Made by a program: the position numbers and the translations under genes
The notes under the pieces: generated by a model
The model's database searches: none
What the model saw: only the letters and a program-made list of their open reading frames with translations
Told to the model about the DNA's origin: nothing
In this document: positions 1 through 64,000 of the stretch, one piece after another
How the letters are laid out: the number at the start of each line of letters is the position of its first letter
Numbering within the stretch: position 1 is the stretch's first letter
From: an uncultured virus (IMG/VR IMGVR_UViG_3300010355_000481)
Lineage: Duplodnaviria > Heunggongvirae > Uroviricota > Caudoviricetes > Crassvirales
Strand: one strand, 5' to 3'
Virus record (IMG/VR): IMGVR_UViG_3300010355_000481
Length of the DNA: 64,000 bases

Positions 1-56
1 GTTTACTAATCCTGGGGTTACTTCTGATTTATATTGTACTAGATTATCTAAATTCA

Positions 57-2969
57 TTATTCTCCGATTAGATCGTTAAGTTTTTGGTCGGTCATACTTA
101 GGTTTGGATTTTGGTATCCAAGTGCCCTAAATAAATCACCTGATTGTTTTATTTGTTCGCAACGAACTTTAATAAGCTCTGCTATTTTGCCTGATGCTTG
201 TAATGCTTTTAATGTTTCTTTAGTTTTCGAAGCAATTTCATCTTGAGGTACTTTCTGGTTTTGAAGATCTGCAATAATAGATTGTTTCAAAGTTCCGAAT
301 ACGTCTTCCAAAAGTACGTTAGAAATTTTATCCGTAGCCGCTTCTACATAAGTTTCTGCGGAAGAAGGATTTTCAAATGTTTTTGGTACAGGTATATGAA
401 CATCTCCTACTATAATTTCTGCAGTTAAAGGGGCGTTTCCTGTATAAGGTGTTCTGGTAGCTGTTCCTACTTTATACTCTAATTCAAGTTCTCCTTTTTT
501 TACAGCTTTTGTGTATGATCCGTTTTTACTCCAACTTAATGCTCTGAATTTTGCAGCATCTACATCTGATATTGCTTTTAAAGAAGGGTCAGCTATAATA
601 ATAGATTCCCCGTCTTCCGATGTTATAATAGTTTTACCATCTTTTGAATCTAATTCTTTAGTTTTTAATTCATAACCACCGTCTTTTTGGATAATCTGAC
701 GAATAGATAACGGATCGATATCTTTGAATGATTCAGGATGTTTTGTCATAATCTCCGTCAACTGAATATTGAAATTACTATCTCTAGTTTTATCTAATTG
801 AGTTTCAGTTGTTATAGGTCGAGAGATTACTTGTTGATTACCTATCAAGACAGCTTTTAGTGCGATATCTTTTTGAAGTTTGTCGTAATATGCTAGTCCT
901 ATTTTTGGTACGGGAAGAGTAGATGTTGATGACGCTAATGCTGCTCTACCTGCCCCGACTACGGGGGTTAATAATGGCATATTATTACTTGCAAATTCTC
1001 CTACAACTCTAGCTGAATTATTAATGGCAGCACTTGCTATATCCCCAGCACTTTGCATACGATCGTCAAATCCTGCTGCAAAATCTTTGTCGGTGATTAA
1101 ACGTTGAGCTACTTCATCTAAAGATTTAAAGTTATGTTGACGAGTAGTAAAAGTACGCCCAAAACGTAAACCATCTTCTGTTTTATGTATTAAACCTTCT
1201 TGTCTATAAGCGTCTGTTATGTCAGTACTACCCATTGCTTTATTGATTTGATCAACGGTAACTCCTGACTTTTGTAACTCACCAATAATGCTTGCTTTAC
1301 TTGATTTTTGTAAAGCCATTTTATTATCATGATAAGCTACTGCTTCAATTACGTCGGCATCATTTTTCTCAAATTTTAAAGCTATTGCTTTTTTAGCTTT
1401 ATCAAGTGTCGTAAGTTGAGAATTTGGAGTATTCATTATGCCCGCTAATTTTCCGTCGGCGTATTCTCGAGACACTGAATATGCAAATGCTAACGCTTTT
1501 TTGTCATTTGTATAAGACTTTTCCGTAAAACCTAAAGCAGAGTATGCATCTGAGGCTATGCCTACGATGGCGCCATTGATTTTCTTTTGCATATCTCCTT
1601 CATAATTATCTACGGTGGATTGTATAGCTTCTCCGTCAGTTAATTCTGAAGGTGTTACCGTAGATAAAGCCCCTCCGGCTACTCCTTTACCCCCAGGTGA
1701 ATTAGTACCTCCACCAGTTATTGGAGTTCCGTCAGGGTTTAAACCTTCTTTACCCGCATTAATCGCGTTCTTTTGGGCTTCTAGTTGAAGTTTAGCTTGA
1801 TCTATACCCATACGATCGTTATGAAACTCACGTTCTTGGTTTAGCCTCATGATAAGTTCATTGGCGCCTTGCTCCCTATTACGTAAAGAAACTATCGCAG
1901 AATTTGACCCTAAAGTTTGTGAAGTCTTTTTTACTTCGAGAGATCGTGATAAATCAGCTATCTTTTGGTTTGCATATGTATTAGCGTAGTTATCGACTTT
2001 ATTGTTTTTATATATGGAAACTTTTTCTGGATCGGTAAGATCTTTTGCTTGATTTTGTAATTCAAGTAGTTGACTTTCTAAAGCACCTTTACGGGCTTCT
2101 AAGTCTTTAGGGGATAATGGAGATTTTTTAGGATCTTTTCGGAATACTTCTAAATCTGCAAGCTGATCTTGAGTTTGCTTTAAATTTGCTTCCGTCGTAC
2201 CTTGCATCATTTTGATGTAAGTCTTGTCATTAATTCCTCTCGCAGTTACTCTCCCTTCTAATTTCATTTGTCCTCGAGCTTTTTCAGAAAGGATATTATT
2301 TAAATAAAGTTGAAGTTGTTCTGCCGACTTTCCTTCATACTTAACTTTTTGAGTCATACCATTTTGATCAACGGTTTCGTGTTCAAAACTATCTGGATTC
2401 TTCAAGAATTCCTTAGTAGCCTCAAGTACTTCATCTTTGTAATTATAATAAGGGGTGTATGAATACATATCTCCCCAAGAAGTTGGATTATTCCCTTGGC
2501 CGCCTTTAAATCTTTGGTAGTTTTGTTGTAATTCTGCCATATTATAGTCAGAATATTGCATACCTACATTACCTTTTTTATCTTGCATGTGTCTGTAAGA
2601 TTCGGCAACTTGCATTTGATTATTATAATGCTTTGTATATTGAGCATCTAACATTGCAGGGGCATATTCTGGGTTAGAAGACAATGGTTCAAATATCTTA
2701 AGGGCGCTATTTACATTATCTAAATTAGATAAATCAGTGTTTAAAGTTTTACCTACTGTATCTTGAGCTTGCTGTAAGAAAGTATTAACTTTTTGTTTAT
2801 TTTCGGTATGGGTAAAATCTAAACCTAAGATTTGATTATACTGACTTCGTACCATAGCTTCACCTGTGGACATTAAATCCATCCGCTTTTGCGTATATTG
2901 TAAAAAAGCAGTAGGATCACTGCTTATATTTACCGGTACAAATTTATCTGGGCGGTTGTAAGTGCTCAT
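57..2969 (-). CDS. Putative virion cargo/ejection protein
   Basis: 970 aa, largely helical-looking, one Cys; lies downstream of the tail muzzle gene, where crAss-like phages encode cargo proteins. Confidence 0.55.
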   Translation of the reverse strand: MSTYNRPDKFVPVNISSDPTAFLQYTQKRMDLMSTGEAMVRSQYNQILGLDFTHTENKQKVNTFLQQAQDTVGKTLNTDLSNLDNVNSALKIFEPLSSNPEYAPAMLDAQYTKHYNNQMQVAESYRHMQDKKGNVGMQYSDYNMAELQQNYQRFKGGQGNNPTSWGDMYSYTPYYNYKDEVLEATKEFLKNPDSFEHETVDQNGMTQKVKYEGKSAEQLQLYLNNILSEKARGQMKLEGRVTARGINDKTYIKMMQGTTEANLKQTQDQLADLEVFRKDPKKSPLSPKDLEARKGALESQLLELQNQAKDLTDPEKVSIYKNNKVDNYANTYANQKIADLSRSLEVKKTSQTLGSNSAIVSLRNREQGANELIMRLNQEREFHNDRMGIDQAKLQLEAQKNAINAGKEGLNPDGTPITGGGTNSPGGKGVAGGALSTVTPSELTDGEAIQSTVDNYEGDMQKKINGAIVGIASDAYSALGFTEKSYTNDKKALAFAYSVSREYADGKLAGIMNTPNSQLTTLDKAKKAIALKFEKNDADVIEAVAYHDNKMALQKSSKASIIGELQKSGVTVDQINKAMGSTDITDAYRQEGLIHKTEDGLRFGRTFTTRQHNFKSLDEVAQRLITDKDFAAGFDDRMQSAGDIASAAINNSARVVGEFASNNMPLLTPVVGAGRAALASSTSTLPVPKIGLAYYDKLQKDIALKAVLIGNQQVISRPITTETQLDKTRDSNFNIQLTEIMTKHPESFKDIDPLSIRQIIQKDGGYELKTKELDSKDGKTIITSEDGESIIIADPSLKAISDVDAAKFRALSWSKNGSYTKAVKKGELELEYKVGTATRTPYTGNAPLTAEIIVGDVHIPVPKTFENPSSAETYVEAATDKISNVLLEDVFGTLKQSIIADLQNQKVPQDEIASKTKETLKALQASGKIAELIKVRCEQIKQSGDLFRALGYQNPNLSMTDQKLNDLIGE

Positions 2970-3021
2970 AATTGTAAAAATAGGATTTTTAATTTACACA
3001 TGTAATTAATTTTTAATATTA

Positions 3022-4578
3022 TTATCCGCCGTAAGCGTTCATTAATCTTTTTAAATAATCTTCTTGTGTAGATGGTTGTTGTTTTGCTTGAAACATTTGT
3101 TTCATTATAGCATTCAAGATTATAGGATGTTGTTCTAAAATCGGATTGTTTTGTATCAATGAATTAACCTGTTGCATTTGTGATTGCATAGTAGGTGTAT
3201 TCTGTTTATTCTTTACATCCCAAGCATATTGACGTTTCATACCTTCAATTGCCATATTATATTGCATATTCTCTTGGTACCCCTGCCCAAATAAATTAAG
3301 ATTAGTTGCTCCAATTTGACGACGACTATCATCGACATTTTGATACATCTCATTTAATTTATCTATATATGTAGCACGTTGATTATTATTGTTATTCAAC
3401 ACTTGGTTTTGGATCTCTGCATTTCTGTTTGCATTTGCAGTTAAAACATTTTGGTTTTGAATATTAACCTGGTTACCGTAATTCATAGCTTGCTCTGAGA
3501 ATTGAGTATCCATGAATTGTTTACGTGCCGTATTATCGGTACCGTATTGTTCAGTAGCTTTTCTAGTAGCGTACGCTTGCGATAATGCTGCATTTATTCC
3601 TTGCTGAGGGTCGATAGTTTGGGCTTGGGTTGTATACCCTGATTGTAAAGCTAAAGCCGGTGTATATGCTTTAGGCATTTGCATAAGATTTCCTGCCATA
3701 GAAATTAACTTTGGCGTCCAATCATATTTAGGAATCCAACTGAATTTATTTGGGTCTTCCTGAAAGTCTGCATTAAGGTCTTGACCGTTGCTGTAGTGTT
3801 GAGCAAGTAATGCATCCATATTCATAGGATTGGCTTTCATAATGTCTGATTGATATGTCGGTATAAAACCTACATTAGAGTTTAAAGCGTCCATACTAAT
3901 TCTTTTGCGCCCGCCTTCTGCGTATTTTCCTACCCAACCTCCTTTTGAATACTGCTTTGCAATACGATCTGATACGATATCTTGAGGTTGTAAATTTCCA
4001 TACTCAGGCAATTGTCCGTCTGGTTTACGTATTTCTTGAAGTGCAGCTATAGTACCTGCTTTTTGTTGATACTTTTCTGTCATCAACCTTGCTGTATTTT
4101 TCTCTGCAAAACTTTTTGAGTTTTCTAAGAAATCTAACATCTGGTTATTATGCTTGATATCAATATTGCGTTTGAATACTTTTGCCGGCGTATTATTTTT
4201 TAAACCACCTTTAGCGTATCCTCCTAATTTGAAGGTTTCTAACTCCTCTGGTGTCATAGCCATGGATTTATCTTTCGAGAAGATAAAAGATCCGTCAGGT
4301 ACATTTAATGGCGTACCTCCTTTAGAGTGTGGTTTACCTTTAATATCATGGAAACCAACACCTAACGGGTTAAATGATGATAAAATTTCCCCCTTCTCTG
4401 CTTCGATATTTGCAACTTCTTTATCTACGGCTTTCGCGGAAGTCGTAACTTCTTTAGATTCATTTCTATGTAAATAGGAAATTAGTCCTGACGGATTATA
4501 CCTTGGAGATATTCCAAAAGGGTTTACATTAGGATAATATCCTTTAAATGGTGAGTTAGGTGCTGTGTTAATAGGCAT
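3022..4578 (-). CDS. Putative virion cargo protein
   Basis: 518 aa; EAEKGE...GKPHSKGG segment; YAKGG/YSKGG/YAEGG motifs; Q/N-rich C-terminus. Confidence 0.55.
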   Translation of the reverse strand: MPINTAPNSPFKGYYPNVNPFGISPRYNPSGLISYLHRNESKEVTTSAKAVDKEVANIEAEKGEILSSFNPLGVGFHDIKGKPHSKGGTPLNVPDGSFIFSKDKSMAMTPEELETFKLGGYAKGGLKNNTPAKVFKRNIDIKHNNQMLDFLENSKSFAEKNTARLMTEKYQQKAGTIAALQEIRKPDGQLPEYGNLQPQDIVSDRIAKQYSKGGWVGKYAEGGRKRISMDALNSNVGFIPTYQSDIMKANPMNMDALLAQHYSNGQDLNADFQEDPNKFSWIPKYDWTPKLISMAGNLMQMPKAYTPALALQSGYTTQAQTIDPQQGINAALSQAYATRKATEQYGTDNTARKQFMDTQFSEQAMNYGNQVNIQNQNVLTANANRNAEIQNQVLNNNNNQRATYIDKLNEMYQNVDDSRRQIGATNLNLFGQGYQENMQYNMAIEGMKRQYAWDVKNKQNTPTMQSQMQQVNSLIQNNPILEQHPIILNAIMKQMFQAKQQPSTQEDYLKRLMNAYGG

Positions 4579-6217
4579 ATGTTCCTCCTTGTTTAAATGT
4601 TTGTCTTATACGTGTAGGATAAGCTCTGTAAGTTTGGTTTAAAGTAAAATCTTTACCTCCTAGTATTCCTTTTGCATTAAAATTTTGCATAAATTTAGGT
4701 AACCTTTTGTTTCGACTAAACGGTTGGATATCCCACACATCTTTCATAGTTATTTTATTTCCTTGTTTAATAAACGGAGCTCCGCCCCCAGTCCCTGTAA
4801 TATAATCTACGCCAGGAATTACAGTTTTATCCCCTTTTATGATAGGAATTCCATATTCACTTTGCGGTCCTTTTAAAAACAGGTCTGGGTTAAACTCTTT
4901 TCTACTACTTAAACCTATATTATTGTTACCGTATTGTTTAGTTAATTGGTTGTATAATTCAGTTTTATTACTCGATGTAGGCGACTTATAGTAATTTTCT
5001 AATTGGGTTAAAGTATTAAACTCTTCTTTGGTGAAGGGTTGTACTGTTTCTGTAGCTCCTGTACGATTTATTAAACGCTCAGGCATAGTATACACTACTC
5101 CGTTGCCATTTTTAAATGAATTACTATGAATTCTGTATGGGTTATTTTTAATAGGTTTGCCTAAATAATGATTGAATGCATCTATACGCGATTGGCCCAT
5201 CGTATATTGTTGTTTTAAAGCTGCTTTACCTTTTAATACATTAGGTACAAAATCTTTTATAACTTGTTTAGCATTATAATTTTCAGCTACGATACCTCTA
5301 CTCGAAAGTTCAGAATTTATATTAAAAGGGTGTCTGCGTTGTGTTTCTAGTATTCCTCTTTCTTCTATTTCTTTATTTAAGAAATTAATCTCATTCTTAT
5401 TAAACCCTTTATCGAACGTATTATTGTTTAAAAAATCATAACTATTTTTATAAGTTGTTCCATTTTTTTCAATAATATTTGTACCGTATTTTAAATCTCT
5501 ATACCCTCTTCCGATAGTTTTAGGTAAATTTAAACCCGCTTTAACTACCCCAGGAGCTCCTTTAATAAATGGCGCCGTCATAGCCGTACTTAAGGTAGCC
5601 ATACCTACTGGTAGAAACTTATCTACATTTTTACCGAAAAGTATATTAGGCGCCTCAGGATTTTCATTATAATAGTTATTAATATCTAAAGTATTCTGAG
5701 GGGCGTCCGCCCATGGGGCAATAATACCATCAGCGGCCATATGTAAAGGGTTAACAAAGTCATTTAAAATACCAGCTTGCGGTACATTATAGAAATTCTC
5801 AATTCCCCTAGCCATGCCTTGTAATAACTCTGGGGTAGTTGGTTTTATAGAAGAAGGTAAAGCTTTATTGGTACCTAATAATTTTGATACGGGATTATGG
5901 TCGTGGAAAAGTTGACGTTGTTTTTGGGCTTCAATAGCCTCTTGTTGTTCAGCTTGTCTACGTGAGGCTGCTTTTTGGTTAATCTCTGCTGTAGTGGGTG
6001 CTATATATTTTGCAGGAGTCCTACCCCCAGAAGATGTGTATGTTGGAGTTAAAGTCCGTGCACTAGGTTTATATACAGGAGTAATCTTCTTAGTACTCTC
6101 GTCATATCTTTGTACTGGAGCTACTATTCTTTTACTTGTATTATCTACGACAGGTTTCACCAAACTGGCAAGACTGTCATAGAAATTTGGATTATATGGT
6201 AATTTGCGTTTTGGCAT
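4568..6217 (-). CDS. Putative virion cargo protein, basic
   Basis: 549 aa; C-terminal FKQGG motif; overlaps the next gene. Confidence 0.45.
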   Translation of the reverse strand: MPKRKLPYNPNFYDSLASLVKPVVDNTSKRIVAPVQRYDESTKKITPVYKPSARTLTPTYTSSGGRTPAKYIAPTTAEINQKAASRRQAEQQEAIEAQKQRQLFHDHNPVSKLLGTNKALPSSIKPTTPELLQGMARGIENFYNVPQAGILNDFVNPLHMAADGIIAPWADAPQNTLDINNYYNENPEAPNILFGKNVDKFLPVGMATLSTAMTAPFIKGAPGVVKAGLNLPKTIGRGYRDLKYGTNIIEKNGTTYKNSYDFLNNNTFDKGFNKNEINFLNKEIEERGILETQRRHPFNINSELSSRGIVAENYNAKQVIKDFVPNVLKGKAALKQQYTMGQSRIDAFNHYLGKPIKNNPYRIHSNSFKNGNGVVYTMPERLINRTGATETVQPFTKEEFNTLTQLENYYKSPTSSNKTELYNQLTKQYGNNNIGLSSRKEFNPDLFLKGPQSEYGIPIIKGDKTVIPGVDYITGTGGGAPFIKQGNKITMKDVWDIQPFSRNKRLPKFMQNFNAKGILGGKDFTLNQTYRAYPTRIRQTFKQGGTYAY

Positions 6218-6224
6218 TTTCTAT

Positions 6225-7970
6225 CTAGAAACGTTTAAATAATCTTTTAGCTGTTTTCTCCATACTTTTGTATACTTTATCTGTCGATTTCACAGATGAT
6301 CGTAATGTAGGAACTTGATAAGCTCTTGTACCTATACGTTCTGGTATATTAGAAACATTAACTTTTGGAAATTTTAAATTAGCCATTTCGTTTTTAACAT
6401 CTTTAGGTGTCATATACCCTTGTGGATAAGATATTGATGGCTTTTTTAATTTAGGTAATTTACTTGAAACATCTTTAGCAAATTCTTTTGGTGTCATATA
6501 TCCTTTAGGGTAAGATACATTTGGCAATTTCATACTCTTTAGTTTATCTGTCATAGTTTTAGTAAATTCTCCGGGAGTCATATAATTACTCGGATATTTT
6601 GGTTTTTTCATTGATTGTGCTAATTCCCTAGGTGTCATATACTTTGAAGCTATATTTCTTTTAGCGTCTTTTATGAATTCTTTAGGAGTCATATAACTTT
6701 CAGGATATTTAATAGCTCCAGTACCTAATCCTAGAATACCCATACCTACTGCAGTTGTTACCCCGGCGCCTGCTATTTTACCCCAAGGTACGCTATTCCC
6801 GTTAGTTTGAGATTGACTTTGTGTTACTGGGCTTGAAGAGGTTACTGTGTAAGGGTTATTTTTAGAAAAACCAACCATTCTTTGGTCAGCTATTGTAGCA
6901 TATTCACGGTTAGATTGAACCATAGATGTTGCGGCTTTTCGCGCTGCACCTTTACCTGCGTCAGTACGGGCGTCTGTGGTATACATTTTATTTCTGAAAG
7001 AGAATACTTTCAAACCAGAATTTCTAGCTTCATTCCATGCTTTTCCAAAATCTTTTTGATTGACTTTTGGTTGTTGATAATTACTACTAACTTCGGCCAT
7101 GGTTGGTCCTGTAGGTGCTGGTGGCGCAAATGTTGGTGTAGGTGTTTGGGGTGCAATAACTCCCATACCTACTTGGCCATCATTATATGGTTGAGGAGTT
7201 GTAGGATACATTGGTGGTCCAATTGTACCTGGCGCCGGTTCGTACATAGCTTCTTGATTAATGGCAGCTTGATTATATCTAGGGTTTGTAGGTATACCTG
7301 GATTTGGTACCCAATATGGTCCTGTACCTATAGAGCCTCCTTTTTTAAATGAATTATCTTGTTTTAAATCGGTTATTTGTTGGATATTACCCATCCAACG
7401 ATCATTAAGATTTTTAAGCTTTTTTCTTGCAAAGATATTATTAAAGGCGCCTCTGACCCCTTTAAATCTATATGCATTATTTTTATAATCTTCCTGAGTT
7501 GAATTTAAAAGATTATTTGCTTGAGCATTCCGTGTGTCCTTTGCCTTGCGGTACATATCGTATGCATTTCCTAAATTTACATCCCCCATGACATTGCCCA
7601 TCCTCCCTGCTGATTTTAACTCAGATTCTGGTAAAGTCATCATACTGTCCCCATATTGACTTTGCATTTGTTGATAAAAACCGGCTAAAGGGTTATTATC
7701 AGGGTTAAACCCATTCATTGTAATATGACTTTGCATGCTATTACCTCCCGAAGGTGTAAATGTATTTCCATGTATTTTACGGTACATTTCATCGTAAGCT
7801 TGCATCATTTCTGGATGTTGACGTAAATAATCAATATCACCTGGGTTGTTTGGTGGTGTATAAGGTGCGAATTGTTGAGATACCATACCTACAGGTTGGG
7901 ATTTGTATTGACCCCCACGACGCATACGTTGTAAGGCCATTAGCATTGATTGATTGAATGTGTTTGACAT
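6225..7970 (-). CDS. Putative virion cargo protein with YMTP repeats
   Basis: 581 aa; low complexity; five YMTP repeats; MRRGG and FKKGG motifs. Confidence 0.45.
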   Translation of the reverse strand: MSNTFNQSMLMALQRMRRGGQYKSQPVGMVSQQFAPYTPPNNPGDIDYLRQHPEMMQAYDEMYRKIHGNTFTPSGGNSMQSHITMNGFNPDNNPLAGFYQQMQSQYGDSMMTLPESELKSAGRMGNVMGDVNLGNAYDMYRKAKDTRNAQANNLLNSTQEDYKNNAYRFKGVRGAFNNIFARKKLKNLNDRWMGNIQQITDLKQDNSFKKGGSIGTGPYWVPNPGIPTNPRYNQAAINQEAMYEPAPGTIGPPMYPTTPQPYNDGQVGMGVIAPQTPTPTFAPPAPTGPTMAEVSSNYQQPKVNQKDFGKAWNEARNSGLKVFSFRNKMYTTDARTDAGKGAARKAATSMVQSNREYATIADQRMVGFSKNNPYTVTSSSPVTQSQSQTNGNSVPWGKIAGAGVTTAVGMGILGLGTGAIKYPESYMTPKEFIKDAKRNIASKYMTPRELAQSMKKPKYPSNYMTPGEFTKTMTDKLKSMKLPNVSYPKGYMTPKEFAKDVSSKLPKLKKPSISYPQGYMTPKDVKNEMANLKFPKVNVSNIPERIGTRAYQVPTLRSSVKSTDKVYKSMEKTAKRLFKRF

Positions 7971-7977
7971 GTTTTAA

Positions 7978-10065
7978 TTATTGATAGTTATTTGAATATT
8001 TTTTAAATTTTAATCGAACACTGCCTCCTTTTTTAAATTTATAACCACTATCTCTAGCGGCTATATATTTTTTAAGCGCTTCCGGGTCGGATAAAAGTGT
8101 TTTATCCTGAAGATTATGAACATTGTTTGGTGCCCCAGTGTATTGGTATGCTGGTTTAAATTGCATGTCATTTCCTGAATACCCTATGATTGTGGAACCT
8201 GGACCATAAATAGGTTTTCCGTGTTGTTGTGGTAATATAGGTTCTGGTAAATTAATAGATTGTCCTTTCATCACAACTTGTGGGTTATCCGCCCCTATAT
8301 TAACTGGATGTAAGGTTTGCATCCTAGTTGTAGGGTGCGTATTTTTAGGTAATTGAGAGGTGTTAGGTATAATTTGTAATGTATTTTTATTTATTTGTTT
8401 AAAGGTTCGAGGCGTGTTATTAGTTGTATTTACTGTTCGTTGTGGTTGATATTTAACTGGTTGTTTTGGGTAAGTATTGGAATAGTCGTTGTTGTTTCCA
8501 TACCCTCTCCACATTGCACTATTATGTATATAAGGGTGGACTAAGTCAGGGCTCCCTGCACTATTAGAGTATTGTATTCTACCATTTGAATTTTTAATTA
8601 TTTTATTAGCCTCTTCATAAAGTATTTGATGTTCTGTATCATTTTGACCGAGTGACCATAATCTAGAGTTCCCATACCTGGTGCCGTCTTCTCTTATGTT
8701 ACCATTAACACTTTTATTTCTCTTTATTATAGATTCAAAAGTACCTTTTTGTTCAGCCATCCCCTCATCTTTTATTTTTAATTCTGCAATAGGGGATAAC
8801 AGAAAATCTAACTTACTTTTTGGTTCTACTTTTTTTTGTAATTTGGTATAATTATATAAAGCTAAACTATCATTATAATTCTGAGCAGCTTTATTATATT
8901 CTGTAGCATTAGTATAAACTTTAGGAGAATTTTGTACAGACCCCCCGCCCTTAAATCTAAGAAGTTTGTTTATGTATCCACTAGTTGACATATTGTTACT
9001 CCTGTTGAATTCTGTTTTGTTTTTCTTACTACCTGTTAAATTAAATCTACCTGCAGTAGCTAGGTCATTATTTGTTTGACGTTTTAACCACTGTTCGTAT
9101 CTGCCGTCTACGGCATTAGATAATTCCCCATATCCACTTTTTGAGTATGTATCCCAAAAACTATCAAAAGATTTATAATTATTTCTCATATCTTGAAATT
9201 CTGGTGCTGTTTTAAATGCTTGCTGTAGATGCCCACTTTTTCTATATCCAAATGTTCCGTAGGCACCATTACCGTGATTAAACTTATTTCCGCTATCTTC
9301 TACTTGTTTAAATCTTTGTGCCCATGATTTATTATTACTAGGTACATTCATCCCTATATTTAAAGCAGGGGCGTAGGTTGGAGAATAAGGTTGAGGAGTG
9401 GTTTCTTCGTCGCCGTAATTAGGTAAAGTAGATTGGTAAGGTTGAGGGATATATGGATATATATCTTCTTGAACTGGAGCTACTGCGCTTGCCGCATGTT
9501 GTTCGAGGGTTTCGTACATCGCGTCTTGCATTTGTTTTTGTTGAAATGCTTGAAACTCTTGTGCGTATTCTGCAGCTTGATTATTAAAGAAATCCGCATC
9601 CTCTGGATTTTCCTGGGCCAGGAAGTTATACTCATTTGCTAAATTTTGATAGTTACCCCCGTCGTCAAATCTTTTTAATCCTCCTAATCTTGCGTAAGAT
9701 GTTCCGTATAGATCTTGGTTTGTAGAATATAGATTTTTATTTAAATCTGGTGCGAGTTTTTGTTGATTGTATTTTCTTAAACTGTTTTGGTACGAATTTC
9801 CAGATAATGATGATAAACCTTGTAGTGCCGATACTCCTAAATATAAAGACTGATTTCTTAACATCTTCAATGGATCTGTCATTTCTGGATCATATACTTG
9901 CTGTTGTTGTTCGTCTCTACCCATTAATGCATCCATATTCATAGGGTTGGCTTTCATAGTATCAGGACGATAAGAAGGTACCTTACCTACATTTGCGTCT
10001 AATGATACCATTTGCGGACCACGTACTAGTGAATTTGGAGTATTGAATAAGAAATTAAAAGGCAT
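7978..10065 (-). CDS. Putative cargo protein, possible lysozyme-like domain
   Basis: 695 aa; FKQVEDSG...GAYGTFGY resembles a lytic transglycosylase/lysozyme motif; several [FY]xxGG motifs. Confidence 0.45.
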   Translation of the reverse strand: MPFNFLFNTPNSLVRGPQMVSLDANVGKVPSYRPDTMKANPMNMDALMGRDEQQQQVYDPEMTDPLKMLRNQSLYLGVSALQGLSSLSGNSYQNSLRKYNQQKLAPDLNKNLYSTNQDLYGTSYARLGGLKRFDDGGNYQNLANEYNFLAQENPEDADFFNNQAAEYAQEFQAFQQKQMQDAMYETLEQHAASAVAPVQEDIYPYIPQPYQSTLPNYGDEETTPQPYSPTYAPALNIGMNVPSNNKSWAQRFKQVEDSGNKFNHGNGAYGTFGYRKSGHLQQAFKTAPEFQDMRNNYKSFDSFWDTYSKSGYGELSNAVDGRYEQWLKRQTNNDLATAGRFNLTGSKKNKTEFNRSNNMSTSGYINKLLRFKGGGSVQNSPKVYTNATEYNKAAQNYNDSLALYNYTKLQKKVEPKSKLDFLLSPIAELKIKDEGMAEQKGTFESIIKRNKSVNGNIREDGTRYGNSRLWSLGQNDTEHQILYEEANKIIKNSNGRIQYSNSAGSPDLVHPYIHNSAMWRGYGNNNDYSNTYPKQPVKYQPQRTVNTTNNTPRTFKQINKNTLQIIPNTSQLPKNTHPTTRMQTLHPVNIGADNPQVVMKGQSINLPEPILPQQHGKPIYGPGSTIIGYSGNDMQFKPAYQYTGAPNNVHNLQDKTLLSDPEALKKYIAARDSGYKFKKGGSVRLKFKKYSNNYQ

Positions 10066-13000
10066 TATCTTGGTGAATTAGTTTGTTTAATATTCGCTAA
10101 GTAGAAAATATGTTTATGGGCTCCTGATATTGTTTTTTCTAAATGTAGTTTAGAATGGGTATGACGTATCTTCTTTTTTTGATATATGTTTTTTTCGTAA
10201 TGTATTGCATCTGGGTTTACTGCAAACTTATAACCATTAGGTTCTGTTATTAACAGTGGTATTGATACCCCGCTATATTCCCCCCGGTCTTTTGTAATAT
10301 CGTGAAAGTGATTAAATCTGAACTTTTGTTCTTCTTTAGAGTAGTGTATATCGAAACCACCTTTCACTGTATTTATAACATCTTTATCCAACTTCAATAA
10401 TTGAGACATTTTTTGTTTCTCTTTTTTATTTAAATTAAGAAAACCTGTAATCTGTTCTGTATTGTAAATCAAGGCTTTATCATACGTTGTATCTAATACA
10501 TGGAATTTATCCATACAGTCATTCTTGTATAAGAATGTTTCAGCTTGATACTCAATATTTCTAAGTATCTCGACGTTCTGCCCATTGTTGATAGGTATTG
10601 TGAAACTGTGTGGAAAATCCACGCCATAATAATTACAGAACAGATCACAGCGATCGTTGTGGATATGTACAGAAGATTTACCATCTTTATTGATTATTGA
10701 TAAGAAATGATTCTCGGTGTTAATATATGCGGACGGGTGGTAATCATGAAAGCTTACGAAAAATTTTAACGAAGGACTATAAGATATTGTCCAACTAGCA
10801 TCATTGAAATACGTACTATCTGTAAGTTGAATTACTTTTCCGTCGATACTGAATTCATTCTTTTCTACTGAATATATTACATTATTTTTATATATATCCT
10901 TTAATTGGTAATCTTTTTTCGTCAAGTAGTATGTTTCAAAGCTTGGGTCGTAGGCCGAAGTTAGACCAACACCTACCAGCGGATTATCGGAATCGACAAA
11001 TTCAGGAAATTGAGCAAGTAATAGTGACGGTAGATACTTATCAAAAAAGTAATATACGCCGTCTCGAGAAATCTCATTAAGCGTGTTTGTGTAGTTGAAG
11101 AGGTTTCCTTTACGTTGTGATGGATAGAAGAATCCATGTTTGGTTTGGTTGAATGCAAATCTTGATTGACAGTTTCCATAGTTATCATTGGTTGTTATTA
11201 AAGGACGAGGTTCACGTATAATGGAACCGTCGCCTAAATATACAGTTTCATTATTAATAGTTTTCATTTCTGCACGTCCAGGTGTAATATATGGAGATGC
11301 TTTATCAAATAAAAATATAAGTTGTTGGTTATCGATTAATTTGATCGCCGTCAAATAACCGAACTCTGCTTGAGAGAACGGGAATGTATTATTCGGTAAG
11401 AAATTTAGCCAGTTGTTGAATTTCTGATCTTTGAATGCAGGTAATGAGTATGCAATCTTATTGCGGGCATAATTACCGCAATCTAGCGGTGAATAATCTA
11501 AACTCTGTTGATAAAACTTTTCGATATCATTAAGTTTAGAATACGTTTTATCATATATGAATGATTCAAAATGACGAGATTCTCCTTGATTCTCGAACAA
11601 TTTACTCATATTATTATTTCTCGTATAGAAATCTGGTGTCTTTTCCCAATCACGATATTCTAAGTTATAATCAGATTCTACTATATATTCCATCACGGCA
11701 TTTACAGACGTATAGAAGTATTGATTATTTACGGCGGAGAATCCTTTCTTATTTTTACAATCAAGATTATACTTTTGTCTTGGTAAATTTGATTCTTTTA
11801 CGTTAGTACTTGAACCAGAAGAAGTTTTAGGTACGATATCTAAGAATTCGTATTGAGAAGTATCGATCCAATATCTTGGATTTGCGATAGCTCTAAAGTT
11901 ACGATAATCATATACGAAACCGTCCGGTTGATCATACAATGGGTGTGTAAAGAAATCCGTAGGGTTATTCGATGAGAATTTATTAATATAACAATCTCCG
12001 CCAAGTACCATACTAATTTTGTATGTAGTGTTTACCGTAGGATTTTTCGCTGCAGTAATTACTTCGGCACCAGTGCTTACATATTTAATAGAATCTAATT
12101 GTCCGTACTGGTTTGGTATAGTTCTTTGGATAGTACCGTAATACATTTTAGCTTGGGTATTTACATCTACTTTAAATTCTCCACACTTTTTTGCTTTAGA
12201 AATAGTCGTATGAGATGTATCTCCCTTAATTGCTTCTACACTTTTATTAACTCGGACAAAAACATTGTCTTTCTTATATAAATTATTGTAATATGTATCT
12301 GACTTATCTTGAATACTATTTAATTCTTGTGACAAGTATTGATAGTGTTCAATTCGGCGACGTTTTTGTTCTGGTTTAATGCATGTTGATTTATTAAAAA
12401 ATCCATGGGCATTATATTGAATAGCATATTGTTTCCAAGCGGAGAAATTATAAACAGTTTCAATTACTTTCTGGGCTGTTTCTGCTGCGTAAAACGCAAA
12501 GGCACCAAACTTAGCTACAGTTCCTAATGCTTTTAAAAGTGCTTTAGATACTGCATTACTAGCTCCTGCGTCAATATTACCAATTGATTGTAAAATATCA
12601 TTACATCGGGTAACTTGAGCCATATTAGAATAGTTCACTGTAGTAGCCCCTCCAGTACCAGCATTGACTTCCGTAGTTAAAGATCCTTTTTTGTAAGAAG
12701 NNNNNNNNNNNNNNNNNNNNNNNNNNNNNNNNNNNNNNNNNNNNNNNNNNNNNNNNNNNNAATAATAAAGTACGTTATCAGATATTAATTTAGCTTTTGG
12801 ATGCTTAAATACTTCTTCAAAATATCCTTGAACAGTAGCTGTTTCTATTGATTCAAAGGTTACGTAATCCCCAAATCCTACACGATTGAAGTATGCATGT
12901 GGGCCGAAGAACGTAAATTCATCAGTCTTATAGGTAGTTAAGCCGACATAATCTTTTTCACCACCTGCTTTTAAGTATACAGGTTTTTCTGAAAGTAATG

Positions 13001-14687
13001 TATCTTTTCCTAAATAGTTGAAAGGGTAATTTGTATATTTTACAGTCTTGGTTTTATCTTTATACTCACGTACATTTGAAAACATACCTCTGGCGATCAC
13101 CGTACGGTTGTTTGCTCTATCCCCTCTGTAAATTTTAAAGCCGGCAATATCTTTTACTGGTACACCATTTTCATCTAAAGGGTGAGGGATATTCTCGAAC
13201 GATACTGCAAGAATTCTTAAGTAGACTTGTCCTGTTTTTTCATCTACACGATATCGTGCACTTTTACATTCATCTGGGAACTTATGGTGACGAATGGGTG
13301 TACATGCTAAATCCCCAAACATTTCTACGTTATCTGGGTACAGATCTGTAGATTCTGTGTACGCCATCTTACCTCTAGCAACTAGTCGTTTATCGCACAC
13401 TGTTTGAGTTGCTACTGGTTTTTCTGAATCAGCTGTATTGTATATTTGGAAACGTTTATTAGGTTTTTCCGTACCGCAATTAACGGTACTGTCAAATACG
13501 TCATTTCCATATACAATCTGTAGGTCTGAATCTTTTGCAGGTCTTCCTACAATATGGTACAAATCACCATGCTCTCCATCTGTATAGAAGGGTTGAATAG
13601 AAAATGGATAGGATTCGTTTCTGTAATATCCAGGATCATTATTTTCTTTATAGAAATCTACAGGCACTTCAATAACCTCGTAGAAAGATTCTATTTCAAG
13701 TGCTTGCTTTTGATAATTTAAAGGCGGACGAGTAGAAACCCCACCTAAGAATAGATATTGGTCATTAGCATTTAAGTAGTCGGCTTTTTGATAATATGTT
13801 TTCTTGACGGTAATTTCTTCTGCAGGAATATTTATATACGACGTATTTGTATTTGTCGTTATAGTGTGGGTTGTTTGTGAAGTATTGTATTCCCCTACTA
13901 TTTGGTATGTAGTAACTTCATCAATAGTAGAAATTAACATCAATTGGTATTGATTAAAATCTCTATCTAGGTTATCGATATTGAGTTCGATCGATCCGCC
14001 AAAACCTTGATGATCCCACACTGCAAGTGGGTTTGTTACCGAAAAAGCATCTGTTACTCTAGAACCATTGTTTGAGTAAGCAATAGCTAATTGATATACG
14101 CCATTCTTTAGATTACCAAATGAAGTCTTCGTAGCTCTAATTACAGGGATATTAAACTTTTTGGTAAAGGCTAATTCATTGCAATCTAATTGATCAAAAT
14201 ACTCTTTTGTTTTGCATGCGTCATCCTGTTCTGTATACTGTAATGGTATTTTATCAACATTAATTACTCGAAGTTCATTAAGTTGTCCATCAGCCCAATG
14301 TACCGATTCAGTACAATCATAGTTCTCTTTTGCTACGGCAAAGATTGGGTTGCTAGTTTTAAAACCTAAACATGGATCATTCTTCAGTGTCGTATATGTA
14401 CACTTTTGTTCATCAAATATTCCAATTTCCGAATCTACATTATTTCCTGTAAATACTAAATACCTACTGTCTTTTAATTTAGCAGACCCAAGGTATGTAT
14501 AAGGAAAATCTACGCAAAATTTAGTAGCTGGTTCATTCTGTAATTGTACGATATCCCCCAGGTGAGAATTAACTACCACATTTCTGGCATATACCCATAT
14601 ATCTTTAGTACCATTCAGATCTGAATAGTCCATTACTAATCCTTTACTCGGGGCTAGTGTTTCAATTTCTATAGGGTTATCAGGCAA
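10065..14687 (-). CDS. Tail stabilization (muzzle) protein, crAss-like
   Basis: About 1540 aa, beta-rich; N-terminal KGLVMD...YARNVV...LQNEP pattern; follows the ring-protein genes; spans the N gap. Confidence 0.75.
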   Translation of the reverse strand: MPDNPIEIETLAPSKGLVMDYSDLNGTKDIWVYARNVVVNSHLGDIVQLQNEPATKFCVDFPYTYLGSAKLKDSRYLVFTGNNVDSEIGIFDEQKCTYTTLKNDPCLGFKTSNPIFAVAKENYDCTESVHWADGQLNELRVINVDKIPLQYTEQDDACKTKEYFDQLDCNELAFTKKFNIPVIRATKTSFGNLKNGVYQLAIAYSNNGSRVTDAFSVTNPLAVWDHQGFGGSIELNIDNLDRDFNQYQLMLISTIDEVTTYQIVGEYNTSQTTHTITTNTNTSYINIPAEEITVKKTYYQKADYLNANDQYLFLGGVSTRPPLNYQKQALEIESFYEVIEVPVDFYKENNDPGYYRNESYPFSIQPFYTDGEHGDLYHIVGRPAKDSDLQIVYGNDVFDSTVNCGTEKPNKRFQIYNTADSEKPVATQTVCDKRLVARGKMAYTESTDLYPDNVEMFGDLACTPIRHHKFPDECKSARYRVDEKTGQVYLRILAVSFENIPHPLDENGVPVKDIAGFKIYRGDRANNRTVIARGMFSNVREYKDKTKTVKYTNYPFNYLGKDTLLSEKPVYLKAGGEKDYVGLTTYKTDEFTFFGPHAYFNRVGFGDYVTFESIETATVQGYFEEVFKHPKAKLISDNVLYYXXXXXXXXXXXXXXXXXXXXXSYKKGSLTTEVNAGTGGATTVNYSNMAQVTRCNDILQSIGNIDAGASNAVSKALLKALGTVAKFGAFAFYAAETAQKVIETVYNFSAWKQYAIQYNAHGFFNKSTCIKPEQKRRRIEHYQYLSQELNSIQDKSDTYYNNLYKKDNVFVRVNKSVEAIKGDTSHTTISKAKKCGEFKVDVNTQAKMYYGTIQRTIPNQYGQLDSIKYVSTGAEVITAAKNPTVNTTYKISMVLGGDCYINKFSSNNPTDFFTHPLYDQPDGFVYDYRNFRAIANPRYWIDTSQYEFLDIVPKTSSGSSTNVKESNLPRQKYNLDCKNKKGFSAVNNQYFYTSVNAVMEYIVESDYNLEYRDWEKTPDFYTRNNNMSKLFENQGESRHFESFIYDKTYSKLNDIEKFYQQSLDYSPLDCGNYARNKIAYSLPAFKDQKFNNWLNFLPNNTFPFSQAEFGYLTAIKLIDNQQLIFLFDKASPYITPGRAEMKTINNETVYLGDGSIIREPRPLITTNDNYGNCQSRFAFNQTKHGFFYPSQRKGNLFNYTNTLNEISRDGVYYFFDKYLPSLLLAQFPEFVDSDNPLVGVGLTSAYDPSFETYYLTKKDYQLKDIYKNNVIYSVEKNEFSIDGKVIQLTDSTYFNDASWTISYSPSLKFFVSFHDYHPSAYINTENHFLSIINKDGKSSVHIHNDRCDLFCNYYGVDFPHSFTIPINNGQNVEILRNIEYQAETFLYKNDCMDKFHVLDTTYDKALIYNTEQITGFLNLNKKEKQKMSQLLKLDKDVINTVKGGFDIHYSKEEQKFRFNHFHDITKDRGEYSGVSIPLLITEPNGYKFAVNPDAIHYEKNIYQKKKIRHTHSKLHLEKTISGAHKHIFYLANIKQTNSPR
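12701..12760. other. Assembly gap (60 N)
   Basis: Run of n; true gap length unknown. Confidence 1.
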
Positions 14688-15117
14688 GTTTTTTTAATTT
14701 AGATGGGAAATTGCTTTTATAAATAGGTATATGAAGTTTTTCTGCGAGGTTTGTAACCATTTCGGTTAAATGGCCTACTACCCAACACATATTCTCGTAT
14801 TTACTATCTTTCCCTGGTAAGTCAATATTTCGTGCTTCTAGTATGAATGCCGCCAAGTGTGTGCACTCGTGGGCAATTATATTAGGGGTCAAACAACGGT
14901 AACTGAATATTAGCCCGTATCTGCTGTTATCTATATAATCTCCGGCTTTGTTTTCACATACGACCGTATATGCGTCACCGTCAATTAGATCCTCGTCGAT
15001 ATCCCATTTTTTATACAAACCTTTCAAAGCCTTTAACGGTGTTTCCGTAAAGATAATTTCCAAGGTATATTCATACTTGGAATCTGTATATAGGTATCTT
15101 TGTTGAGGTAATCCCAT
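14680..15117 (-). CDS. Zincin-like metallopeptidase domain protein
   Basis: IIAHECTH (HExxH) with a downstream Glu (YENMC). Confidence 0.55.
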   Translation of the reverse strand: MGLPQQRYLYTDSKYEYTLEIIFTETPLKALKGLYKKWDIDEDLIDGDAYTVVCENKAGDYIDNSRYGLIFSYRCLTPNIIAHECTHLAAFILEARNIDLPGKDSKYENMCWVVGHLTEMVTNLAEKLHIPIYKSNFPSKLKKLA

Positions 15118-16007
15118 TAGTATCTTTCGAACATTTTATAGTACTTGTTATAGAAATTTTCTCTTTTACCTTTTGCGTATTCTAATATTTCAGTATACTC
15201 TGGCATATCTGCTAATTTCATAGCTTCGTTACGAGCAATTGTTCTCATATCGATCGCGTACTTTAAACGTTGGGATACGTCGGCATCATTGTTCATCATA
15301 TAATTTTCTAACATACGAGCTTTCACGCTGTATTCATAGAAATCATTGATCATTGGGTGGTCTACAATTATTAGGTCCCCGTTTTCATTAACCATGTCTG
15401 TCACATAGCTTAAGTACAATTTGCCCTCCTTAATACCGTCAAGTGTCAGTGTATTCTCTGACACATCTAAAGTATATTTGTACTTATCGGAAGTTATCAT
15501 CGTGTTTAAACAGTTGTCGGAACAAAATCTGTAACTCTTTTTTGTTAACTTAACAGGAAGACAAGTTTTATATGTATACGTAACATCCATCGGTTGGTAC
15601 TCATAAATCTTGTAGCAATGCCCACATAATGTAGTATTCGTACCACAAGGACATTTCTTAGGGCATGCGTCACAAGGTGATGAAGTATTACATGATACAA
15701 TTTCCGGTATCAACTTTGGGGCATCTACCGATTGAGATGTAAACATTCTTACCGGCTCTTGGCAAAGTAAAGCTAATTGAAGATACTCGAAATCGTCAGG
15801 GAGTGTTACTTTATGGTTCTTAATATCGAGCATTATTTCTTTCTCGGCATTAATCTTTAAACCGATATCTGCATTTACTTTACGTATAATCTTGATATAC
15901 TTACTTCTATCGACCATACCAGCATCTGCAAATGTATCCATATCAGACTCTACACTGGCCATCAGTTCGTCAAAGGTCTTATATTTTATGTGATCTAATT
16001 TTGACAT
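15117..16007 (-). CDS. Tail ring/tubular protein
   Basis: 296 aa; TLPDDF motif; position just upstream of the muzzle gene. Confidence 0.6.
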   Translation of the reverse strand: MSKLDHIKYKTFDELMASVESDMDTFADAGMVDRSKYIKIIRKVNADIGLKINAEKEIMLDIKNHKVTLPDDFEYLQLALLCQEPVRMFTSQSVDAPKLIPEIVSCNTSSPCDACPKKCPCGTNTTLCGHCYKIYEYQPMDVTYTYKTCLPVKLTKKSYRFCSDNCLNTMITSDKYKYTLDVSENTLTLDGIKEGKLYLSYVTDMVNENGDLIIVDHPMINDFYEYSVKARMLENYMMNNDADVSQRLKYAIDMRTIARNEAMKLADMPEYTEILEYAKGKRENFYNKYYKMFERY

Positions 16008-16690
16008 TATTGACTGGATTTATTAATTTCTTCTTCTTGGTGTGGTGGAATCTGCGCCAAGGTGCTTGCTAATTCTCTTATTACGTAATCAATTACCCCT
16101 GATTGAATGTACTCAGGTACAGGCCATTTATCATCTAATTTTGAAGTACAAACTGGTTCGGTTTCTTCTCCATCACATTTGTTGTACTTATCAACATTAT
16201 CCTTAAATAACCCACTTACTGTTATGAGTTTCCAATTTAAATTGGGAAAGTATAAATACCCATTTCGGTAAAAAAAGTATAAAGTCTTATCAAATTTGTT
16301 GTTGATCTCTTTCTTGCGTAACCATTCAGCTAATTTAATTGGTTGTAATTCTTGAGAATAATCGATCGAGGTTACTGATCTGATAAGTACTCCACTAGAA
16401 TCTTCATACAAAAATGGCATCTTATCCTTTGTACGCTTGATCGTACAATTGGATTGGAATTTACAACAATCATCTGTCGTCGGGACATCTATAAGTTCTT
16501 GGCAGTCTAGTGTCTGCCATATGGCATCTATCTTAGTCAATCGTTTCTTATCAGATTCTTCTTTGATAGCTTTGGCAGCACGGTCGTCAAGTAATGCATA
16601 GATGTACTTATTCGTCACCCGAGCATCTGCGTGCACCAGGCGAAAATCATTACGTACCCTACTTATTGCTCCTCCAATTGTTATACCCAT
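16007..16690 (-). CDS. Tail ring/tubular protein
   Basis: 227 aa; YFFYRNGYLY motif; translationally coupled within the tail operon. Confidence 0.6.
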   Translation of the reverse strand: MGITIGGAISRVRNDFRLVHADARVTNKYIYALLDDRAAKAIKEESDKKRLTKIDAIWQTLDCQELIDVPTTDDCCKFQSNCTIKRTKDKMPFLYEDSSGVLIRSVTSIDYSQELQPIKLAEWLRKKEINNKFDKTLYFFYRNGYLYFPNLNWKLITVSGLFKDNVDKYNKCDGEETEPVCTSKLDDKWPVPEYIQSGVIDYVIRELASTLAQIPPHQEEEINKSSQ

Positions 16691-17223
16691 TATGTTTTAC
16701 TATATCGAGAGATAGCTTCTCTTGCTGTTTTATAATAATCTTCTCTATACATTGCCGAACGGTATCGTTTATGAAATGTATGGAAATAGAAATAGTTCAA
16801 AAATTTGTTCATGTACTTTCCTTTATTCCTCCATATAATATGCTTAAATGTCGGTCTATTGGTTAATACAAAGAATGTTTTATTAGGTGGTTCCCCTATA
16901 TAGAGTTCTCCTAATTGCTCTGGTAGTTTTACTCCGTTATGATTCTCTTCCATTTCCAAGAAGATTTCATCCGCTATCTTGGCCCAAGTTTGTTCATAAT
17001 CTCTGATAAAGAATTTTGGTATGAAGAACTTTTTATTATTAGGGTCTTCACGCCAAGCTTTATAAGATTCCTGTACTACGAAATATCTTAAAGGACTATC
17101 TGAAAACTTTGGCATTTTACTCATATCCTCTACTAAAATAGGATACTCATAAACGTTGCCTCGTTTCGCAAACTTCTTCAACATATTCTCAACTCTAAAA
17201 CTTTTCTTTTCTTCGTCTGTCAT
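16690..17223 (-). CDS. Hypothetical protein, possibly IHF/HU-like
   Basis: GVKLPEQLGELYI resembles the IHF beta-turn; crAss-like phages have IHF-like genes next to tail genes. Confidence 0.4.
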   Translation of the reverse strand: MTDEEKKSFRVENMLKKFAKRGNVYEYPILVEDMSKMPKFSDSPLRYFVVQESYKAWREDPNNKKFFIPKFFIRDYEQTWAKIADEIFLEMEENHNGVKLPEQLGELYIGEPPNKTFFVLTNRPTFKHIIWRNKGKYMNKFLNYFYFHTFHKRYRSAMYREDYYKTAREAISRYSKT

Positions 17224-17244
17224 AATAGGTATTTACCCCCAAAG

Positions 17245-17259
17245 CTACAATATAAGGTA
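17245..17259 (-). promoter_or_regulatory. Candidate late promoter TACCTTATATTGTAG
   Basis: Same motif precedes the scaffold and portal genes. Confidence 0.5.
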
Positions 17260-17297
17260 CTCATTTTAAATATGAAAGGGAATTAATTTTTAAAATG

Positions 17298-17322
17298 AAA
17301 AAGCCCCCGAATGGAGGCTTTA
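17298..17322 (-). terminator. Intrinsic terminator
   Basis: AAGCCTCCATTCGGGGGCTTTTT hairpin plus U-tract. Confidence 0.7.
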
Positions 17323-17346
17323 ACGTTTTTCATTGCGAAGGATGGT

Positions 17347-18654
17347 TTACTGAAACCAGACATTTTCTGATTTAACATTTTTAGAATCTTTTTTAAACTC
17401 TTCGATTACGGCCCCTGAACCTGAGAATCCATAATTTAACGCGATATAATCACTTGTACCCATTACAGAAGGGAAATTAAGGTATCTACCAAATTTACCG
17501 AATTGTTCGTTCTTTAAGTGAAGATCACCTTTATATACGTGGTTGTATTGTTCTGTAGGGTTATGTTTACGATGTAAGAAGTATTGATTAAGCCAATTGT
17601 CTAACTTTTCGTCGAGAATAGATTTCCAACCAAATTTCATTAGTTTTTCATCTTTACCATGGACCATGGCGATATTGTGCTTACCGAATGAATAAACTTC
17701 GATAAACTTCTCTTGGTGAATAAATTCTACTTGTGGATACTGTGCTCCAATATACAGTTCAACTGCTCTTGTAGCCATATATGATAAATCTACGCCGGCG
17801 TGATTATCATTTAGGCAAGATATTACTTTGTACTTTTTTGATAAACCGGATTCAAACATAGTTTTGTAGTATGTCGCCATACTTTCTACGAAAATATCAA
17901 ATTGATCTTTATTTGATTCCGACGGTACATCATGCCCTTTACGAGTAGTTTGCCCCTGCCATGAATTAATACTGTCCCCGAGATTTAATAACCAAACTTC
18001 TTCGTAAGTATTATTACCTGCAAATTCCATCGTAGCTTTCGTAAACTTATCTAAACGACCCATAAGTATGGCTTTCGAATATTCGGTAGGGAAAGGTGTA
18101 TGTTCATTACCTACGGAACCTGCATGGATATCAGCTAAAGTTAATGTCAGTAATTTATTGGTATTTGGAGTTACTTTTGGTAATTTGAAAGTACCAGTTT
18201 TAGGTAAAATTTGCGATAAACGTTTTTCTAATTCTTTACGTGAATAGAAATCTTTAATTGCAGTTACAGTTAATACTGAATATGTCCATATACCATTTTT
18301 GTGGGATTTGGACCATATACGATCTACGCGAACATTAACCCCGTCGGCACCTACTAATTCAGCCAATTGATCTGAATTTAATGGATAAGGGGATTCGACA
18401 GTTTGTTTGTCTTTCCCATTATGGGAATCTGTATTTGTAATTGTTGGTTTATCCACTGGAACTCTTGTTGCTACTTTTGCTGCAACTTTGGAAGTTGTAC
18501 CGAATACTTTTTCTTTACAGAAATTGATTTCTTTTGCATTTAAAGTACTATAGATAGTATTTGAACTGATTAAGTTTGACGGTCTAATATTTTTATGGTG
18601 AGGGTTAATTGACATGTTTTCAATTGCCCTCTTAATTTTATTGGTTATTCTCAT
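17347..18654 (-). CDS. Calcineurin-like metallophosphoesterase
   Basis: ADIHAG, NLGDSI, DNH, VHGK and GDLH motifs. Confidence 0.75.
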   Translation of the reverse strand: MRITNKIKRAIENMSINPHHKNIRPSNLISSNTIYSTLNAKEINFCKEKVFGTTSKVAAKVATRVPVDKPTITNTDSHNGKDKQTVESPYPLNSDQLAELVGADGVNVRVDRIWSKSHKNGIWTYSVLTVTAIKDFYSRKELEKRLSQILPKTGTFKLPKVTPNTNKLLTLTLADIHAGSVGNEHTPFPTEYSKAILMGRLDKFTKATMEFAGNNTYEEVWLLNLGDSINSWQGQTTRKGHDVPSESNKDQFDIFVESMATYYKTMFESGLSKKYKVISCLNDNHAGVDLSYMATRAVELYIGAQYPQVEFIHQEKFIEVYSFGKHNIAMVHGKDEKLMKFGWKSILDEKLDNWLNQYFLHRKHNPTEQYNHVYKGDLHLKNEQFGKFGRYLNFPSVMGTSDYIALNYGFSGSGAVIEEFKKDSKNVKSENVWFQ

Positions 18655-19001
18655 TTTGCTTTTTTAGAGTGTTCGTAAACAGGGTTTAAGAAATTTTTTT
18701 CATAGTCTTTGGTTAGGGACTTTAATTCCTCGTAATGTTCAGCTATAGATGCATGTTTTTCATGTACTAATTCTGAATTTTCTACACCTTGTCTTTCATG
18801 TTCTGAGATAATCAAGATGTTTTCTGGGCAATATCTGAGTTCTGGGTATTTACTTTTAGGGTAAATAAAATAAAACCATTTACTGTCTATTTTACCTTCT
18901 AAGGGTACTCCTGATAGTTGAGAAACAAACCCCCTCTCATTTAGGAGGATGTAAAATAATAACCATTCTTTTAAGTTATTGTTTTTACTAGTTTCTATCA
19001 T
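18651..19001 (-). CDS. Degenerate HNH-like protein
   Basis: PKSKYPELRYCPENILII resembles phage HNH proteins, but the first His is replaced. Confidence 0.4.
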   Translation of the reverse strand: MIETSKNNNLKEWLLFYILLNERGFVSQLSGVPLEGKIDSKWFYFIYPKSKYPELRYCPENILIISEHERQGVENSELVHEKHASIAEHYEELKSLTKDYEKNFLNPVYEHSKKAK

Positions 19002-19275
19002 AAATAGGAGGTAAGTGTTTGATTAGTGTACCATCTTTTGATAAAAGTTGTACATTGTATTTACGTTTAATTTTGTATTTATCTACGTAATAATTAATGA
19101 CGGTGTGTAAGACTGCCATTATGTTTACCGATTGACGCCAAATCGGGAAGTTTTCCAAAAACACTTGAGTACTTACCTTTTGACCTGCTGGGGCATTTTC
19201 CATATAATATTCTAGAAAAACCTCGTCGGAATAACGGTTCGTATCATAGTATTTTTGGAAATCTTCCTTATTCAT
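18988..19275 (-). CDS. Hypothetical protein
   Basis: 95 aa ORF in a coupled operon. Confidence 0.6.
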   Translation of the reverse strand: MNKEDFQKYYDTNRYSDEVFLEYYMENAPAGQKVSTQVFLENFPIWRQSVNIMAVLHTVINYYVDKYKIKRKYNVQLLSKDGTLIKHLPPIYDRN

Positions 19276-19469
19276 TAGGCTTGGCTTGGGGTTTGTTCTT
19301 GGTTAGCTTTTACTTTAGCTAAATGATTTTGCTTGATCGTCTTAAACATTTCTGTTTTCTTAAACTTACGTACCGTAGTTTCGGCAGCTTTAGAATACTT
19401 TACAATTGAACTTACTGATGCTCTTGTGTAACCTGGGTTCTTCTCTAAGAAGGTTTGAATTTTTTTCAT
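19275..19469 (-). CDS. Small basic hypothetical protein
   Basis: 64 aa; A-rich upstream region; coupled to the next gene. Confidence 0.6.
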   Translation of the reverse strand: MKKIQTFLEKNPGYTRASVSSIVKYSKAAETTVRKFKKTEMFKTIKQNHLAKVKANQEQTPSQA

Positions 19470-19675
19470 TGTTTTTTTTTAATTTTGAAGATTTGAATTT
19501 AATAAGCTACTGGCCGGTAAATAAGTAGCAGTGTTAATTGGGTCTACTAACATGTTGGTAGTTGTAAATAGGTTTTGTCCATTAGTTAGTACATTATTTG
19601 ACTTTTGCCCTACAAAAGTTCGTGGTTGTTCTTTATGGGTTACAGTTGTACTATTCTGTGTACTAATGGACGAGA

Positions 19676-19888
19676 CTAAAAAGGGCGGATAGCAATTTCT
19701 ATTTGATCTAATTCATTTTGTTTATCCGTAGGGACTTTCATACCTGCTGCCATAACTGCAGTGGCTTGATCTTTGGCTAAGATAGTACTTAGCTCTACTA
19801 AGACTTTAGATTTTAAACCTTCGTCTTTTGCTTGTTTTTCAGTTGGATGCCACAAGATAGCATATTGGAATAGTTTTGCAGTATTCAT
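19676..19888 (-). CDS. Small hypothetical protein; possible -1 frameshift extension to 19479
   Basis: 70 aa ending RPF on C CCT TTT TAG. Confidence 0.7.
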   Translation of the reverse strand: MNTAKLFQYAILWHPTEKQAKDEGLKSKVLVELSTILAKDQATAVMAAGMKVPTDKQNELDQIEIAIRPF

Positions 19889-19948
19889 TATTAAAATTTT
19901 TGTAGTGTAAATTTAATCTTTTTAGATTCTAAAAATGTTATCATGATG

Positions 19949-20158
19949 TTATACTATTGAACCATAAATTTTAAAACCAGCTAATGTATTTGCTTGTTTC
20001 ATATAATGGTAGATTTCATTTTCCCATTCTTTGAATAGTTTCTTTTTTCTTGCGTCAGGTCTTTCCTCATACAACTTATCAACCATTTCTGTATTTTCAA
20101 TTACAGTGTCGAAAATCTTTAACTTTGGTTGCTCGTCTTCTTCTGGCATGTTTGGCAT
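19949..20158 (-). CDS. Hypothetical protein
   Basis: 69 aa ORF in operon. Confidence 0.55.
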   Translation of the reverse strand: MPNMPEEDEQPKLKIFDTVIENTEMVDKLYEERPDARKKKLFKEWENEIYHYMKQANTLAGFKIYGSIV

Positions 20159-20502
20159 AATTCGTAATTTAAAGCTGAATTTTCTTTGTTACCGCTAATC
20201 ACATCTAAATCATCCTGAGATAATTGTTTTTTGTGTTTTAAGATAACGTCGCACCCATTACAAAGCTTAACCGGTTGACCGCCATTGGTTTTGTAAATAC
20301 CAATTAATTCGATAGGTTTTTCTTCTACTACTTCAACTGTTTCGTCAAAACTTTTATTTGTGACGTCCGTTTCTTTGTTTAAGATTAATGGGGATGTTCT
20401 TCTCTCTACGCGATGAATTTTATCTAAATTCAGTTCGAAAATCTTTTCAAATTCTTTTAATACTTCTGGGTCTGCCGTTATAAGATAAACTCTTGTTTCC
20501 AT
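20119..20502 (-). CDS. Hypothetical protein with CxxC pairs
   Basis: CNGC and CQTC motifs. Confidence 0.55.
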   Translation of the reverse strand: METRVYLITADPEVLKEFEKIFELNLDKIHRVERRTSPLILNKETDVTNKSFDETVEVVEEKPIELIGIYKTNGGQPVKLCNGCDVILKHKKQLSQDDLDVISGNKENSALNYELCQTCQKKTSNQS

Positions 20503-20948
20503 TATTTTTTATTGTTTAATTTTGAGATAAAATATTTTCCGATGGTCCCATTAAGAGTTGGGACTTTATGAACTTGATGTAAGATCATCTGTTCTATTTC
20601 TTTAAATGAGTGATTATACTTATCGTAAGTAAATTCGATAATATCTCGTTTAAATATATCCGTACCGTGCTCGGCTATCAGATTAAGTATTTCTTTAGAA
20701 GAAGACCAGTACTCTTCCCATTTCATAGGGGTACTTACATATTTGATCTTTTTTCTATTATTCCCGTCGGCAGCTTTATCTTTTTTGGTTCTGAGCGTTT
20801 TCCGTACGGATGTGAATTGTTTTTTACCGATATATATAGCGCCAGGTTTGTGTGTACCTACCTGCTTAACTAAGGTTAATTTATAAATAAAACCAAAAGC
20901 CCCTTCTGGAGCTTCTGTTACTTTTTTATGCTTATATATCCAACTCAT
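20502..20948 (-). CDS. GIY-YIG-family endonuclease
   Basis: GFIYKL...IYIGKK, YWSSS, downstream E and N residues. Confidence 0.7.
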   Translation of the reverse strand: MSWIYKHKKVTEAPEGAFGFIYKLTLVKQVGTHKPGAIYIGKKQFTSVRKTLRTKKDKAADGNNRKKIKYVSTPMKWEEYWSSSKEILNLIAEHGTDIFKRDIIEFTYDKYNHSFKEIEQMILHQVHKVPTLNGTIGKYFISKLNNKK

Positions 20949-21190
20949 TATATGTTAACTTTTAAGGTTACTTTATATCCGTTATTTTTTTCTTTTATAT
21001 CGGAATCAGGGTGAGCGACTAATACGGTATCCATAATACGACCTAAACAGTGTTTACACTCGATTTGATCGATTAGTTTGTGTAGAAGTTCTCTACTTGT
21101 TTCAACCATATAAGATTGAATTGGCGCACCGTCTATCGATACCTGTAGCCCGTTAATGTCGTGGAATTTTGATTTTAGTTTAACTTTCAT
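20948..21190 (-). CDS. Hypothetical protein
   Basis: 80 aa, CKHC motif. Confidence 0.55.
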   Translation of the reverse strand: MKVKLKSKFHDINGLQVSIDGAPIQSYMVETSRELLHKLIDQIECKHCLGRIMDTVLVAHPDSDIKEKNNGYKVTLKVNI

Positions 21191-21287
21191 AGTGTAAATG
21201 TATGATTAATTTTTAGAATTAAAAGATAAATCTAAAAATAATTTATTTTATTTTTTATAGTTAAAAGCTGGAATTCATAGATGAACC

Positions 21288-22133
21288 CTACTTACTAGCT
21301 TCTAGTCCTATGGTATTAGGATAAGAATTATCAACCAATCCGATGATAGAACCTAAAAATGATCTACAAATTCCTTTTTTAGAAATGTGTATATGACATT
21401 CAGGTAATGAATGGGTTAACTCTTCTAATTCTGCTTGACAAGAAACTTTACCTAAAACTTGCATAACTACAGTTCTAGTTATAATTCCTAATTTGTGCAT
21501 ACGTCTTAATATTCTACCTCCGCTACTTTCAGACATTCCAAGTAGTCGGGCCATATGAGTTTTTCCAGATACGATGTATTGTTTATTTTTTGTTCGGGCA
21601 CGCTTCATCCAGTCGTCCGTAGTTATACCTAAAGCTGATGCACATTTTGCAACTTTCTTTAAGATACTGTTACGTTTCTTTTCGCTAGTAATTCTGTCAC
21701 CGATTCTATAATAAGCATCTTCTGTATCTTTCCATTTCTCGATACGGTATTGTTGTTGTTTAAAGTTTTTTAATACAAGACTATGTTGTATTTGGTGGTA
21801 TACTTTTTCCCATGTTAAAGGACCATTACATGTAAATCTTTTAAAACATTCAACGTATCTGTTGAACATTAAATTAGCTTCCCCCACGACACCATCATTT
21901 AGTATCGTACAGATATTGCTAAATTTAATTAAACGAATGGCACCTTTAGTTTGAATTAAAGTACCAGCTTTTAAACCACGGGATTTTATGCTTTGAAATC
22001 TTACTAAACCTAAACCTAAAGAAGCTGCAGCTTGATGATCCGTTTGAACACCATACTGCAATATACCATTATTCCTCATTTTAAGGAGGAAAGAGGCGTC
22101 TGTTAGTAATTTAAGTTTTAATAATTGTTGCAT
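21288..22133 (-). CDS. Basic HTH DNA-binding protein (possibly Rep-like); start revised to ATG 22133
   Basis: THMARLLGMSESSGGRILRRMHKLGII looks like a winged HTH; the longer predicted start runs through a terminator hairpin. Confidence 0.5.
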   Translation of the reverse strand: MQQLLKLKLLTDASFLLKMRNNGILQYGVQTDHQAAASLGLGLVRFQSIKSRGLKAGTLIQTKGAIRLIKFSNICTILNDGVVGEANLMFNRYVECFKRFTCNGPLTWEKVYHQIQHSLVLKNFKQQQYRIEKWKDTEDAYYRIGDRITSEKKRNSILKKVAKCASALGITTDDWMKRARTKNKQYIVSGKTHMARLLGMSESSGGRILRRMHKLGIITRTVVMQVLGKVSCQAELEELTHSLPECHIHISKKGICRSFLGSIIGLVDNSYPNTIGLEASK

Positions 22134-22167
22134 AAAAAAAAATCCTGAAGTATAACCTTCAGGATCC
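22134..22167 (-). terminator. Terminator directly upstream of the HTH gene ATG
   Basis: GGATCCTGAAG-GTTATA-CTTCAGGAT followed by a long U-tract. Confidence 0.7.
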
Positions 22168-22310
22168 TTTTTAGCCGAGACAAAATAATAATTGTTAATT
22201 ATTACAAATATAATTCTCTTTGTGGGAGAAATAAAATCTTTTTTAAACATTAACAATTCTATATTTTTGCTGCCTCGGCTAAGAGTAAACTAAGATATAC
22301 TTGTTACAAT

Positions 22311-22342
22311 CAAAGGTAAGTACTGGTATTGTATTTACCAAA
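22311..22342 (-). promoter_or_regulatory. Bacteroidota sigma-A type promoter
   Basis: TTTG-N20-TACCTTTG. Confidence 0.7.
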
Positions 22343-22360
22343 TATTTATTTATTTATTTG

Positions 22361-22450
22361 TGAGAGCAGTAGGAGTCGAACCTACAATCTTTACCATAAA
22401 GGACCTGATTTACAGTCAGGCAGCACAGACGCCATAGTGCTAATACTCCC
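22361..22450 (-). tRNA. tRNA-Tyr(GTA)
   Basis: CCTGA-CTGTAAA-TCAGG anticodon arm; long variable arm; GTTCGA T-loop. Confidence 0.9.
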
Positions 22451-22454
22451 AGAG

Positions 22455-22537
22455 AGGAAAATTGTGGACTCGAACCACAGTCCAATAAAGGACCTACACC
22501 CTTAGCAAGGGATCTCGAACCTATCGATTAACTTTCC
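22455..22537 (-). tRNA. tRNA-Ser(GCT)
   Basis: CCC-TTGCTAA-GGG anticodon arm; long variable arm. Confidence 0.8.
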
Positions 22538-22540
22538 ATG

Positions 22541-22629
22541 AGGTAGAGACAGGGTTCGAACCTGCACATCAGTTTTACCCGACATCACTGTTTTCAAGAC
22601 AGATAAGTACGCCAGCATTACGCTCTACC
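22541..22629 (-). tRNA. tRNA-Ser(TGA)
   Basis: CTGT-CTTGAAA-ACAG anticodon arm; long variable arm. Confidence 0.9.
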
Positions 22630-22633
22630 ATAG

Positions 22634-22715
22634 TGACCCTAGAGAGATTCGAACTCTCAATCCTCGCGGCAAGGGATTTTAAGTCCCTCATGTATCCCAG
22701 TTCCATCATAAGGCC
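22634..22715 (-). tRNA. tRNA-Leu(TAA)
   Basis: AGGGA-CTTAAAA-TCCCT anticodon arm. Confidence 0.9.
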
Positions 22716-22720
22716 AAGTG

Positions 22721-22764
22721 TACTCGTAGAGGGATTCGAACCCCCAAACCTTTCGGCACCGGTT
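22721..22764 (-). pseudogene. 3' half of an interrupted tRNA-Leu
   Basis: Variable arm, T-arm and acceptor strand TACGAGT-A; pairs with the 5' half at 23545-23580. Confidence 0.8.
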
Positions 22765-22765
22765 G

Positions 22766-22852
22766 TAAGAGAAGAGGGATTCGAACCCTCACGCTACTAT
22801 TATTTCGCTTTCGATTCTAAATCGAAATTGTCTACCATTCCAGCATTCTCCC
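22766..22852 (-). tRNA. tRNA-Leu(TAG), overlapping the 3' end of the HNH gene
   Basis: TTCGA-TTTAGAA-TCGAA anticodon arm; complete cloverleaf. Confidence 0.9.
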
Positions 22853-23492
22853 ATGCTTTTATCCATTTTCTAATACAATTATCAGATACCCCATATTCCT
22901 TACCTGTACCCACAAACCCTAACGAATTTATCTTTACTTTCAACACATCTAAACTTGGTCTATCTACTACTTTCCGTAAGTGGCTTCTACCTATCTTTTT
23001 ATACACCGCCTTTTTCCTTACAACTTTTTCTTTAATAGGTTTATCTTTTTTGAGCCTATCTCTAGTAACACTTGCATGACAATTTGGGCATAATATTTGT
23101 AAGTTACTTAATTCATTATTAAAATGATCACTATCAATATGATCAAGTTCTAATACTATAGGTTTACCTCCCCACTCTGATAAACAACATATCTCACATT
23201 TATATTCTTTGTAACCATCCCTTATTAATCTTTCCCTTAATTTAGCACTACTGGTTGGAAAATCTTTTTTACAGTACTCAAGAGCATCTTTTTTTGTAAA
23301 TTTTTTGTTTTTACGCCACCCTTGACCTAAAAAATAATCAGGGGTTTCTATTCCAAAAAATTTAGCTCTTCTAGTTAAATGAGACTGACTACCAGTCCTA
23401 GGGCGAATATTTAGTTTTCTACATACATCCGCCCACGATTTAGAACCAATTAAAGCCTTTTCTATTATTTCCTTTGTATATTTAATCTTCAT
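22800..23492 (-). CDS. HNH homing endonuclease
   Basis: CEIC...LELDHIDSDHFNNELSNLQILCPNCH; N- and C-terminal HTH-like segments. Confidence 0.9.
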   Translation of the reverse strand: MKIKYTKEIIEKALIGSKSWADVCRKLNIRPRTGSQSHLTRRAKFFGIETPDYFLGQGWRKNKKFTKKDALEYCKKDFPTSSAKLRERLIRDGYKEYKCEICCLSEWGGKPIVLELDHIDSDHFNNELSNLQILCPNCHASVTRDRLKKDKPIKEKVVRKKAVYKKIGRSHLRKVVDRPSLDVLKVKINSLGFVGTGKEYGVSDNCIRKWIKAWENAGMVDNFDLESKAK

Positions 23493-23544
23493 ACTAGTAT
23501 AGGTTATAATTTAAGATACAACATCTATACTAGAATCCAAAACA

Positions 23545-23580
23545 TAAAACTATCGTGTAGACCAATTCCACCATACGAGC
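23545..23580 (-). pseudogene. 5' half of the interrupted tRNA-Leu
   Basis: GCTCGTA-TGGTGGAATTGGTCTACACG-ATAGT-TTTA, broken at the anticodon. Confidence 0.8.
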
Positions 23581-23612
23581 AAAAAAAAATCCCCATCTGG
23601 AAAGACGGGGAC
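23581..23612 (-). terminator. Attenuator terminator of tRNA operon 1
   Basis: GTCCCCGTCT-TTCC-AGATGGGGAT plus U-tract abutting the first tRNA. Confidence 0.85.
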
Positions 23613-23638
23613 TAAAAATGCAAAATTAATATACATAG

Positions 23639-23701
23639 CTATCCCAGTCGATCCAATAGGCTCGATAACAGATAACTATATGACAAACGAAAATTCTTCA
23701 T
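23639..23701 (-). CDS. Leader peptide 1 MKNFRLSYSYLLSSLLDRLG
   Basis: 11 consecutive Leu/Ser/Tyr codons; lies between promoter and terminator. Confidence 0.85.
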   Translation of the reverse strand: MKNFRLSYSYLLSSLLDRLG

Positions 23702-23707
23702 TACAAT

Positions 23708-23739
23708 CAAAGATAGGTTACTCATTTTAAACTACCAAA
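23708..23739 (-). promoter_or_regulatory. Promoter of tRNA operon 1
   Basis: TTTG-N20-TATCTTTG. Confidence 0.75.
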
Positions 23740-23757
23740 TATTTCTTTACTTTTTTG

Positions 23758-23828
23758 TGGATACTGTTGGATTCGAACCAAATACTATCTCATTGCAAGT
23801 GAGAAGTGCTACCATCGCATCAGCCTCA
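23758..23828 (-). tRNA. tRNA-Ala(TGC)
   Basis: TCTCA-CTTGCAA-TGAGA anticodon arm; imperfect acceptor stem. Confidence 0.75.
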
Positions 23829-23832
23829 TGTG

Positions 23833-23905
23833 TAGGATTACCTGGATTTGAACCAGGAACGCTTGAGTATCAGTCAAGTATAATAACCAATTTTAATATA
23901 ATCCT
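23833..23905 (-). tRNA. tRNA-Ile(GAT)
   Basis: CTTGA-CTGATAC-TCAAG anticodon arm. Confidence 0.85.
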
Positions 23906-23910
23906 AAATG

Positions 23911-23984
23911 TTGATCCTCAGAGTCTCGAACTCTGTACCTCGCGATTATGAGTCGCACGCTCTAACCGGATGAGCTAAGGATCG
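23911..23984 (-). tRNA. tRNA with CAT anticodon, probably Ile2 (lysidine)
   Basis: GCGA-CTCATAA-TCGC arm and D-arm resemble bacterial tRNA-Ile2; C1:A72 mismatch leaves fMet possible. Confidence 0.75.
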
Positions 23985-23989
23985 ATATG

Positions 23990-24060
23990 CAGTCTATACG
24001 AGACTCGAACTCGTTTCCCCACCGTGACAAGGTGAGAGGATACCCATACCCCAATAGACT
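23990..24060 (-). tRNA. tRNA-Asp(GTC)
   Basis: TCACC-TTGTCAC-GGTGG anticodon arm. Confidence 0.85.
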
Positions 24061-24067
24061 ATTTTTG

Positions 24068-24139
24068 TACTCCTAACGGGAATCGAACCCGTGTCTGCTC
24101 ATGGAAAGTGAGCTATCCTAACCGCTAGAAGATAGGAGC
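24068..24139 (-). tRNA. tRNA-Glu(TTC)
   Basis: GCTCA-CTTTCCA-TGAGC anticodon arm. Confidence 0.9.
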
Positions 24140-24144
24140 AAATG

Positions 24145-24215
24145 TGCAGTATGTAGGAGTCAAACCTACGCAACTTGATTGGAAGTCAAGGGTGCTATCG
24201 TAACACTTATACTGC
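24145..24215 (-). tRNA. tRNA-Gly(TCC)
   Basis: CTTGA-CTTCCAA-TCAAG anticodon arm. Confidence 0.85.
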
Positions 24216-24280
24216 ATGTATATGTAATCACATATAAATTGATAGTTTATACTATTTTTATATGTAAAAACATATGATTG

Positions 24281-24362
24281 TAGCGGGGGTCCGATTCGAA
24301 CGGACGTCTTTTATTTTTCCAGGTTATGAGTCTGGTGACCTCAACCACTAGTCCACCCCGCC
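24281..24362 (-). tRNA. tRNA-Met(CAT) with enlarged A-rich variable loop
   Basis: CCAGA-CTCATAA-CCTGG anticodon arm; acceptor GGCGGGG/CCCCGCT. Confidence 0.8.
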
Positions 24363-24365
24363 ATG

Positions 24366-24439
24366 CGGACAACGTAGGGCTCGAACCTACTATCCTCTGT
24401 TTAACAAACAGCCGCTTATACCACTTAAGCTTCTCGTCC
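24366..24439 (-). tRNA. tRNA-Asn(GTT)
   Basis: CTGT-TTGTTAA-ACAG anticodon arm. Confidence 0.85.
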
Positions 24440-24449
24440 AGTATTTTTG

Positions 24450-24522
24450 CAGATCTGCAGGGATTCAAACCCTGATAAACTCCTTAGAACGAAGTTGTCC
24501 TATTCAGTTAAACGACAGATCT
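24450..24522 (-). tRNA. tRNA-Arg(TCT)
   Basis: ACTTC-GTTCTAA-GGAGT anticodon arm. Confidence 0.85.
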
Positions 24523-24528
24523 ATGTTG

Positions 24529-24601
24529 TTGGATGACAGAGAATCGAACTCTGGACTCCTCCTTGTAAGGGAGGGATGATTAACCACTTCACCATCTTCC
24601 A
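24529..24601 (-). tRNA. tRNA-Val(TAC)
   Basis: CCTCC-CTTACAA-GGAGG anticodon arm. Confidence 0.85.
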
Positions 24602-24610
24602 ATATTTTTG

Positions 24611-24683
24611 TACCCCTGCCGAGAGTCGAACTCGGCCCCACGGATTAAAAGTCCGTTGCCTACTACCAGTTTGCTACAAGGGT
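24611..24683 (-). tRNA. tRNA-Lys(TTT)
   Basis: ACGGA-CTTTTAA-TCCGT anticodon arm. Confidence 0.9.
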
Positions 24684-24689
24684 AAAAAT

Positions 24690-24721
24690 AAAAAACCCCG
24701 GTAGCTATCTGGCTCCGGGGT
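24690..24721 (-). terminator. Attenuator terminator of tRNA operon 2
   Basis: ACCCCGGAGC-CAGATA-GCTACCGGGGT plus U-tract. Confidence 0.85.
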
Positions 24722-24743
24722 CTTCTAAAAGTTTTATATACAC

Positions 24744-24809
24744 TTAGACATAAATAGACCCGGAGCCAGACTTCTCATCTGCCACTCTCCCGATAATATT
24801 TATGATCAT
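24744..24809 (-). CDS. Leader peptide 2 MIINIIGRVADEKSGSGSIYV (alternative GTG start at 24821)
   Basis: First 13 codons use exactly the ten amino acids of the downstream tRNAs. Confidence 0.85.
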   Translation of the reverse strand: MIINIIGRVADEKSGSGSIYV

Positions 24810-24839
24810 TATTTGTTGCACTATTTAAATTTTATGTTA

Positions 24840-24847
24840 CAAATGTA
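24840..24847 (-). promoter_or_regulatory. Promoter (-7 box) of tRNA operon 2
   Basis: TACATTTG. Confidence 0.6.
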
Positions 24848-24903
24848 ACGCTGTTTATAATTCAAGTTACATCTTTATTTGATAATAACAAATTTTTTGC
24901 TAA

Positions 24904-25104
24904 TTATTTTTTAAATTTCTTTTCGTAGACTTCTATCATCTTATTATGATAATTTAATAACCCAGTTTCATTAGTAATATTTCCATTAGGTATTCTGAAT
25001 TTATTTTTATCAATCTTTTTTACAAAAATATCTGATTCAGTTAAACCAGTAGTAATCAATACACTATTTACTGTTTTCTTTAATTTCTCTATACTTATAT
25101 TCAT
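24904..25104 (-). CDS. Hypothetical protein between tRNA operons
   Basis: 66 aa; own TATCTTTG box just upstream. Confidence 0.55.
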   Translation of the reverse strand: MNISIEKLKKTVNSVLITTGLTESDIFVKKIDKNKFRIPNGNITNETGLLNYHNKMIEVYEKKFKK

Positions 25105-25133
25105 AATGCAAAGATAAGTCTTTTATTTTAAAG

Positions 25134-25206
25134 TTTTCCAGACAGGACTCGAACCTGTACCCTCGAATCCGTAGTCCGAGATCCTATCCAATTAAACGAC
25201 AGGAAA
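25134..25206 (-). tRNA. tRNA-Arg(ACG)
   Basis: TCGGA-CTACGGA-TTCGA anticodon arm. Confidence 0.85.
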
Positions 25207-25212
25207 ATATAG

Positions 25213-25284
25213 AGTGACTAGCCGGGCTCGAACCGGTCGATAACTACCCCACAAGTAGTCGTGTTACCACTACACTATAGCCAC
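25213..25284 (-). tRNA. tRNA-His(GTG)
   Basis: ACTAC-TTGTGGG-GTAGT anticodon arm. Confidence 0.9.
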
Positions 25285-25286
25285 GG

Positions 25287-25357
25287 TTTTCCCACCTAGA
25301 TTCGAACTAGGAAATTCAGCTCCAAAAACTGACGTGTTACCGTTACACTATGAGAAA
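25287..25357 (-). tRNA. tRNA-Gln(TTG)
   Basis: TCAGT-TTTTGGA-GCTGA anticodon arm. Confidence 0.9.
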
Positions 25358-25362
25358 ATAAG

Positions 25363-25436
25363 AGCTTCTTTACAGACTCGAACTGTATCTATTCCTGATT
25401 ACAAGTCAGGTGCTGCACCATATCAGCATAAGAAGC
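25363..25436 (-). tRNA. tRNA-Thr(TGT)
   Basis: CCTGA-CTTGTAA-TCAGG anticodon arm. Confidence 0.9.
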
Positions 25437-25471
25437 AAAATTGTTTACCTCATCAATAAGGTAAACATTTG

Positions 25472-25548
25472 TGGTACAGACTGGATTCGAACCAGTACAA
25501 ATTTCCCAGGGCTTCAACCTAGAGCTCTACCGTTGGAGCTACTGCACC
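25472..25548 (-). tRNA. tRNA-Phe(GAA)
   Basis: CTAGG-TTGAAGC-CCTGG anticodon arm. Confidence 0.9.
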
Positions 25549-25553
25549 ATAAG

Positions 25554-25629
25554 AGACCGGAACCAGAATCGAACTGGCATTAAATAGGATTTGCAGTTCT
25601 ATGCCTTTTCCAATATTGGCTATCCGATC
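25554..25629 (-). tRNA. tRNA-Cys(GCA)
   Basis: TAGAA-CTGCAAA-TCCTA anticodon arm; U discriminator. Confidence 0.85.
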
Positions 25630-25633
25630 ATTG

Positions 25634-25704
25634 CGTGACGACAGGGATTCGAACCCCGATCAATGGTTTTGGAGACCACCATGCTACCGTTGCACCACCT
25701 TCAC
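25634..25704 (-). tRNA. tRNA-Trp(CCA)
   Basis: GTGGT-CTCCAAA-ACCAT anticodon arm. Confidence 0.9.
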
Positions 25705-25708
25705 AAGT

Positions 25709-25791
25709 CAAGCCAGGTTAGGTCATTACTCCTAATTTTTTACCTTAATCGGTACTGAGGATGTACTAGTATCTTTCCTCCCCTCCAGCTT
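25709..25791 (-). ncRNA. tRNA-sized cloverleaf-like RNA of unknown type
   Basis: Closing stem plus three hairpins; occupies a slot in the tRNA array; no canonical T-loop or anticodon loop. Confidence 0.45.
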
Positions 25792-25793
25792 TG

Positions 25794-25866
25794 TCTACAT
25801 GACCCGATTCGAACAGGCGAAAACTTGGTCCCAAACCAAGTGGATTAACCCCTCTCCCACATGTAG
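25794..25866 (-). tRNA. tRNA-Pro(TGG)
   Basis: CTTGG-TTTGGGA-CCAAG anticodon arm. Confidence 0.9.
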
Positions 25867-25871
25867 AAAAT

Positions 25872-25898
25872 AAAAAACCCTCCGTATTCGGGAGGGTT
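25872..25898 (-). terminator. Attenuator terminator of tRNA operon 3
   Basis: AACCCTCC-CGAATAC-GGAGGGTT plus U-tract. Confidence 0.85.
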
Positions 25899-25920
25899 CA
25901 GTTTAGTAATTATATGATAA

Positions 25921-25992
25921 CTACACTACATAACCCTCCAGCTTGGTAAACCAAGGTTGTTGAGGACATGTATGTGTGCGATTTGTTTTCAT
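25921..25992 (-). CDS. Leader peptide 3 MKTNRTHTCPQQPWFTKLEGYVV
   Basis: 12 consecutive codons using exactly R,T,H,C,P,Q,W,F, the downstream tRNA set. Confidence 0.85.
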   Translation of the reverse strand: MKTNRTHTCPQQPWFTKLEGYVV

Positions 25993-26031
25993 AAATTATA
26001 ATAAGCTTTAGATTTGCATCTAGCCTACAAT

Positions 26032-26062
26032 CAAAGATAAGTCAAGTTTTTATATTTCCAAA
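26032..26062 (-). promoter_or_regulatory. Promoter of tRNA operon 3
   Basis: TTTG-N19-TATCTTTG. Confidence 0.75.
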
Positions 26063-26135
26063 TATTTGTCCAGTTTTTTTCTAAATAAACTGGACATTTC
26101 TTTTGCGATAAGTATCGTAAAGTGATACATAACGC

Positions 26136-26163
26136 AAAAAAAGTCCCCCAAGAATGGAGGACT
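26136..26163 (-). terminator. Terminator of the structural operon
   Basis: AGTCCTCCATTCTTGGGGACTTTTTTT. Confidence 0.7.
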
Positions 26164-26209
26164 CTAAACTCACTTTAAACCAATAAAGAGGGAGTTTTAA
26201 CCAATAAGA

Positions 26210-26329
26210 TTAAGCCGCTTTTTTCATACGTGGTAATTGCGACCATTTAATGCTACAACCTCTACGTGGACAGCCAGTCGAAGCTTTAGTACGAGGTTTT
26301 GTTATTTTAAATAAGGTTTTCTTTTTCAT
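26210..26329 (-). CDS. Small basic protein (39 aa), absent from the ORF track
   Basis: MKKKTLFKITKPRTKASTGCPRRGCSIKWSQLPRMKKAA; fills the gap between fibre gene and terminator. Confidence 0.55.
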   Translation of the reverse strand: MKKKTLFKITKPRTKASTGCPRRGCSIKWSQLPRMKKAA

Positions 26330-26340
26330 ATTATATATTT

Positions 26341-28797
26341 TTATATTAAATCAATTGTTACACCTTCGAAACTGATATAGATATTTCTAGTAGTATTTAC
26401 ACTAGACATCATTACTCCAGTATGCGTTTCGTTTGTATCATCACGGTATGAAGTATAGTTTCTTTCTAATTGGAATACCGTACCTGCTTTTTTCAAGTTA
26501 AAATTAACGTGAGTATTAACCGAATCATTGATTACGACAGAAGAATAACTATACACTCCATGGCGTTGATAAATAGAATCTTTTAAACCGTAGTTAGCAT
26601 TACTACTCGGTAATGGGTATCCACATAATGATAAACCAGTTGCGTTGAATATATCATCTACGATAGTAGCTTCTGCAAAAGCAGCTGAAACAGAACCTAA
26701 CACGACGATCGATGGCCCAGAAGAGAAATCTTTATATACCCCACCTCTAAACTTCAATTTATTATTTTCTACGATATATTCTAAACCATCAGGTAACCAA
26801 GCATTTTGTAAAATACCAGAAGGTACCGCTTGGTATGAAGTACATGCAGTTGGTACATAACCCAATGTAGTTGTGTATACTGCAGAAACCCCAGTAGTTA
26901 ACAAAGAGCATTGTCTTGTGACTTGGATATTTAAAGTATGAGGGATCTTCGTACCGAAGAAAGGCATCGATACTACTGTCTTAGCGAAAGTAGGGTTATA
27001 CGTTGATACTAAGGCGATAACATGTGCAGGATTTCCAGATACGTTTGTATAATCTACTTTTACCGAAACCATATCATCATCGTTGGCGCCTAACCAACCA
27101 ACTAATAGGTTTGTATCATCTCCGTCATTTTGGATAACAAAACTAATTTCAGGAGCAGTTACTGTAGCACAAGGGTTTGTACTTTGTAATTTAAGATCTA
27201 TTAAACCACAATCGGTACCACTTGGATCCTGAACAATAGATATGCTATTATCAGAAGAAGTAAAGTGAATATCTTCGGAAGGGTTTAACATAATTGAAGC
27301 CCATTCGCCATCACCGTTAGTACATTTTGCACGAACACGTGCACCTAAAATATCACAAGAAATACTAGGGAAAGCCGTCATATTATATTTAAGTATACCA
27401 GAAGCTACACTTACATAATTAGCATCACCATTTATCCATGTTAATGGTGAACCGGTAGTACCTCTAAATTCAACTTCATAATCGGTATTAATACTTGTAT
27501 GACCAGAAAATTCAAATATAAAGTTAGTCCCATCATTGTAAAGACGTAAACCGTACGCAAGTAAAGGAGATTGTACAAATACTCCCCCGTCGGTACCAGC
27601 TTGTGCAGCATTACAAGTATCTGTCGAATATGAAACAGGGCTACTTGGTACATATAAACCATTACCTGTATTCACCAAAATATTACCGCCAGTAAGTGTA
27701 TCTATATTTACATCGGCTTTAATACCTGCAGCATCACTTGATAAAGTAACGGAAGAAGTATTTTGGAAAATAACATCAGATTTAATGATATTACCTGGAA
27801 GGATAGTCATGTTTACAGTATCAGTATCTGATATCGAAACAGCACCAGAAGCCATCGGTACGTACAACCCAGTCGGCAATACTTGTAAGGCATTCGTACC
27901 CGATGGATCAAGTATAACTTGAGATGACAAATTATATCCACCTAATATAGGCGTTAAAGTATGACCTACTGATGGGCTATTTGCCGTAGTAAGTAATGTA
28001 TTTCCAGAAGGGCAACATCCGATGTTTATACCATTAGGGCCGTAAGTAATTGGCGCAGCACTTGCAGGGTCAAATCTAACTTGAGCACTTACTTGATAAT
28101 TATTACCTGAAGGAGTTACTGTTATATCGACTGAAGAAGTATCTAAACCAGAAACTGTAGTTGCAGGACCAGAAGTTGTTGGTGGTGCAACATATAAACC
28201 ATTAGGTCCAACTTGGATAGCATTACCAGGAGTTGTATCTATTTTAACAAGAGATTGGACTGAATATCCACCTACTGTAGGAAGCACGGTAGTATCTACT
28301 GTATTTGTATCGATACCTACTAATGTTGTACTTGCCGTAGACGGTGATGGACATGCCATATATAAACCATCTGACAAAATTTGTAAACAGTTATTAGAAG
28401 TAGCTGACAATCTTACGGCTGCAACTAATTGTTCATTTAGGCCGACATTTGTATTAAGGATACTGACAGAACTGCTACCTACAATCTTATCACTTAGGTA
28501 GCCTGATGTACTATCAGATGCAGAAGCTTTTACCCTAATATCGGTAGCTGTTACGACGATATTTCCACAAAGTTTTTGTGCGAAGCTTTCAAATACATCT
28601 GTAAATGAAGTCCCTTTTAAAATAGTATCGGCACAAACCGTTAAATCTTTCGATAAAAATAAACAATCACCCCAGTTAGGGTGTAAACATCCTGTAGTAC
28701 AAGGAGTTGGAGGGCAAGGTTGTGGGTTACAATTACAAGGACAAGGCGTACCACAAGGGTCTGGGCAGCATTTATTACAAGTTGTGTGGTGAGACAT
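26341..28797 (-). CDS. Fibre/spike structural protein
   Basis: 818 aa; Cys/Pro-rich N-terminus; repeated N(A/C)(L/I)QxxxxGLY units. Confidence 0.65.
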   Translation of the reverse strand: MSHHTTCNKCCPDPCGTPCPCNCNPQPCPPTPCTTGCLHPNWGDCLFLSKDLTVCADTILKGTSFTDVFESFAQKLCGNIVVTATDIRVKASASDSTSGYLSDKIVGSSSVSILNTNVGLNEQLVAAVRLSATSNNCLQILSDGLYMACPSPSTASTTLVGIDTNTVDTTVLPTVGGYSVQSLVKIDTTPGNAIQVGPNGLYVAPPTTSGPATTVSGLDTSSVDITVTPSGNNYQVSAQVRFDPASAAPITYGPNGINIGCCPSGNTLLTTANSPSVGHTLTPILGGYNLSSQVILDPSGTNALQVLPTGLYVPMASGAVSISDTDTVNMTILPGNIIKSDVIFQNTSSVTLSSDAAGIKADVNIDTLTGGNILVNTGNGLYVPSSPVSYSTDTCNAAQAGTDGGVFVQSPLLAYGLRLYNDGTNFIFEFSGHTSINTDYEVEFRGTTGSPLTWINGDANYVSVASGILKYNMTAFPSISCDILGARVRAKCTNGDGEWASIMLNPSEDIHFTSSDNSISIVQDPSGTDCGLIDLKLQSTNPCATVTAPEISFVIQNDGDDTNLLVGWLGANDDDMVSVKVDYTNVSGNPAHVIALVSTYNPTFAKTVVSMPFFGTKIPHTLNIQVTRQCSLLTTGVSAVYTTTLGYVPTACTSYQAVPSGILQNAWLPDGLEYIVENNKLKFRGGVYKDFSSGPSIVVLGSVSAAFAEATIVDDIFNATGLSLCGYPLPSSNANYGLKDSIYQRHGVYSYSSVVINDSVNTHVNFNLKKAGTVFQLERNYTSYRDDTNETHTGVMMSSVNTTRNIYISFEGVTIDLI

Positions 28798-28819
28798 ATT
28801 TATTTTTTTAATATATTAA

Positions 28820-31315
28820 TTATTGACAATCACAAGTATCTTCCAAGAGTTCTCCTTTTACAGAAACAATGGTACCAGTTATTGGATCTTTTAAATTTAA
28901 TTGTGGCGTGTTGGATATATCCTGACCACTTATTTCGAGGACGATACCAAATGGCGTAGGACCTTCGGTGTATCCAAATGTTATTTGTTTATGGTTCAAA
29001 ATTGTAATCAAAGTGGCGACACTTCCTGCAATGTTTAAATCACCATTATGTCTAATTTCATAATTAGAACATGCTTTTGCTGTTAAGATAGGTTGGGTTA
29101 AGCTTGATGGTACTACAGGTACGACTGTTAATATATCCTCGCTTACAGGTAAAGCCAACGTCCCTTTAATAAAACCAGCTGCAGCTATAGTTGGACCATT
29201 TAAAGTCAAAGAAGGATTTAAGGAAGTCGTCAAACTATCATAAGTATAATTATCTGTTTGGTTACCTTTCATGTCGATATCCAATACGGTAGTCGGTTGT
29301 GTAACACTTGTTACTAATCTTTCTACGTAAGCATTGAAAGCACTAGAAATAGGTATACGGAAGAACCAGCAAGTATTTTCCGATACGTCTGGGAATACCA
29401 TATCTTCGTTACAGTCTGTCGTAGGATCTTGACCTATACTAATATCAGAACCAGTGGTTAACGCATATGAAGCAACTATAGTAGGATTCTCGTCAGGCAT
29501 TTTAAAAGTAATGCATGCACCACTCGAAAGTGTTTGAGAACGGATAGTTGAATTATCAGCCGTTTTGTACAAGACTTTGATCAAATCTGTATCGTTAGAA
29601 GCAGTTGCGCATACACGACAGAAAGAGCAATCACTTGGTACTGCAGGTAAAAAATCAGATAAGCATTCGCTACAAGTTAATCCAGAAGTGTGTACAAAAA
29701 CAGAACGGATACTTAAAGAGATAATTTTCGTAGTATCTAAACCAGAAAGATCTATATCGAAAGAATAATCGTTTGTGATTTCTAATTCGAAAGAAGAGAC
29801 AACCCCTTTACTATCGGTAACCTGTAATATCGAACCTGTATCGGTCCAACCATCAGGTATAGATGTCCCGTAAGCTGAATTGAAAGTTATAGTATATACA
29901 TTACTTTCCCCGTCATAAATAAGTTTATACCCAAGTTTGATATCTTTACAAGACGGTAAACAACATGCGCTATTTTCACGAGCTTTTAATCTACCGATGA
30001 TATCGCAAATTACAGACCATTGGTTAAAATTATCCTGGGCCAAATTTGTAGCAGATAAATAACTTGAATTAAAGTTTACGGCGAAAGTAGTAACACCATC
30101 ACAATTCGTCATGAACAAAGTAATTGTATTAGCAATATTACTATAACCGATTTGCCCAGAAGGTAATACGCTGAATTGAGCCAAAGATGTAGGAAGTGCT
30201 GCATTAATAGCTGCGACGGCTTGAGAAACTTGGCCGGAACCTATAACCGTATTAATATTGTAAGTGACCCCATCTATCACTATATAATCTACCGAACGTA
30301 GTAAGGCCGACATAGGTGAACATAATACTGCCGGGTAGTTAGTTGATTCCCATTTAGCATTACAACCAGTCGCGATAGAGTTTAAAACTTGAGTATGCGT
30401 ACCTAAATTTGCACGCAAAGAACAAAGATAAGGATCAAGTCTCGCAGTTAATAATGAATGAAGAATAGGTGTCGTATTCAAACATGACGTTACTTTTGGT
30501 TCTTTGTACGTCGAGTAACTATTAACTATATCAGTATATTGTTGCTCAAATAAACTTAATTGAGTTTCTGCAGTAGTTAATGTAGCATCTTGGCAACATA
30601 ATCTGTGAATCAGATATTGTAGAATCTGAGTAATTGTAAAGTCTAAATTTTTATAACAACCAGGTAATGAATTATCAATAATGGTTGCCGTAACACAATC
30701 AGTACAATTAGCAAATCCTACTGATTGGCGAACTTCCGCATACATACCAACTGTAGGACTTGTAAAAGAAAGTAATGTTACAGTGTACAAAGGTTTTTCG
30801 AAACGGATACATTCTTTTTGTTTTAATGTAATCGTTATAGGCGTAGGATCAAATGCTGTTTTATATGTTACACTTAATGTATCACCTGCGTTACCGCCAT
30901 CTGCACAAATAAAATCATAACGACTTTGAGAATAATCTGGGCAAGTTTTTAAACAACCAAGGTCTAAATTAAATACGACATTCTTTTTTTCGTTGATCAG
31001 ATCTACGGTATCATCGATTAGTTTCTTAATACTACAATCATTTGCTTGCAATAATTTGAACATGTTCATTAAAGAACGATCTTCCAAACAAAGATTTTTG
31101 TCACACTTATCTATAATACACTCTAAGTCAACATCTTCTAACTCGTCAAATTGTTTTAATAAGTCACAAACTTTTAGACCTAATTTATAAACGACATCAG
31201 ATACTTTATCACCATGACATAACTTAATGCATGCAATATTCGGACCGTCCCAAATAAATTCAGACGATTTGTAATTAGTAAATGAGTAGTTTTCGTTGTG
31301 CATTAACAAGGGCAA
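28820..31315 (-). CDS. Cys-rich structural (fibre-like) protein, paralog of 31303-33222
   Basis: Shared IWDGPNIxCIxLCxGDxVSxxVYK N-terminus and CWFF block. Confidence 0.6.
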   Translation of the reverse strand: MPLLMHNENYSFTNYKSSEFIWDGPNIACIKLCHGDKVSDVVYKLGLKVCDLLKQFDELEDVDLECIIDKCDKNLCLEDRSLMNMFKLLQANDCSIKKLIDDTVDLINEKKNVVFNLDLGCLKTCPDYSQSRYDFICADGGNAGDTLSVTYKTAFDPTPITITLKQKECIRFEKPLYTVTLLSFTSPTVGMYAEVRQSVGFANCTDCVTATIIDNSLPGCYKNLDFTITQILQYLIHRLCCQDATLTTAETQLSLFEQQYTDIVNSYSTYKEPKVTSCLNTTPILHSLLTARLDPYLCSLRANLGTHTQVLNSIATGCNAKWESTNYPAVLCSPMSALLRSVDYIVIDGVTYNINTVIGSGQVSQAVAAINAALPTSLAQFSVLPSGQIGYSNIANTITLFMTNCDGVTTFAVNFNSSYLSATNLAQDNFNQWSVICDIIGRLKARENSACCLPSCKDIKLGYKLIYDGESNVYTITFNSAYGTSIPDGWTDTGSILQVTDSKGVVSSFELEITNDYSFDIDLSGLDTTKIISLSIRSVFVHTSGLTCSECLSDFLPAVPSDCSFCRVCATASNDTDLIKVLYKTADNSTIRSQTLSSGACITFKMPDENPTIVASYALTTGSDISIGQDPTTDCNEDMVFPDVSENTCWFFRIPISSAFNAYVERLVTSVTQPTTVLDIDMKGNQTDNYTYDSLTTSLNPSLTLNGPTIAAAGFIKGTLALPVSEDILTVVPVVPSSLTQPILTAKACSNYEIRHNGDLNIAGSVATLITILNHKQITFGYTEGPTPFGIVLEISGQDISNTPQLNLKDPITGTIVSVKGELLEDTCDCQ

Positions 31316-33222
31316 GTTGGTGTTAAAGTACCTTTAGAGTATATTAATTGATTAGATATCGTATCGAGCATTTCTAAGTACGGGGTTACATTAGCCGGTT
31401 GTCCTACTATTTTTACATATATACCAAAAGGATTTCCGCCAGTATCATATGTTAAGTTAGGGGATACAGTTTGTCCAACTAAACCTTGGCATAGATCTTG
31501 CGTACCATAATTTCCACCAGGAAGTTCTCCTACAAATGCGGATCCGATAGAAGCAGTACAAACAATCATCGAACTTACAGATGACAGATTAGCATTAGGT
31601 GTCGTAGTAATAAAGTGTGATGTCGCTCCTGATGTTCCGTATGTTTGAGTTTTACCTGCAATAGGTATCGGCCCCAAATTAGTAATCAAATTTGCATAAT
31701 CATAGATCATGTTCGTATTAGCATTCAAACTCACTGTTAATTGCTGATTAGCCGCACAGTTAAAACCATCTAAAGAAATACTTGAATATGGATTATTTAC
31801 TGGAATAGGGAAAAACCAACATGTCGGTCCTGTAAGTTGAGGTATAACTACCATCGAAGGACAATCAGTACTTCCCGATAATGTCATAGAAGATCCTGGA
31901 GTTAAAGTAATAACACTTGATATGATTGGAGTATCAGTTGGAATTTCGAAAGTTAAACAACCCCCGAAACTAATATCTACAGTTACTGGCGTAGGATTAC
32001 TTAAAGTTGTATATGTAACTGCAAGTTTATCCCCAACTACGCCACCTGACGTACAAAGCTTACACAATTTACACTCGATATCTTGTGCCGGTATAACTTG
32101 GGTAAAGCAATCTACACATTTTAATCCGTTGATTTGATTAGTGAAGCATGTGTTGATCTTAGTACTGATAGGGTTGGTAAAATCTAAAGACAATGACGGC
32201 GATACCCATACTAACCCATTTGATAATGTAATTGGAAGAGTAATTGTATTATTAGAGGTATCTGTCAAAGTGATAGTCGAACCGCAGTCAACAAATCCTA
32301 AAGGTATAAAAGTGTTGGTAAAATTACTGAAAGTAAGTGTAACCTGTTGGGTGCCTACATTATATGATGCAGAATATCCTATACTGATATCGTCACATAC
32401 AGGAGCACAACAGTTATCTTCCATGAATTTAATACGCTGAAGTAGATCGCAAATAATTATCCATTTGTTATGATTATCATCTGCAAGTGTTGTAGCGTTC
32501 TGGATAATATCCGTGTTTGACGTATAATCGGTTAAGCATTGTTGACTAATGGCGCCGGCAACATCTAAAGCCGTACCCATATCGGTACGTATTTGGCAAG
32601 CAAAGTCTGCAATCAGAGGAGTAATGGCGCTATGAGTTAAAGTAGTACCATTAACACAAGTAGTAAATGACGGTTCTGTATAAGTACCAGTAACTACTGT
32701 GTTTTGAAGATTTTGTATAAGAACTTCCAATGCTTGTATACGGTTGATGATATCTACGATTCGTGTTTCGTGATCGCAAATAATATCAATAAAGCATTGG
32801 AATATATCATTTAAAGTATAAGCCTCCGGATCGATACAAAGTTTTATCATGTGGGATTCAAGACATGATACATCTAAATTACCAAGAACAACCCCACCAG
32901 AAGCAGCAGAAGCTTCTATTGCTTTGATCATACCTTGTAACTTACAATCATTTGCAAGTAATACTTCAAATATTGCTTTGATAGAATAATCTTTCGGATC
33001 GCATGAAGTAGGACAATCAACTAAACATTCGAATGTCAAAGTTTTTAAAGATTCAACATCATCTACCATACGGCAAATTTCTTTTGCAATCTTGTAAACA
33101 ATATTACTCACAGTATCTCCTGAACATAATTCAATACATGGAATATTTGGTCCATCCCAAATAATGTTATTTGAACTTACGTTAGAATCATTCTTCGATC
33201 GATTAATTGGTCTAGGAGGCAT
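31303..33222 (-). CDS. Cys-rich structural (fibre-like) protein
   Basis: 639 aa; short coiled coil; paralog of 28820-31315. Confidence 0.6.
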   Translation of the reverse strand: MPPRPINRSKNDSNVSSNNIIWDGPNIPCIELCSGDTVSNIVYKIAKEICRMVDDVESLKTLTFECLVDCPTSCDPKDYSIKAIFEVLLANDCKLQGMIKAIEASAASGGVVLGNLDVSCLESHMIKLCIDPEAYTLNDIFQCFIDIICDHETRIVDIINRIQALEVLIQNLQNTVVTGTYTEPSFTTCVNGTTLTHSAITPLIADFACQIRTDMGTALDVAGAISQQCLTDYTSNTDIIQNATTLADDNHNKWIIICDLLQRIKFMEDNCCAPVCDDISIGYSASYNVGTQQVTLTFSNFTNTFIPLGFVDCGSTITLTDTSNNTITLPITLSNGLVWVSPSLSLDFTNPISTKINTCFTNQINGLKCVDCFTQVIPAQDIECKLCKLCTSGGVVGDKLAVTYTTLSNPTPVTVDISFGGCLTFEIPTDTPIISSVITLTPGSSMTLSGSTDCPSMVVIPQLTGPTCWFFPIPVNNPYSSISLDGFNCAANQQLTVSLNANTNMIYDYANLITNLGPIPIAGKTQTYGTSGATSHFITTTPNANLSSVSSMIVCTASIGSAFVGELPGGNYGTQDLCQGLVGQTVSPNLTYDTGGNPFGIYVKIVGQPANVTPYLEMLDTISNQLIYSKGTLTPTCPC

Positions 33223-33433
33223 TTAATATTTTTTTAAGGCACGGTACGTCGGCCAGTGTATCGAATTGATTATAGTGTTCGAGCACGTCGATTTTGAGCG
33301 CAATATCTACCTCAGATTGAGCTGCAATTACGCAATCCATGATCCCATATTGTTTTTGTAGTAACTTACCACGTTCTCTGTCTGCTATCTTACAATATAA
33401 GGTACTAAGTTTATCAGCAATTTGTGCAACCAT
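33212..33433 (-). CDS. Small structural-module protein
   Basis: 73 aa; overlaps both neighbours. Confidence 0.55.
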   Translation of the reverse strand: MVAQIADKLSTLYCKIADRERGKLLQKQYGIMDCVIAAQSEVDIALKIDVLEHYNQFDTLADVPCLKKILNAS

Positions 33434-33965
33434 CGGTCTTGAATTTTTTTAATTGTTCAGAAACTTCCGCATATAATTCTTTGGCACCTTCTGGATCATT
33501 GCAATTCATCGCCAAATATCTGGTAGAATCTATCAAAGTTTTAATGGCCCCAAGTTCTTTTACCTTCTCGTTGTACTCTTTTTTAGTCATATCACACTTA
33601 CTATGGAATAGTGAACATGCCGCTTGAATATATGTATTATATTGCTTTTGATCGTGCAGATAGTAGTATTCGACAAATAGTTTGTCGTTAGGATTGATAC
33701 TATACTTTATATAATATACTCCGTCAGGTAAAGCGCCTAGCGATTGATAATTTGTCGCCAATTGAATCTTTAAAAGACTTGCATTTAGTATTAAATGAAA
33801 ACCAGGTAATGGTTCAAAAAACACCGAAGCACATTTTCCCGGAGGAGTTACTTCTAATATCCCACAAGTAACAGGTAATGCAGAATTGTACAGAGACGAA
33901 TCTGTAATATGGAATGTGTTACAATCCCCTTTATTTTCAATATCTAGTGCGAGTGTTGATATCAT
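33414..33965 (-). CDS. Virion structural protein
   Basis: LPDGVYYIKYSINP Ig-like segment; position in structural operon. Confidence 0.55.
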   Translation of the reverse strand: MISTLALDIENKGDCNTFHITDSSLYNSALPVTCGILEVTPPGKCASVFFEPLPGFHLILNASLLKIQLATNYQSLGALPDGVYYIKYSINPNDKLFVEYYYLHDQKQYNTYIQAACSLFHSKCDMTKKEYNEKVKELGAIKTLIDSTRYLAMNCNDPEGAKELYAEVSEQLKKFKTDGCTNC

Positions 33966-33972
33966 AGTTAAT

Positions 33973-34009
33973 AAAAAAGGGTAGGTAGATTGTACTCCAC
34001 CTACCCTTT
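33973..34009 (-). terminator. Intrinsic terminator
   Basis: AAAGGGTAGGTGGAG...TCTACCTACCCTTTTTT. Confidence 0.75.
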
Positions 34010-34028
34010 AGTTTTAGATTATAAAATA

Positions 34029-35987
34029 TTAGTAATCAATTTGATTGATACGTGGGCGAACGGTTACCCCATTACTACCAAACATAGCATTCAAGTATGT
34101 TTCGAAAGTTGAAGTATCGATACCTTCTTTTACGATGATCGGAATCTCGTAAGTTTCAGGATTCTGCATGTTACCAGGGAAGTTGTTACCTCTATATTGT
34201 TTGTACTTAACGTAGTAAACATTGTAGAAAGCATTTCTATCGATGATATATGCTAAACTTGTTTCCAAAATCTCACGTAAACGTGGATCAGTATCGAAAG
34301 CAGCTTGGTATAAGTAAGCAGCAAGGTTAATGTACTCACGACGTGCCCACTCACCATCTTGGTTCTTTTGGATAGCATCTTGAATCTTACGAGCTTTTAC
34401 TTGTGCCTTACATGGTTCGCCATCTTCTTCTACTTCCCAAACTTCCATCATCGTTGGTTTGTAAGTGAAGTAATCTTCAGGAACCCAAGAACATTCATCA
34501 AACTTAGTATAGTTTGAACTTACTTCGAAACGGATACCACAAGCATTAGGCTGTGTAGGAACTGCTTCAGCTTCGCAAGGACAATCTGACCACAATGTAT
34601 TTTCGAAAGGCTTGATAGCTGGGAATTCAGGATTTGGTTCAGTTAAGCAACCATCTTCCATACATCCGCTATATTGTTCGATTTCGTAAACATCTTCGCA
34701 ATTCCCGGCAGTTTTTAATACTACAGATCCTGGAACAATGTTCAAGTCACCAACATAAGCTGCTTGGATATCAGCTAAACGATTAGCACCACCACAATCT
34801 TTACCTAAGATCATACATTTCTTCTGAGTTGTGATATAACGATCACCACATTTTACCCAAGCGATTGGATCAGCAGCAGTAGTAGGAGTACACATTGCAG
34901 GAACATGAGTGATGCTCAAAATAAGATCAGCTAATTCTGCAACTAATGTGTTAGTAGGTAATGTGAACTCTACTGTAATACCAGCTACACTGTGTGTAAG
35001 ATATTTAGGAGAAGTACCACCATAAGAAGAAGCAATATTTGTAGCAGCCACTAATTGTAAAGCAGGAGAAGTTAAATCTTCTGTACCAGCTAATGGGCGA
35101 GTTACTACATATTTGTATCCTTCAGGAACCAAAGTATACCCAGATCCACAAGTACCACAAGCAGCAAGTAATACACTAGCAGTAGGAACATAGTCCGCAA
35201 CTACAGTAGCATTAGGCATACAACCGGTTTGGTAAGTTGATAAACTACCTTCACGTGCGATACGTGATATAGCCATACCAGGATACTGACGTTGGATAGC
35301 GTTCATAGACTCTTGGTCACCGTTATCACATACTGTCAAACACATTAATTTGTGAGTAGCAGGGTGAACAGGGATAGCAGGTAGAACTACTTCGGCACGG
35401 ATGAATCGAGAAATCTCTACGTCCTTATTGATAGCATCTACCAATTTCTTCGTATAGTTACGACAGTGTACGGTGTTGTCAGGACAACCTCCGGCACATT
35501 CATCAGAATCACAACATGCAGTTGTAACACTTACGTCACGTAAGATTTGTTTTGTGAATTCGTTGTAAACACCTTCACCGTAGATACGGAATCTGAACTT
35601 ATGTGTTTTACCACATTCGAAACGAAGTGTGTTACAAGGGTCTGCAGGATCACTTAGACCGTCCCAACCAATAATCCATTTCTCATTTTGAGATTGACGG
35701 AATGGAGAGAACTCGACGTGCATAACATCTTTTGGTAAGAAGTCTGCAGTCTTCAATGACTTTTTCAAACCAGTGTAGAATTTACCTAAAGCATCTTTTT
35801 TGTGGTAAGATCCTTGGGCAAAACGCACTGGAGCGTGCATATTAATGTTTGCTGGCGCTACAGCATTTCCGCTTTTGGCATCAAATACTCCGATGATACC
35901 TGGCATTAAGTCTTTAGTGTGACCTGTAGACGTAAACCCGGCATAAACGAGCATGGGATGGTCCAATACATGAAATTTGTTATTCAT
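34029..35987 (-). CDS. Abundant structural protein (auxiliary capsid/decoration candidate)
   Basis: 652 aa; codon usage resembles the capsid gene; followed by a terminator. Confidence 0.55.
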   Translation of the reverse strand: MNNKFHVLDHPMLVYAGFTSTGHTKDLMPGIIGVFDAKSGNAVAPANINMHAPVRFAQGSYHKKDALGKFYTGLKKSLKTADFLPKDVMHVEFSPFRQSQNEKWIIGWDGLSDPADPCNTLRFECGKTHKFRFRIYGEGVYNEFTKQILRDVSVTTACCDSDECAGGCPDNTVHCRNYTKKLVDAINKDVEISRFIRAEVVLPAIPVHPATHKLMCLTVCDNGDQESMNAIQRQYPGMAISRIAREGSLSTYQTGCMPNATVVADYVPTASVLLAACGTCGSGYTLVPEGYKYVVTRPLAGTEDLTSPALQLVAATNIASSYGGTSPKYLTHSVAGITVEFTLPTNTLVAELADLILSITHVPAMCTPTTAADPIAWVKCGDRYITTQKKCMILGKDCGGANRLADIQAAYVGDLNIVPGSVVLKTAGNCEDVYEIEQYSGCMEDGCLTEPNPEFPAIKPFENTLWSDCPCEAEAVPTQPNACGIRFEVSSNYTKFDECSWVPEDYFTYKPTMMEVWEVEEDGEPCKAQVKARKIQDAIQKNQDGEWARREYINLAAYLYQAAFDTDPRLREILETSLAYIIDRNAFYNVYYVKYKQYRGNNFPGNMQNPETYEIPIIVKEGIDTSTFETYLNAMFGSNGVTVRPRINQIDY

Positions 35988-36004
35988 ATTTGTTTATTTA
36001 AATT

Positions 36005-36703
36005 TTAATTGTTTGTTTCTTTACGTTGTTGCGTGATTTGATAAGCACTCATATGTTCGATATCTCCCGCTAAGATATTTGCAGCCTCGTCAATAATTAA
36101 CTCTGCTACGTCATCTTTAAACTCTAAGGCAACATCTTTACCTTGAACGCCATCATAATGCTCACAACCTTCTATATCAAATCCGATAGGGAATCTATAG
36201 TACATCAGTTTAACTTCTGATACTTTGAATTCTTTGTTGGTATAAACTCTTATTCGATTTCCGACGAGGGTATAAAAACATTGTCTGAATTCAAAGGAAG
36301 GGGATTTAGCCCAGTCATTCAACCACGAATTAACATTTGCTTCTTCGATATGATGAATATCTGATATAAATTGGTTAGTACAGTCTCCACTGTCCCCATA
36401 TACTAGAATCGTTTTAAACCAACCATAATTTTCAGGTAAGCTTTCCGTTTCTGCGTATATTCCTTTATCGGTTATTGTAAGATCTTTTTGAGTTAAGAGA
36501 AGTTGAAGGTCATCTACTCTCATAGTTGTTTCTTCATCCCCTTCCCTCGAAGCATTTGAACCATGGATTTGTCTTCTAGTCCATTCAAGTGAAGCTTTTC
36601 TTACGGCTTCTCTTTTTTGCCAACATTCGATATTGTCATAATCCTCGCTGGCGAGTTTATTCAATCGTTCGTCAAGCTTTATTTGTACTAGTCGTGCATC
36701 CAT
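36005..36703 (-). CDS. Head-tail ring/adaptor protein
   Basis: 232 aa; ETTMRVDDLQLL, LPENY and LMYYRFP motifs typical of crAss ring proteins. Confidence 0.6.
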   Translation of the reverse strand: MDARLVQIKLDERLNKLASEDYDNIECWQKREAVRKASLEWTRRQIHGSNASREGDEETTMRVDDLQLLLTQKDLTITDKGIYAETESLPENYGWFKTILVYGDSGDCTNQFISDIHHIEEANVNSWLNDWAKSPSFEFRQCFYTLVGNRIRVYTNKEFKVSEVKLMYYRFPIGFDIEGCEHYDGVQGKDVALEFKDDVAELIIDEAANILAGDIEHMSAYQITQQRKETNN

Positions 36704-36705
36704 TG

Positions 36706-37821
36706 TTAATACTTATTCCATTTTTGTTGTACTGCAGTAAGTAATGCAACTACTTCTTCTTGATGTTGGAATTTCATCAATTCTTCTACTAATTTTTCCT
36801 TATCCTTCGTTTTGAAGTTATAGGTTGTTTCGTTAGAAACAAATTGATTATCTTTATTCGTAGTAATGTTACCGTAAAAGATAGCATCATTAACAAGAGC
36901 AATTGTACGTCCACGTTTTTGGTTAGACTTGAATGATTCGACAGTTTCGATGAATTTCTTTGGGGCCTGTTTCTTCTGACCTTGTGTGTAATCTCCTTGG
37001 ATATATCTACGCAAAGCTTTATATATAATATCTTTAGGCGTATTAAATGTTACCCCTTCGTTTGAAGTGATCAACATCTTGTGTAAGAAGAACATTGTTT
37101 CGGCGCCACGCCCAGATTCGTCAATTTCAGATAACAAGCGAACAGCTTTATCTCTAATTTTTTCTGAATCATCATAGACTTCATACGTTAAATGAGGTTC
37201 TTCTAAATAGAAACGATAGTTTGTTTTTAAAAGATCATCAGGTGATGCTGCAATATATGGATATCCTCCTCCTTTAATATTCCAATAAGTAAGAAGATTA
37301 TCGGGATTCTCTAAATCCAACACTGTTTCCTCGTCGACGATAGCAAGTCTTTGTTTCTTCCAGAAAGGTTGATTAAATGGATCATTTACCTCTGGACCAA
37401 AGTTTTCTTCTAATATTACAAGACTTTCTTTGAGGAATTCAACTTCCCAAGCTTGCTTATAATCTCCTTCTTTTAAACCTGTTTTGAAGAAATTTTTTCC
37501 GCCACGTTCGATAGCGGCCAATTCCATTTCTCTCGAAAAACCGCCAGGATATAAATCCACGCCAAGTTCCGCAGCCTTAGTCTTATCAGAGTAATTCTCG
37601 GAAGCATTATGACGGATAGTTACATAACGACTTCTTTTCTTAGTTGTCGGCGTACCTGTAGCTGTTAATACTTCTTCTTCCTTGTTAGGATAAAGATTGT
37701 CAAAGATCGATTCCTCCATTGGTTCGTCGATATGACCGGCATTAGGGTTTGCCTTAATTTCTTTAGTTTCAGCTTTTGCTGGAGCAGCTTTAGAAGCTAC
37801 TGATGGTTTTACTTCTGACAT
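36706..37821 (-). CDS. Conserved crAss-like protein following the major capsid gene
   Basis: 371 aa; FW...LDLENPDNLL motif; gene order. Confidence 0.55.
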   Translation of the reverse strand: MSEVKPSVASKAAPAKAETKEIKANPNAGHIDEPMEESIFDNLYPNKEEEVLTATGTPTTKKRSRYVTIRHNASENYSDKTKAAELGVDLYPGGFSREMELAAIERGGKNFFKTGLKEGDYKQAWEVEFLKESLVILEENFGPEVNDPFNQPFWKKQRLAIVDEETVLDLENPDNLLTYWNIKGGGYPYIAASPDDLLKTNYRFYLEEPHLTYEVYDDSEKIRDKAVRLLSEIDESGRGAETMFFLHKMLITSNEGVTFNTPKDIIYKALRRYIQGDYTQGQKKQAPKKFIETVESFKSNQKRGRTIALVNDAIFYGNITTNKDNQFVSNETTYNFKTKDKEKLVEELMKFQHQEEVVALLTAVQQKWNKY

Positions 37822-37846
37822 TGGTTTATTGGTTTATTGGTTGTTG

Positions 37847-37885
37847 ATATTACCCTACGTTGCTTTTACACAACGTAGGGATATC
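37847..37885 (-). terminator. Hairpin/terminator after the capsid gene
   Basis: CCCTACGTTG-TGTAAAAG-CAACGTAGGG. Confidence 0.55.
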
Positions 37886-37894
37886 TTATTTTGA

Positions 37895-37939
37895 TTAGCA
37901 TCCGCGTTTTCCGCCTCTGCCTTTTCCTTTTCCTTTCAT
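37895..37939 (-). CDS. 14-aa basic peptide MKGKGKGRGGKRGC
   Basis: Clean ORF between the capsid stop codon and the hairpin. Confidence 0.5.
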   Translation of the reverse strand: MKGKGKGRGGKRGC

Positions 37940-37957
37940 AATATATCTAGTTAGAGA

Positions 37958-39655
37958 TTACATTAAGTTACCGAATGGCTTACCTGTTTTAGGATTGTAA
38001 GGTAAGAATACTAATACTTGAGTAGGATCTTTTACCCAGATACTACCAACTGGCTTACGTAAGAAGGCTCCGAATCCAGAAGTATGTGTTGAAGCGATGT
38101 GGCTATAAGCTGCACCTCCGTCCATAAATCCTGCAGAACTCTTACCATACATCGGATGGCTATCAGTACCGTTGATCACATAGTGACGAACTTTAGGGTT
38201 TGATCTACGAATCAAGAAGATATTATCTTTTTTCGTATTGATGTTGTAAGCGATGTAAGAGAAACTTGACAATCTCCAAGTACCATAAGGTGAACTTACC
38301 ATCGGGTTATCTAATTCAGAAGCGTTCCATGTGTTATCAAATGCAGGGTTGTATTTGATATTTACTTGGTAAACCCCCGGAATAGTCCAACCTGTGAACA
38401 ATGTAGCATTAGCTTTCAAGTTTGTAGACTTACCTTGTAAGAATCCAAATTCTTGGTTTTGTAATACCACCGTAGAACCGAATCCAGAGTTTTGGTATTT
38501 AGCTTGGATAGCATGAGATGCTTGTAACATACCTGCCCATCCTGTTTCTAATTCGATAGAAGGTTCGCTACCTACAGTTGTTAAGTCACGACGACCTAAG
38601 ATGTAGTTTTGTAAACCAGTTTCGATGATACCGATATCAAATCCGTAGATATTGTAAGGGTTAACGTAACCAGACTTTAATTGGAACCATAAACCTGTAG
38701 GTAATTGAATTTCTTCTTGACCATCATATTGTTTAACAGATCCACCTGGAGACCACATCAACATTTGAGACTCATCGTTATGAAGAATACCGTAAGAAAT
38801 ATCATCCATTAAATAAGCGAATGCACCAGAAGCTTGACCGCTACCCAAAGCAGCTTTCATTTGATCCATAGTCATATCAGACTTGGCGCTATTTAAATCA
38901 GGTACAGTTGGATCTGGAACATCACTTACACGGAAGTATTCTTTTACTTTAGTGTAGTAGTTTTTCAAAGTGATTGCTGCAGTAGAACTACCGTCGGCAA
39001 ATTGACAAACTTTGTCAGATAACCAGTAGTGTGAGTTTACTTCGGCGTTAGACACTTTAATGATGTATTCTTTAGCAGAATTCAATCCTTTAAATTTCCA
39101 TGGCGTCCATTCTTGACCATACTCTGGAGAACGTAAACTACCGAAACGACCTAATGGTTGATTTGGTTGTAAGTATTCTTTTGGTACAGATGTCATGCTC
39201 GTAGCAATCAACTGAACAGTAATGATGAAGTTAGTACCGGCAGCACGAACTTGATCAGGAGCTACTAATAAAGCAAATTCCGAGAACTGAGAAGGTTTCA
39301 AGATAGTACCAGGACCGAAAGCGTCACTGTCAACCATCAATTCAAACTTACTGTCATCAGCACCCGGATAGTCAGTATTAGATAAATCTTTTACAATACG
39401 GATAAGGTTGTCTGTTTTTACAGGCACCTTGTAGCGCAATAGGTTACCATCGTGTTCGATGATATTGTTCGTGTCAAAGTCACTCCATTTAAACAAAGGA
39501 AGTTCAGATTTCATGGCTTGTGACCAGAATGTGATTAGACCCAGATCTTTAATATTGTCTGATTCATTTAATCGGGAAGCCAGATTCGTCATGTTAAGAT
39601 GCGACTGGGCATCCTTTAGTTGAGTCTGACGATAAAAAATACCGTATGGATTCAT
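37958..39655 (-). CDS. Major capsid protein
   Basis: 565 aa; portal-scaffold-capsid order; strong codon bias; C-terminal SIWVKDPTQV motif. Confidence 0.85.
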   Translation of the reverse strand: MNPYGIFYRQTQLKDAQSHLNMTNLASRLNESDNIKDLGLITFWSQAMKSELPLFKWSDFDTNNIIEHDGNLLRYKVPVKTDNLIRIVKDLSNTDYPGADDSKFELMVDSDAFGPGTILKPSQFSEFALLVAPDQVRAAGTNFIITVQLIATSMTSVPKEYLQPNQPLGRFGSLRSPEYGQEWTPWKFKGLNSAKEYIIKVSNAEVNSHYWLSDKVCQFADGSSTAAITLKNYYTKVKEYFRVSDVPDPTVPDLNSAKSDMTMDQMKAALGSGQASGAFAYLMDDISYGILHNDESQMLMWSPGGSVKQYDGQEEIQLPTGLWFQLKSGYVNPYNIYGFDIGIIETGLQNYILGRRDLTTVGSEPSIELETGWAGMLQASHAIQAKYQNSGFGSTVVLQNQEFGFLQGKSTNLKANATLFTGWTIPGVYQVNIKYNPAFDNTWNASELDNPMVSSPYGTWRLSSFSYIAYNINTKKDNIFLIRRSNPKVRHYVINGTDSHPMYGKSSAGFMDGGAAYSHIASTHTSGFGAFLRKPVGSIWVKDPTQVLVFLPYNPKTGKPFGNLM

Positions 39656-39684
39656 GTTTTTTTGTTATTTATGTTTATAATATT

Positions 39685-40842
39685 TTACCAGCGATCGTTC
39701 GCAGTGTTTCTTTGTTGTGGTGTTGGTTGCTTTTGTACGTCTACTCCTCCGGCAACTTCTGCATTTACTCTTTTGCGTAAAGTCCTTTCTGTGTTTATCG
39801 CCACACTTTCTTTTAAAGAGTTTGTAATCAAGTTACGATATACTTCAGGTTGTGTTGCATGTAAAAGAAGTTCTGCATAAAATGCTGGATTAGCATTTTG
39901 TCCGAACTTAAGTTCTTCTACGATAGCTTGAAGAGCGTCTACAGGTTGACCTGTTAATTGAGACTGAAACAACGGTTGTGTATTTTCGTACACGAATTGT
40001 TTAACTTCGTTAGGAAGAACTAAACCATTCAAATCAGCTTGAGACAGTGTTTGCCCTACTGCTTCTGTATAACTATTCTGATACCTCGCTGTTTGTTCTG
40101 CAACTGCTTTAGCTTCGTTTTCGGTTTGTTTAACTTGTTCCACGTGGAACTGTTCTAACTTTGGTTTGAAAATAGCTACCTTTTCGTCGAGCATATTCAA
40201 TCCTTTCCAAGTCTCGATATCTTTATTGATCACTTCCGGCGAACCGTATCCTGTCAATGTTAAGTATTGTCGTATGGCATCAGCTTTACCTTCATCTGTA
40301 GTAGTATCTATAGAGAATGCTTGCTCGGTTGCTGCCCATTGTTGTACAAGCATTTGTACATCTTGGCCCCCGTCTAAACCATATCTGATAATAGATTGAA
40401 ACTGGGTAGGTAATGATGCTATCGTTTCGTTGAAGATGTTTTCGTTAACGGCAGAAATCTTATCTTCGACATTTGCAGCTAATAAATCTTTTAAATCTTC
40501 TACTGTTTTGATTTCTCTGTTATCAAACAAATCAATCACACCTTCGTCCGCTAAACCATTAATAGCTTCTAATACTTCAGGACTAACAGGTTTTCCAACT
40601 ATTTCTGCAGGGGCAGTACCAGCTGGAGGAGGTGTTGTAGAGTCAGCAGGTTTTTGTGGTTCTAATAACGAATCGGCTGTTCCTGAATTCGGTATTTGAA
40701 TCGTCTGATCATCTTTTTCCTTATCTGGATCAGTAAGTCCCTGATTACCAGGTGTTTGATTTGTTTCTAGTTCTTCTAAAAGTGATCCGGTAGGTTGGGA
40801 ACCTGCCCAACTTTGGTTGTTAGTTTGTGTTTCGAATGCCAT
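39685..40842 (-). CDS. Capsid scaffolding-like protein
   Basis: Acidic, disordered N-terminus and helical remainder; between portal and capsid genes. Confidence 0.65.
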   Translation of the reverse strand: MAFETQTNNQSWAGSQPTGSLLEELETNQTPGNQGLTDPDKEKDDQTIQIPNSGTADSLLEPQKPADSTTPPPAGTAPAEIVGKPVSPEVLEAINGLADEGVIDLFDNREIKTVEDLKDLLAANVEDKISAVNENIFNETIASLPTQFQSIIRYGLDGGQDVQMLVQQWAATEQAFSIDTTTDEGKADAIRQYLTLTGYGSPEVINKDIETWKGLNMLDEKVAIFKPKLEQFHVEQVKQTENEAKAVAEQTARYQNSYTEAVGQTLSQADLNGLVLPNEVKQFVYENTQPLFQSQLTGQPVDALQAIVEELKFGQNANPAFYAELLLHATQPEVYRNLITNSLKESVAINTERTLRKRVNAEVAGGVDVQKQPTPQQRNTANDRW

Positions 40843-40873
40843 TGGTTTGTTGGTTTATTGGTTATAGGCTTCC

Positions 40874-40888
40874 CTACAATATAAGTTA
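40874..40888 (-). promoter_or_regulatory. Candidate late promoter TAACTTATATTGTAG
   Basis: Repeated motif upstream of structural operons. Confidence 0.5.
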
Positions 40889-40964
40889 GCCTTTTAATAA
40901 TGATTTTTAACTATATAAATTATTTATATGTATAGATACAACGCCTCTAAGAGGATAATGTAAA

Positions 40965-43733
40965 TTACTTTTTATCGTATTTGTTCTTATTGATACGAGC
41001 TACTTGTACTTTCTTTTCTTCGATCGCATTACGTGTCGCCAATGTCTTTTCTTGTAAAAGTTGGTTCTTTTTATCCATGGTTACTTTGTGCTGATCCATC
41101 ATTTGTTTAGAGTTCAAAGTCTTGTCAAAGTTTTGTTGTTTATTGAACTCTTTTAAATTTTCAAGTGAGTCAATTTGCTGATTTGCATTAGCATCAGTTT
41201 GTAAACCACCAAGTTCTTGGATCTCTGCAATAAGTACTTTAGTCTCAAGTTCACGTTCTTTCCAGTAGTTTTCGTTATCCATTTCTTTTTGACGTTGCTC
41301 TGCTTGGGCTCTTTGTTGCTCCTGTAGCATTTTCATATCATGCTCTTGTTTCGCTTGAGCTTCTTGGCGACGCTTATCTTCTGCTTTTTCTAACTGCTCG
41401 ATAATTTGAGAAGGGCTTTGAGTATTATAGATTTTCATATAATCACTCATCTCCGCCCCGACAGTATTAATCTTTTCGGCCATATTCTGCATTTTCTCTA
41501 CAAGTGCTTTCGTAGCCGCAGAACTTTGGCAGAATAATTTTAAATCTGCAAGTAACAATTCTTTACCTTCGATCTCGAACAAAACGTTCTCACCATCAGT
41601 ATTCGTATAACTTAATCGTACAGTTGGTTTAGTAGATGCTAAGTATTGTTCGGCATTTAACATTAATTGACGAACTCTAGGCATAAACTGGTGTAAATGC
41701 TTCTCAAACAAATATTCAGTTTGAGCATATGAATTCTCCATCGAAGCCTGTACGCCCGTAGCTGATTCAGAAGCAAGAGTTGCTCCAGTTCGTTGAGGCG
41801 TAATTCCCAATAGAGAAAAAGCCATATTCTTATAATATTCCCCTAATTGGATATTTCTTAAGATATCTGGGGTATTACTAAAGTCAAGTACTTGGAAATG
41901 TGAGAAACCTGAACCTTGAGGATTATTACCAGGTGATCCGTCCATCAATGCTACGTTAGTGTTACGAATAACTTCTAACCACTTATTCATACTATTCTTA
42001 CCCCATGTACCATCAAATGATTTTTTAGGAATATAGTTCTGATCAATCATGATAACTTTACCATTTGCAAGGTTATTACCTAGCATATCTAAGTTTTGGT
42101 TATTTACGATATTGAAACAAATCTGAGAAGGACTTAATTTTCGTACGAGAGATACAGATTTAGTATTACGATCACTCATTGTATACCCTTCGATAGGAAT
42201 AAGACCGATCTGTAAATCTATAGGATCTCCGCTGATATAAATAGCATCGCCATTTACAGAAGATGCCCCAGGATAATTTCCAGCACCAAGTAATCTACGA
42301 GAGATTTTTGCACCGAAACGAATTTGTGGTTTCCAATACCAATCAATATGTTCGCCGTGGATAAGATTTTCTTTTGTTTTCTTTTGCGTGATAGAATTAT
42401 CATATACTGGCTTATCCGTTATACGGTAATCTTCATCAATTATTTCTACGATAGCTATACCATCTAATCCTTTTTTGGTAAGAGTACCTTGTCTAACATA
42501 AGAACGCCAGTAGGTCTCGGTCACACGAAAAAGATTACTCTTAAGCATAGAATCCAAATCATTCTGATACGTATTACGCTTAAGGGATTGTTCGTATATA
42601 CTTAACGAGGATTTAAGTTTTTCGTTTAGTAAGGCATTCTCGTACGTAACGTCGGTGATATTTTCTGGATATGGTTTAGAGAAATCTGTCCAATTGGATT
42701 TGTCTCCGATATGTGTACCAGCTACGGCATTCACCAGGTGATGCTGATCGGTTATACTATTTACGTTATGACTAGTTTGAAGCAGACGAAAATCAACTTC
42801 ACTCATCATATGTGAATAATTCTTAATAATATCAGATAGAGGTAAATAAATCTGGCGTCCTACATAATTACTTTCCGATGCCCAACGTTGATCAGGGGCC
42901 TTATGTCTAAATACATGTTTAGGGTTCCAAACTTCGGGTAAAATATCATCCTCAAGTGTACGCACATGCATATATGTATGATCAGATACCACGACGTCAC
43001 GGAAAGAAAGAACTTGTAATTCTTTCATATTAAACCTCATATCATCCCAAACTATCATACGATTGGCCCATTGTTCCGCCAATGTTTCGTATGTTTTAAA
43101 CTTTAACTCGGCATCAATTAATTGTTGTGCATAATTAGTTTCTTCCTGGATTTGTTGTTGATTTTCTTCTGTAGGTTGGCCATACTTGGCCGCAATATCA
43201 TCTTGAGCTTTCTTAGACAAGATTTGCATAATATTGTCTTTCTTGTACTTACTCTTTTTGTTTACGGTGAATTCATCTACGCCACGTACGATAATACGCA
43301 TATCACGTTTTAAGTATTCTCCGACTAGTAAATTTACGAACGGCGGAATAAGCGGGAAAAACATGATAGGAAGTTGAGTATCTTCACTTTCCTTGATAAC
43401 ATCTTTGACATAATCACCAAACTCTTCAGAATCGCACCCATAATCTTCAGGAGTTAATATACCTTCGGCCATATCGTAATCCTTAGATAAACCTTTCCAT
43501 TGTAAGGATAGATCATGATAAGCAATACGTTCAAACCAGTCTAAGTTCCATTTCTTCCATTCGTCGTCTTTCTCGAATTTCGAGATCATTTGAATAGGGG
43601 TAATGGCCCAAAGTTTAGCTACATTGATACTCGAAGTCCACCCATTGAGTATTTGGCGCGAAGTCACAACTAAGGAACTCTTAGCTGTCTGGGTAGGTAA
43701 CGGTACTTGTTTTGCTTTCTTGGATTTAGCCAT
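40965..43733 (-). CDS. Portal protein
   Basis: 922 aa; PLIPPFVNLLVGEY and LGITPQRTG motifs; C-terminal coiled coil; follows terminase. Confidence 0.9.
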   Translation of the reverse strand: MAKSKKAKQVPLPTQTAKSSLVVTSRQILNGWTSSINVAKLWAITPIQMISKFEKDDEWKKWNLDWFERIAYHDLSLQWKGLSKDYDMAEGILTPEDYGCDSEEFGDYVKDVIKESEDTQLPIMFFPLIPPFVNLLVGEYLKRDMRIIVRGVDEFTVNKKSKYKKDNIMQILSKKAQDDIAAKYGQPTEENQQQIQEETNYAQQLIDAELKFKTYETLAEQWANRMIVWDDMRFNMKELQVLSFRDVVVSDHTYMHVRTLEDDILPEVWNPKHVFRHKAPDQRWASESNYVGRQIYLPLSDIIKNYSHMMSEVDFRLLQTSHNVNSITDQHHLVNAVAGTHIGDKSNWTDFSKPYPENITDVTYENALLNEKLKSSLSIYEQSLKRNTYQNDLDSMLKSNLFRVTETYWRSYVRQGTLTKKGLDGIAIVEIIDEDYRITDKPVYDNSITQKKTKENLIHGEHIDWYWKPQIRFGAKISRRLLGAGNYPGASSVNGDAIYISGDPIDLQIGLIPIEGYTMSDRNTKSVSLVRKLSPSQICFNIVNNQNLDMLGNNLANGKVIMIDQNYIPKKSFDGTWGKNSMNKWLEVIRNTNVALMDGSPGNNPQGSGFSHFQVLDFSNTPDILRNIQLGEYYKNMAFSLLGITPQRTGATLASESATGVQASMENSYAQTEYLFEKHLHQFMPRVRQLMLNAEQYLASTKPTVRLSYTNTDGENVLFEIEGKELLLADLKLFCQSSAATKALVEKMQNMAEKINTVGAEMSDYMKIYNTQSPSQIIEQLEKAEDKRRQEAQAKQEHDMKMLQEQQRAQAEQRQKEMDNENYWKERELETKVLIAEIQELGGLQTDANANQQIDSLENLKEFNKQQNFDKTLNSKQMMDQHKVTMDKKNQLLQEKTLATRNAIEEKKVQVARINKNKYDKK

Positions 43734-43745
43734 GATTAATGTCTT

Positions 43746-43758
43746 CTAATATAAGCTA
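43746..43758 (-). promoter_or_regulatory. Candidate late promoter TAGCTTATATTAG
   Basis: Repeated motif upstream of structural operons. Confidence 0.45.
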
Positions 43759-43791
43759 CGGCTTTAATTTTAAAAATGAAATTAATTTTTA

Positions 43792-46014
43792 TCATGAAAC
43801 ACGACGTCTCGAGTTAAAATATTGACGTTTCGGTAATGAGATACGTACCAGCTGTTCTTCCTTCTCTTCTGTTTCATCGAACTCTGATAATATACCTGTA
43901 TTGATATACATCTCTACGATAGATAGTACCAAACCAAATGACACCAATCTATCGGTATTCATCCCTTTTTCGTAACCAAGACATTCTCGAAGTAAACCAA
44001 TGTCTTTAATACGCTCTGCACCATATATAGTTCTGACAGTTTCTCCTTGAGGGGTGCGTATAACATCTAATATTTCCGACACGTAATCTTTAATCTTATT
44101 CATGATTAAAGTACGGAGTTTACCATTAGGTGCCATATAAATACCATAACCTCTCTGAACACTGGATTCTACCATAACATCCTCGCCCCAGATATTCTTA
44201 GCTTCCGTATCTGTCATTAGATACTTAGGCGCCAAGTTCTTTAACCGCATGTGATCGATAAATGAGGTTACATTGTTCTCGACGATAGCATAAGCATTAT
44301 ATAGACGTAATAAGTACTCGGCTTGCTCATTAGTTTGTTTACGGTCGTCATAACGACCTATATACCAGGCAACTATCTTATAACCTTCGGTCCTTAACTT
44401 AAATTCTCCCGTTTCTGGGTCTTTATATTTAATCTTGGTAATATTCTCCATGATATAAATACAAAACAATGATTCAGAGGTAGTTGTAGTGTCTGTCATG
44501 ATAGGGTCAACACCTGCAAAATATCGTCTAGCCGCTGGTTCAGACTCCCCTCGATCGACACGAGGCAGTTCTAAGATCTGTACGGCACCTCTCTTGTCAT
44601 CATCTGCTTTTCCTTTAAATGGGAATTCATCAATAGGTTTACGATCAGTATGGCCCCATTTAATTAAGCCGTCTTTATCTTCGTACAATTCACAATTAAT
44701 GATATTAGGTTTTTGTACGACCAATCGATCTTCGGTATTCTTTAAGATACGTTTAGGAAAGAAACCGTCTTTTCTTTGTGCAAATCCCTCTTCTGGACTG
44801 GTGATCTTTTGAGATAAGTCAAGTTGCTTAAGTTCGGAAGCTTTATTTGATAATTTTGCTTTTTCTTTCTCCGATTCGATAAACGCCATGGTTACTTCAA
44901 GGTCTGAATTACCATTTTCGTCGTAGAAAGGTTTATTTGTTATAGGGCAGGTACCTTCAAGGTTGTATGCCTCGGAAATAAACAAACAGCAAGGTTTACC
45001 TGCACGAAGAGGATCTTTGTCCCAGATATTTTCGACCGGGAGAAAGTCATAATCATCTGGCGCATAGAAGATAGTCTTTAAATCTTGGGCATCTTCAAGC
45101 TCACCGAGGGCTCCTGATACGATAATAGTACCAGTCATTAAACTACCTTTTTTCAAGGCAGGTGTAATATACCCCAAAGTTTTAAGCATGGTCGGGGTGA
45201 TACCTGCTTCTTCATAGAAAAATATAGTTTGGGCACCACCTACACCACTCTCAGGGCTTTTCTGGAATGTCGTACCTTTAATCAAAGAGTCATTACCAAC
45301 ATATCCACCATCTTTCAGCTCGATACGTTCGATCCATTCGAGCATTTTGGTTTTGGAAGGACCACTTTTAAAGGCCCCTTGTGTGTTTTTATCGCAGTGA
45401 GCTTTATAACGTTCGAGGAATAACCAAGATTTTTTTACTTTTGTTTCATCGATGGCACCGATCGTGTTGATCGTACCCTCAAACCAAAGATATGACCAAA
45501 ATAGGATAGCCATAATTTTTAAAGAATAACCTTTCTGACGAGCTTTTAACACTCCGACATGTTTACCCTTAAGCATAGCCAAGATAACATAGTGGAAAAA
45601 GTACAAGTCATTATCATGTACCAAGGCGAATGATTTCTTCGCACGAATATCATCCATGAACGGACAAAAATTCAGATAGAAGTGGTAAAATCCAGGTACA
45701 TACATATCATCATAGATGACACCTTTCTGACATTTTTCTTTTTCGAACGTCCAAAACTTAATATAAGTCGTAGATCCTTTGGGACCTTTTTGGTACATAC
45801 CCCCATCTAAACCAGAACGTGGGCAAGACTTGGCATATGTCATACCAGTTTCTTTCCACTTCTTCACATTCTTTAAATTGTAGTTCCCCGGCGTTTTAAA
45901 ACAAGATTCGACGTAAGTAGTAAATTCTTCTTTCGTTTCGAATAGCCTATCAACCCAAGTATCGGTGGTTGAATTATAGGAAGGGACTCTAAGGGGGAAT
46001 TCTAAAAATCTCAT
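43792..46014 (-). CDS. terL: Terminase large subunit
   Basis: LKARQKGYS Walker A; FFYEEAG Walker B; FAGVDP nuclease motif; NTDRLVS. Confidence 0.92.
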   Translation of the reverse strand: MRFLEFPLRVPSYNSTTDTWVDRLFETKEEFTTYVESCFKTPGNYNLKNVKKWKETGMTYAKSCPRSGLDGGMYQKGPKGSTTYIKFWTFEKEKCQKGVIYDDMYVPGFYHFYLNFCPFMDDIRAKKSFALVHDNDLYFFHYVILAMLKGKHVGVLKARQKGYSLKIMAILFWSYLWFEGTINTIGAIDETKVKKSWLFLERYKAHCDKNTQGAFKSGPSKTKMLEWIERIELKDGGYVGNDSLIKGTTFQKSPESGVGGAQTIFFYEEAGITPTMLKTLGYITPALKKGSLMTGTIIVSGALGELEDAQDLKTIFYAPDDYDFLPVENIWDKDPLRAGKPCCLFISEAYNLEGTCPITNKPFYDENGNSDLEVTMAFIESEKEKAKLSNKASELKQLDLSQKITSPEEGFAQRKDGFFPKRILKNTEDRLVVQKPNIINCELYEDKDGLIKWGHTDRKPIDEFPFKGKADDDKRGAVQILELPRVDRGESEPAARRYFAGVDPIMTDTTTTSESLFCIYIMENITKIKYKDPETGEFKLRTEGYKIVAWYIGRYDDRKQTNEQAEYLLRLYNAYAIVENNVTSFIDHMRLKNLAPKYLMTDTEAKNIWGEDVMVESSVQRGYGIYMAPNGKLRTLIMNKIKDYVSEILDVIRTPQGETVRTIYGAERIKDIGLLRECLGYEKGMNTDRLVSFGLVLSIVEMYINTGILSEFDETEEKEEQLVRISLPKRQYFNSRRRVS

Positions 46015-46523
46015 TAACGTATACTACTAATTTCGAAATCACCTTTAGTATTGGCTTTAAGTTCTTCGTCGATCTGTTTTTTCGTGGCTGCATAGGAAGC
46101 AGCAAGTTTGCCGGCATTCTCGATCAGTTTTGCTCTTTGGGCATAATCATCGCTAGTGATCGGGGTCGTCTTCATATAATATATTAAACGGGCCAGTTCT
46201 TCTTCAAGTTCCTCGTAGAAACGTACTAACGGGGAACTATAGATTTCCTTGAGTCTTTCTACGCAACGAGGAAGTAATGGTTCATCTTCATCGAAAGCTC
46301 CGATATTAACGTGCACCTCACGTATAGCCAATTCTCTTTTCTCTATCTCTGGATAGTTACGGAAAGGACTAGTAAAGTTGGACATTAAATCACAATAAGC
46401 AATATAGGGTTCGGCGTCAAGTTCATACTTATCGAGGATATCTTTTACTTCCTCGACCATATATGCATGCGCTGTTAATACTAAACGCCCATTTTCGGTA
46501 ACTTCAAATAATTTAGGACTCAT
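46014..46523 (-). CDS. Putative terminase small subunit
   Basis: Helical 169 aa protein coupled directly upstream of terL. Confidence 0.5.
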   Translation of the reverse strand: MSPKLFEVTENGRLVLTAHAYMVEEVKDILDKYELDAEPYIAYCDLMSNFTSPFRNYPEIEKRELAIREVHVNIGAFDEDEPLLPRCVERLKEIYSSPLVRFYEELEEELARLIYYMKTTPITSDDYAQRAKLIENAGKLAASYAATKKQIDEELKANTKGDFEISSIR

Positions 46524-46837
46524 TATGCTATGTTTTTACCCTCTACATTTCTTTTTTTACGATCGGCAGTACGTTTCTCTAACCATAAGAGCCCAGTTTC
46601 AAAATGCGTGATTGCTACCGCATTTTCTTTACAAGGGAATTTTCCCTGAAGATAGTGCATACGATCGATCAAAATCGCACATAATTCTTCGTTAGTAGTA
46701 CCGTCGTTAATAGTTATTAAATCCGTATCCGTAGTCAACACACCTGGTGCTTTTTCGATAAATTGAATTGTTTGTCCATTTTCTGGATTCTCAAAATTGG
46801 CCGCCACATATTTGTGACCTTCTGTTATAATTTGCAT
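46523..46837 (-). CDS. tad1: Tad1-like anti-defence nucleotide sponge
   Basis: GTTNEELCAILIDRMHYLQGKFPCKENAVAITHFETGLLWLEKRTADRKKRNVEG fits the Tad1 pattern. Confidence 0.75.
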   Translation of the reverse strand: MQIITEGHKYVAANFENPENGQTIQFIEKAPGVLTTDTDLITINDGTTNEELCAILIDRMHYLQGKFPCKENAVAITHFETGLLWLEKRTADRKKRNVEGKNIA

Positions 46838-46844
46838 TGGTTTA

Positions 46845-47519
46845 TTATTTTAATGTGTTTAATAAAGCCTCTACCTCTCTTCTGAGATAAGGAACTTCGT
46901 ATATTGTTTCTTTACCCGGTTCTAAGGTTTCTTCGTTGAACTTGGTATGAAGGATACGAAGAACTCCTGGACGAAGGGATTTGTTGTGATACAACACCAT
47001 TCGCATGTAGAGGGAGAGCTGAAGGTTATGTAATAAGTAGTTGCATTCATCTAAGTGAGATATTGGGGGTTGAAGTTTCTTTTTCGTGGAAAACTTACCG
47101 TTCGTTATACGGTAAGATTCTTTATAAATTTCTTTATCGCTCTTAAAATCATCTATATTTACACATTTGTTGACGACGGTGATACGATCAGGAACACCTA
47201 TCAATCCAAACTTTTCTACGATAAAGGGTTTTTCGTCGTATATAAAACCTTCTTTGACTGTATAATCCTGCTGCGTATATTCTTCACCTTCTTCGTGTTT
47301 CTTATATGCGTAATAGATATAATTTTCTGCGTCTGCATATTCTTGGCGCTTACGGTGATGGAGAGATTCCCCTTTGGTTTGCCCCTTAATACGGGCATCT
47401 TCCCATTCACGTCTGAGTTCATCGACAGTCATACCCCTTTCTTTCGACTTGGTTTTTAATTTCTTTTCCCAGTCTACAGGTGTTTTAAAACTTTCGATAA
47501 ATTCTTTTACCCCTTGCAT
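46845..47519 (-). CDS. PD-(D/E)XK exonuclease
   Basis: GESLH...EKP...GVPD...IDDFKS...LQLSLY. Confidence 0.8.
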   Translation of the reverse strand: MQGVKEFIESFKTPVDWEKKLKTKSKERGMTVDELRREWEDARIKGQTKGESLHHRKRQEYADAENYIYYAYKKHEEGEEYTQQDYTVKEGFIYDEKPFIVEKFGLIGVPDRITVVNKCVNIDDFKSDKEIYKESYRITNGKFSTKKKLQPPISHLDECNYLLHNLQLSLYMRMVLYHNKSLRPGVLRILHTKFNEETLEPGKETIYEVPYLRREVEALLNTLK

Positions 47520-47785
47520 TCAAGATATACTTTAAGTTCGTTTAATTGGTTGGCGCCGAATCCTGCATATGCAACATCATCTTTACCAGCTTCGCGATGG
47601 ATAATAGTCGGGAATCCGAATAATCCATAGCTTTGAATAATATTGTATCTATCTTCTTCCGAAGAGTTTTCATCGTCCATTATAGAGACTTTTTCCTGAG
47701 AACACTTTGGTAATGTAGATACGAATTGTTTAAGTGCTACGCATGGTGCACAATTGGCTTTTGAAATAATTACTATCTCTTTCAT
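47507..47785 (-). CDS. Thioredoxin/glutaredoxin
   Basis: CAPC motif and FPT cis-Pro loop; start revised to MKEIVII. Confidence 0.8.
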   Translation of the reverse strand: MKEIVIISKANCAPCVALKQFVSTLPKCSQEKVSIMDDENSSEEDRYNIIQSYGLFGFPTIIHREAGKDDVAYAGFGANQLNELKVYLECKG

Positions 47786-48279
47786 AATTTGGTTAGGTTG
47801 TAAGTTAACATTTCTTGTAGACGCTCGTAGGTAAACCATACGTCTTCGTTGTTTTTAATACGTTTCCATTCATCTTTGGTATATCCTACTACGTCATGGA
47901 GACTTTTGCTATATTCAAGGTTACTGTTAGAATTTATGAAAGACGCATACTCATTCTTATTCTTAGTATTTCCTTCGTAATAATCTAAGGTCTGCTTAAA
48001 CAAATGACTCATCCCCTCAGTATAAGGTACGATTCTTTTCTTGCACTTCGCTTTAAAGAATAGTTGCATACCATTAGAACATATTTGGTGATAAGCAATC
48101 AGCTCTGTACTTTCGGTATGATTATTAATCAGATCGATCATAGCTAAAGTTACGCCATTCAAACCACCAGGAGTTCGTAGGTATATTTTATACTGAGTTT
48201 CGGCATCTCCTGTATTGTACATTTGTACGAGATCTTCTAATGTTTCGTCGTCTAAGGCGGTATCGATTTTTAATATCAT
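47782..48279 (-). CDS. ClpP-like serine protease
   Basis: IYLRTPGG...ICSNG...RIVPYTEGMSH...DVWFT. Confidence 0.75.
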   Translation of the reverse strand: MILKIDTALDDETLEDLVQMYNTGDAETQYKIYLRTPGGLNGVTLAMIDLINNHTESTELIAYHQICSNGMQLFFKAKCKKRIVPYTEGMSHLFKQTLDYYEGNTKNKNEYASFINSNSNLEYSKSLHDVVGYTKDEWKRIKNNEDVWFTYERLQEMLTYNLTKL

Positions 48280-48281
48280 AA

Positions 48282-48599
48282 TTATGCTTTAATGAAAACG
48301 GTGAATTTTTTTACGTAATGACTTTCTGGATTATTACCCAGTTTAAACTGTACGGTTACTGATTTAGTATGGCGCCCAGTTTTATTAGCACTATTGAAGG
48401 TAAACTTTACCATAATAGTTTCTTCGGCTTTGAGTGGTCCGAGCCTTGCGTCGGGAGTCGTACATCCGCAGCCGGCAGAGATTCTCGTAATCTCGATATC
48501 TTGGTTAAACTTATTGGTTATGGCAAATGAATTTTCTACTACTTGCCCTTGGTTGATTGTTCCTAAATCTAGGATTTCTGGTAAGGATGATGTTATCAT
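48282..48599 (-). CDS. DUF1573 Ig-like protein
   Basis: SAGCGCTTP signature. Confidence 0.8.
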   Translation of the reverse strand: MITSSLPEILDLGTINQGQVVENSFAITNKFNQDIEITRISAGCGCTTPDARLGPLKAEETIMVKFTFNSANKTGRHTKSVTVQFKLGNNPESHYVKKFTVFIKA

Positions 48600-48964
48600 A
48601 TATAATGTATTACTTGGTTTCTATGTATATCTACAAATATTCGATTGGCTGCTTTAAACAACCCCCAATCTTCTTTATTCATCATCGGTGGGAAACATTT
48701 CTGGTCACAACTATCATCACTCATAATAACTTCATCAGTAGGACATAAACAAGGACATTGGTTAGTAGCCAAGCAGTTTTTACCGATAGGATGAGCTTTT
48801 AACATGTCTTGTCTCCAGATGATCTGTTCTTTCCTAAAATCAGATACACCAAAGATTTGTCTGAATTTAGATTGGAGGTAAGCATAAACATGTGACCAGG
48901 TAAGATTATCTTTGGTTGCGGGTATATTTATTAGTCGTAAGAGATATATCAGGCTTGATTTCAT
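48596..48964 (-). CDS. Cys-cluster hypothetical protein
   Basis: C-x4-CPCLC...C-x3-CFPPMM. Confidence 0.55.
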   Translation of the reverse strand: MKSSLIYLLRLINIPATKDNLTWSHVYAYLQSKFRQIFGVSDFRKEQIIWRQDMLKAHPIGKNCLATNQCPCLCPTDEVIMSDDSCDQKCFPPMMNKEDWGLFKAANRIFVDIHRNQVIHYI

Positions 48965-49343
48965 AAGATTCGTAGGTTTTTTTACAGAATTCTCGTTGAC
49001 GTTGAGAAGTTTCTGCTTTGATTTTCTTAAATAAAGTGATTCTTCTGAGGTATAAAGAAAATAACATCTTTATACGTTTAGGTATTGGTTTAGTAATTCT
49101 TTCTGGGTAGGTGTCCTTGAGGTACTTTCGGTATTTAAGGTAACGACGGCAGGTATTCTCTACTTGGGTAGATTTTACGATAAATGATCCTACGCCCCCG
49201 AGATAAATATTAGCTTCATCTAAATTGATCATTCGTTCTTTCATCGTCGAGAAAACTTGGGTACCGATAGATTTTACTAACCTAACATCGATACCATGCT
49301 TATCTGCAACTTTCTGGTAAACATCGTTAATGTCGCTGATCAT
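48906..49343 (-). CDS. HU/IHF-like DNA-binding protein
   Basis: Two N-terminal helices then NIYLGGVGSFIVK. Confidence 0.6.
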   Translation of the reverse strand: MISDINDVYQKVADKHGIDVRLVKSIGTQVFSTMKERMINLDEANIYLGGVGSFIVKSTQVENTCRRYLKYRKYLKDTYPERITKPIPKRIKMLFSLYLRRITLFKKIKAETSQRQREFCKKTYESYEIKPDISLTTNKYTRNQR

Positions 49344-49680
49344 ACTTTACTTTTATGTTTAGTAAAATTTCGGTATCATTTAACGGAGGGAGATAAAGAG
49401 GTGATACCTCCTTATCGTCCGTTAATATTCCGTGTTTCTTTAGATATGTTCTGGCATTATCGATAGTTGCCTTAGACTTGAACATGTCTTTTTCGGTACG
49501 AGATCTTTCAATATGGTATTGATAAGAATCTTGATTAATACCTAAACGATAAAAATCAATGATCAAGTTAATATGAGCTGCACTCAAATTAACATTATAC
49601 TCTACTGTCTTTACCTTAAGGATAAGGCGATACAATTGAGTAATATCATCTAGGGTAATATTATCGTTTAAGGTAATCAT
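49327..49680 (-). CDS. Hypothetical protein, possible wHTH
   Basis: SKATIDNARTYLKKHGIL. Confidence 0.45.
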   Translation of the reverse strand: MITLNDNITLDDITQLYRLILKVKTVEYNVNLSAAHINLIIDFYRLGINQDSYQYHIERSRTEKDMFKSKATIDNARTYLKKHGILTDDKEVSPLYLPPLNDTEILLNIKVKYDQRH

Positions 49681-50087
49681 TAGTCTGCGTCTACATCTGT
49701 GTGATGAACCGTCATTATTGGTTTAGACTCTGGGGTAGGAGTTACTAATTCTTCCATCGAACCTGAAGTAGTTGCTTCGGCATCATACGACGGTGTGTTA
49801 GTAGGAACTTCCCATGGACCTTCAGTGGCTACTGGTTGATCTGCAGGTTGAGGTTGAGGAGCTTGGGCACGCTTACTAGCTTCGATTTCTAACAACAAAT
49901 GCTCTGTCATTGTTTTGTAGTACAATGCTTCGTAAATGTGTCTATGCTTTTTGGCCTCTAATTCAAGTACGACATTGTTCTCTTTGGTTACTTTGATGTA
50001 AGTCAAACGTTGTTGTTGTGTAAACTGAGGATTAGGTGCTTGGATAGTTGCACCTGGAACTGGTTGTTTTGGAGTTTCTTGGCTCAT
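49680..50087 (-). CDS. Hypothetical protein
   Basis: 135 aa; Pro/acidic tail. Confidence 0.6.
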   Translation of the reverse strand: MSQETPKQPVPGATIQAPNPQFTQQQRLTYIKVTKENNVVLELEAKKHRHIYEALYYKTMTEHLLLEIEASKRAQAPQPQPADQPVATEGPWEVPTNTPSYDAEATTSGSMEELVTPTPESKPIMTVHHTDVDAD

Positions 50088-50093
50088 ATTGGT

Positions 50094-50414
50094 TTAAGGT
50101 TTAGTTGTAATTACTGATAAAATTTGGCTGTCTAATATAAAGGTACACAATTTACCTGAATTAGGATTTACGAATGGGGGATTATAATCTGTCGAAGGAT
50201 CAGATAAGATCTTATCTCCTACTTTATAATCAACCACTTTATCCCCTACCCCTACTATAGTACCTAAATAGTCGTGGAAAGTTTTTACCGAAGATTCGAT
50301 AGTAGCTCCGGTTAAATCTGTTTTCGGGATAATTATACCCCCGTCGGTTTGCTCTTGCTGAACCGGAAGTTCTACTAGGACTTTACTGCCCTTAATTTCA
50401 AATATTGTAGTCAT
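50094..50414 (-). CDS. groES: GroES-like co-chaperonin
   Basis: KVLVE...TDGGIIIP...GTIVGVG...KVGDKIL...ILDSQILSVI; start revised to ATG 50414. Confidence 0.8.
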   Translation of the reverse strand: MTTIFEIKGSKVLVELPVQQEQTDGGIIIPKTDLTGATIESSVKTFHDYLGTIVGVGDKVVDYKVGDKILSDPSTDYNPPFVNPNSGKLCTFILDSQILSVITTKP

Positions 50415-50430
50415 ATATAGTTGTTTCAAT

Positions 50431-50438
50431 CAAAGGTA
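50431..50438 (-). promoter_or_regulatory. Promoter (-7 box) of the leftward operon
   Basis: TACCTTTGATTG. Confidence 0.6.
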
Positions 50439-50525
50439 TACACATATATAAGTTTTCCATATATTATATCTATGATTAACTGGGAGTTAACATGTATAGA
50501 TATGGGAAAGAGTACCTTTGTATTA

Positions 50526-50657
50526 ACAGTACCTCCCGTAAGAACAGCGCACCCGATGAGGTCGTTTCCCTATCAACGAATAGCCCAAGGCATAAGTTAT
50601 GGTAGAACCCCCAGAGTAGTCCAGTTGATCACGGACGGCTCTGGGATTTTTTTTTTA
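50526..50657 (+). ncRNA. Candidate sRNA
   Basis: TACCTTTG at 50513-50520; GC-rich structured body; CCCAGAG...CTCTGGG hairpin plus T-run. Confidence 0.45.
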
Positions 50658-50899
50658 TATTTTTTTTTTCGAGGTTGTTTGGGAGATATATACCGGAGGT
50701 TTTGACAGGCACCCCCTGGTGATTTTCTATAGGCAAATAGTGTTGTGCCCGTGTCTCTAAGGTACCATACTATTTTTTGTCGCGTCCGTGTCTATTGGGT
50801 ACCGACCCCTATTTAGGCCCCACGGTTGAATTGAGTGTTGAGGTACCGCCTACCTCGACGCATAAAACATTAAATTTAAAACAAATAAAAACAAAGAAA

Positions 50900-51382
50900 A
50901 TGAAAGCAAAAGTATTAGCTCTAAGCAACCCAGAAACTCAAACAGGAAACATTAACTTCGCTTACTGCGTTGCACCTGAAGGTATGGCAGTAGCATCACT
51001 CGTTAACAAAGCGTCACTCAAGGACTTTAATATCGATAAAGAAAAGAATCCTCGAGTAATGCGTGTTTGTATCACGGGGCACGGCGCACCTGCAGTGGGT
51101 AAAGATTTGGACGGTATCAATGTTAACACGACATTACGTGGTACTACCATCGAATTACCAGGCGCAAGCTTCGCGCTTAATAAGAATCGTACCGTATCTC
51201 GATTGGTACATAACATCGGTGTTAACCAAGAGGTTGCGAAACTCACAGGGTTAACGCTTTCAGGTGTTGACTTGTTAACCGCAGCGCATAACAGTGTTAA
51301 CGCAAATCGTACTAACCGTCGTGCTAGTGCTCAACCAACTCGCAGTGTAGCGTTCAACGCTTCTAATGAGATCACTGAATAG
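50900..51382 (+). CDS. Hypothetical protein, first rightward gene
   Basis: A-rich initiation region before ATG 50900; followed by a hairpin near 51397-51419. Confidence 0.7.
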   Translation: MKAKVLALSNPETQTGNINFAYCVAPEGMAVASLVNKASLKDFNIDKEKNPRVMRVCITGHGAPAVGKDLDGINVNTTLRGTTIELPGASFALNKNRTVSRLVHNIGVNQEVAKLTGLTLSGVDLLTAAHNSVNANRTNRRASAQPTRSVAFNASNEITE

Positions 51383-52266
51383 TATTGTTGTTGATAAGGG
51401 GCCTCTTCGGGGGCTACTTATCTTCTTATACAGCACATTAACGGCGTAAATGCTCATAATTATACAGTAAACCGTTGAATATCAGGGTATTATGTCAAAA
51501 TATCAACCTCGGGAGTATACCAAACAGTAAACATTGATTTTTGTACTCTTACACAAATTGAACAGAACCCTTGATAGGCTTGAATCGTCAAAAATAGGGG
51601 TACTAACGTACCTAAATTGAGGTAATTATATAACTAATTGAATATCAATACATTATGAAAGAGATAGATATATGGTATATCTTATGCAATAAGCTAGAGA
51701 AGGTAAAATGTAGACCATATATGGTAGAATTACCAGTAAGGAGAGAAATAACTAAGCGAATTGAGATAGAAATGCTCGGTAATATAGGCTTAATTCACCA
51801 AAATATATACAGAAATGTGTCTTGAAAGGGGCTAAAAGTGGCCCTCTGAGGTAGGTAGAGAAGATTAAAACCCTTGATAGGAGCGTATTTGATATACCTC
51901 AGTTCAAAAAAAGTTGCATCAACACAATGAGGTAATTGGTAATATGTGAATAGATGAATTATCTTATATTCTATTCTCTTTATCTCTCTTATAGTTCTTT
52001 ATACAGATGCTGATAAGATCTACAGTCGTTAACCTTTAAACCAATAATATGAAACGAATAAAATTCTCTCTCTATCAGTATATGAATAAATATAAAGGAT
52101 ATACTCATAGATCTGAATATAACCATATTAGTGATATACTATACGAATATTCATATGTTGGTATTATATACTATGATGTAATTATAGTTCCTAAATTTCG
52201 TAAGATATAATAAGATCCACAGTCGTCAAACAATTAATCATTAATCAACAACAAAACAATATTATC

Positions 52267-52530
52267 ATGAATATAACAGATATTATATTAGTAATGAAGA
52301 CAGTAAGAGAATTAGATCTTAATCAAGGTTTAATTATGTCACATGCCGAAGAATCAATTGCTATAGTTAAAAGAGAAGATACTAAAGGTATTTACTATAG
52401 TATTAACCATAGAATAGATGGTAAAACACAAAAACCTTATAATGATGACGACATTATGATGTTGTTATTAGTTAACAAAGAAAGATTTACACATAAATCT
52501 TATACAACTAAAATCGTAAACTTTAAATAA
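52267..52530 (+). CDS. Hypothetical protein
   Basis: 87 aa; A-rich initiation region. Confidence 0.6.
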   Translation: MNITDIILVMKTVRELDLNQGLIMSHAEESIAIVKREDTKGIYYSINHRIDGKTQKPYNDDDIMMLLLVNKERFTHKSYTTKIVNFK

Positions 52531-52543
52531 AACAATATACATT

Positions 52544-52960
52544 ATGCAAAAGAAATCATATGTAATCAAAGAAGGTGTAGTTAACCTCGAATTAACTAAT
52601 AAAGAGTATTCACAATACTTATTATTTAAACTTGGATGTTCACCTAGCGTATTAGGAAAACCTTTTGATGATATTATACCTACTATTATTAAAGGTATTG
52701 GGAATGAATATCCTGATTTATCTATTCCGGAAGTTTTAGATAAATTAGCAAATGTTCAAAAGGTATTAGAATTATACTGTCCGACAATTGATCCTATACA
52801 AACAGAAATTGCTCCAGGAGGATTTAAAAATACACCTGAAGGTATAGTAGAAAGTGCTAAACAACCATTACAAGGTAAATATGATGAAAATGGTAAACTT
52901 ATCGCGGAAGAATCTGCAGAAGGCCCTAAAGTTATAGGTAAAATCGAACCCTTTAGATAA
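52544..52960 (+). CDS. Hypothetical protein
   Basis: 138 aa. Confidence 0.65.
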   Translation: MQKKSYVIKEGVVNLELTNKEYSQYLLFKLGCSPSVLGKPFDDIIPTIIKGIGNEYPDLSIPEVLDKLANVQKVLELYCPTIDPIQTEIAPGGFKNTPEGIVESAKQPLQGKYDENGKLIAEESAEGPKVIGKIEPFR

Positions 52961-53219
52961 ATGTACTTATATACCAAAAATGGTTACATATGTATATGAA
53001 TATGCTAAATCTGTAGGAGACGGTAAAAACGAATATTGGTTTGTTAATCAATGGGGAAATAAACAATACATATCTGAAGAAGAATACCATATCATTAACG
53101 ATACAGTAATAGCTTCACAAATGCATTAATAATATAAAGAGAGGAAGGATCCAGGCGTCGTTGCACTGTCCAGTTTCTGGTCGCCGACCTTGGTTTCCTC
53201 TCTTTAATTTAAAAACAAC

Positions 53220-53513
53220 ATGAAAGAAATAATAATAATACTTTTAGGTATATGTACACTTATATCTATGGTATATAATCCAAATGTAGAACATCAATGT
53301 ATTGATCAAACACATCTTACATGTGATGGTAATTGTGATTGCGATGGATTAGGGTGCGGAGAATATATTATACATCCTAAGTATTGTATGTGTGAATTCT
53401 GTATCGAAGCAACTGATTCGGGTGTTAGAAATTATACTCTCAAAGAAAATAAAGATAGTATATTTATATTCAACGAAGAGAATTTATTAATCGAATCATA
53501 TAAACTACGATAA
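53220..53513 (+). CDS. Membrane-anchored Cys-rich small protein
   Basis: Hydrophobic N-terminus; CDGNCDCDGLGC. Confidence 0.55.
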   Translation: MKEIIIILLGICTLISMVYNPNVEHQCIDQTHLTCDGNCDCDGLGCGEYIIHPKYCMCEFCIEATDSGVRNYTLKENKDSIFIFNEENLLIESYKLR

Positions 53514-56225
53514 TGAAACAAGTAAAAAATGATACAATTATAGGTGAGTTTGATTTAGAGATTTGGTTTTCTTTGTGGCCTAAATATCGTAATTTACAAC
53601 TTGTTTATACTAAAGTACATTTTAATGATACAATAAGTTCAATCAAACGTATAAAATATAATTTATGAAACAGATAAACACTCGAGGATTTGTCAGTAAT
53701 TTCGAATTAAATATTTGGTATCATCTGCGTACTCTAGTTAATGAATTACATCTTTATTATTTCAACACACAAATAGGTACTAAATTAACTGCAATCTCTT
53801 CAATGAAACGTAATTTATGAAACAAATAACTATTCAAAATAACATATGAAGAAAACATTTATGTATACATATAAAGATATACTTAATATATCTCGTATAT
53901 GCCCTGTAGATATTAGATATAGGTTTATTTGGGGTATATTATCCGAAATCCCTATTTATCAATTTAAAAATCAAATAATGTTTAATATATGAACCATATA
54001 GATGTTGATTTGTACGCTATCCTTAATCGCGTGAGTACAATAAGACCTACACAATCTAAATTTACTGTTATATCAACATATTTAAGTAAGTATGATTTTT
54101 ATGATATGATGACTCAAAAAACACTTCTAAATCTTAATTATGAAACCGATTAAAATACCTGGCTCACGTTCTTGTTACGCAAAAATTCTAGAAATAGTTA
54201 ATCTTTTCGACAATAATAATAATGTTAAATTTATAGCTTTACCCTTGTATACTTATACTTATCGTTCTATGTATTTTTTAATCATTAGCAATTCGTATAA
54301 ATCATGAGATCAGTTAAACAAATTAAACAATATCCAATAGATTTTGAATACAAACATGCTTATCATAATATATATGTTAGACTTTATTGGTTTAGTTACC
54401 ATAATATGCACAATGCAATAATTTTTAATTCTTATTCACACTAAAAACAAACAAAATGTTTAAAATAATCAAAATTGCAGCCTTAACAATTAGTTTATGG
54501 GTAATATCCCTATTAACTTTCCAAATATTTATACATAGTCCTATACCTAGTGTAAGTAAATGGACTTCTAATTTATACCTTCAAGCTATTTATGCAGGAG
54601 CTATAATAGGTTTATTCTTTTTTCTATTTACATACATTGTTATTAAAATAATGGATCTAATATATAGATATAATAATGGGCGGAGTTAAACAAACTATTT
54701 ACAATCAAGCTTGTTGCCATACTTTAGATCTATGTTGGCATGGTTATATTAATCTTCTTTTCAATCATCCAAAATATGTCCCATTTGGATTAAGGGGTCA
54801 AAAAAATACAATTTGTGGTAATATATGAATCAGATAGAATTAATTCCTCATGGGATTCTTCTTGGAAAAAGAGAAACTATGTTAATATTTATACGTCAGA
54901 AGTATCCACTTTTCGATATATACAAACAAACACGTATAAATTTTAGATGGTTTTTTCAATAATTAGTAAATGATATAACAGATAATGTATGAATAAAGTT
55001 GGATATAGAATTTGGAACAAAAAAATACATGAACGAGCTAAATTAAGAGATTTAGTTTATAGTTATGGACATTTATTAGTAGATTATCGAAATGTATTTA
55101 TAGGATTAGGTATTACCCCATTAGTTAACGATGTAACAGAAAGTTTTTATGAACCCAACAAATATTTGTAGGACTAGAGCTATACTCAAAAATAAAGAAT
55201 ATCTTCCAGATTATGAGATATTCCTAAAATATCTAGGTACTGACATGTATTTTAAATTAAAAGATACATTTATATATGAGTTTAGGTACAAAGAAATTAA
55301 CATTACAACTCTTAGAAATTTATGAAACAATTATATATATGGTGGAAAACACCTATTGGCGATTTATATTTTTATCTTGTAAAGATTATAGATGTAAATC
55401 CTCAATTCCCCGATGCATATATTGTAAAAATTAATGTAAATAGTAATTTATGATAAGAGTAGAATTATGGTATAATACACCCATTCAAGGGGTATATCAT
55501 CTTTGTATGGAAATGTGCCCAAAACTTATTAGAGATACGAGAATAGAATTCATGGGTTTAAATATTTAATCCAATTACATTCATGAGATCAGTACATATA
55601 CAGCTTATCCACTATACTAAAGAATTTATTTATAAAGATAGACAATTTAATTGTAACTATTCTGTATTTAATCTCATTTATAAAGAGAAGCCGGCTATTT
55701 ATGATATTTTTTTCACAAATATAGATGATTATAAATTTACAATCTTAACTAATTTAAAGTATGAGAAGAGTTCAGAACGATATACGACCTTTACTGTTAC
55801 AATTTGATGATCATATATGGACTACTTTATGTAAACATTACCCTCATTTGTATACTATATATAGAAAAACTTCTATAAATAGACAATTAATTAGTAATCG
55901 AATAATTTCAAGAATATATGAAATCAATTAGTAGACATTTACAAATTTGTATACAACGATATGATAATAATGTTTGGAGTGATTTGTGTAAATGTAAATG
56001 TCATCTTCAATTTTATGAAGCATATAGAAAAAGTTCTATAAATCATTTATTAATTAAAAATCAAATAACTTTAAGCCTGTGAAATCAATTAATCAACACA
56101 TACATTCTTATAAATATCGTTTAGATAGTTACATTTGGAATGTTTTACATCAACATTATGTTGGTATATATCATATGTTTGTAAAAACTAATATAACCGA
56201 TAAATTGCCTAATTTTAAATTATGA
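53513..56225 (+). other. Array of translationally coupled micro-ORFs (mostly 40-75 aa)
   Basis: Chained by ATGA-type overlaps; several share a DxxIW motif. Confidence 0.65.
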
Positions 56226-56369
56226 AAAATATTATAATCCTTTTTATCCTTATATGTGTGCTATGTTCGTGTCAACGACAATACACATACCAATGTACTT
56301 CTCCCAAAGGAGATGTATACTATAAGTCCATGAACGATAGTCAGTATTCTATCTACATGTCCAATATCG

Positions 56370-56747
56370 GTGACAAAACACAATGCTGTAAACAATAATC
56401 CTTTAAAATCAGTAACGATGACTGAAAATCAAATACAATTTTTAATAGAACATTTCTTTAGTAAAGATACTACTATTACGAACACGTCAGAAATAGCCCG
56501 TAAATTAATACTAGATTCTACTTGTATAGTTGCCGGCTTAGAAAATCCTTGGAAAGGGGGTATTGGTAATTTTATTACTGATAAACCTACACCAGGTGCT
56601 TATAATTGCACTACACTTACATTTAATAAAGCAGATTTTTTTAAATCATTTATATTTAAAGAAGAATTAGCTAAAGTAACGGCTCGTCATCAAAATGAAT
56701 TATATTTGCTTAATATAAAAACACAAGAAATCTTATCATTATTATAA
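56370..56747 (+). CDS. Hypothetical protein
   Basis: ORF; start possibly at MTENQIQ. Confidence 0.6.
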   Translation: MTKHNAVNNNPLKSVTMTENQIQFLIEHFFSKDTTITNTSEIARKLILDSTCIVAGLENPWKGGIGNFITDKPTPGAYNCTTLTFNKADFFKSFIFKEELAKVTARHQNELYLLNIKTQEILSLL

Positions 56748-56770
56748 ATCTTAAAAACAAAAAAAACAAG

Positions 56771-57331
56771 ATGAAACAAACAGTAACAGCAACATTTTTA
56801 TTAGCAACATTCCTTGCTGATCCAAGTAACAAACAAACGTTTGTAAAATTTAACTCTAAAGAAGAGCTTGATCGTATCTTTGATATTATCAAAGTCGAAA
56901 AAATAGAAGAAGGTTTAGATGCTATTAATAAACCATTTAAAGAAAAACTTCCTTTTCCTATATTTATAAGTTTCGGATTAGGATTTGGTACCAATCTATC
57001 TGTATTAATTACTGGAAGCATAGTACCTAGCGAAATCTTAGTAGCTAATACAGCACAACCTTCGCAAGAACCTAAATGTACTTGCGACAAGCCAAAACAA
57101 GTATTAAAAAGTGTAGAAGTTACACCTGATTTACTTGAATCTTTATTAATCGATGCTTTAGGTCTTAATCCTGAAAATGTCGAAGAATCTTTATTACTTG
57201 TAATAAATGATCAACGTAAAGAAATTGAATCACAATCTGATATTATCAAACAATGGAAAAACGATAATGAAGTTTTTATGGATAGAGTAGAACTTCTTAT
57301 GGAATTACGCGAAAAGAAAAAACAAGCTTAA
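56771..57331 (+). CDS. Hypothetical protein
   Basis: 186 aa; coiled-coil C-terminus. Confidence 0.65.
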   Translation: MKQTVTATFLLATFLADPSNKQTFVKFNSKEELDRIFDIIKVEKIEEGLDAINKPFKEKLPFPIFISFGLGFGTNLSVLITGSIVPSEILVANTAQPSQEPKCTCDKPKQVLKSVEVTPDLLESLLIDALGLNPENVEESLLLVINDQRKEIESQSDIIKQWKNDNEVFMDRVELLMELREKKKQA

Positions 57332-57343
57332 ATTAATATTTAT

Positions 57344-57377
57344 AATTACCCTGACTATTATTATAGTTAGGGTAATT
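57344..57377. other. Long inverted repeat (processing site or terminator)
   Basis: AATTACCCTGACTAT-TATT-ATAGTTAGGGTAATT. Confidence 0.55.
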
Positions 57378-57398
57378 TTACCTTAAAAACAAACAAAA

Positions 57399-57752
57399 AT
57401 GAAGAAGAAAATCATTTATTTATGCGTAGCTATCGAAGTTAACAACAACGAAGCTTACGAACAAAAGGAGATTGATCAGAATATCCAAGCAATCTTAAAT
57501 ATCAAATTATACGATAACGTAGATAAGAAAACAGTATCTCCATTATCTGTTGGCGAAATTAAGCCTGGTAATACAATTCAAAGATTGTTTGATCTTAAAT
57601 CATCCATATCTGAACATACTGCTAAATTAGGTTTAGGGGCTTCTGGACATATTACATCTAAATTATTAAATGTAGTACAAAGTGTTATTGATGAAAGTCC
57701 ATTCAAGCCTAAATTAATCAGTGATTATGAAAGAGTTTTTGGGCCAAAGTAA
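57399..57752 (+). CDS. Hypothetical protein
   Basis: 117 aa. Confidence 0.6.
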   Translation: MKKKIIYLCVAIEVNNNEAYEQKEIDQNIQAILNIKLYDNVDKKTVSPLSVGEIKPGNTIQRLFDLKSSISEHTAKLGLGASGHITSKLLNVVQSVIDESPFKPKLISDYERVFGPK

Positions 57753-58095
57753 AATGCGAAAATTACTAGCTATACCTAAATTCTTACGATATACATCTTA
57801 TTCCTGGAGTTATGCAATAGATAAAACAATAACAGCAACCGTTTATAAAGAATTTTACTTTCATAACGTCGATTGTCGTATTATAAAAAATGCTATAATT
57901 AGAAATTATGGATAAGATAAATATCACTTTAAAAGACAGAACCTTTCAATTACGCCTTAATCTAATGAAAGATATAAAACACCGTAATAATAAAGCTTCA
58001 TTAGGTTATCGTATTTGTATTTCCACAGAACTTGCTGCCGTAATCAATATTTGTACGAATAGAGCTCGTTTACCTTTAATAAATCTCAATTAATT

Positions 58096-58467
58096 ATGAT
58101 TACAGAATTTTTATTATTGTATATATTACTTATACATTTCTTAGCAGATTTTGCTTTACAGACTCATCATCAAGCTGTAAATAAAAGCACCGACGTAATG
58201 CAATTAACTTATCATTGTTTAGTCTATACATTTATATGGACATTAGCAGTGTTAGGATTACCATTTGTAATGGGTCCTAGTTATTTTGGATTTATATGTT
58301 ATACGTTCATTACTCATTATATTACTGATTATTGTACAAGTAGAATAGGCAAACCCTATTGGGAAAATCAAGATTTTCATAATGGGTTTGTTATAGTAGG
58401 GATTGATCAAATAATTCATTATATCACGCTCTATATTTCATTAAAATACATATTAAATATCTTATGA
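58096..58467 (+). CDS. DUF3307 membrane protein
   Basis: HFLADFALQ...H...THYITD...GIDQIIH. Confidence 0.8.
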   Translation: MITEFLLLYILLIHFLADFALQTHHQAVNKSTDVMQLTYHCLVYTFIWTLAVLGLPFVMGPSYFGFICYTFITHYITDYCTSRIGKPYWENQDFHNGFVIVGIDQIIHYITLYISLKYILNIL

Positions 58468-58618
58468 ACATTTCAAATATTCTTACTATTATCTTATCGA
58501 TAGTATTATTTAGCATAGCATGTCATTTGCTTAACCAACCATCAGATTGGGCTGCCGCATGCGGTATTCTGATAATTATTTCTTTAATTTATAAACTTAT
58601 AAAAACAATTCAAAAATT

Positions 58619-59653
58619 ATGATTTCATTCGCATTAGCACTGATTATATCAGTAGTATTAGCAGCATCGTTAGGATTATTTAAATTTAAACGTTGGTCTA
58701 TTTATCCCGAAAACGCTACCGTTACACAAGAGGAGTACGACAATAATCTACAATGGAAACGTGGTGGTTATGATGTCGGAGATCTTAAACCTAATACATC
58801 TCTTAGATTTAATTATAGTCACTTATTTAAAGCTATAGGTGTATTATTTTTATTCTTATTCTTGTGGGCAGTATCACCATTAGGCTTTCAACGTATCGAT
58901 GCCCGTAATATTGGATTACAAATTAGTCGTACAGGTAATGATAAAGGTATACCTAGAGTAACTCCAGTTAAAGGATTAGTATTTTATAATGCTTGGAATA
59001 ATGACGTAGAAGAAATATCTATAGGACAATTTCCCATTAAATACACTGAATTTGAAGTTCCAGCTTTAGGGGGAACACCTATACCTGTAGCTCCCGAAAT
59101 GAATCTAAGCCTTAAACCGGAAACATATGCTCAATTATATGTACATGTATTAAAAGGAGGAGATTTAAGTTCATTAAAGGATAGTTGGATTAGAACTAAT
59201 GTAATTAATGCTATGGTATATGCTACTAATAAATTTACGCCCGATAGTATATTTAACTACGCAGAAACTTATCGCAATGAAGTGTATACTCAATTATCTA
59301 AAACATTAGGATCATATTTTAACGTAGATCAAGTTAATGCAGGGCAACACCCTCCGAGAAGCATGAAAGAAGCATTACAAAAACAAGCAGATGCTGTATT
59401 AGCTACAAGACAAGCCCAATTAGATGAAACTCGTGAAATAGCTCAGAAAAATGCTAAAATAGCACAAGCACAAGGAGATTCAGCCAAAGTTGTAATTGAA
59501 GCTTCCGCAGCTGCAGAAGCAATACGTCTAAAAACAAAAGAATTATCTAGAGAATACGTTGAATATACTAAATGGATAACAGCATCCCCTGATGTACAGA
59601 GAGTATCTCAAACAGTATTAGGATCTGGAACGAATGTATTACTCAACAAGTAG
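58619..59653 (+). CDS. SPFH/Band 7 domain membrane protein
   Basis: TM helices; RIDARNIGL; C-terminal AQGD...AEAIRLK coiled coil. Confidence 0.8.
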   Translation: MISFALALIISVVLAASLGLFKFKRWSIYPENATVTQEEYDNNLQWKRGGYDVGDLKPNTSLRFNYSHLFKAIGVLFLFLFLWAVSPLGFQRIDARNIGLQISRTGNDKGIPRVTPVKGLVFYNAWNNDVEEISIGQFPIKYTEFEVPALGGTPIPVAPEMNLSLKPETYAQLYVHVLKGGDLSSLKDSWIRTNVINAMVYATNKFTPDSIFNYAETYRNEVYTQLSKTLGSYFNVDQVNAGQHPPRSMKEALQKQADAVLATRQAQLDETREIAQKNAKIAQAQGDSAKVVIEASAAAEAIRLKTKELSREYVEYTKWITASPDVQRVSQTVLGSGTNVLLNK

Positions 59654-59665
59654 TAACAATCTTGG

Positions 59666-59803
59666 TAGGTTATAGCTGAACTGGTTAGAGCATAGCTTCA
59701 AGTGAACGTTGACGATAGTGGTAAAAGACGACAATATCCTGTTCTGGTAGCTATCCAATCAGAAGTACAATGATTGGTGAGGGTTCGAATCCCTCTAACT
59801 TAA
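59666..59803 (+). ncRNA. tRNA-like RNA with enlarged anticodon loop
   Basis: Acceptor, D-arm, variable arm and GGGTTCGAATCCC T-arm present; about 46 extra nt in the anticodon loop. Confidence 0.65.
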
Positions 59804-59852
59804 CTATAACTCGGAGGCAATTGCTGATTGGTTATTTTTTCATCATGTTGGC

Positions 59853-59978
59853 TTTGGGCAGTGGCGAAATTGGTAAACGCACTGGTAAGTGAGTAATAGA
59901 GTAAGCGTAAAATAGCACTGCTCCGCGCTGGAAGCGTCACGACCGGCATATTGGGGGTTCGAATCCCTCCTCCTGAAC
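59853..59978 (+). ncRNA. tRNA-like RNA with branched domain replacing the anticodon loop
   Basis: TGGCGAAATTGGTAAACGC D-arm; CTGGT/ACCGG stem; T-arm. Confidence 0.65.
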
Positions 59979-60009
59979 TAATAATTAATCATTAAATAAT
60001 AAAAAAACT

Positions 60010-60303
60010 ATGTATAGACCAAGTTATATCGAACCTGATAATATGAAATTATTAGGTTTTGACCTGTTAAAAGACAAAGATGGATATCTTAAATACCAAA
60101 ATGACGGTACCAAACATTATAATCCAGATTATAATTCAGAATATCCAGAACCAAAAGGTAAAGTTCTTATATATGTAAACACTACATACACTAAAAATAC
60201 ATTTTATCTTAGTATACGTCAAGATGGCGATACCCGTAATTCTTACACTGGTATATGTCCGTCTGAAGAATTTTTTATCCAATTATTAAATAATATAAGG
60301 TAA
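60010..60303 (+). CDS. Hypothetical protein
   Basis: 97 aa. Confidence 0.6.
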   Translation: MYRPSYIEPDNMKLLGFDLLKDKDGYLKYQNDGTKHYNPDYNSEYPEPKGKVLIYVNTTYTKNTFYLSIRQDGDTRNSYTGICPSEEFFIQLLNNIR

Positions 60304-60499
60304 TGGAAAATATTCAAAATACTTTAAGGATAAGCATATTAAAACAATCTGATCGTAAAGCATGTGAAACTCTATTTAAAATGAGTGATACATATTATCG
60401 AGAAAAAATTAAAAGAATACTTAGATCTCACCATATACCAATTTTACAACGTCAAATCGTCAATAAAAATCATTATTAATTAAAAAACAAACAAACACA

Positions 60500-61069
60500 A
60501 TGTTTACAATTGTACGTCCTATAGCGACAAAATCAAAATCATCAGCAGAAACAATTGACTTACATTTAGTAAGCTTTTGTGAAGCAAATACTGATGTATT
60601 ACCTCTAAATACTCCATTAATGTCTAACATCGGAGTTGATAATATAATTAGTCACAATGGTTATTTAATACCAGTAATAAATTCATATTATCAAATATTT
60701 GCTTCGACAGATTCATCATTAGGAGTTCCTCCGCCATCTAATTCTTTTATGAAAAAATATGCACAAGATTATAGAGATATGGAAGAAGTTCTTTTATACT
60801 GGGAACAAAAAGATGGTAAATGGGTACCATTCGTACATCCACGTAAAGGGCATGTTATTATTAATAGTTTAGAAAAAGCACCTCAAGAAGGTCAAATGGT
60901 ATACTTCCCGTCAGATACTTTTAATGGATTTTTTCCTATTATTGAAACTATGAAAGTCGATAATCCAGAAGTAAACCTATTACATCAATATGGGGTAAAA
61001 TTTGTTAATCCTTCTGATTTTTTAGATTATCATGTATTATTACAAAATAGTAAATCATTCCATCCTTAA
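60500..61069 (+). CDS. Hypothetical protein
   Basis: 189 aa; IFASTDSSLGVP motif. Confidence 0.65.
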   Translation: MFTIVRPIATKSKSSAETIDLHLVSFCEANTDVLPLNTPLMSNIGVDNIISHNGYLIPVINSYYQIFASTDSSLGVPPPSNSFMKKYAQDYRDMEEVLLYWEQKDGKWVPFVHPRKGHVIINSLEKAPQEGQMVYFPSDTFNGFFPIIETMKVDNPEVNLLHQYGVKFVNPSDFLDYHVLLQNSKSFHP

Positions 61070-61604
61070 TGGTACAAGTACGTAATTTCATTGATCAAGC
61101 TTATGGTAGATTATATCAACCTAAATTTGATAAGTTAGATTACTATGCCTATCAAATATTAAAACAGGATCGATTCCTTATTCGTTTTCAAAGAACTATT
61201 ACTTATCATGCACAAACCCGAACCTAAATGGCCTACTATATTCTATATAATTCTTTTCTTGTTAATTTTAATATGGATATATGAAAAATCTTAATTACAA
61301 TATTTGGAATAATAAATTTTATACTGATATATCCGATGTCGATATAGATATTGATGACTATATTGATAGAAAATTATGGATGACAGTACTTCAATTAACT
61401 AGAGAAAATATTAGTCTCCCCGTATCCCAAAACTTAAAAAATGAAAAACATTAAACTTACTTTATGGGAGTATCATCCTCTTATACGTGAAAAAGTATCT
61501 ACAAATGTAGGTAATAAATTAGTTTGGGGGATGGATAATCCTGTTTTTCGTCAAATTAAAATTAACATTCATCTAGGTATATTTATAAACTTAAAAACAA
61601 TAAA

Positions 61605-62165
61605 ATGAAACAAACAATATTAGTATGTAGTGATATCTTGACTTCTCATCAAGTATATCATTTAGTAGAAACTTGTAAAAACAAGTTTGAAAGTATACCA
61701 TTAGAAATAACTTTATTTGATAAAGATGAACCGGTGTTCTTACTTATCCGTAAGGATGAAGAAGAAAAGTTTCATCTTGACGTAATGCCCACTTGTCGTA
61801 ATCATCGAGTACCATGGGTACATCCTGAGTATTTTTATACAAATTATGCAGGATTATTGCAATTTTTAGAAGGTATTGTATGGATAGGGGAACATAAAGG
61901 TAATTTCCCAGAAACTCCTAACTATATTGTATGTAAAGGATTAACTCAAAGCTATATTTATTCTCATTATCGCGATATCCCCATGGATAGAGCTGTAAAA
62001 GAAGAATTATGGAATGGGGTTGGATTATGCGATGGTTGGACTTTAGCTTATAACAATAAATACCGACAATTAACGTATGCAAAAGAATTTCCAGGAACTA
62101 CTCTTGAAATGGGTCCTGACGAATTCTATGCTTGTAATTTTACGAAAAAACTAATTATTTCGTAA
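61605..62165 (+). CDS. Hypothetical protein
   Basis: 186 aa. Confidence 0.65.
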   Translation: MKQTILVCSDILTSHQVYHLVETCKNKFESIPLEITLFDKDEPVFLLIRKDEEEKFHLDVMPTCRNHRVPWVHPEYFYTNYAGLLQFLEGIVWIGEHKGNFPETPNYIVCKGLTQSYIYSHYRDIPMDRAVKEELWNGVGLCDGWTLAYNNKYRQLTYAKEFPGTTLEMGPDEFYACNFTKKLIIS

Positions 62166-62257
62166 AAAACACAAACTTATTTTTAAATCGTTTTTAAGTG
62201 TAGCCTGGCGATAACATCAAAGGGCGGCACTTAATACATAAAACTCATAAACAAAAT

Positions 62258-62476
62258 ATGAAAAAACAACATTTATTTTGGCTATTTGGATGCCATTGGA
62301 AATTAGAATTTTATTGGTTTCTTATTCATCGTGGTATCGAACGCGAAATAGCAGCTCATATGGTCGATATTCATACTCAAGATGAATATTTAATGGAATA
62401 TTTAATGCATGTACCTATATGGGAATGGAAAGAGTATACTACGTCAGATAATTATAAAAAATATGTACAATTATGA
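62258..62476 (+). CDS. Hypothetical protein
   Basis: 72 aa, aromatic-rich. Confidence 0.55.
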   Translation: MKKQHLFWLFGCHWKLEFYWFLIHRGIEREIAAHMVDIHTQDEYLMEYLMHVPIWEWKEYTTSDNYKKYVQL

Positions 62477-63049
62477 TAATGTACCTTACATATTGTTATG
62501 AAGCGTATTATGAATACGCAAAATATATCGAAGATACTATATCTGCATTTTTAGCTCATAGCGCTATAAACCAATCTTGGGAAAAACCTACACGTTTCGT
62601 ATTAAGTAAAAGCAAATCTACATTCATGTTACGTTACATTAATCTTTTAAAACGATGATCAGCGTTGCAGGAACTAGCAATATTAAATTAAGCGATTTAA
62701 GGTTCAATCTTAGAAGTGATATGTATGAAAATGTACATATAATAGTAATTAATAACGCTATGAGTATACATTTTGATATAAAAACTTTAATTAACCCTAT
62801 ATTAGATGTAATATGGAACACATGAAAAACATTAAATGGGAAGTATCTAGAGAATTAATGGATAAAAGAATAGACTTTAGTACGGAAGTCAGAGAATCTA
62901 TAAACAACATAGAACATAGTATTATTACGGTTGGAATAAGAATATATCTTATGGATATTATTACTTTTATGCCTGAAGTAAATAAATGGAATTTTAAATA
63001 AAGTTTTTACTTTAATTTGGTGATTCCAAACACTAGGTGATCTAGGTCA

Positions 63050-63479
63050 ACAAAAAAGGTTATGTTTTTTAACATAAACCTTAATTGAAGACACTCTACC
63101 AACTCACCGGAGCCACTGAGGCTGTATATAGTCAAATAGTCCAAAACTACATACATTTAACTTTGCTTCCATGATATCTATAACACCTTGATTTTATCGC
63201 CTATTTATAGGCATGGGGAGGGGGATTTATAGGTTTATGTCACCATCTTCGGTTGTCTTATCCATCCTTCGAGATAATTTACCCGGTAAGACTACATTCT
63301 GCTTATTTTCTTCGCCAGAATTGCGCCAGACCACTTCCTAATGTGTTAAACACAAAAAAGCCAGGCATTACACCTGGCTCTTATGTTTTCCAGGTGGAGA
63401 GACTCACCTGAAAATATCGTCGAAGAAAAACTCTTACTATATTAACTGTAAGAGTCTCTCTTTCTTACAATCAAAGGTA
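63050..63479 (-). ncRNA. Candidate antisense-oriented structured ncRNA locus
   Basis: TTTG-N19-TACCTTTG promoter (-7 box 63472-63479); several hairpins; two terminator-like structures; no ORF in the track. Confidence 0.45.
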
Positions 63480-64000
63480 AGACAACTTTTAATAACAACA
63501 AAATTTATTTAACTTAAAACAAAAAAAAGATGAAAAAACAACTCAAAAAATCGGCAGTACAAACAAACATTGAGTACGAACAGTACTTGTATTAATTAAC
63601 CCATATTCCCCGGCGATAATATCAATGGGGATATAATTTTCAAAAAATGAAACAATTAAGGTATACAATATACACAACAAAAGCTAATGCTATTATACGT
63701 AGTGGTTTAGGTAACGGTTTCCATGAAAGACAAGTTTTTTATCATTATAAAAAAAGAAACAGGAGTTAGTAATATATTTTCACTTATGAGAACTATTTTA
63801 TTTAATGAATTCTCAAAAAAGACAACTACGTATAAACACGAATTTACGTTACAAACCAAACCTCAAGTAAAAATAGTACTATGAAACAAACAAAAATCCA
63901 TATAGAATTACTTAAACTTGTACGAATTGTTTATGATTTTACTCAAGTAAGTTTTAAGATTAAATTATTAGCTTTTCAACAAGATAGTTCTTTACTTATT

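Follow-up and report, generated by a model that had tools for sequence, protein, structure and literature searches.

The window, a stretch of 64,000 nucleotides from an uncultured virus of the Crassvirales (a sewage phage by its source), carries 24 tRNA genes, which are all located on the minus strand and fall into three blocks, as the earlier note had claimed. This number was obtained with the -ps90 setting of ARAGORN. With the default setting, 21 tRNAs were called, all on the minus strand (22360-25866); -ps90 added Ala-TGC (23757-23828), Gly-TCC (24144-24215), and Asn-GTT (24365-24439). Rfam returned 20 tRNA matches above the gathering score, the added Gly and Asn genes included, and three below it, namely Ser-TGA and Tyr as tRNA-Sec-like matches and Ala with 26.6 bits (cut-off 29). 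The Ser-GCT tRNA was called by ARAGORN only. Each block is preceded by a promoter, an ORF of 20-23 codons, and an intrinsic terminator, in this order.

26026..26067, minus strand, promoter A: AAATATTTGG (−33 TTTG) and TATCTTTGATTGTA (−7 TAnnTTTG)
25868..25899, minus strand, intrinsic terminator A: hairpin at 25899-25875 with a 9-bp stem and a 7-nt loop; T tract
25133..25866, minus strand, tRNA block A: Pro-TGG, Trp-CCA, Cys-GCA, Phe-GAA, Thr-TGT, Gln-TTG, His-GTG, Arg-ACG (8 genes)
24904..25113, minus strand, 66-codon ORF (25104-24904) and promoter-like site TATCTTTG, between block A and unit B
24831..24856, minus strand, promoter B, uncertain: TAACTTGAATTATAA variant and/or TACATTTG
24686..24727, minus strand, intrinsic terminator B, from folding: hairpin at about 24727-24689
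23757..24683, minus strand, tRNA block B: Lys-TTT, Val-TAC, Arg-TCT, Asn-GTT, Met-CAT, Gly-TCC, Glu-TTC, Asp-GTC, Met-CAT, Ile-GAT, Ala-TGC (11 genes)
23702..23744, minus strand, promoter C: AAATATTTGG ... TATCTTTGATTGTA, ending one base before the ATG of leader C
23579..23613, minus strand, intrinsic terminator C: hairpin at 23613-23588 with an 11-bp stem; T9
22800..23492, minus strand, HNH homing endonuclease gene (PHROG 10822, E 3.9e-43)
22360..22852, minus strand, tRNA block C: Leu-TAG, Leu-TAA, Ser-TGA, Ser-GCT, Tyr-GTA (5 genes)

Of the layout described in the earlier note, the leader ORF, the terminator, and the tRNA genes were found in all three units. The TAnnTTTG promoter is exact in units A and C, whereas the match in unit B is weaker and uncertain. 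Promoter A, with TTTG at −33 and TAnnTTTG at −7, follows what we take to be the Bacteroidota promoter consensus and shares extended sequence similarity with those of units C, D, and 63479. The sequence TAnnTTTGATTGTA is matched exactly at 26039-26026 (A) and 23715-23702 (C), with AAATATTTGG further upstream in both cases. Because promoter C ends directly before the start codon, the mRNA of leader C would be leaderless or nearly so. In unit D (22318 to 22133) and from 63479 to about 63350, a promoter of the same class also precedes a terminator, with no codon-matched ORF. Terminator B was not listed by a simple hairpin scan due to a bulge in its stem. The HNH gene is situated between terminator C and the tRNAs of block C and resembles the homing endonucleases of the T5/BF23 tRNA regions. 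For the 66-codon ORF (25104-24904), no PHROG or Pfam family was matched. Neither of these two genes was mentioned in the earlier note.

Leader ORFs and their codon runs

Each of the short ORFs contains an uninterrupted run of codons for the amino acids of the tRNAs located behind the following terminator.

25921..25992, minus strand, leader ORF A, 23 codons: MKTNRTHTCPQQPWFTKLEGYVV
25945..25980, minus strand, codon run A (codons 5-16, 12 codons): RTHTCPQQPWFT, exactly {R,T,H,C,P,Q,W,F}, the set of the 8 tRNAs of block A
24744..24809, minus strand, leader ORF B, 21 codons: MIINIIGRVADEKSGSGSIYV
24771..24809, minus strand, codon run B (codons 1-13, 13 codons): MIINIIGRVADEK, exactly {M,I,N,G,R,V,A,D,E,K}, the set of the 11 tRNAs of block B
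23639..23701, minus strand, leader ORF C, 20 codons: MKNFRLSYSYLLSSLLDRLG
23654..23686, minus strand, codon run C (codons 6-16, 11 codons): LSYSYLLSSLL, {L,S,Y}, the set of the 5 tRNAs of block C

The runs cover all amino acid types of their blocks (8/8 in A, 10/10 in B, and 3/3 in C), and when a leader was compared with the wrong block, the longest matching run did not exceed 3 codons. In the six-frame translation of the window (8,275 stop-to-stop segments, 119,727 residues), runs A and B are the only runs covering their whole set. One further L/S/Y run of 11 residues occurs in CT-rich low-complexity sequence at 51955 on the plus strand; the next longest has 7. Analytic chance estimates are 6e-8 for run A, 4e-5 for run B, and 1.4e-7 for run C. 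The codon runs are thus far beyond chance, and the runs of 11-13 codons reported in the earlier note are confirmed in length and content. Its description of a 20-amino-acid sensor holds for the union of the three leaders, which comprises all 20 amino acids, but is slightly overstated, since Met is present solely as the start codon.

The match extends to the decoding capacity of the tRNAs. In run A, 9 codons are strictly wobble-readable and 3 (CCT twice, ACC) require U34 four-box reading. In run B, 12 codons are strictly readable, and ATA is readable only if one of the CAT tRNAs is of the Ile2 (lysidine) type. All 11 codons of run C are strictly wobble-readable (TTA/TTG, CTA/CTG, TCA/TCG, AGT/AGC, and TAT twice), which corresponds to 2-3 codons per tRNA of the block. 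No Shine-Dalgarno sequence was found at the leaders.

Alternative RNA structures

The 3' end of each leader is complementary to the 5' arm of the terminator, in agreement with the earlier claim, and the predicted antiterminator strands are located as follows.

25931..25940, minus strand, predicted antiterminator strand A: leader codons 18-21, contains GGAGGGTT
24755..24771, minus strand, predicted antiterminator strand B: leader codons 13-19, TCTGGCTCCGGG
23640..23650, minus strand, predicted antiterminator strand C: leader codons 18-21, GACTGGGA

The calculated duplex energies with the terminator 5' arm are −14.0 kcal/mol for A, −29.1 kcal/mol for B, and −12.3 kcal/mol for C; 1, 0, and 32 of 1000 shuffled sequences, respectively, paired as strongly. 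When units of cultured phages (see below) were included, giving 11 units in total, the antiterminator strand always followed the run immediately on its 3' side. The pairing exceeded that of shuffled sequences in 9 of the 11 units (≤36/1000); it was not above the shuffles in unit A of phi4:1 (461/1000) and unit A of Panino (468/1000).

The effect of a stalled ribosome was modeled by masking its footprint during folding, using an equilibrium and a nascent-RNA model for the three units of the window. In the equilibrium model, the probability of the terminator, based on automatically chosen stems, decreased from 0.74 to 0.02-0.27 with stalls at R5-Q12 in unit A, from 0.99 to 0-0.35 with stalls at M1-A10 in unit B, and from 0.94 to 0-0.21 with stalls at S7-S14 in unit C. 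In the latter case, the automatic stem comprised only a 3-bp outer stem; with a hand-set hairpin, the decrease was from 0.83 to 0-0.75 for the same stalls. Stalls at the last 1-3 codons of the run (T16 in A, D11-K13 in B, and L15-L16 in C) were poorly sensed in this model. In the nascent-RNA model, the 5' arm was free for upstream pairing with stalls up to F15 (A), K13 (B), and S14 (C), and this pairing was lost or halved beyond these positions, which mark the run ends. In these models, the stall window therefore coincides with the codon run. The nascent-RNA model also allowed the antiterminator of units A and B to form without any ribosome, so that the default state of an untranslated leader would depend on kinetics. 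For units 2 and 3 of phi38:1, the equilibrium model favored the terminator at all stall positions.

Covariation of leaders and tRNA genes in other phages

The same architecture was identified in four cultured marine phages, the Cellulophaga phages phi38:1 (NC_021796.1), Calle_1, and phi4:1 and the Maribacter phage Panino. Their 20 amino acids are divided differently from those of the window phage, into {P,E,Q,H,L,R}, {A,K,I,G,M,D,T,V,R}, and {Y,S,N,W,F,C}, so that seven amino acids (E, L, T, N, W, F, and C) have their tRNA in another block in the window phage. All seven are present in the leader run of the new block and missing from that of the old one. Covariation of leader and tRNA content in other phages, which had been set beforehand as a test by which the proposal could fail, was thus found in all four.

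Among the 144 run codons of 12 units from five phages, 122 are strictly wobble-readable by the tRNAs of the block, 14 are readable via U34 four-box reading, and 3 are ATA codons accompanied by a CAT tRNA. The 5 unreadable codons are CTA and CTT in phi38:1 and Calle_1 unit 3, and AGA at the edge of the Calle_1 run. The Arg codon box follows the Arg anticodon of the block (CGN with ACG, AGA with TCT) in 7 of 7 units with an Arg tRNA; the run of Panino unit A contains AGA codons, yet no Arg-TCT tRNA was detected there. The runs of phi4:1 and Panino differ by four synonymous and no non-synonymous substitutions. Right after the run, a 1-nt indel shifts the frame, while the bases TATCGGGAGG are retained, which indicates selection on codons within the run and on the RNA sequence behind it.

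In one relative, leader C and terminator C are missing together with the HNH gene and all five tRNAs, which indicates that leader and tRNAs come and go as a single cassette. Another relative (L001, 68% TerL) has no tRNAs in its 38.7-kb contig. The gut crAss-like phages cr3_1 and cr111_1 (24 tRNAs) have no such leaders; the design is therefore not universal.

A proposed ribosome-mediated attenuator and its alternatives

We propose, with a probability of about 0.75, that each tRNA block is controlled by a leader-peptide transcription attenuator which senses the decoding speed of the codons of its own tRNAs. The phage would then probably produce a tRNA set only when ribosomes read the matching codons slowly. 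Attenuation of this kind, put forward in the earlier note, passed all computational tests (run statistics, antiterminator position, stall window, and covariation). The sequence anatomy, the statistics, the alternative pairings in silico, and the covariation across phages are observations; from them we infer that the leaders are translated, that ribosome and polymerase are coupled, and that read-through depends on stalling, and likewise the physiological trigger. Host RNA polymerase would initiate at the TAnnTTTG promoter, and a ribosome would start translating the leader of 20-23 codons. If the whole run is decoded fast, the ribosome would advance into the final third of the leader and onto the stop codon and cover the strand able to pair with the terminator 5' arm, so that the terminator hairpin would form and transcription would end ahead of the tRNA genes. 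If any one tRNA of the run is scarce or uncharged, the ribosome would stall within the run and open the internal 1:2 hairpin of the leader. The antiterminator strand would then sequester the terminator 5' arm, and the polymerase would read through and transcribe the entire block. Accumulating phage tRNAs would accelerate decoding of the same codons in the leader and shut the block off again. If true, the result would be an OR-gated loop of negative feedback, in which tRNA supply follows decoding demand at the resolution of anticodon boxes rather than amino acids alone. A literature search found no description of leader-peptide attenuation of phage tRNA genes.

Homeostatic, demand-matched supply fits the same hardware as a starvation response or counter-defence. 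The latter is a possible though less probable purpose for which the attenuator was selected: the leaders would sense that host tRNAs are lost to cleavage by anticodon nucleases (PrrC, RloC, PARIS AriB, or retron effectors) and switch on nuclease-resistant phage copies. The anticodon-box resolution of the sensor would suit the detection of a single cleaved tRNA species, the sensors span all 20 amino acids, and phage tRNAs have been reported to rescue infection from tRNA-targeting defences (PMC10264068, PMC11464382, PMC11555353), although the available portions of this literature do not mention regulation of phage tRNA genes. No link from the units to any defence system was found in the window or in related loci, and the demand of late protein synthesis or host shut-off would trip the same switch.

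It is unlikely that read-through of the terminators relies instead on a processive antiterminator encoded by the phage or on a timed switch of polymerase, with short ORFs that are not sensors. Units D and 63479, which lack a codon-matched ORF, indicate that promoter-plus-terminator units are a general habit of the window phage, but such a mechanism leaves unexplained the exact match of codons and tRNAs, its covariation across phages, the complementary strand right after the run, and its frame-independent conservation. Even less credible is the explanation that each terminator just closes off transcription of whatever block or gene comes before it and that the ORFs between the units are incidental. 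Blocks A, B, and C have no terminator of their own behind their last tRNA, and the first hairpin further downstream is the terminator of the next unit; however, the structural gene upstream of terminator A already has its own terminator (26165-26140), which makes terminator A dispensable for ending that operon, a strong promoter 100-150 nt upstream of every terminator would be wasteful without regulation, and runs with chance estimates of 4e-5 to 6e-8 speak against incidental ORFs. Comparably improbable is ribosome-free binding of tRNA anticodons by the codon run (T-box-like or as a sponge): the run does display cognate codons of every tRNA of the block, but the leaders match neither the T-box nor any other Rfam family, in 11 of 11 units (12 leader ORFs with Calle_1 unit 3) the run is part of an ORF that has a start and a stop codon, the run accommodates synonymous changes, and we know of no stable single-codon contacts without a T-box scaffold.

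The closest counterparts of the proposed ribosome-mediated attenuator are the multivalent leader attenuators of enterobacteria, thrL (Thr and Ile) and ilvL of ilvGMEDA (Ile, Leu, and Val), besides trpL, hisL, pheL, and leuL. Common to both are a promoter-proximal short ORF with regulatory codons, an intrinsic terminator ahead of the regulated genes, and alternative 1:2, 2:3, and 3:4 hairpins in which a stalled ribosome frees the antiterminator. In contrast to the enterobacterial amino acid operons, the system is phage-encoded and the regulated genes are tRNA genes instead of biosynthetic enzymes. The runs comprise 3 to 10 amino acids, each present once to five times, rather than long repeats of one to three, and their codons correspond to the anticodon boxes of the tRNAs that are regulated, so that the product would feed back directly on the sensor. 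In sequence, the leaders resemble none of the Rfam leader families; the only leader match, a sub-threshold Phe_leader (26.9 bits vs. 55), lies on the terminator of the upstream gene, off the leaders. The pheM leader of E. coli likewise attenuates a component of the translation apparatus instead of a biosynthetic pathway (pheST, phenylalanyl-tRNA synthetase), but senses one amino acid and controls a cellular, protein-coding operon. T-box riboswitches also sense the state of a specific tRNA via a codon-like specifier and a terminator/antiterminator switch; unlike the window phage elements, which are ORFs, they bind tRNA ribosome-free and have a conserved Stem I and T-box motifs. Leaderless poly-Cys short ORFs are reported to act as attenuators in mycobacteria (bioRxiv 10.1101/834739). 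As codon-specific sensors near the transcript 5' end, they resemble the arrangement proposed for leader C, but respond to a single amino acid and precede protein-coding operons in another phylum.

tRNA blocks and leaders of the window

The window was assigned to a phage by its genes for a portal protein (PHROG 6547), a large terminase subunit (TerL, PHROG 6681), and a major head protein. Among the matches listed, the TerL sequence shares merely 22–28% identity with those of crAss-like phages of Bacteroidota. DNA of the window is present in activated-sludge and wastewater sequencing runs. ARAGORN at default settings called 21 tRNA genes between 22360 and 25866, all on the minus strand, and 24 at a slightly relaxed threshold. 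Rfam placed 20 tRNAs above the gathering score, among them the Gly and Asn tRNAs that ARAGORN added at the relaxed threshold; Ser-TGA, Tyr, and Ala were sub-threshold (Ala 26.6 bits vs. a cut-off of 29), and Ser-GCT was called by ARAGORN only. The 24 minus-strand tRNAs in three blocks described in the earlier note were thus recovered.

tRNA blocks of the window (ARAGORN and Rfam)
25866–25133, minus strand: tRNA block A
24683–23757, minus strand: tRNA block B
22852–22360, minus strand: tRNA block C

An 11-bp AT-rich hairpin at 25467–25442(−), possibly a site of processing or pausing, separates tRNA-Phe from tRNA-Thr within block A. A further Rfam tRNA match of 138 nt (38.7 bits) was found at 59666–59803(+), on the opposite strand and distant from the array, and may represent an interrupted tRNA gene, containing either an insertion or an intron.

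Upstream of each block lies a promoter-like site, in which TAnnTTTGATTGTA is exact for units A and C and replaced by a weaker variant in unit B. Promoters A and C have AAATATTTGG in common, 19–20 nt upstream of TAnnTTTGATTGTA. This site is followed by an ATG ORF of 23 (A), 21 (B), or 20 (C) codons and then by a GC-rich hairpin with a T tract. The leader ORFs, each with a start and a stop codon, begin 0–32 nt past the predicted transcript start, and the intrinsic terminators are located 17–25 nt past the leader stop codons, before the tRNA genes. The structural gene upstream of unit A has its own terminator (26165–26140). The proposed layout of promoter, leader of 20–23 amino acids, terminator, and tRNAs therefore holds for every block, with promoter B as a weaker variant. 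Two elements were absent from the earlier note, namely an HNH homing endonuclease gene between terminator C and the block C tRNAs and a 66-codon ORF of unassigned function between block A and unit B.

Within 23575–22716(−), tRNA-like fragments at approximately 23575–23545 and 22765–22716 flank the HNH gene and tRNA-Leu(TAG). Their acceptor ends are complementary by eye, and the pattern looks as though an older type-II tRNA gene had been interrupted by the endonuclease cassette. With introns allowed, ARAGORN called no split or intron-containing tRNA around the HNH gene.

The leaders contain runs of consecutive codons that correspond to the tRNAs behind the respective terminator. Codons 5–16 of leader A (RTHTCPQQPWFT) encode all eight block A amino acids and no others, as do codons 1–13 of leader B (MIINIIGRVADEK) for the ten of block B, and codons 6–16 of leader C (LSYSYLLSSLL) encode Leu, Ser, and Tyr only, which are the amino acids of block C. 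Run C is composed of TTR and CTR, TCR and AGY, and two TAT codons, i.e., 2–3 codons for each of five tRNAs. When the leaders were tested against the wrong blocks, runs did not exceed three codons (≤3). The six-frame translation of the entire window (8,275 segments, 119,727 residues) served as background. Here, runs A and B were unique in covering their full amino acid set, and the single rival to run C comprised 11 residues and lay in a CT-rich, low-complexity stretch at 51955(+). The chance of such a run in a peptide of equal length, calculated with the amino acid frequencies of the window itself, was 6e-8 (A), 4e-5 (B), and 1.4e-7 (C). The codon match over 11–13 positions was hence confirmed with exact sets. 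The claim that the three leaders cover all 20 amino acids stood for the union of the runs, although Met is contributed via start codons only.

The rival run, the only other 11-residue L/S/Y run of the window, belongs to a 19-codon ORF (MNYLIFYSLYLSYSSLYRC, 51955–52014(+)), which has neither a terminator nor a tRNA downstream. In the region 52008–52230(+), copies of the motif AAGATC(T/C)ACAGTCGT lie ahead of two small plus-strand ORFs.

Leader units in other phages

A TerL search of viral contigs yielded one relative (L001, 68% identity), whose 38.7-kb contig contains no tRNA, and the neighboring 818-aa and 278-aa proteins had no relatives among viral contigs. The promoter pattern was found at 0 loci in viral contigs and at 19 loci in metagenome contigs. 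Three of the latter (L019–L021) are the window phage itself with identical units; the other 16 were rejected as chance matches, 14 of them without any tRNA genes. The back-translated pattern LHQELEQP matched six viral contigs, all by chance and without tRNAs. A blastn comparison of the tRNA region with named phages returned nothing beyond single-tRNA or HNH similarities.

Scanning for short ORFs upstream of tRNA blocks revealed the same design in a podovirus that is not related to the window phage, namely Cellulophaga phage phi38:1 (NC_021796.1). Each of its units has a repeated promoter and a terminator, and the three terminators are located in NC_021796.1 near 35390–35420, 36885–36920, and 38100–38140.

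Units of phi38:1
Unit 1: leader MKTIMNIATDIRTKGVK..., tRNAs Lys, Ile, Gly, Met, Asp, Thr, Val, Arg-TCT, Ile-TAT
Unit 2: leader MKTNMTYNNFSWYSNCSFSSYN..., tRNAs Tyr, Ser, Ser, Asn, Trp, Phe, Cys
Unit 3: leader MNVTLLHQEPLEQLRLP..., tRNAs Pro, Glu, Gln, His, Leu, Arg-ACG

The chance estimates for the runs were 8e-10 (unit 2) and 3e-7 (unit 3). Homologous units are present in the phages Calle_1, phi4:1 (NC_021788.1), and Maribacter phage Panino (PP540027.1), where several leaders carry a hypothetical-protein annotation. The architecture was found in eleven units of four phage lineages. The same scan detected nothing comparable in the gut crAss-like phages cr3_1 and cr111_1 (24 tRNAs), which indicates that it does not yield matches trivially and that the leader design is not universal.

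In phi38:1, Panino, and phi4:1, three tRNA cassettes recur, each with its own leader (Pro-Glu-Gln-His-Leu-Leu-Arg, Ala-Lys-Ile-Gly-Met-Asp-Thr-Val-Arg, and Tyr-Ser-Ser-Asn-Trp-Phe-Cys). The cassettes are common to phages of different families infecting marine Flavobacteriia, which suggests that whole regulated units have been horizontally exchanged.

The distribution of amino acids over the blocks differs between the marine phages ({P,E,Q,H,L,R}, {A,K,I,G,M,D,T,V,R}, {Y,S,N,W,F,C}) and the window phage ({P,W,C,F,T,Q,H,R}, {K,V,R,N,M,G,E,D,I,A}, {L,S,Y}). The tRNAs for E, L, T, N, W, F, and C lie in a different block, and for each of these seven amino acids (7/7) the codon is found in the run of the new block's leader and is missing from the other leader. 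Covariation of leaders and tRNAs in other phages, which the earlier note had set as a refutation test, was accordingly positive, the codons of all seven tracking the tRNA. Of the 144 run codons that 12 units contain, the tRNAs of the block can read 122 under strict wobble rules and 14 by U34 four-box reading. The remainder comprises three ATA codons with a CAT or TAT tRNA and five codons that are not readable (CTA and CTT in unit 3 of phi38:1 and Calle_1; AGA at the edge of a Calle_1 run). Arg codons match the Arg anticodon of the block in 7/7 units with an Arg tRNA. The leader of Panino unit A contains AGA codons, yet no Arg-TCT tRNA was detected there. Two degenerate tRNA-like genes, unannotated in the record, were observed in the phi38:1 locus L002 and are Ala-TGC-like (L002:4901–4977) and Leu-TAG-like (L002:8021–8100) by their anticodon loops; they would explain GCG in leader 1 and CTA/CTT in leader 3 of this phage.

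Between phi4:1 and Panino, four changes in the run are synonymous and none is non-synonymous; the run also differs by an indel of one codon. Directly after the run, the reading frame of the conserved bases TATCGGGAGG differs between the two phages owing to a 1-nt indel. The synonymous changes and the conservation of TATCGGGAGG despite the frame shift point to selection on the codons within the run and on the RNA sequence after it.

Predicted attenuation ahead of tRNA genes

In the minimum-free-energy fold, each unit of the window forms the terminator and a hairpin within the leader, in which the run is paired with the strand after it; its counterpart in the trp leader is the 1:2 hairpin. The noted complementarity of the leader 3' end to the 5' arm of the terminator was reproduced. 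This antiterminator strand comprises leader codons 18–21 in unit A (−14.0 kcal/mol; 1/1000 shuffled leaders as good), codons 13–19 in unit B (−29.1 kcal/mol; 0/1000), and codons 18–21 in unit C (−12.3 kcal/mol; 32/1000). In the other phages, a complementary strand is located just 3' of the run, as in all 11 units. It was better than shuffles (≤36/1000) in 9/11 units, the exceptions being unit A of phi4:1 (461/1000) and unit A of Panino (468/1000).

Ribosome stalling was modeled with a footprint that extended from −15 to +11 nt relative to the A-site codon, taken one after another, and within which pairing was barred.

Equilibrium terminator probability, P(terminator), without ribosome and with stalled ribosome, and extent of antiterminator pairing in the nascent-RNA model
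Unit A: 0.74 without ribosome, 0.02–0.27 at stalls R5–Q12; nascent-RNA pairing up to F15
Unit B: 0.99 without ribosome, 0–0.35 at stalls M1–A10; nascent-RNA pairing up to K13
Unit C: 0.94 without ribosome, 0–0.21 at stalls S7–S14 (automatic stem choice, 3-bp outer stem only); nascent-RNA pairing up to S14

With a hand-set hairpin, P(terminator) of unit C was 0.83 without ribosome and 0–0.75 at S7–S14. For stalls beyond the run, P(terminator) was back at baseline in all three units, so that in the model the runs end where a ribosome begins to cover the antiterminator strand. In units A and B, the nascent-RNA model permits the antiterminator even without a ribosome, and the outcome in vivo is kinetic and beyond computation. 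In phi38:1, the equilibrium switch was clear in unit 1 only; in units 2 and 3 the terminator stayed favored, and stall-dependent pairing appeared in the nascent model only.

Read from sequence and folding models, each tRNA block is probably controlled by classical ribosome-mediated attenuation with a new target (probability roughly 0.75). Features of leader-peptide attenuators found here are a short ORF, matching codons, an intrinsic terminator, an in silico mutually exclusive antiterminator, and covarying relatives. If the run is decoded fast, the ribosome would cover the antiterminator strand and the terminator would end transcription. A stall at any run codon would leave this strand free, and the tRNA block would be transcribed. 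Since the phage tRNAs read the run codons, the loop would be self-limiting.

Candidate triggers are damage by defense nucleases, host shut-off, the codon demand of late genes, and starvation, none of which is favored. It appears doubtful that a dedicated counter-defense role is the selected purpose of the attenuators. Similarly tentative is the wider proposal that unrelated phage lineages carry an anticodon-resolved decoding sensor for all 20 amino acids, the first known case of tRNA genes attenuated by leader peptides, maybe as an inducible counter-measure replacing host tRNAs that may be depleted by defense nucleases, host shut-off, or codon demand. If this proposal is true, why phages carry tRNAs, a question of 50 years' standing, would become a matter of regulated supply on demand. 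Explanations that ignore the leader ORFs, i.e., a general antiterminator, plain operon ends, or direct tRNA binding, leave the codon match, the covariation, and the frame-independent conservation unexplained.

No match to the T-box riboswitch model (Stem I specifier loop, T-box sequence) was obtained within 21800–26600 at E values up to 1, or in the whole window at gathering score. None of the Rfam amino acid leader families (Trp_leader, His_leader, Thr_leader, Leu_leader, Phe_leader) reached the gathering score; the sole match, Phe_leader (26.9 bits vs. 55; 26135–26208), lies on the terminator of the upstream gene, outside the three leaders.

To our knowledge, the known control of tRNA genes acts at the promoter (growth rate, stringent response), and attenuation is a textbook mechanism for amino acid and synthetase operons only. 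The nearest counterparts are the multivalent leaders of the thr and ilv operons, together with pheM, the leader of pheST. These attenuate amino acid or synthetase operons, whereas the units of the window precede tRNA genes. In full-text searches of openly available articles, no account of attenuation ahead of tRNA genes was found, nor did passages of the phi38:1 transcriptome paper (PMC5335546) and PMC10264068 contain one.

With a classical switch wired to tRNA genes, the product would decode its own sensor, a simple homeostat for decoding capacity. The attenuation reading offers a direct and testable account of when and how phages express their tRNA arrays, and it predicts block-specific induction by defined stresses. 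The same units in cultured Cellulophaga and Maribacter phages provide experimental systems, and RNA-seq data of the infection exist for phi38:1. The leaders are at present annotated as hypothetical proteins or left unannotated. The compact 150-nt units could double as codon-specific reporters of translation stress.

Further promoter units and variability of unit C

A fourth unit (unit D) with the same promoter class and without a codon-matched ORF was observed at 22347–22125(−). It contains a long-range hairpin at approximately 22281–22168 and a strong terminator (22165–22133), directly followed by the ATG of the 278-aa protein, which has a weak HTH match. A further ATG lies upstream, at 22250, and shares the reading frame of this gene across the terminator. 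Unit D may be a different kind of attenuator.

In the wastewater sequencing run X3, positions 23701 and 22256 are joined in one contig by 45 other letters. The contig stems from a relative in which leader C and its terminator, the HNH gene, the five tRNAs, and promoter D are jointly missing. The junction, seen in a single low-depth contig, is weak evidence that unit C is a presence/absence cassette bounded by the repeated promoters.

At 63479–63345(−), the same promoter precedes an RNA of approximately 120 nt with no ORF within it and no Rfam family match. It is predicted to form three strong hairpins, the last of which is a terminator (MFE −49.9 kcal/mol, z −6.98), and is a candidate phage small RNA.

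Follow-up and report, generated by a model that had tools for sequence, protein, structure and literature searches.

What kind of element breaks a phage tRNA gene in two, leaves both pieces in place and carries between them a second tRNA with the same anticodon? The question is raised by a locus in a 64,000-nt stretch of DNA from an uncultured virus assigned to the Crassvirales (IMG/VR IMGVR_UViG_3300010355_000481), the whole of which we call the window. An earlier note, made from the letters alone, had read the locus as a homing element that destroys its target gene and complements it with a resistant copy. Here we follow up that reading with homology searches, RNA gene prediction and a comparison with contigs from other wastewater runs.

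Organization of the split tRNA-Leu locus

All features of the locus lie on the minus strand. Read in that direction, it opens with a 27-nt 5' remnant of a resident tRNA-Leu(TAG) gene (23554..23580), which holds the acceptor 5' strand, the D arm and position 26, and closes with a 44-nt 3' remnant (22721..22764), which holds position 38, the anticodon-stem 3' strand, the variable arm, the T arm, the acceptor 3' strand and the discriminator A. The acceptor strands of the two remnants (23580-23574, GCTCGTA, and 22728-22722, TACGAGT) are complementary, as had been claimed, with 7/7 positions paired, an agreement that chance would produce with a probability of ~0.0014 for one fixed pair of 7-mers. 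A terminator-like hairpin of 11 pairs followed by a T run (23588..23613) sits 7 nt upstream of the old tRNA 5' end, and an intact tRNA-Leu(TAA) gene, recognized by ARAGORN and by Rfam (49.2 bits), lies next to the 3' remnant at 22633..22715.

The remnants are separated by a 789-bp cassette (22765..23553) with a G+C content of 32.1%, against 41.1% in the flanks. The cassette consists of a 61-nt leader, a 230-codon gene for an HNH (His-Me finger) endonuclease (22800..23492) and a complete class II tRNA-Leu(TAG) of 87 nt (22766..22852; 22765-22852 according to ARAGORN). The ORF, PHROG, ARAGORN and Rfam results thus bear out the earlier description of an HNH gene and a complete, divergent tRNA-Leu(TAG) lying between the two halves. 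Within the leader, a hairpin at 23494..23533, read from the sequence as the perfect 9-bp inverted repeat CTAGTATAG / CTATACTAG, ends 1 nt before the HNH ATG; it appears in both the minimum-energy and the centroid fold of 23470-23660 (z of -3.24 for all 191 nt). A scan for sigma-70-like promoters found none upstream of the HNH start on the minus strand. The single minus-strand sigma-70-like site falls within the HNH ORF.

An unbroken allele and the question of splicing

The uninterrupted allele that the earlier note had proposed to look for in relatives was found in another wastewater run, X5. There, an 826-nt contig (record 25, depth 5.2) carries the two remnants joined at 22764/23554 with 11 letters between them. 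It matches the window over 22592-22764 with 0 differences and over 23554-23905 with 1 difference (at 23826), so that both remnants are identical in the two alleles, and it covers the neighboring tRNA-Leu(TAA), also with 0 differences. When rebuilt, the X5 allele folds as a canonical 82-nt tRNA-Leu(TAG), with an acceptor of 7 bp, a D stem of 3 bp, an anticodon stem of 5-6 bp and the loop CTTAGGA; the 5' remnant supplies its acceptor 5' strand and D arm, and the 3' remnant completes the cloverleaf. Because the match to the window ends below 22592, the contig derives from another genome, that of a near-identical relative. The evidence for the empty site is this single low-depth contig from a single run.

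The occupied allele is present in the window, in runs X2 and X4 and in the ENA contig L004. Two X2 contigs (22369-23354, with 0 differences, and 23353-23911, with 1 difference) meet at 23353-23354, end to end or with a 2-nt overlap, an X4 contig (23320-23623) spans the left junction and L004 shows the right junction. Otherwise near-identical genomes therefore differ in the presence of the 789 bp, which X5 lacks and X2, X4 and L004 carry; X3, X4 and X5 leave parts of the stretch uncovered, and we read nothing into these gaps. The unbroken gene in a near-identical phage from another sample suggests that the insert is a recent mobile arrival in this wastewater phage. An acceptor-anchored gapped pattern gave 0 matches in IMG/VR. 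A 32-mer from the 3' remnant gave 0 matches in the genome collection and a single one among metagenome contigs, L004 with the same occupied allele, and no further empty site. No phage relative was found in IMG/VR with the neighboring ORFs 21288-22256 and 26341-28797.

Since short-read contigs were used throughout and the X5 contig is shallow, we considered that the split gene or the empty site might be a mis-join of metagenome reads. This is hardly credible: the occupied form recurs in the window, L004, X2 and X4, and the 11 extra letters of X5 fill out a perfect cloverleaf whose anticodon is the expected one, which a chance mis-join would not produce.

Comparison of the two alleles shows that the cassette displaced positions 27-37 of the resident tRNA, that is, the 5' strand of the anticodon stem and the loop through position 37. 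With these positions gone, the resident tRNA-Leu(TAG) gene is destroyed and two dead remnants are left. The anticodon of this target is the same as that of the carried copy. Allowing up to 3 mismatches, the 64-kb window contains 0 copies of the resident anticodon arm. An insertion of about 780 bp into the anticodon had been proposed; the insert does lie in the anticodon region, but 789 bp have replaced 11 bp, which is no clean insertion. Nor does the 5' half extend over 23545-23580 to end in TT-TA, as had been drawn: the sequence derived from the old tRNA stops at 23554, and the X5 contig identifies 23545-23553 as cassette DNA, whose likeness to an anticodon arm is coincidental. The further proposal that the element is under the control of an attenuator finds no support, as the terminator-like hairpin (23613-23588) is also found in the empty-site contig and is therefore part of the old tRNA locus, not of the cassette. 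Neither junction shows microhomology or a target duplication (both scored 0). The letters TCTTA occur at the end of the cassette as well as in the 11 letters that it replaced; those that follow do not fit a simple microhomology join, and we judged the match to be chance.

These alleles also bear on whether the insert is a true intron, or the gene a split tRNA, with the halves joined at the RNA level (by self-splicing or in trans) and the resident tRNA still working. Such a reading would account for the intact remnants and the 7/7 pairing of their acceptor strands, and mobile group I introns are known in the anticodon loops of bacterial tRNAs (PMC3984707). The occupied allele, however, lacks 11 nt, including the 5' strand of the stem and the whole anticodon, so that removal of the insert cannot yield a tRNA. 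Joining the halves directly, as they were first drawn, produces a mispaired stem and a 4-letter 'anticodon', which agrees with the remark that the remnant anticodon stems no longer pair. An Rfam search of 22300-24200 with E values up to 10 returned 25 matches and 0 intron families, in keeping with the absence of a group I intron core noted before, and ARAGORN in intron mode, which allowed for introns as long as 1500 nt, predicted no tRNA that spans the two halves. The insert thus has neither the ribozyme core of a group I intron nor exons that can be joined into a working tRNA. It therefore is no intron, and splicing could not mend the old gene; the intron or split-tRNA reading is nearly refuted, and we give it almost no weight. 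The HNH gene is free-standing, outside any intron or intein: its ORF stands alone, no Rfam intron accompanies it and its excision restores no tRNA. That an intronless element had destroyed its target was therefore correctly recognized.

The nuclease and the tRNA fused to its reading frame

The 230-aa HNH ORF matches PHROG 10822, 'HNH endonuclease', with an E value of 3.9e-43; 14 PHROG families were matched, and 12 besides PHROG 10822 are also named HNH endonuclease. The match to Pfam PF01844 (HNH) scored 19.0 bits, below the cut-off of 21.4. No GIY-YIG domain was detected, the PHROG and Pfam matches being to HNH families only, and a PDB sequence search returned nothing significant (best E of 0.097, a zinc finger). 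The protein comprises an N-terminal domain, a CxxC...DH...N...CxxCH core and a C-terminal helix-turn-helix. Residues C99-x2-C102, D117-H118, N125/N126/N130 and C135-x2-C138-H139 align with those of BF23 F-TflIV and of the HNH protein of Gordonia phage GodonK; we take them to be the catalytic and zinc-binding residues of the HNH motif. Its closest relatives are 33-41% identical. The GodonK protein is 41% identical over residues 1-152, and F-TflIV is 35% identical (BLASTP, E of 3e-26) between residues 68-213 of 230 and 59-214 of 227, an alignment that takes in the C-terminal helix-turn-helix and leaves the N-terminal 67 residues unaligned. Relatives of the HNH gene adjoin tRNA genes in unrelated phages: of the 7 distinct relatives' loci examined, 6 have a tRNA gene no more than 150 nt from the HNH gene (L001-L003 being counted as one locus), the exception being BF23 hegA at ~950 nt. 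With Rfam and ARAGORN, only whole tRNA genes, and no partial match, were found beside the HNH gene in these loci. HNH variants are present in run X4, at 23287 and 23458, one of them with an early stop, which hints at decay.

The carried tRNA scores 46.0 bits in Rfam, against a gathering score of 29. According to ARAGORN and Rfam, it has the traits of a class II tRNA-Leu, with a long variable arm, the anticodon TAG and a discriminator A, and its anticodon arm reads TTCGA-TTTAGAA-TCGAA. Its weak points are a C10/A25 mismatch and a variable stem with 3/5 pairs. The HNH ORF runs into this tRNA. The computed overlap is 53 nt and includes the stop codon, exactly as had been claimed, so that residues 215-230 and the stop are encoded by tRNA sequence; three in-frame stops (TAA TAG TAG) lie in the variable arm. 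Homology of the HNH protein to its relatives stops at residue 213-214, precisely where the tRNA starts.

The carried and resident tRNAs share 55/89 alignment columns. Their anticodon arms differ at 9/17 positions, with the loops TTTAGAA and CTTAGGA, respectively. The T-loop motif GGTTCGAATCCCTC is common to the carried tRNA and the remnants. As the carried tRNA is missing from the empty-site allele, it arrived with, or together with, the HNH gene, and its description as a replacement holds in that it has the anticodon of the target. A 34-mer of it gave 0 matches both in IMG/VR and in the genome collection, and its donor was not found. Its best phage match, at 74.4% identity, is in Enterococcus Schiekvirus phages, in which the tRNA-Leu does not adjoin their HNH relative. 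CTA and CTG codons are rare (5.8 and 2.2 per 1000 codons, respectively, in 13 long ORFs), which makes the need for a rescue tRNA uncertain.

Given this rarity, decoding demand does little to explain why a tRNA-Leu(UAG) is kept, and the payload under selection might instead be a tRNA whose different anticodon stem-loop evades a host anticodon nuclease, with the HNH enzyme only driving its spread. The divergence of the two arms and loops would suit such a swap, and phage tRNAs are described as counter-defence against tRNA-cutting systems in PMC10644984 and PMC13096335. For this phage and its host, however, neither a defence system nor cleavage of tRNAs is known, and plain rescue fits the data equally well; we think a cargo-driven origin decidedly improbable.

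A more serious contender is a recombination scar with a passenger nuclease, in which the HNH-tRNA block came in by illegitimate recombination or tRNA-cluster exchange, the nuclease targets another site (a T-loop motif common to these tRNAs, for instance, like that of SegB) or is inactive, and the same-anticodon tRNA was retained by selection alone. The bare junctions, the X4 variants and the presence of whole tRNA genes only in the relatives' loci all fit this account, as do further strain-variable breakpoints in the same tRNA cluster (22592-22594, 24368/24444 and 24608/24748). Against it, exactly the anticodon arm was replaced, and in a tRNA sharing the anticodon of the carried one. Neither remnant has decayed (0 differences from the unbroken allele), the nuclease ORF is whole and keeps every core motif, and the nuclease family is tied to tRNA genes; we consider a scar unlikely, though it deserves to be kept in mind.

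A candidate home-and-rescue element and its relation to known systems

We favor, with a probability of about 0.6, the reading that the cassette is a free-standing HNH homing endonuclease gene fused to a spare tRNA-Leu(UAG), in a 'home-and-rescue' layout; in it we infer that the enzyme cuts the intact allele, that the spare resists cutting and that the tRNA functions. During a mixed infection, the nuclease would cut or nick the unbroken resident gene, within the anticodon arm or close to it. The break would be repaired from the cassette-bearing genome, with the remnants and neighboring tRNA genes serving as homology arms (tRNA-Leu(TAA) on the right-hand side), and repair would copy the cassette into the recipient. 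The occupied allele would then be immune because the site is gone, and the spare because its anticodon arm differs at more than half of the positions. By restoring CUA/CUG decoding, the spare would keep the cost to the phage small; by giving the nuclease its last 16 codons and its stop, it would make nuclease and rescue inseparable by recombination. An RNase P cut at the tRNA 5' end would also remove the stop from the nuclease mRNA, so that each transcript could yield either the tRNA or the nuclease and the nuclease level would be kept low. With the nuclease stop fused to a tRNA, processing may act as a simple brake on an enzyme that could be toxic. If T-loop recognition of the SegB kind were true here, neither the spare nor the remnants, which share that motif, would be immune.

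To our knowledge, homing endonucleases are thought to persist in essential genes only by way of self-splicing introns or inteins, or else to reside between genes. The cassette would represent a third solution in nature: it breaks the gene but comes with a spare that the enzyme should be unable to cut. Engineers later arrived at this design for gene drives of the rescue type. The occupied and the empty allele can both be found in public wastewater data, and their flanks are nearly the same. Such a layout would account for dead tRNA halves, and for isoacceptors that occur twice, in phage tRNA clusters and, if true, would be a route for the replacement of tRNA alleles in phage populations. No published description combining a split tRNA, a nuclease and a spare tRNA was found in the literature searched; the matching passages of the jumbo-phage review PMC7824862 do not touch on it. 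More tentatively, and at odds we put somewhat below even, the cassette may belong to a widespread, undescribed class of natural 'home-and-rescue' drives in phages, defined by intronless HNH homing into tRNA anticodon arms, deletion of ~11 nt, a recoded same-anticodon tRNA fused to the HNH stop, and competition between nuclease and tRNA maturation on one transcript; in a bolder form, such drives would be vehicles for exchanging tRNA alleles that resist host anticodon nucleases.

Several known systems share part of this design. Mobile group I introns (PMC3984707) also place a homing endonuclease element in the tRNA anticodon region without harm to the carrier. They are harmless through RNA splicing, whereas the cassette has no ribozyme and has cost the gene 11 nt, so that its harmlessness would need the carried second gene.

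T4 SegB comes close in its setting. According to PMC2330249, the gene for SegB sits in a tRNA cluster, the enzyme cleaves the tRNA genes of phages that lack segB, and the inheritance of segB, along with that of the flanking tRNA genes, is nearly 100%; the authors also propose in their discussion that the endonuclease ORF is expressed less because of tRNA processing. SegB recognizes a T-loop motif (PMC2330249 and PMC13096335). The cassette resembles the T4/T6 SegB system in having a free-standing nuclease gene in a phage tRNA cluster, with its ORF tied to tRNA processing; co-inheritance with flanking tRNA genes and loss of recipient markers are SegB's feature. SegB, however, is a GIY-YIG enzyme encoded between tRNA genes with no split gene, while the cassette encodes an HNH enzyme inside a split tRNA and has what those accounts of SegB do not describe, a dedicated same-anticodon spare fused to the ORF. 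The T5/BF23 H-N-H endonucleases F-TflI, II and IV (hegA) are cited in PMC2330249 and PMC10644984. F-TflIV belongs to the same protein family as the cassette enzyme and is encoded in a tRNA gene region; BF23 hegA itself lies among small ORFs, and no split target or fused tRNA was seen there.

In phage Aeh1, an intron-less endonuclease gene, mobE, reportedly lies inside the functional nrdA gene, whose protein halves reassemble and work. Here the tRNA halves cannot, and the cassette brings a substitute. Integrases with a tRNA gene as insertion site rebuild the 3' end of the gene from the element, and they likewise belong to mobile elements that hit a tRNA gene and repair the damage. They do so by site-specific recombination, in which a short tRNA segment is duplicated, whereas the cassette has no integrase, brings a whole unrelated tRNA and leaves the old gene dead. 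In engineered 'home-and-rescue' or 'cleave-and-rescue' drives, a nuclease element sits in a gene that is needed, destroys it and brings along a recoded copy that cannot be cut. Such drives (PMC7968924) are synthetic CRISPR systems in insects; the cassette would be their natural, protein-only counterpart in a phage, acting on a gene whose need is putative.

Anatomy of the split tRNA gene

All features of the locus lie on the minus strand within a tRNA gene cluster, in which ARAGORN identified 21 tRNAs (22360-25866). Rfam placed two more beyond the default ARAGORN list, at 24145-24215 (55.8 bits) and 24366-24439 (42.6 bits), which relaxed ARAGORN settings assigned to Gly(TCC) and Asn(GTT). An Ala(TGC) candidate at 23757-23828 has an acceptor mismatch and scored 26.6 bits against the Rfam gathering score of 29, and a 450-nt gap of the cluster holds a 66-codon ORF without family match (24904-25104).

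Within the cluster, a resident tRNA-Leu(TAG) gene persists as two remnants. The 5' remnant (23580-23554) has the features that open a class II tRNA, namely the 5' acceptor strand, U8 and a GG-containing D arm, and the 3' remnant (22764-22721) carries the variable arm, the T arm, the acceptor 3' strand and a discriminator A. The complementarity of the two acceptor strands described in the earlier note was confirmed at 7/7 positions, with a chance probability of ∼0.0014 for a single given pair of 7-mers at this base composition. Between the remnants lie a 61-nt leader, an HNH ORF of 230 codons (22800-23492) and a complete tRNA-Leu(TAG), hereafter the spare (22765-22852 by ARAGORN, 22766-22852 by Rfam; 46.0 bits against a gathering score of 29). 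The overlap of 53 nt reported between the ORF and the spare was obtained again on recomputation: the spare begins within HNH codon 214, residues 215-230 and the stop are tRNA sequence, and termination falls on three in-frame stops, TAA TAG TAG (22800-22808), in the spare's variable arm. These stops form the loop side of that arm, which is poorly paired and may have been reshaped to terminate the HNH ORF.

An intact allele in wastewater metagenomes

Two activated-sludge runs cover the stretch nearly in full and other wastewater runs cover it partly; contigs from four runs were compared with positions 21800-25000. The uninterrupted allele that the earlier note had suggested looking for in relatives was present in run X5, where an 826-nt contig (record 25, depth 5.2) aligns to 22592-22764 without a difference and to 23554-23905 with 1, and carries 11 letters in place of 789. 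Joined by script to the two window remnants, these 11 letters produce an 82-nt tRNA-Leu(TAG). Its acceptor, D and T stems have 7, 3 and 5 bp, its anticodon stem is CTGGT/ACCGG with the loop CTTAGGA, and its variable arm is short. The empty site was seen in one low-depth contig of this one run, and below 22592 the contig no longer follows the window; random mis-joining would not yield exactly the missing stem strand and anticodon. The occupied form was recovered in run X2 as two contigs (22369-23354 and 23353-23911) abutting at 23353-23354, the left cassette junction in one contig of run X4 (23320-23623), and the right junction in an independent activated-sludge contig from ENA.

The empty-site contig and the rebuilt tRNA thus identify the intact gene as the older state, and the comparison delimits the cassette to 22765-23553 (789 bp), in place of tRNA positions 27-37. 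It also corrects the earlier note, which had read 23545-23553 as resident anticodon stem and loop: these nine letters are cassette DNA. Since the intact allele matches the remnants letter for letter, the insertion is either recent or kept fresh by ongoing conversion. A terminator-like hairpin (23613-23588) belongs to the resident locus, as the empty-site contig has it too.

We rejected the reading of the insert as an intron, because the 5' strand of the anticodon stem and the anticodon are gone and removal of the insert therefore cannot recreate the tRNA. In agreement with the earlier note, the 25 Rfam matches at 22300-24200 (E up to 10) include no intron family, and joining the halves directly as first drawn leaves a mispaired stem and a four-letter "anticodon". 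ARAGORN with introns allowed returned no tRNA spanning the two halves.

The tRNA cluster differs among strains at several places. A second variable breakpoint lies at 22592-22594, in the anticodon loop of tRNA-Ser(TGA) (22540-22629, anticodon 22596-22594), the next-but-one tRNA from the split gene; the match to the window ends at 22592 in X5 record 25 and X4 record 19, and at 22594 in X3 record 9. Past 22592, the X5 contig continues for ∼290 nt unlike the window, and those strains could carry another insert or an exchanged 3' part. Run X5 also has 75 nt of the tRNA-Asn(GTT) region swapped for 78 other letters (24368-24444) and skips a further 139 nt (24608-24748).

The nuclease and its spare tRNA

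The HNH ORF matched 14 PHROG families, including PHROG 10822 "HNH endonuclease" (E 3.9e-43) and 12 others of that name. The Pfam HNH model scored 19.0 bits, slightly below the 21.4 cut-off, and helix-turn-helix models matched residues 197-218, also below cut-off. The expected motif residues occur in their proper order in the translation: two CxxC pairs, D-H, several N and a final H. Identity reaches 35% over residues 68-213 with BF23 hegA, annotated as H-N-H endonuclease F-TflIV, and 41% over residues 1-152 with the HNH protein of Gordonia phage GodonK. Homology with every relative compared ends at residues 213-214, where the tRNA starts, and an IMG/VR relative instead has ∼23 residues of its own beyond the shared IRKW motif; the tail is thus a by-product of the tRNA fusion.

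Homing endonuclease genes usually decay. Behind the same leader, HNH variants in run X4 diverge from the window at 23287 and 23458; in the 30 letters read of each, an in-frame stop comes two codons later in the first, and the second stays in frame with different residues. They are altered or decaying copies of the nuclease gene, and the early stop would fit such decay.

The phage itself is only distantly related to anything named, with 23-26% portal protein identity to a Leptolyngbya phage, a crAss-like phage and Cellulophaga phi17:2-type phages, and no relatives of the flanking ORFs were found in IMG/VR. In widely different phages, genes of this HNH family are associated with tRNA genes: a tRNA lies within 150 nt of the HNH gene in 6/7 distinct loci, counting three IMG/VR contigs as one. 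In these contigs a tRNA ends 18 nt upstream; hegA of Enterococcus phage Bop is flanked by tRNA-Asn and tRNA-Ser; the GodonK gene lies 3 nt after a TAG-anticodon tRNA and overlaps tRNA-Glu by 10 nt; the gene of Agrobacterium phage Atu_ph07 is followed by a tRNA after 5 nt; and the nearest tRNA is 65 nt away in Rhodococcus phage Dorin and 27 nt in a T5-like coliphage. BF23 hegA (∼950 nt) is the exception. General Rfam and ARAGORN scans of the relatives' loci found whole tRNA genes and no partial match. The 87-nt tRNA of the IMG/VR contigs (2896-2982) has anticodon TTG (Gln) and a long, class II-like variable arm, an odd shape for tRNA-Gln. The Bop locus (vB_OCPT_Bop) holds a ROOL RNA unannotated in the record (3455-4041; RF03087, 260 bits), within the tRNA cluster and directly downstream of hegA and tRNA-Ser.

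The spare shares its anticodon with the displaced gene and is a different molecule: 55/89 alignment columns are identical, mostly at universal tRNA positions, and the anticodon arms agree at 8/17. The resident anticodon arm has no remaining copy in the window, even at up to 3 mismatches. In the empty-site contig, which lacks the spare, the resident gene leads directly into tRNA-Leu(TAA), so nuclease and spare arrived between the two states and, since they overlap, most simply as one piece. From its sequence the spare is plausibly functional: its Rfam score is within its neighbours' range (45-62 bits), with a C10/A25 mismatch and 3/5 variable-stem pairs as flaws. No donor of the cassette was found that would show joint travel of this nuclease and this tRNA elsewhere. 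A 151-nt X3 contig matches the cassette tRNA (22774-22845) with differences at 9 of 72 letters, including three in the 3' strand of the anticodon stem; wastewater thus contains a further tRNA-Leu(TAG), akin to the spare and different from it, which may belong to the donor lineage.

Proposed mechanism and known systems

From the observed anatomy and pair of alleles, we infer the following chain. The nuclease would cut or nick the intact resident gene near the anticodon arm in a co-infecting phage, and repair templated by the occupied genome would then transfer the cassette, with the remnants and the neighbouring tRNA genes providing homology. The occupied allele would escape cleavage because its site is deleted, and the spare because it differs at 9/17 anticodon-arm positions, while maintaining CUA/CUG decoding. 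CTA and CTG are rare (5.8 and 2.2 per 1000 codons in 13 long ORFs), so the need for rescue is uncertain, leaving room for a cargo-driven alternative, with the spare as a tRNA allele that resists defence. In the leader, a perfect hairpin of 9 bp stops one nucleotide short of the HNH ATG, and if RNase P cut the spare at its 5' end, the nuclease mRNA would lose its last 16 codons and every stop; these two features suggest expression control of the nuclease.

Among tested systems, the closest precedent is T4 SegB, whose gene lies in a tRNA cluster. SegB cleaves tRNA genes of relatives that lack segB, and segB and the tRNA genes around it are inherited at nearly 100%, with loss of the recipient's markers (PMC2330249). 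SegB targets the T-loop; immunity of the spare would not follow if the enzyme here recognised its target likewise. In its discussion, the SegB report proposes a similar effect of tRNA processing on SegB expression, and cites it for the T5 enzymes by personal communication (PMC2330249). SegB homologues are described as enriched beside tRNA genes (PMC13096335). Our literature search returned SegB, T5 enzymes, intron-borne endonucleases and split protein genes. None of the papers found describes an intron-less endonuclease cassette interrupting a tRNA gene and supplying a replacement with the same anticodon; searched for in natural phage elements, "cleave and rescue" gave engineered drives only. 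The arrangement is read here as a free-standing homing endonuclease with a putative built-in rescue gene, and the pair of alleles documents it well.

Follow-up and report, generated by a model that had tools for sequence, protein, structure and literature searches.

A putative leader-peptide attenuator ahead of a tRNA block in a distant crAss-like phage

In this work we describe a short leader in a 64,000-nucleotide stretch of phage DNA (hereafter the window) that is likely a leader-peptide attenuator, through which the phage would exert feedback control on its own supply of tRNAs. The original prediction, of a ribosome-mediated attenuator sensing the codons of the tRNAs that it gates, finds support in modelled RNA structures, in two sister leaders of the window and in the covariation of leaders and tRNA blocks in other phages, and what it had stated of the sequence at 23581-23715 is correct throughout on the minus strand. 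The phage would probably make its Leu, Ser and Tyr tRNAs only when ribosomes run short of them.

Layout of the locus and codons of the leader

The window belongs to a distant crAss-like phage, in which terminase, portal, major head protein and giant virion protein families were matched. Its terminase is only about 27% identical to those of known Crassvirales, so that these relatives provide no usable synteny. Nearly all long ORFs at 1-50 kb of the window are on the minus strand, as are 24 tRNA genes, from 25866 to 22360 (21 called by ARAGORN with default settings; Asn(gtt), Gly(tcc) and Ala(tgc) added by Rfam and a relaxed ARAGORN threshold). The stretch is present as DNA in runs labelled activated sludge or wastewater, and one of the four runs checked covers 22369-23911 with a single difference, which lies in the HNH gene described below. 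On the minus strand the elements of the locus follow each other in the order promoter-like motif, short ORF, terminator, genes.

The promoter-like element (23739-23702) lies downstream of the tRNA-Ala that ends the preceding block at 23757. It is composed of TTTG (23739-23736), 20 nt, and TATCTTTG (23715-23708), the latter extended to the 14-mer TATCTTTGATTGTA (23715-23702), and we take it to resemble the Bacteroidota -33/-7 consensus. The pattern TTTG-N18-22-TAnnTTTG has 7 matches in the window versus 3.0 expected. The 14-mer is present in four exact copies, all on the minus strand (22305, 23702, 26026 and 63466), and in nine when up to two mismatches are allowed, a number reached in none of 100 shuffles. 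The leader ATG lies 6 nt after the -7 box (TATCTTTG at 23715-23708), the spacing from which an essentially leaderless mRNA had been proposed. A -7 box closely followed by an ATG is not enriched in the window (11 versus 9.1 expected from 200 shuffles). Nevertheless, because the last base of the conserved 14-mer immediately precedes the ATG and because two leaders of Cellulophaga phage Calle_1 (see below) share this geometry, with an ATG 4 nt after the box, a leaderless start may tentatively be considered plausible. The geometry is not conserved in two related viral loci, L006, in which the leader ATG comes 1 nt after the stop of an upstream ORF, and L072, in which the UTR is about 75 nt. Nor is a leaderless start needed, since an mRNA running on from the preceding tRNA block would include the ORF as well.

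The leader ORF (23701-23639) has 20 codons followed by a TAG at 23641-23639 and encodes MKNFRLSYSYLLSSLLDRLG; it reads ATG AAG AAT TTT CGT TTG TCA TAT AGT TAT CTG TTA TCG AGC CTA TTG GAT CGA CTG GGA TAG, and an in-frame ATG further upstream, at 23725, would make a leader of 28 amino acids. The Leu/Ser/Tyr run comprises 11 codons, TTG TCA TAT AGT TAT CTG TTA TCG AGC CTA TTG (23686-23654), which had been claimed to match the anticodons of the operon: all 11 are read under strict wobble by the five downstream tRNAs, and they take nine of the ten codons strictly cognate to these tRNAs. Such codons make up 15.0% of the background (13,997 codons in 31 long ORFs). The run is the longest cognate run in the six frames of the window, the next longest being of six codons, and a run of 11 anywhere in 64 kb was obtained in 1 of 200 mononucleotide shuffles. 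In addition, {L,S,Y} is the single top-scoring set for the leader region among 1140 sets of three amino acids. As in leader-peptide attenuators, a short ORF with start and stop is present between the promoter-like motif and the regulated genes, and its regulatory codons form a cluster cognate to the tRNAs of the operon.

The original prediction went further and held that no CTY or TCY codon is used. This is true of the window leader, but it is only modestly unlikely given the peptide and the synonymous usage of the phage (P = 0.036). Taken jointly with the presence of nine distinct codons the value is P = 6.8e-4, for a statistic picked post hoc. CTT, CTC or TCC are found in the runs of three related leaders (L006, L060 and L072), so strict exclusivity at the level of codons is not conserved, and the window leader can do little more than hint at it.

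The gated block of five tRNA genes (22852-22360, identified by ARAGORN and Rfam) is composed of tRNA-Leu(tag) (22852-22765), tRNA-Leu(taa) (22715-22633), tRNA-Ser(tga) (22629-22540), tRNA-Ser(gct) (22537-22454) and tRNA-Tyr(gta) (22450-22360), all on the minus strand and each 83-91 nt long, which is consistent with long variable arms. The claim that the operon holds exactly the class II tRNAs fits these five lengths, with the caveat that an 83-nt tRNA(CAT) of the neighbouring block has an unpaired variable region of 14 nt. The attenuator is separated from the tRNAs by a gene that the original prediction did not mention, an HNH homing-endonuclease ORF of 230 amino acids (23492-22800, minus strand; phrog_10822 HNH endonuclease, E = 3.9e-43), which sits between the terminator and the first tRNA, starts 89 nt from the terminator and overlaps tRNA-Leu(tag) by its final 53 nt. 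In L006, L072 and L060 the equivalent site has no HNH gene, and the T-run directly adjoins the first tRNA. The HNH gene of the window is a secondary insertion, now inside the gated unit. A degenerate promoter-like box (TTTG, 19 nt, TATCTTAA) was recognized by eye within the 89-nt gap between the terminator and the HNH gene, and from its position after the terminator it could drive expression that does not depend on the attenuator.

Alternative folds and ribosome masking

The leader folds with -41.1 kcal/mol, compared with -23.8 +/- 3.0 kcal/mol for shuffled sequences (z = -5.7; none of 200 shuffles was as good), and it can form three pairings. The segment 1:2 hairpin (23681-23633) pairs ATATAGTTATCT (23681-23670) with GGATAGCTATGT (23644-23633) over 12 bp (-19.1 kcal/mol); segment 1 is inside the Ser/Tyr codons, and segment 2 (23644-23633) comprises the last codon, the stop and the 6 nt beyond. 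In the segment 2:3 antiterminator (23655-23598) the segment 2 region, TTGGA-TC-GAC-T-GGGAT (23655-23641), pairs with the 5' arm and loop of the terminator, GTCCC-C-GTC-TT-TCCA (23612-23598), through 12 bp in three helices separated by internal loops (-18.7 kcal/mol). The pairing of the leader end GACTGGGA with the terminator arm TCCCCGTC at 7 of 8 positions, as originally proposed, was verified, and is widened by folding to these 12 bp. The intrinsic terminator, segment 3:4 (23613-23581, -15.7 kcal/mol), has an 11-bp stem (23613-23588) and a run of nine T ending at 23581. An intrinsic terminator is therefore present between the ORF and the regulated genes, and in silico the 5' strand of the antiterminator overlaps the end of the ORF. 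With no footprint imposed, the 1:2 helix and the terminator coexist in the minimum-energy fold, and the 1:2 pairing is accordingly predicted to give termination when the leader is untranslated.

Placing a ribosome footprint of 28 nt at each A-site position shows how these folds depend on the ribosome. In the full transcript the probability of the terminator is 0.25-0.00 with the A site on codons 7-12 and 0.77-0.95 elsewhere, including the stop. With the footprint over the Leu/Ser/Tyr codons the antiterminator is the minimum-energy fold, while a footprint on codons 1-5 does not disturb the 1:2 helix and gives a terminator probability of 0.95. This ribosome-masked folding had been put forward as a check of the original prediction, and it came out as expected, with the antiterminator favoured on the Leu/Ser/Tyr codons and the terminator at later codons or at the stop; the modelling also agrees with the proposal that a ribosome at the end of the ORF masks the antiterminator strand and allows termination. 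In a co-transcriptional model the transcript was cut just before the 3' arm of the terminator emerges. The 5' arm of the terminator is then paired to 0.69-0.72 with the A site on codons 5-14, to 0.46 on codon 15, and to 0.05-0.17 on codons 16-21. By these fractions the fold switches where the Leu/Ser/Tyr run ends, a check that is independent of codon identity.

A structured leader ahead of translation-related genes might also be a direct RNA sensor, T-box-like or otherwise ligand-binding, that acts independently of translation. We consider this the least credible of the readings discussed here, as the ORF is in frame with its start and stop conserved, the fold switch point tracks the reading frame, and no Rfam family reaches its gathering score at this locus (the best over 23582-23672 is anti-hemB, with 23.9 versus 49.5 bits). 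No Rfam amino-acid leader family matches at 23581-23715, the sole leader match in 21000-27000 being Phe_leader at 26135-26208 (26.9 versus 55 bits), and the T-box riboswitch has no match at E <= 1 in 21000-27000. A ribosome-mediated switch remains the reading that we favour.

Sister leaders and leaders of other phages

Two further leader units are present on the minus strand of the window. Leader 2 (24809-24744, ORF MIINIIGRVADEKSGSGSIYV and terminator) precedes, with MIINIIGRVADEK, the Lys, Val, Arg(tct), Asn, Met(cat), Gly, Glu, Asp, Met(cat), Ile and Ala tRNAs; its first 13 codons are all cognate to these 11 tRNAs, ATA being counted on the assumption that one of the CAT tRNAs is of the Ile2 type, and the set of its operon ranks 836 of 184,756. 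Leader 3 (25992-25921, ORF MKTNRTHTCPQQPWFTKLEGYVV and terminator) includes RTHTCPQQPWFT, in which each of the eight amino acids of the next tRNA block (Pro, Trp, Cys, Phe, Thr, Gln, His and Arg(acg)) is represented, and the set of its operon ranks 55 of 125,970; its codons CCT (twice) and ACC require four-way wobble by U34. In masking models both leaders share the fold logic of leader 1.

The strong minus-strand terminators at 22000-26500 are two attenuator hairpins detected by the scan and one hairpin after a conserved 39-amino-acid ORF; all are preceded by short ORFs, and none of them follows the last tRNA of a block in that region. This bears on a simpler account, in which the hairpin at 23613-23581 marks where the operon of the preceding tRNA block ends, the ORF is a chance frame, and the HNH gene and tRNAs have their own promoter. 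The hairpin is indeed only 145 nt after tRNA-Ala (23757), in a block that has no other terminator, and the degenerate box seen by eye between the terminator and the HNH start might be such a promoter. We nevertheless find this account very improbable: the conserved 14-nt promoter motif is upstream of the terminator and not downstream, 11 matched codons are the longest run in the window, and the unit of ORF and terminator directly abuts the tRNAs in L006, L072 and L060. Moreover, leader 3 itself comes after another terminator and a promoter motif, so that its hairpin cannot end an operon.

An exonuclease gene 4 kb away led to three relatives: L001 (57% identity), a close relative that has Ser, Ser and Tyr tRNAs without a leader; L002, which has no tRNAs; and L006 (57%), in which MKNNLSYSYLSLSLKTEQV and a different terminator immediately precede Leu(tag), Leu(taa), Ser(tga), a fourth tRNA-like stretch not called by ARAGORN, and Tyr. 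L006 also carries a homologue of the third leader of the window. The variable-arm pattern of tRNA-Leu(tag) led to L072, a contig of 99.8 kb in which MKRLSSYYLSLSLYAASGDSMFIS and a terminator precede Leu, Leu, Ser, Ser and Tyr, and in which a second unit, MKMFTTHTRFWQPQPQGMRGLRVRD and a terminator, precedes Pro, Thr .. Gln, Arg and Trp. No relatives were found through the 818-amino-acid neighbour protein. A 19-nt leader pattern gave 15 matches in IMG/VR, which we read as chance: 14 loci are without tRNA and the remaining one (L013) has tRNAs only on the opposite strand.

With tRNA-Leu(taa) as an anchor, 44 further viral loci were collected, and together with the window, L006 and L001 they provided 98 distinct regions upstream of tRNA blocks, which were scanned automatically. 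Six of these regions score 8-14, all with a T-run at most 60 nt from the first tRNA, and the other 92 score 4 or less; the majority of the phage tRNA blocks examined are thus without such a leader. The six are leaders 2 and 3 of the window, L006, L060, in which MKTITSYYSSLSLLIKSRAGRTM precedes Leu, Ser, Ser and Tyr, and L044 and L068, which have leaders of the LQRQQLLQ(LL) type, MRITLQRQQLLQPLQ.. and MRTLTLQRQQLLQLL.., before Arg(acg), Leu(tag) and Gln(ttg). Judged from their sequences, the leaders of L006, L072, L060, L044 and L068 appear to be homologous or analogous to those of the window. In crAss001, no codon-matched ORF with a terminator was found in 12 of the 13 inter-tRNA gaps, namely all but one gap of 524 nt.

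Leaders of the first type share the pattern MK..LS.YYLSLSL in four contigs (the window, L006, L072 and L060). The terminator is at the same place in all four, and 5 of its 9 consensus pairs are changed on both sides, which suggests that it has been kept through compensatory changes. A 1:2 helix over the Ser/Tyr codons is found in each of them. The helices were compared sequence by sequence; MAFFT/RNAalifold missed the 1:2 helix, the 3' strand being misaligned in L072. Equilibrium folds of the full L006, L060 and L044 leaders show no switch, with a terminator probability of at least 0.93 at every ribosome position, so that a switch in these leaders would rest on the co-transcriptional argument. 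In L072 the ORF extends six codons beyond segment 2, so that a ribosome at the stop leaves segment 2 unmasked. The conservation of a peptide family in four contigs could also mean that the short ORF encodes a functional hydrophobic peptide, whose composition would reflect that function and not the sensing of codons. This is most unlikely in our view, even more so than an operon-end hairpin, because what is conserved is the composition and the RNA pairing, because the nucleotide conservation of TCATAT..T fits the 1:2 helix, and because the sister leaders differ widely in composition, each mirroring its own tRNA block.

Such mirroring is also seen in a cultured phage. When the whole array and the class II block were compared with cultured phages by blastn, the matches were only to HNH genes and generic tRNAs, but they led to Cellulophaga phage Calle_1 (MT732432, Pervagoviridae), which carries three leader units, each behind a repeated promoter-like sequence and each with a terminator. 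The leader MKTIMNIATDIRTKGVKLLGRSRVL precedes Ala (a tRNA read by eye and not an ARAGORN call), Lys, Ile, Gly, Met, Asp, Thr, Val, Arg and Ile; MKTNMTYNNFSWYSNCSFSSYNVERLYLS precedes Tyr, Ser, Ser, Asn, Trp, Phe and Cys; and MNARLLHQEPLEQLRLPSRVSYHGIDELS precedes Pro, Glu, Gln, His, one tRNA of uncertain identity, Leu and Arg. The three block sets rank 259 of 167,960, 1 of 38,760 and 2 of 38,760, respectively. In units 1 and 2 the fold switches where the matched run ends, and in unit 3 this is less clear. The partition of tRNAs differs from that of the window, Leu being grouped with Pro, Glu, Gln, His and Arg, and Tyr and Ser with Asn, Trp, Phe and Cys. The leaders track this partition: Leu codons are present in the leader of the block with tRNA-Leu, and absent from the matched run before the Tyr/Ser block. 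When seven leaders (the three of the window, L068 and the three of Calle_1) are compared with their seven blocks, the true pairing alone among 5040 permutations reaches the observed score. Leader composition follows block composition. Of these genes, the paper on Calle_1 says no more than that the phage has 20 tRNAs, and it contains no word starting with 'attenuat' or 'leader' (PMC8776804).

A proposed feedback circuit on decoding and its known counterparts

We propose the following mechanism. A short mRNA would arise from the promoter-like element at 23739-23702, or from polymerase that runs on from the tRNA block before it, and we infer that the leader ORF on this mRNA is translated. When charged Leu, Ser or Tyr tRNA is scarce for the codons of the run, decoding would be slow and a ribosome on the run would cover segment 1, leaving segment 2 free to pair with segment 3. 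The 2:3 pairing would block the terminator, and RNA polymerase would proceed into the HNH gene and the five tRNA genes. When decoding is fast, a ribosome at the last codons and the stop would cover segment 2 and the 3:4 terminator would form; in an untranslated leader segment 1 would hold segment 2, and the terminator would form too. As read-through would yield the tRNAs that relieve the stall, the circuit would amount to negative feedback on decoding capacity. The switch would be an OR gate, since it should respond whenever a single one of the five tRNAs runs short.

Attenuators of the trp/his type sense decoding rate via charged tRNA, and the leader described here would do the same; lack of an amino acid resembles lack of a tRNA, added tRNA would not cure amino-acid starvation, and the sensor cannot tell starvation from tRNA shortage. 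It may therefore be asked whether a genuine attenuator monitors translation in general, or amino-acid starvation, and not the shortage of specific tRNAs, all the more since the other leaders hold single codons for many tRNAs, with a weak sensitivity per codon. Each leader keeps to the amino acids that its own block serves, and its choice shifts with the partition of the blocks, a match that a general gauge would not need. We therefore judge a general gauge unlikely, if somewhat less so than the other alternatives, and retain the view that each leader responds to the tRNAs of its own block.

When host tRNAs are depleted in the course of infection, phage-encoded tRNAs take their place, and in this way counter tRNA-targeting immunity (PMC11464382, PMC11555353). 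The parts of these two papers considered here treat what phage tRNAs do, with no mention of how their synthesis is controlled; a stall-sensing switch would make these tRNAs inducible, and tRNA-cleaving defences would be a plausible trigger of such a switch. If the proposal is correct, it would account for the means by which phages that carry large tRNA arrays escape constitutive tRNA synthesis, and phage tRNAs that counter tRNA-cleaving host defences would become inducible responses. In its most extended form, the arrangement would be a codon-resolved 'tRNA-stat', in which three OR-gated stall sensors monitor all 24 tRNA species and each induces only the block with the limiting tRNA. The natural trigger would be the loss of host tRNAs in infection, by host anticodon nucleases, other tRNA-targeting immunity or phage-driven decay of the host translation machinery, and the blocks would be inducible counter-defence modules, widespread in Bacteroidota phages. 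This extension is speculative, and we hold it to be possible but rather doubtful. The leaders also provide a natural read-out of which codons the phage treats as read by which tRNA, and their presence in a cultured phage with its host (Cellulophaga phage Calle_1) makes the idea directly testable.

To our knowledge, leader-peptide attenuation is known only for amino-acid biosynthesis genes and for one synthetase operon. No published account of leader-peptide attenuation of tRNA genes was found in the open literature searched; a tRNA operon figures in PMC3082878 only in a different context.

Enterobacterial amino-acid operons have multivalent leader-peptide attenuators, among them thrL (Thr/Ile), ilvL (Ile/Leu/Val), leuL, hisL, trpL and pheL. 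They have in common with the window leader a short ORF with a run of regulatory codons, mutually exclusive 1:2, 2:3 and 3:4 pairings, an intrinsic terminator before the regulated genes, and the sensing of more than one amino acid per leader, in keeping with the general mechanism of leader-peptide attenuation as outlined in PMC1183508. However, the enterobacterial attenuators regulate biosynthetic enzymes, whereas the window leader precedes tRNA genes and a homing endonuclease; unlike them, it is on a phage, its product would act directly on the sensed step, and it has no likeness in sequence or covariance model to Rfam leader families.

The T-box riboswitch binds uncharged tRNA directly, without translation, and controls genes for synthetases, transporters or biosynthesis. 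Like the window leader, it senses the state of specific tRNAs through the choice between a terminator and an antiterminator, but the direct binding of tRNA makes an ORF unnecessary, and the locus has no T-box match. Another counterpart is the attenuator of pheST, the operon of phenylalanyl-tRNA synthetase, which with its pheM leader controls a synthetase and senses one amino acid. Both pheST and the window leader apply leader-peptide attenuation to the translation apparatus and not to amino-acid synthesis; in the window, the controlled genes would be those of the tRNAs themselves, and three amino acids (five tRNA species) would be sensed. The regulated product would then be the tRNA set itself, so that the sensed step and the supplied product involve the same molecule and the feedback on decoding capacity would be direct.

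Leader-plus-terminator units in the window and in relatives

In addition to the leader in front of the Leu/Leu/Ser/Ser/Tyr tRNA genes, the window carries two putative sister attenuators, both on the minus strand. One, at 24688-24809, has a leader beginning MIINIIGRVADEK and lies upstream of the block of 11 tRNA genes from Lys to Ala; the other, at 25862-25992, has a leader containing RTHTCPQQPWFT and lies upstream of the block of eight from Pro to Arg(acg). In both, the end of the ORF holds the predicted antiterminator strand, TCTGGCTCCGGG and GGAGGGTT, respectively.

In L006, a relative found via an exonuclease gene, the homologue of the leader preceding the eight-tRNA block (3821-3886) has an in-frame TAA (MKLNRTHTCFF*) at the position of Pro-Gln-Gln in the window, and the reading frame resumes past it as PWFT... 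The leader may be truncated here, or the stop codon may be recoded; tRNA-Gln is absent from the tRNA calls for L006.

Cellulophaga phage Calle_1 (MT732432), a cultured phage with a cultured Bacteroidota host, has three codon-matched leader-plus-terminator units on the reverse strand (at about 34318, 32738 and 31498 of the record), each preceding a tRNA block. They go unmentioned in the Calle_1 genome paper.

Promoter-like motifs and short ORFs

The 14-nt motif TAYCTTTGATTGTA occurs in four exact copies in the window, all on the minus strand (22305-22318, 23702-23715, 26026-26039 and 63466-63479), and TTTGG lies about 20 nt upstream of every copy. The motif is probably the phage's own promoter type. 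Amid the tRNA blocks, a 66-aa ORF (25104-24904, minus strand) starts 4 nt past a TATCTTTG box, and its mRNA may be leaderless too, given this short spacing. In crAss001 (1640-1681), a TTATCTTTG box is followed after 4 nt by a four-codon ORF (MIRR*), directly 5' of tRNA-Gln and tRNA-Arg and with no terminator.

A conserved 39-aa ORF (26210-26329, minus strand), whose product contains a Cys-x-x-x-Gly-Cys stretch and ends in MKKAA, is followed by a strong terminator (26165-26140, minus strand). Its homologues in L006 and L001, another such relative, occupy the equivalent position, just 5' of the tRNA array.

Inserted, possibly exchanged and unusual tRNA-array genes

An HNH homing-endonuclease gene (22800-23492, minus strand) lies between the Leu/Ser/Tyr attenuator and the first tRNA gene, a site where relatives lack it; its 3' end shares 53 nt with tRNA-Leu(tag). 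At 24368-24444, 75 nt with tRNA-Asn are replaced by 78 other letters in a contig from one wastewater run, which suggests tRNA-gene swapping between strains.

Odd tRNA-like genes lie within the arrays of L006 (4406-4460) and of the 99.8-kb contig L072 (2371-2450, reverse strand). In one, the anticodon loop seems to be 9 nt long; the one to which ARAGORN assigned a 4-base anticodon (aaca) is directly 3' of an L1-type (Leu/Ser/Tyr) terminator. The window has two tRNA(CAT) genes (24280-24362 and 23910-23984, both minus strand), one of 83 nt with an A-rich, unpaired variable region of 14 nt, the other with its acceptor stem topped by a C1 x A72 mismatch, a feature of bacterial initiator tRNA.

Follow-up and report, generated by a model that had tools for sequence, protein, structure and literature searches.

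A putative trp-type attenuator with a codon list as sensor upstream of an eleven-gene phage tRNA block

In the 64-kb stretch of phage DNA analysed here (the window), the second of three blocks of tRNA genes is preceded by a leader, hereafter unit 2, which is probably a ribosome-mediated transcription attenuator of the trp type. It would gate the eleven tRNA genes of the block by means of a sensor made of the codons which those same tRNAs read, one or two codons for each tRNA, and tRNA synthesis would thereby be driven by demand. The match between codons and tRNAs, three alternative helices, the conservation of these helices, and the dependence of the structure on ribosome position in a thermodynamic model were all observed in silico. 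Overall, the results support the view that every structural property predicted for a trp-type attenuator that can be checked in silico is present in unit 2. The features are listed in Table 1.

Table 1. Features of the window, with positions on the window, and leader units of Cellulophaga phage phi40:1
Feature	Position	Strand	Description
Large terminase	43792-46014	minus	PHROGs profile
Portal	40965-43733	minus	PHROGs profile
Major head protein and virion proteins	in window	minus	PHROGs profiles
Sister unit 1	25875-25992	minus	Leader MKTNRTHTCPQQPWFTKLEGYVV and terminator 25899-25875; before block 1 tRNAs
tRNA block 1	25866-25133	minus	Pro, Trp, Cys, Phe, Thr, Gln, His, Arg(acg)
66-aa ORF	25104-24904	minus	Upstream of the unit 2 leader
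Possible -7 promoter box	24840-24847	minus	TAnnTTTG type, upstream of the leader; putative
Leader ORF of unit 2	24744-24821	minus	Predicted; start GTG 24821-24819, stop TAA 24746-24744, 25 codons; 21 codons if the start is ATG 24809-24807
Sensor run	24771-24812	minus	14 codons, I M I I N I I G R V A D E K, all readable by block 2 tRNAs
Region 1	24777-24807	minus	Sensor codons; pair with 24771-24747 when the ribosome is absent (MFE fold)
Region 2	24756-24770	minus	5' strand of the antiterminator, within the last ORF codons (S G S G S)
Region 3	24708-24723	minus	Pairs with region 2 in the antiterminator or with region 4 in the terminator
Terminator hairpin	24696-24720	minus	6-bp G+C stem, bulged A (24702), 3-bp upper stem, 6-nt loop; -15.8 kcal/mol
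U-tract	24684-24695	minus	Six T, one A, five T; tRNA-Lys follows directly
tRNA block 2 (regulated)	23757-24683	minus	Lys ttt, Val tac, Arg tct, Asn gtt, cat (83 nt), Gly tcc, Glu ttc, Asp gtc, cat (Ile2-like), Ile gat, Ala tgc
Sister unit 3	23588-23725	minus	Leader (M..)MKNFRLSYSYLLSSLLDRLG and terminator 23613-23588; followed by the HNH endonuclease gene, then block 3 tRNAs
HNH endonuclease gene	23492-22800	minus	Between unit 3 and block 3 tRNAs
tRNA block 3	22852-22360	minus	Leu tag, Leu taa, Ser tga, Ser gct, Tyr gta
phi40:1, first unit (a)			Leader MKTIMNIATDIRTKGVK...; tRNAs Ala (by eye), Lys, Ile(gat), Gly, Met, Asp, Thr, Val, Arg(tct), Ile(tat)
phi40:1, second unit			Leader ...YNNFSWYSNCSFSSYN...; tRNAs Tyr, Ser, Ser, Asn, Trp, Phe, Cys; 7/7 covered
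phi40:1, third unit			Leader ...LLHQEPLEQLRLP...; tRNAs Pro, Glu, Gln, His, Leu, Arg(acg)

The tRNA array and the codons listed ahead of its blocks

The window is phage DNA, as seen from PHROGs profiles which match the large terminase, portal, major head protein, and virion proteins. Its terminase is about 26% identical to the terminases of crAss-like phages of Bacteroidota, and its G+C content is about 0.35. The INPHARED collection holds no near relative of the window, and the matches found there were confined to tRNA and HNH endonuclease pieces. The array consists of 24 tRNA genes on the minus strand (25866 to 22360), arranged in three blocks and covering all 20 amino acids; ARAGORN called 21 of them at default settings and 24 at 90% thresholds, and most were confirmed by Rfam.

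For block 2, the corresponding numbers are eight of eleven at default settings and all eleven at 90% thresholds. The Rfam tRNA model also matched the Asn and Gly genes of this block (42.6 and 55.8 bits), and the Ala gene at 26.6 bits, which is under the 29-bit cut-off. Two tRNAs of the block carry the anticodon cat. The nearest E. coli genes to the second of them (23910-23984) are named tRNA-Ile in RefSeq, and one such gene that was fetched has the anticodon CAT according to ARAGORN. Therefore, the assignment of one cat tRNA as Ile2, which a preliminary description of this DNA had made from the letters and translations, is supported. The other cat tRNA (24280-24362, 83 nt) gave no match in E. 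coli.

All stretches of consecutive codons that are decodable by the tRNAs of a given block were scored in six frames over the whole 64-kb window, either with strict wobble (G34 reads C or U, U34 reads A or G, and cat reads ATG or ATA) or with lenient wobble, in which a U34 tRNA may read any of the four codons in its family box. The top run for block 2, IMIINIIGRVADEK at 24812-24771, covers 11 of the 11 tRNAs under strict wobble and ranks first among 29,251 runs, the runner-up covering 8 of 11. The codons which the preliminary description had matched to the eleven downstream tRNAs (ATG ATC ATA AAT ATT ATC GGG AGA GTG GCA GAT GAG AAG) were found as it had listed them, at 24809-24771; counted from this ATG, the sensor has 13 codons and still covers all eleven tRNAs.

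The best-scoring runs for blocks 1, 2, and 3 each sit in a short ORF directly upstream of their own block and on the same strand, and the three leaders split the 20 amino acids exactly like the three blocks do. In unit 1, the run RTHTCPQQPWFT (25980-25945) is top for block 1, with coverage of 8/8 only when lenient wobble is allowed; under strict wobble it is broken by CCT and ACC. In unit 3, the run LSYSYLLSSLL (23686-23654) is top for block 3 under strict wobble and covers five of five tRNAs over 11 codons, compared with four of five over 6 codons for the runner-up. Under lenient wobble, a run on the plus strand (51972-52004) ties with that of unit 3; it is pyrimidine-rich, no terminator or tRNA lies behind it in the stretch read, and it was taken as a chance occurrence. 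The leaders open with codons that are noncognate to their blocks (Q Q; K T N; K N F R).

The correspondence extends to the level of the anticodon. AGA precedes tRNA-Arg(tct) in unit 2, a fit that had already been pointed out, and CGC precedes tRNA-Arg(acg) in unit 1. The sensor codon ATA of unit 2 accompanies the cat tRNA that resembles E. coli tRNA-Ile(CAT), and in the leader of unit 3 each Leu and Ser tRNA is represented by both of its cognate codons. Leader 2 addresses four U34 tRNAs (Gly, Val, Glu, and Lys) through codons that end in G, which are the rarer choice within each amino acid in the long ORFs of the phage (GGG 0.14, GTG 0.08, GAG 0.20, and AAG 0.25; 13,181 codons). Three of these four G-ending codons are retained in the relative from IMG/VR described below. 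The use of such minority codons fits a sensor tuned to slow decoding.

Short ORFs are plentiful in A+T-rich DNA, and 122 ORFs of at least 20 aa were counted in 10 kb; a random short ORF that happens to lie beside an ordinary terminator has therefore to be considered. Such a coincidence appears highly improbable, as the codon coverage of unit 2 is the first of 29,251, occurs at the predicted place, and is found three times in one window. The antiterminator of the unit was matched by none of 500 shuffles, and the unit is conserved in a relative and paralleled in an unrelated phage.

Alternative helices, terminator, and promoter

When the 167-nt leader of unit 2 was folded in ribosome-free form, it gave a hairpin between regions 1 and 2 together with the terminator (-47.4 kcal/mol, z -3.84, and none of 200 shuffles as stable). 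Region 2 can instead pair with region 3. This antiterminator (24770-24756 with 24723-24708) comprises 15 bp with one bulged C, as the preliminary description had proposed, and reaches -29.1 kcal/mol; for the 95-nt segment upstream, dinucleotide shuffles gave -12.5 +/- 2.5 kcal/mol, and 0 of 500 reached the observed value. Since both use region 3, the antiterminator and terminator helices are mutually exclusive. The stop codon of the leader ORF lies 10 nt beyond region 2 and 23 nt ahead of the terminator stem. For units 1 and 3, none of 500 shuffles gave an antiterminator pairing as good as that observed in either case.

The influence of a ribosome was modelled by masking a 30-nt footprint (-15 to +14 from the A site) codon by codon and computing the pair probability of the terminator, in a model that is thermodynamic only. 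Counted from the ATG of unit 2, this probability is 0.11 with the ribosome at codon 1 and drops to 0.00-0.01 for codons 2-9; it then climbs to 0.42 at codon 10 and stays at 1.0 for codon 11 and all later positions up to the stop. The final two or three cognate codons fall past the point at which the model restores the terminator. In unit 1, the probability is 0.00-0.04 at codons 4-14 and at least 0.75 at codons 1-2 and from codon 15 on. Unit 3 switches partly: codons 6-12 give 0.01-0.51 and codon 13 gives 0.67, compared with at least 0.93 at codons 1-5 and from codon 14 to the stop. A ribosome stalled at the noncognate opening codons K T N or K N F R does not yet release region 2 in this model.

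A simple consensus scan for terminators listed those of units 1 and 3, plus one at 26165-26140, and did not list the hairpin of unit 2. We suppose that it was missed due to its bulge and the 6-nt loop over a 3-bp upper stem. No Rfam leader family matched 24684-24850 at E <= 1, and no T-box was among the 30 Rfam matches listed for 22000-26500. The sole leader family among these listed matches is at a separate element, Phe_leader at 26135-26208, with 26.9 bits against a cut-off of 55 and an E value of 0.2.

The putative promoter of unit 2 combines a good -7 box with a weak -33 element. The box at 24840-24847 is of the TAnnTTTG type, which we take to be the -7 motif of Bacteroidota. A sigma-70 scan at unit 2 gave only a 9/12 match (24857-24829). 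Ahead of units 1 and 3 lies TTTG-N19/20-TATCTTTG, presumably a promoter of the Bacteroidota -33/-7 type. Alternatively, transcription of unit 2 could start from the TATCTTTG box at 25109-25116, ahead of the 66-aa ORF. A nearly identical box is present ahead of the tRNA array of crAss001.

A divergent relative and parallel units in Cellulophaga phages

A degenerate pattern of the sensor peptide retrieved one contig from IMG/VR. This relative is distant: blastn aligns only a 173-nt tRNA stretch, at 85.5%, and the proteins that the two encode ahead of their arrays share 40% identity. The leader of the relative is MQQIININIIGRVADEKSGYRDIYV, in which the sensor peptide is preserved (IININIIGRVADEK), whereas the region 2 peptide differs (SGSGS in the window versus SGYRD in the relative). 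At the column of the window's GTG 24821 the relative has ATG, and at the column of the window's ATG it has ATA. Therefore, the upstream start appears to be the conserved one and the ATG of the window would then be an internal Met codon, which agrees with the earlier suggestion that GTG 24821 is the real start and that the ATG serves as an elongator Met sensor.

The 15 pairs of the antiterminator were compared between the window and the relative: eight are invariant, two have both partners changed (C:G to A:U and G:C to A:U), and the five outer ones are open in the relative. Since pattern scans and an alignment-based search found only a single independent relative of unit 2, this covariation rests on two sequences, and it is not significant in a shuffle control (135/500). 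The relative has an antiterminator of its own that is a perfect helix of 10 bp at -21.3 kcal/mol, as good as which none of 500 shuffles was. By eye, the changed bases of region 3 in the relative also pair with A residues of region 4, one of which is the A that is bulged in the window. The terminator hairpins are stable in both (-15.8 kcal/mol in the window and -15.0 kcal/mol in the relative), and the fold of the relative shows the same hairpin of regions 1 and 2. Taken with the three helices and the footprint model, the compensatory changes in the relative lend in silico support to the attenuator that was proposed from the sequence at the outset.

A TATATTTG box lies upstream of the leader of the relative, and a leader like that of unit 3 (MNKTSLYSYLLLSPPTKQR) is found in the relative directly before Leu-Leu. 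In the block 2 of the relative, ARAGORN called tRNAs for Arg, Asn, cat, Gly, Glu, Asp, and Ile; Val(tac) and Ala(tgc) were read by eye, with Rfam matches there of 24.3 and 49.2 bits. At the position of the Ile2 gene, ARAGORN called no tRNA even at 70% thresholds. No tRNA-Lys was found in the block, yet the leader retains a Lys codon, AAA. The agreement between codons and tRNAs is therefore imperfect in the relative.

The 818-aa neighbour protein alone retrieved no relative from IMG/VR; an alignment of this protein with the orthologue of the relative retrieved the relative again, plus a second contig which stops short of the array and has no tRNA. Degenerate and exact DNA patterns gave no contig beyond the one relative. 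A scan of metagenomes found one stretch that is identical to the window over its 630 bases and is thus not independent. Among the strain variants in public sequencing runs, one alters only the bulged A of the unit 2 terminator and is structurally neutral.

The retained Lys codon is one of the points that would fit a real switch of a different purpose, one reporting the general status of translation (ribosome availability, amino acid charging during starvation, or a timer of early and late infection), for which the codon list would merely make any shortage count. The modelled structure follows the position of the ribosome whatever delays it, and the noncognate codons at the beginning of the leaders could be read in the same way. 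However, stalling at the noncognate opening codons leaves region 2 unfreed in the model, and a general sensor needs no partition of the 20 amino acids such as the three leaders share with the tRNA blocks. It would also not call for a match at the level of the anticodon, as seen in AGA versus CGC and in unit 3, where every Leu and Ser tRNA has both its codons in the leader. Overall, a general reporter seems unlikely, and a sensor of the block's own tRNAs is preferred.

Cellulophaga phage phi40:1 (Callevirus), which surfaced through a tRNA-Lys resembling that of the window, is unrelated to it and shows the same design three times (Table 1). For the first unit, the Ala gene and the correspondence from Ala and Lys through to Ile(tat) were assigned by eye. 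The leaders of phi40:1, phi38:1, and Calle are similar to those of the window in that a promoter, a mini-ORF listing the amino acids of the block, a region 2 in its last codons, a terminator, and a tRNA block follow one another, with three units per genome. They differ in belonging to an unrelated phage family, in the grouping of the tRNAs, and in the leader sequences, and two of the three phi40:1 antiterminators are weak in the model. In phi40:1, the 5' arm of each terminator complements the last ORF codons, with 0, 2, and 5 of 500 shuffles reaching the observed pairing. Only the first unit switches in the footprint model; the other two have weaker pairing of regions 2 and 3 and show no equilibrium switch. 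In Calle_1, the leader run covers six of seven tRNAs; this phage is 96-97% identical to phi40:1 and adds little. The leader pattern of phi40:1 matched only two contigs in IMG/VR. According to PMC5335546, phi38:1 does not have an RNA polymerase of its own; therefore, the host polymerase would read these terminators.

The same script was applied to four control tRNA arrays (T5, crAss001, S-CRM01, and KVP40), in which it flagged no upstream ORF. In the window, it flagged units 1 and 2 and missed unit 3, since an HNH endonuclease gene is inserted there and more than 300 nt separate the leader from its tRNAs. Mini-ORFs matching the tRNAs of T5, which had been expected, were thus not seen in the T5 array by the script, and the accessible part of the review PMC4810235 contains nothing on them.

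Taken over three phages, region 2 lies in the last ORF codons in 8/8 units, and its pairing with region 3 was matched by 0-5 of 500 shuffles in 8/8 units. This recurrence bears on another explanation, namely that the mini-ORF and hairpins act elsewhere than in termination, for instance in the processing or stability of tRNA precursors or through a functional small peptide, with the hairpin and U-tract being only the terminator of the upstream gene. The 66-aa ORF upstream would indeed need a terminator, and no RNA 3' ends have been observed: five public sequencing runs hold at most 0.23 of the sampled words, and four were assembled to short contigs of low depth that are probably DNA. On the other hand, the base pairing of region 2 is kept in the relative and its peptide is not, the terminator lies 7 nt before the first tRNA and is overlapped by an alternative helix of -29 kcal/mol, and the same triad is found in all eight units. 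An action at such other levels is thus considered quite improbable, and attenuation of transcription remains the favoured reading.

Proposed mechanism and comparison with known attenuators

The scheme proposed for unit 2 is as follows; in it, we infer the promoter, the translation of the ORF, a kinetic race in which ribosome and polymerase compete, and a response to the supply of tRNAs. The host RNA polymerase would initiate upstream and transcribe the leader. If no translation takes place, region 1, which contains the sensor codons, would pair with region 2, and the terminator of regions 3 and 4 would form and stop transcription 7 nt before tRNA-Lys. A fast ribosome would reach the stop codon and cover region 2, and the terminator would form again. 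A ribosome slowed on any of the sensor codons, due to scarcity of the matching charged tRNA, would occupy region 1 and set region 2 free. The freed region 2 could then pair with region 3 before region 4 exists, no terminator would form, and the 11 tRNA genes would be transcribed. The outcome would be a negative feedback in which tRNA output tracks the decoding demand for exactly those tRNAs. Sister units 1 and 3 would act likewise on the other two blocks.

Attenuation by leader peptides is textbook knowledge for amino acid operons, with trpL, hisL, pheL, leuL, and thrL as examples and with multivalent leaders in ilvGMEDA and ilvBN of enterobacteria. Unit 2 resembles these in having a short ORF with regulatory codons that would likewise be translated, four segments which can pair as 1:2, 2:3, and 3:4, and an intrinsic terminator before the genes; in both, a ribosome stalled at the regulatory codons would favour the antiterminator. 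The leaders of amino acid operons regulate enzymes, whereas the target of unit 2 would be a set of tRNA genes. In addition, a run of codons for one to three amino acids is used there, compared with about one codon for each of 11 tRNAs (10 amino acids) in unit 2, with a match at the level of the anticodon. Unlike the enterobacterial leaders, unit 2 belongs to a phage of a probable Bacteroidota host and matches no Rfam leader family.

Two other systems are closer in what they control or sense. In the pheM leader of the pheST operon, Phe codons attenuate the genes of phenylalanyl-tRNA synthetase. It is similar to unit 2 in that a component of the translation machinery is attenuated through a leader peptide by the decoding of one codon class, but its target is a synthetase, only one amino acid is sensed, and it is cellular, not viral. 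T-box riboswitches, too, use an antiterminator to make read-through of a terminator depend on the state of one particular tRNA. They bind uncharged tRNA directly, by means of a specifier codon and the T-box sequence; no ribosome takes part, and each element senses one tRNA. Unit 2, in contrast, has an ORF, its sensor would need translation, and it gave no T-box match.

The control of tRNA genes is ascribed to their promoters and to processing. In the openly accessible literature, no description was found of leader-peptide attenuation of tRNA genes in a phage or a cell. Relative to the classical leaders, the novelty of unit 2 would thus lie in tRNA genes being the target and in up to 11 tRNAs being sensed by one leader. 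If the proposed mechanism is true, the phage gauges how fast exactly the codons read by its own tRNAs are decoded and produces these tRNAs as needed, which would give a direct and testable explanation for the dosing of phage tRNA sets during infection. Such a leader would also be a natural multiplexed sensor of tRNA supply that could be used as a reporter.

A broader and more tentative possibility, to which we give rather less than even credence, is that phage tRNA arrays are self-regulating 'tRNA homeostats'. A multiplexed leader might test every tRNA species of its block, and loss of any one might reopen transcription, be it that the host supplies too little of it or that anticodon nucleases of the host, or other defences that cleave tRNAs, remove it; the G-ending wobble codons might also report the modification state of U34. 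If true, tRNA genes would have a new class of regulation, which would also be an inherent counter to tRNA-targeting immunity, in several unrelated phage lineages.

The cultured phi38:1/phi40:1-Cellulophaga system has the same design, so the idea of demand-driven tRNA synthesis is testable now. If it holds, small 'hypothetical' ORFs within tRNA arrays, whether annotated or missed in the genomes of Cellulophaga phages, would merit re-examination. In the records of phi40:1, phi38:1, and Calle, the leaders are labelled as hypothetical proteins or are unannotated.

tRNA array and atypical tRNAs

All twenty amino acids are served by the 24 tRNAs between positions 22360 and 25866 of the window, and each amino acid is confined to one of the three blocks, with Arg as the sole exception. 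Block 3, which follows attenuator unit 3, consists of Leu, Ser, and Tyr tRNAs only, which are the class II tRNAs, the type with long variable arms.

One of the tRNAs of block 2, with cat as its anticodon, is unusual for the length of its variable region, and no match to it was found among the 5,426 E. coli genomes searched. At the equivalent position in the relative, a divergent IMG/VR contig with leaders similar to units 2 and 3, the cat tRNA appears to have a C1-A72 mismatch, a feature of bacterial initiator tRNAs, when its sequence is read by eye. In the relative, the tRNA that opens the block (L007, 8408-8486) is similar to the tRNA-Lys of the window at its 5' end and to the tRNA-Val at its 3' end; hence, from sequence, it looks like a hybrid of a Lys-type 5' part and a Val-type 3' part. 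Its anticodon was read by eye as tac, and no tRNA was called at this position by ARAGORN.

Features of the window in and around the tRNA array
Feature	Position	Strand	Remarks
tRNA, anticodon cat	24280-24362	-	83 nt; unusually long variable region
ORF of 39 aa	26209-26328	-	C-x4-C motif (MKKKTLFKITKPRTKASTGCPRRGC...)
Strong terminator	26140-26165	-	3' of the 39-aa ORF, just upstream of unit 1
HNH homing endonuclease gene	22800-23492	-	PHROG 10822, E 4e-43

Elements associated with units 1 and 3

The small ORF and terminator upstream of unit 1 have a counterpart in the relative, where a similar ORF of 36 aa with a terminator is located at the equivalent position. In the window, this terminator gave a sub-threshold match to Rfam Phe_leader (26.9 bits, E 0.2).

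An insertion of the endonuclease gene separates the terminator (23588) of unit 3 from the tRNA block, and tRNA-Leu(tag) (22765-22852) overlaps with the 3' end of this gene. The relative has 64 nt between the terminator and tRNA-Leu. By its position behind the terminator, the endonuclease would be under the control of the attenuator.

The crAss001 stretch and the 52000-64000 region

In crAss001 (L003, about 1640-1681), a box nearly identical to the TATCTTTG promoter box of the window directly precedes the first tRNAs (Gln, Arg tct). A four-codon ORF (M I R R), both of whose Arg codons are AGA, is present 3' of this box. The stretch has no terminator, and therefore it is not the same device.

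Across positions 52000-64000 of the window, which is probably a different genome module, the G+C content falls to 0.27-0.31 and the ORFs change to the plus strand.
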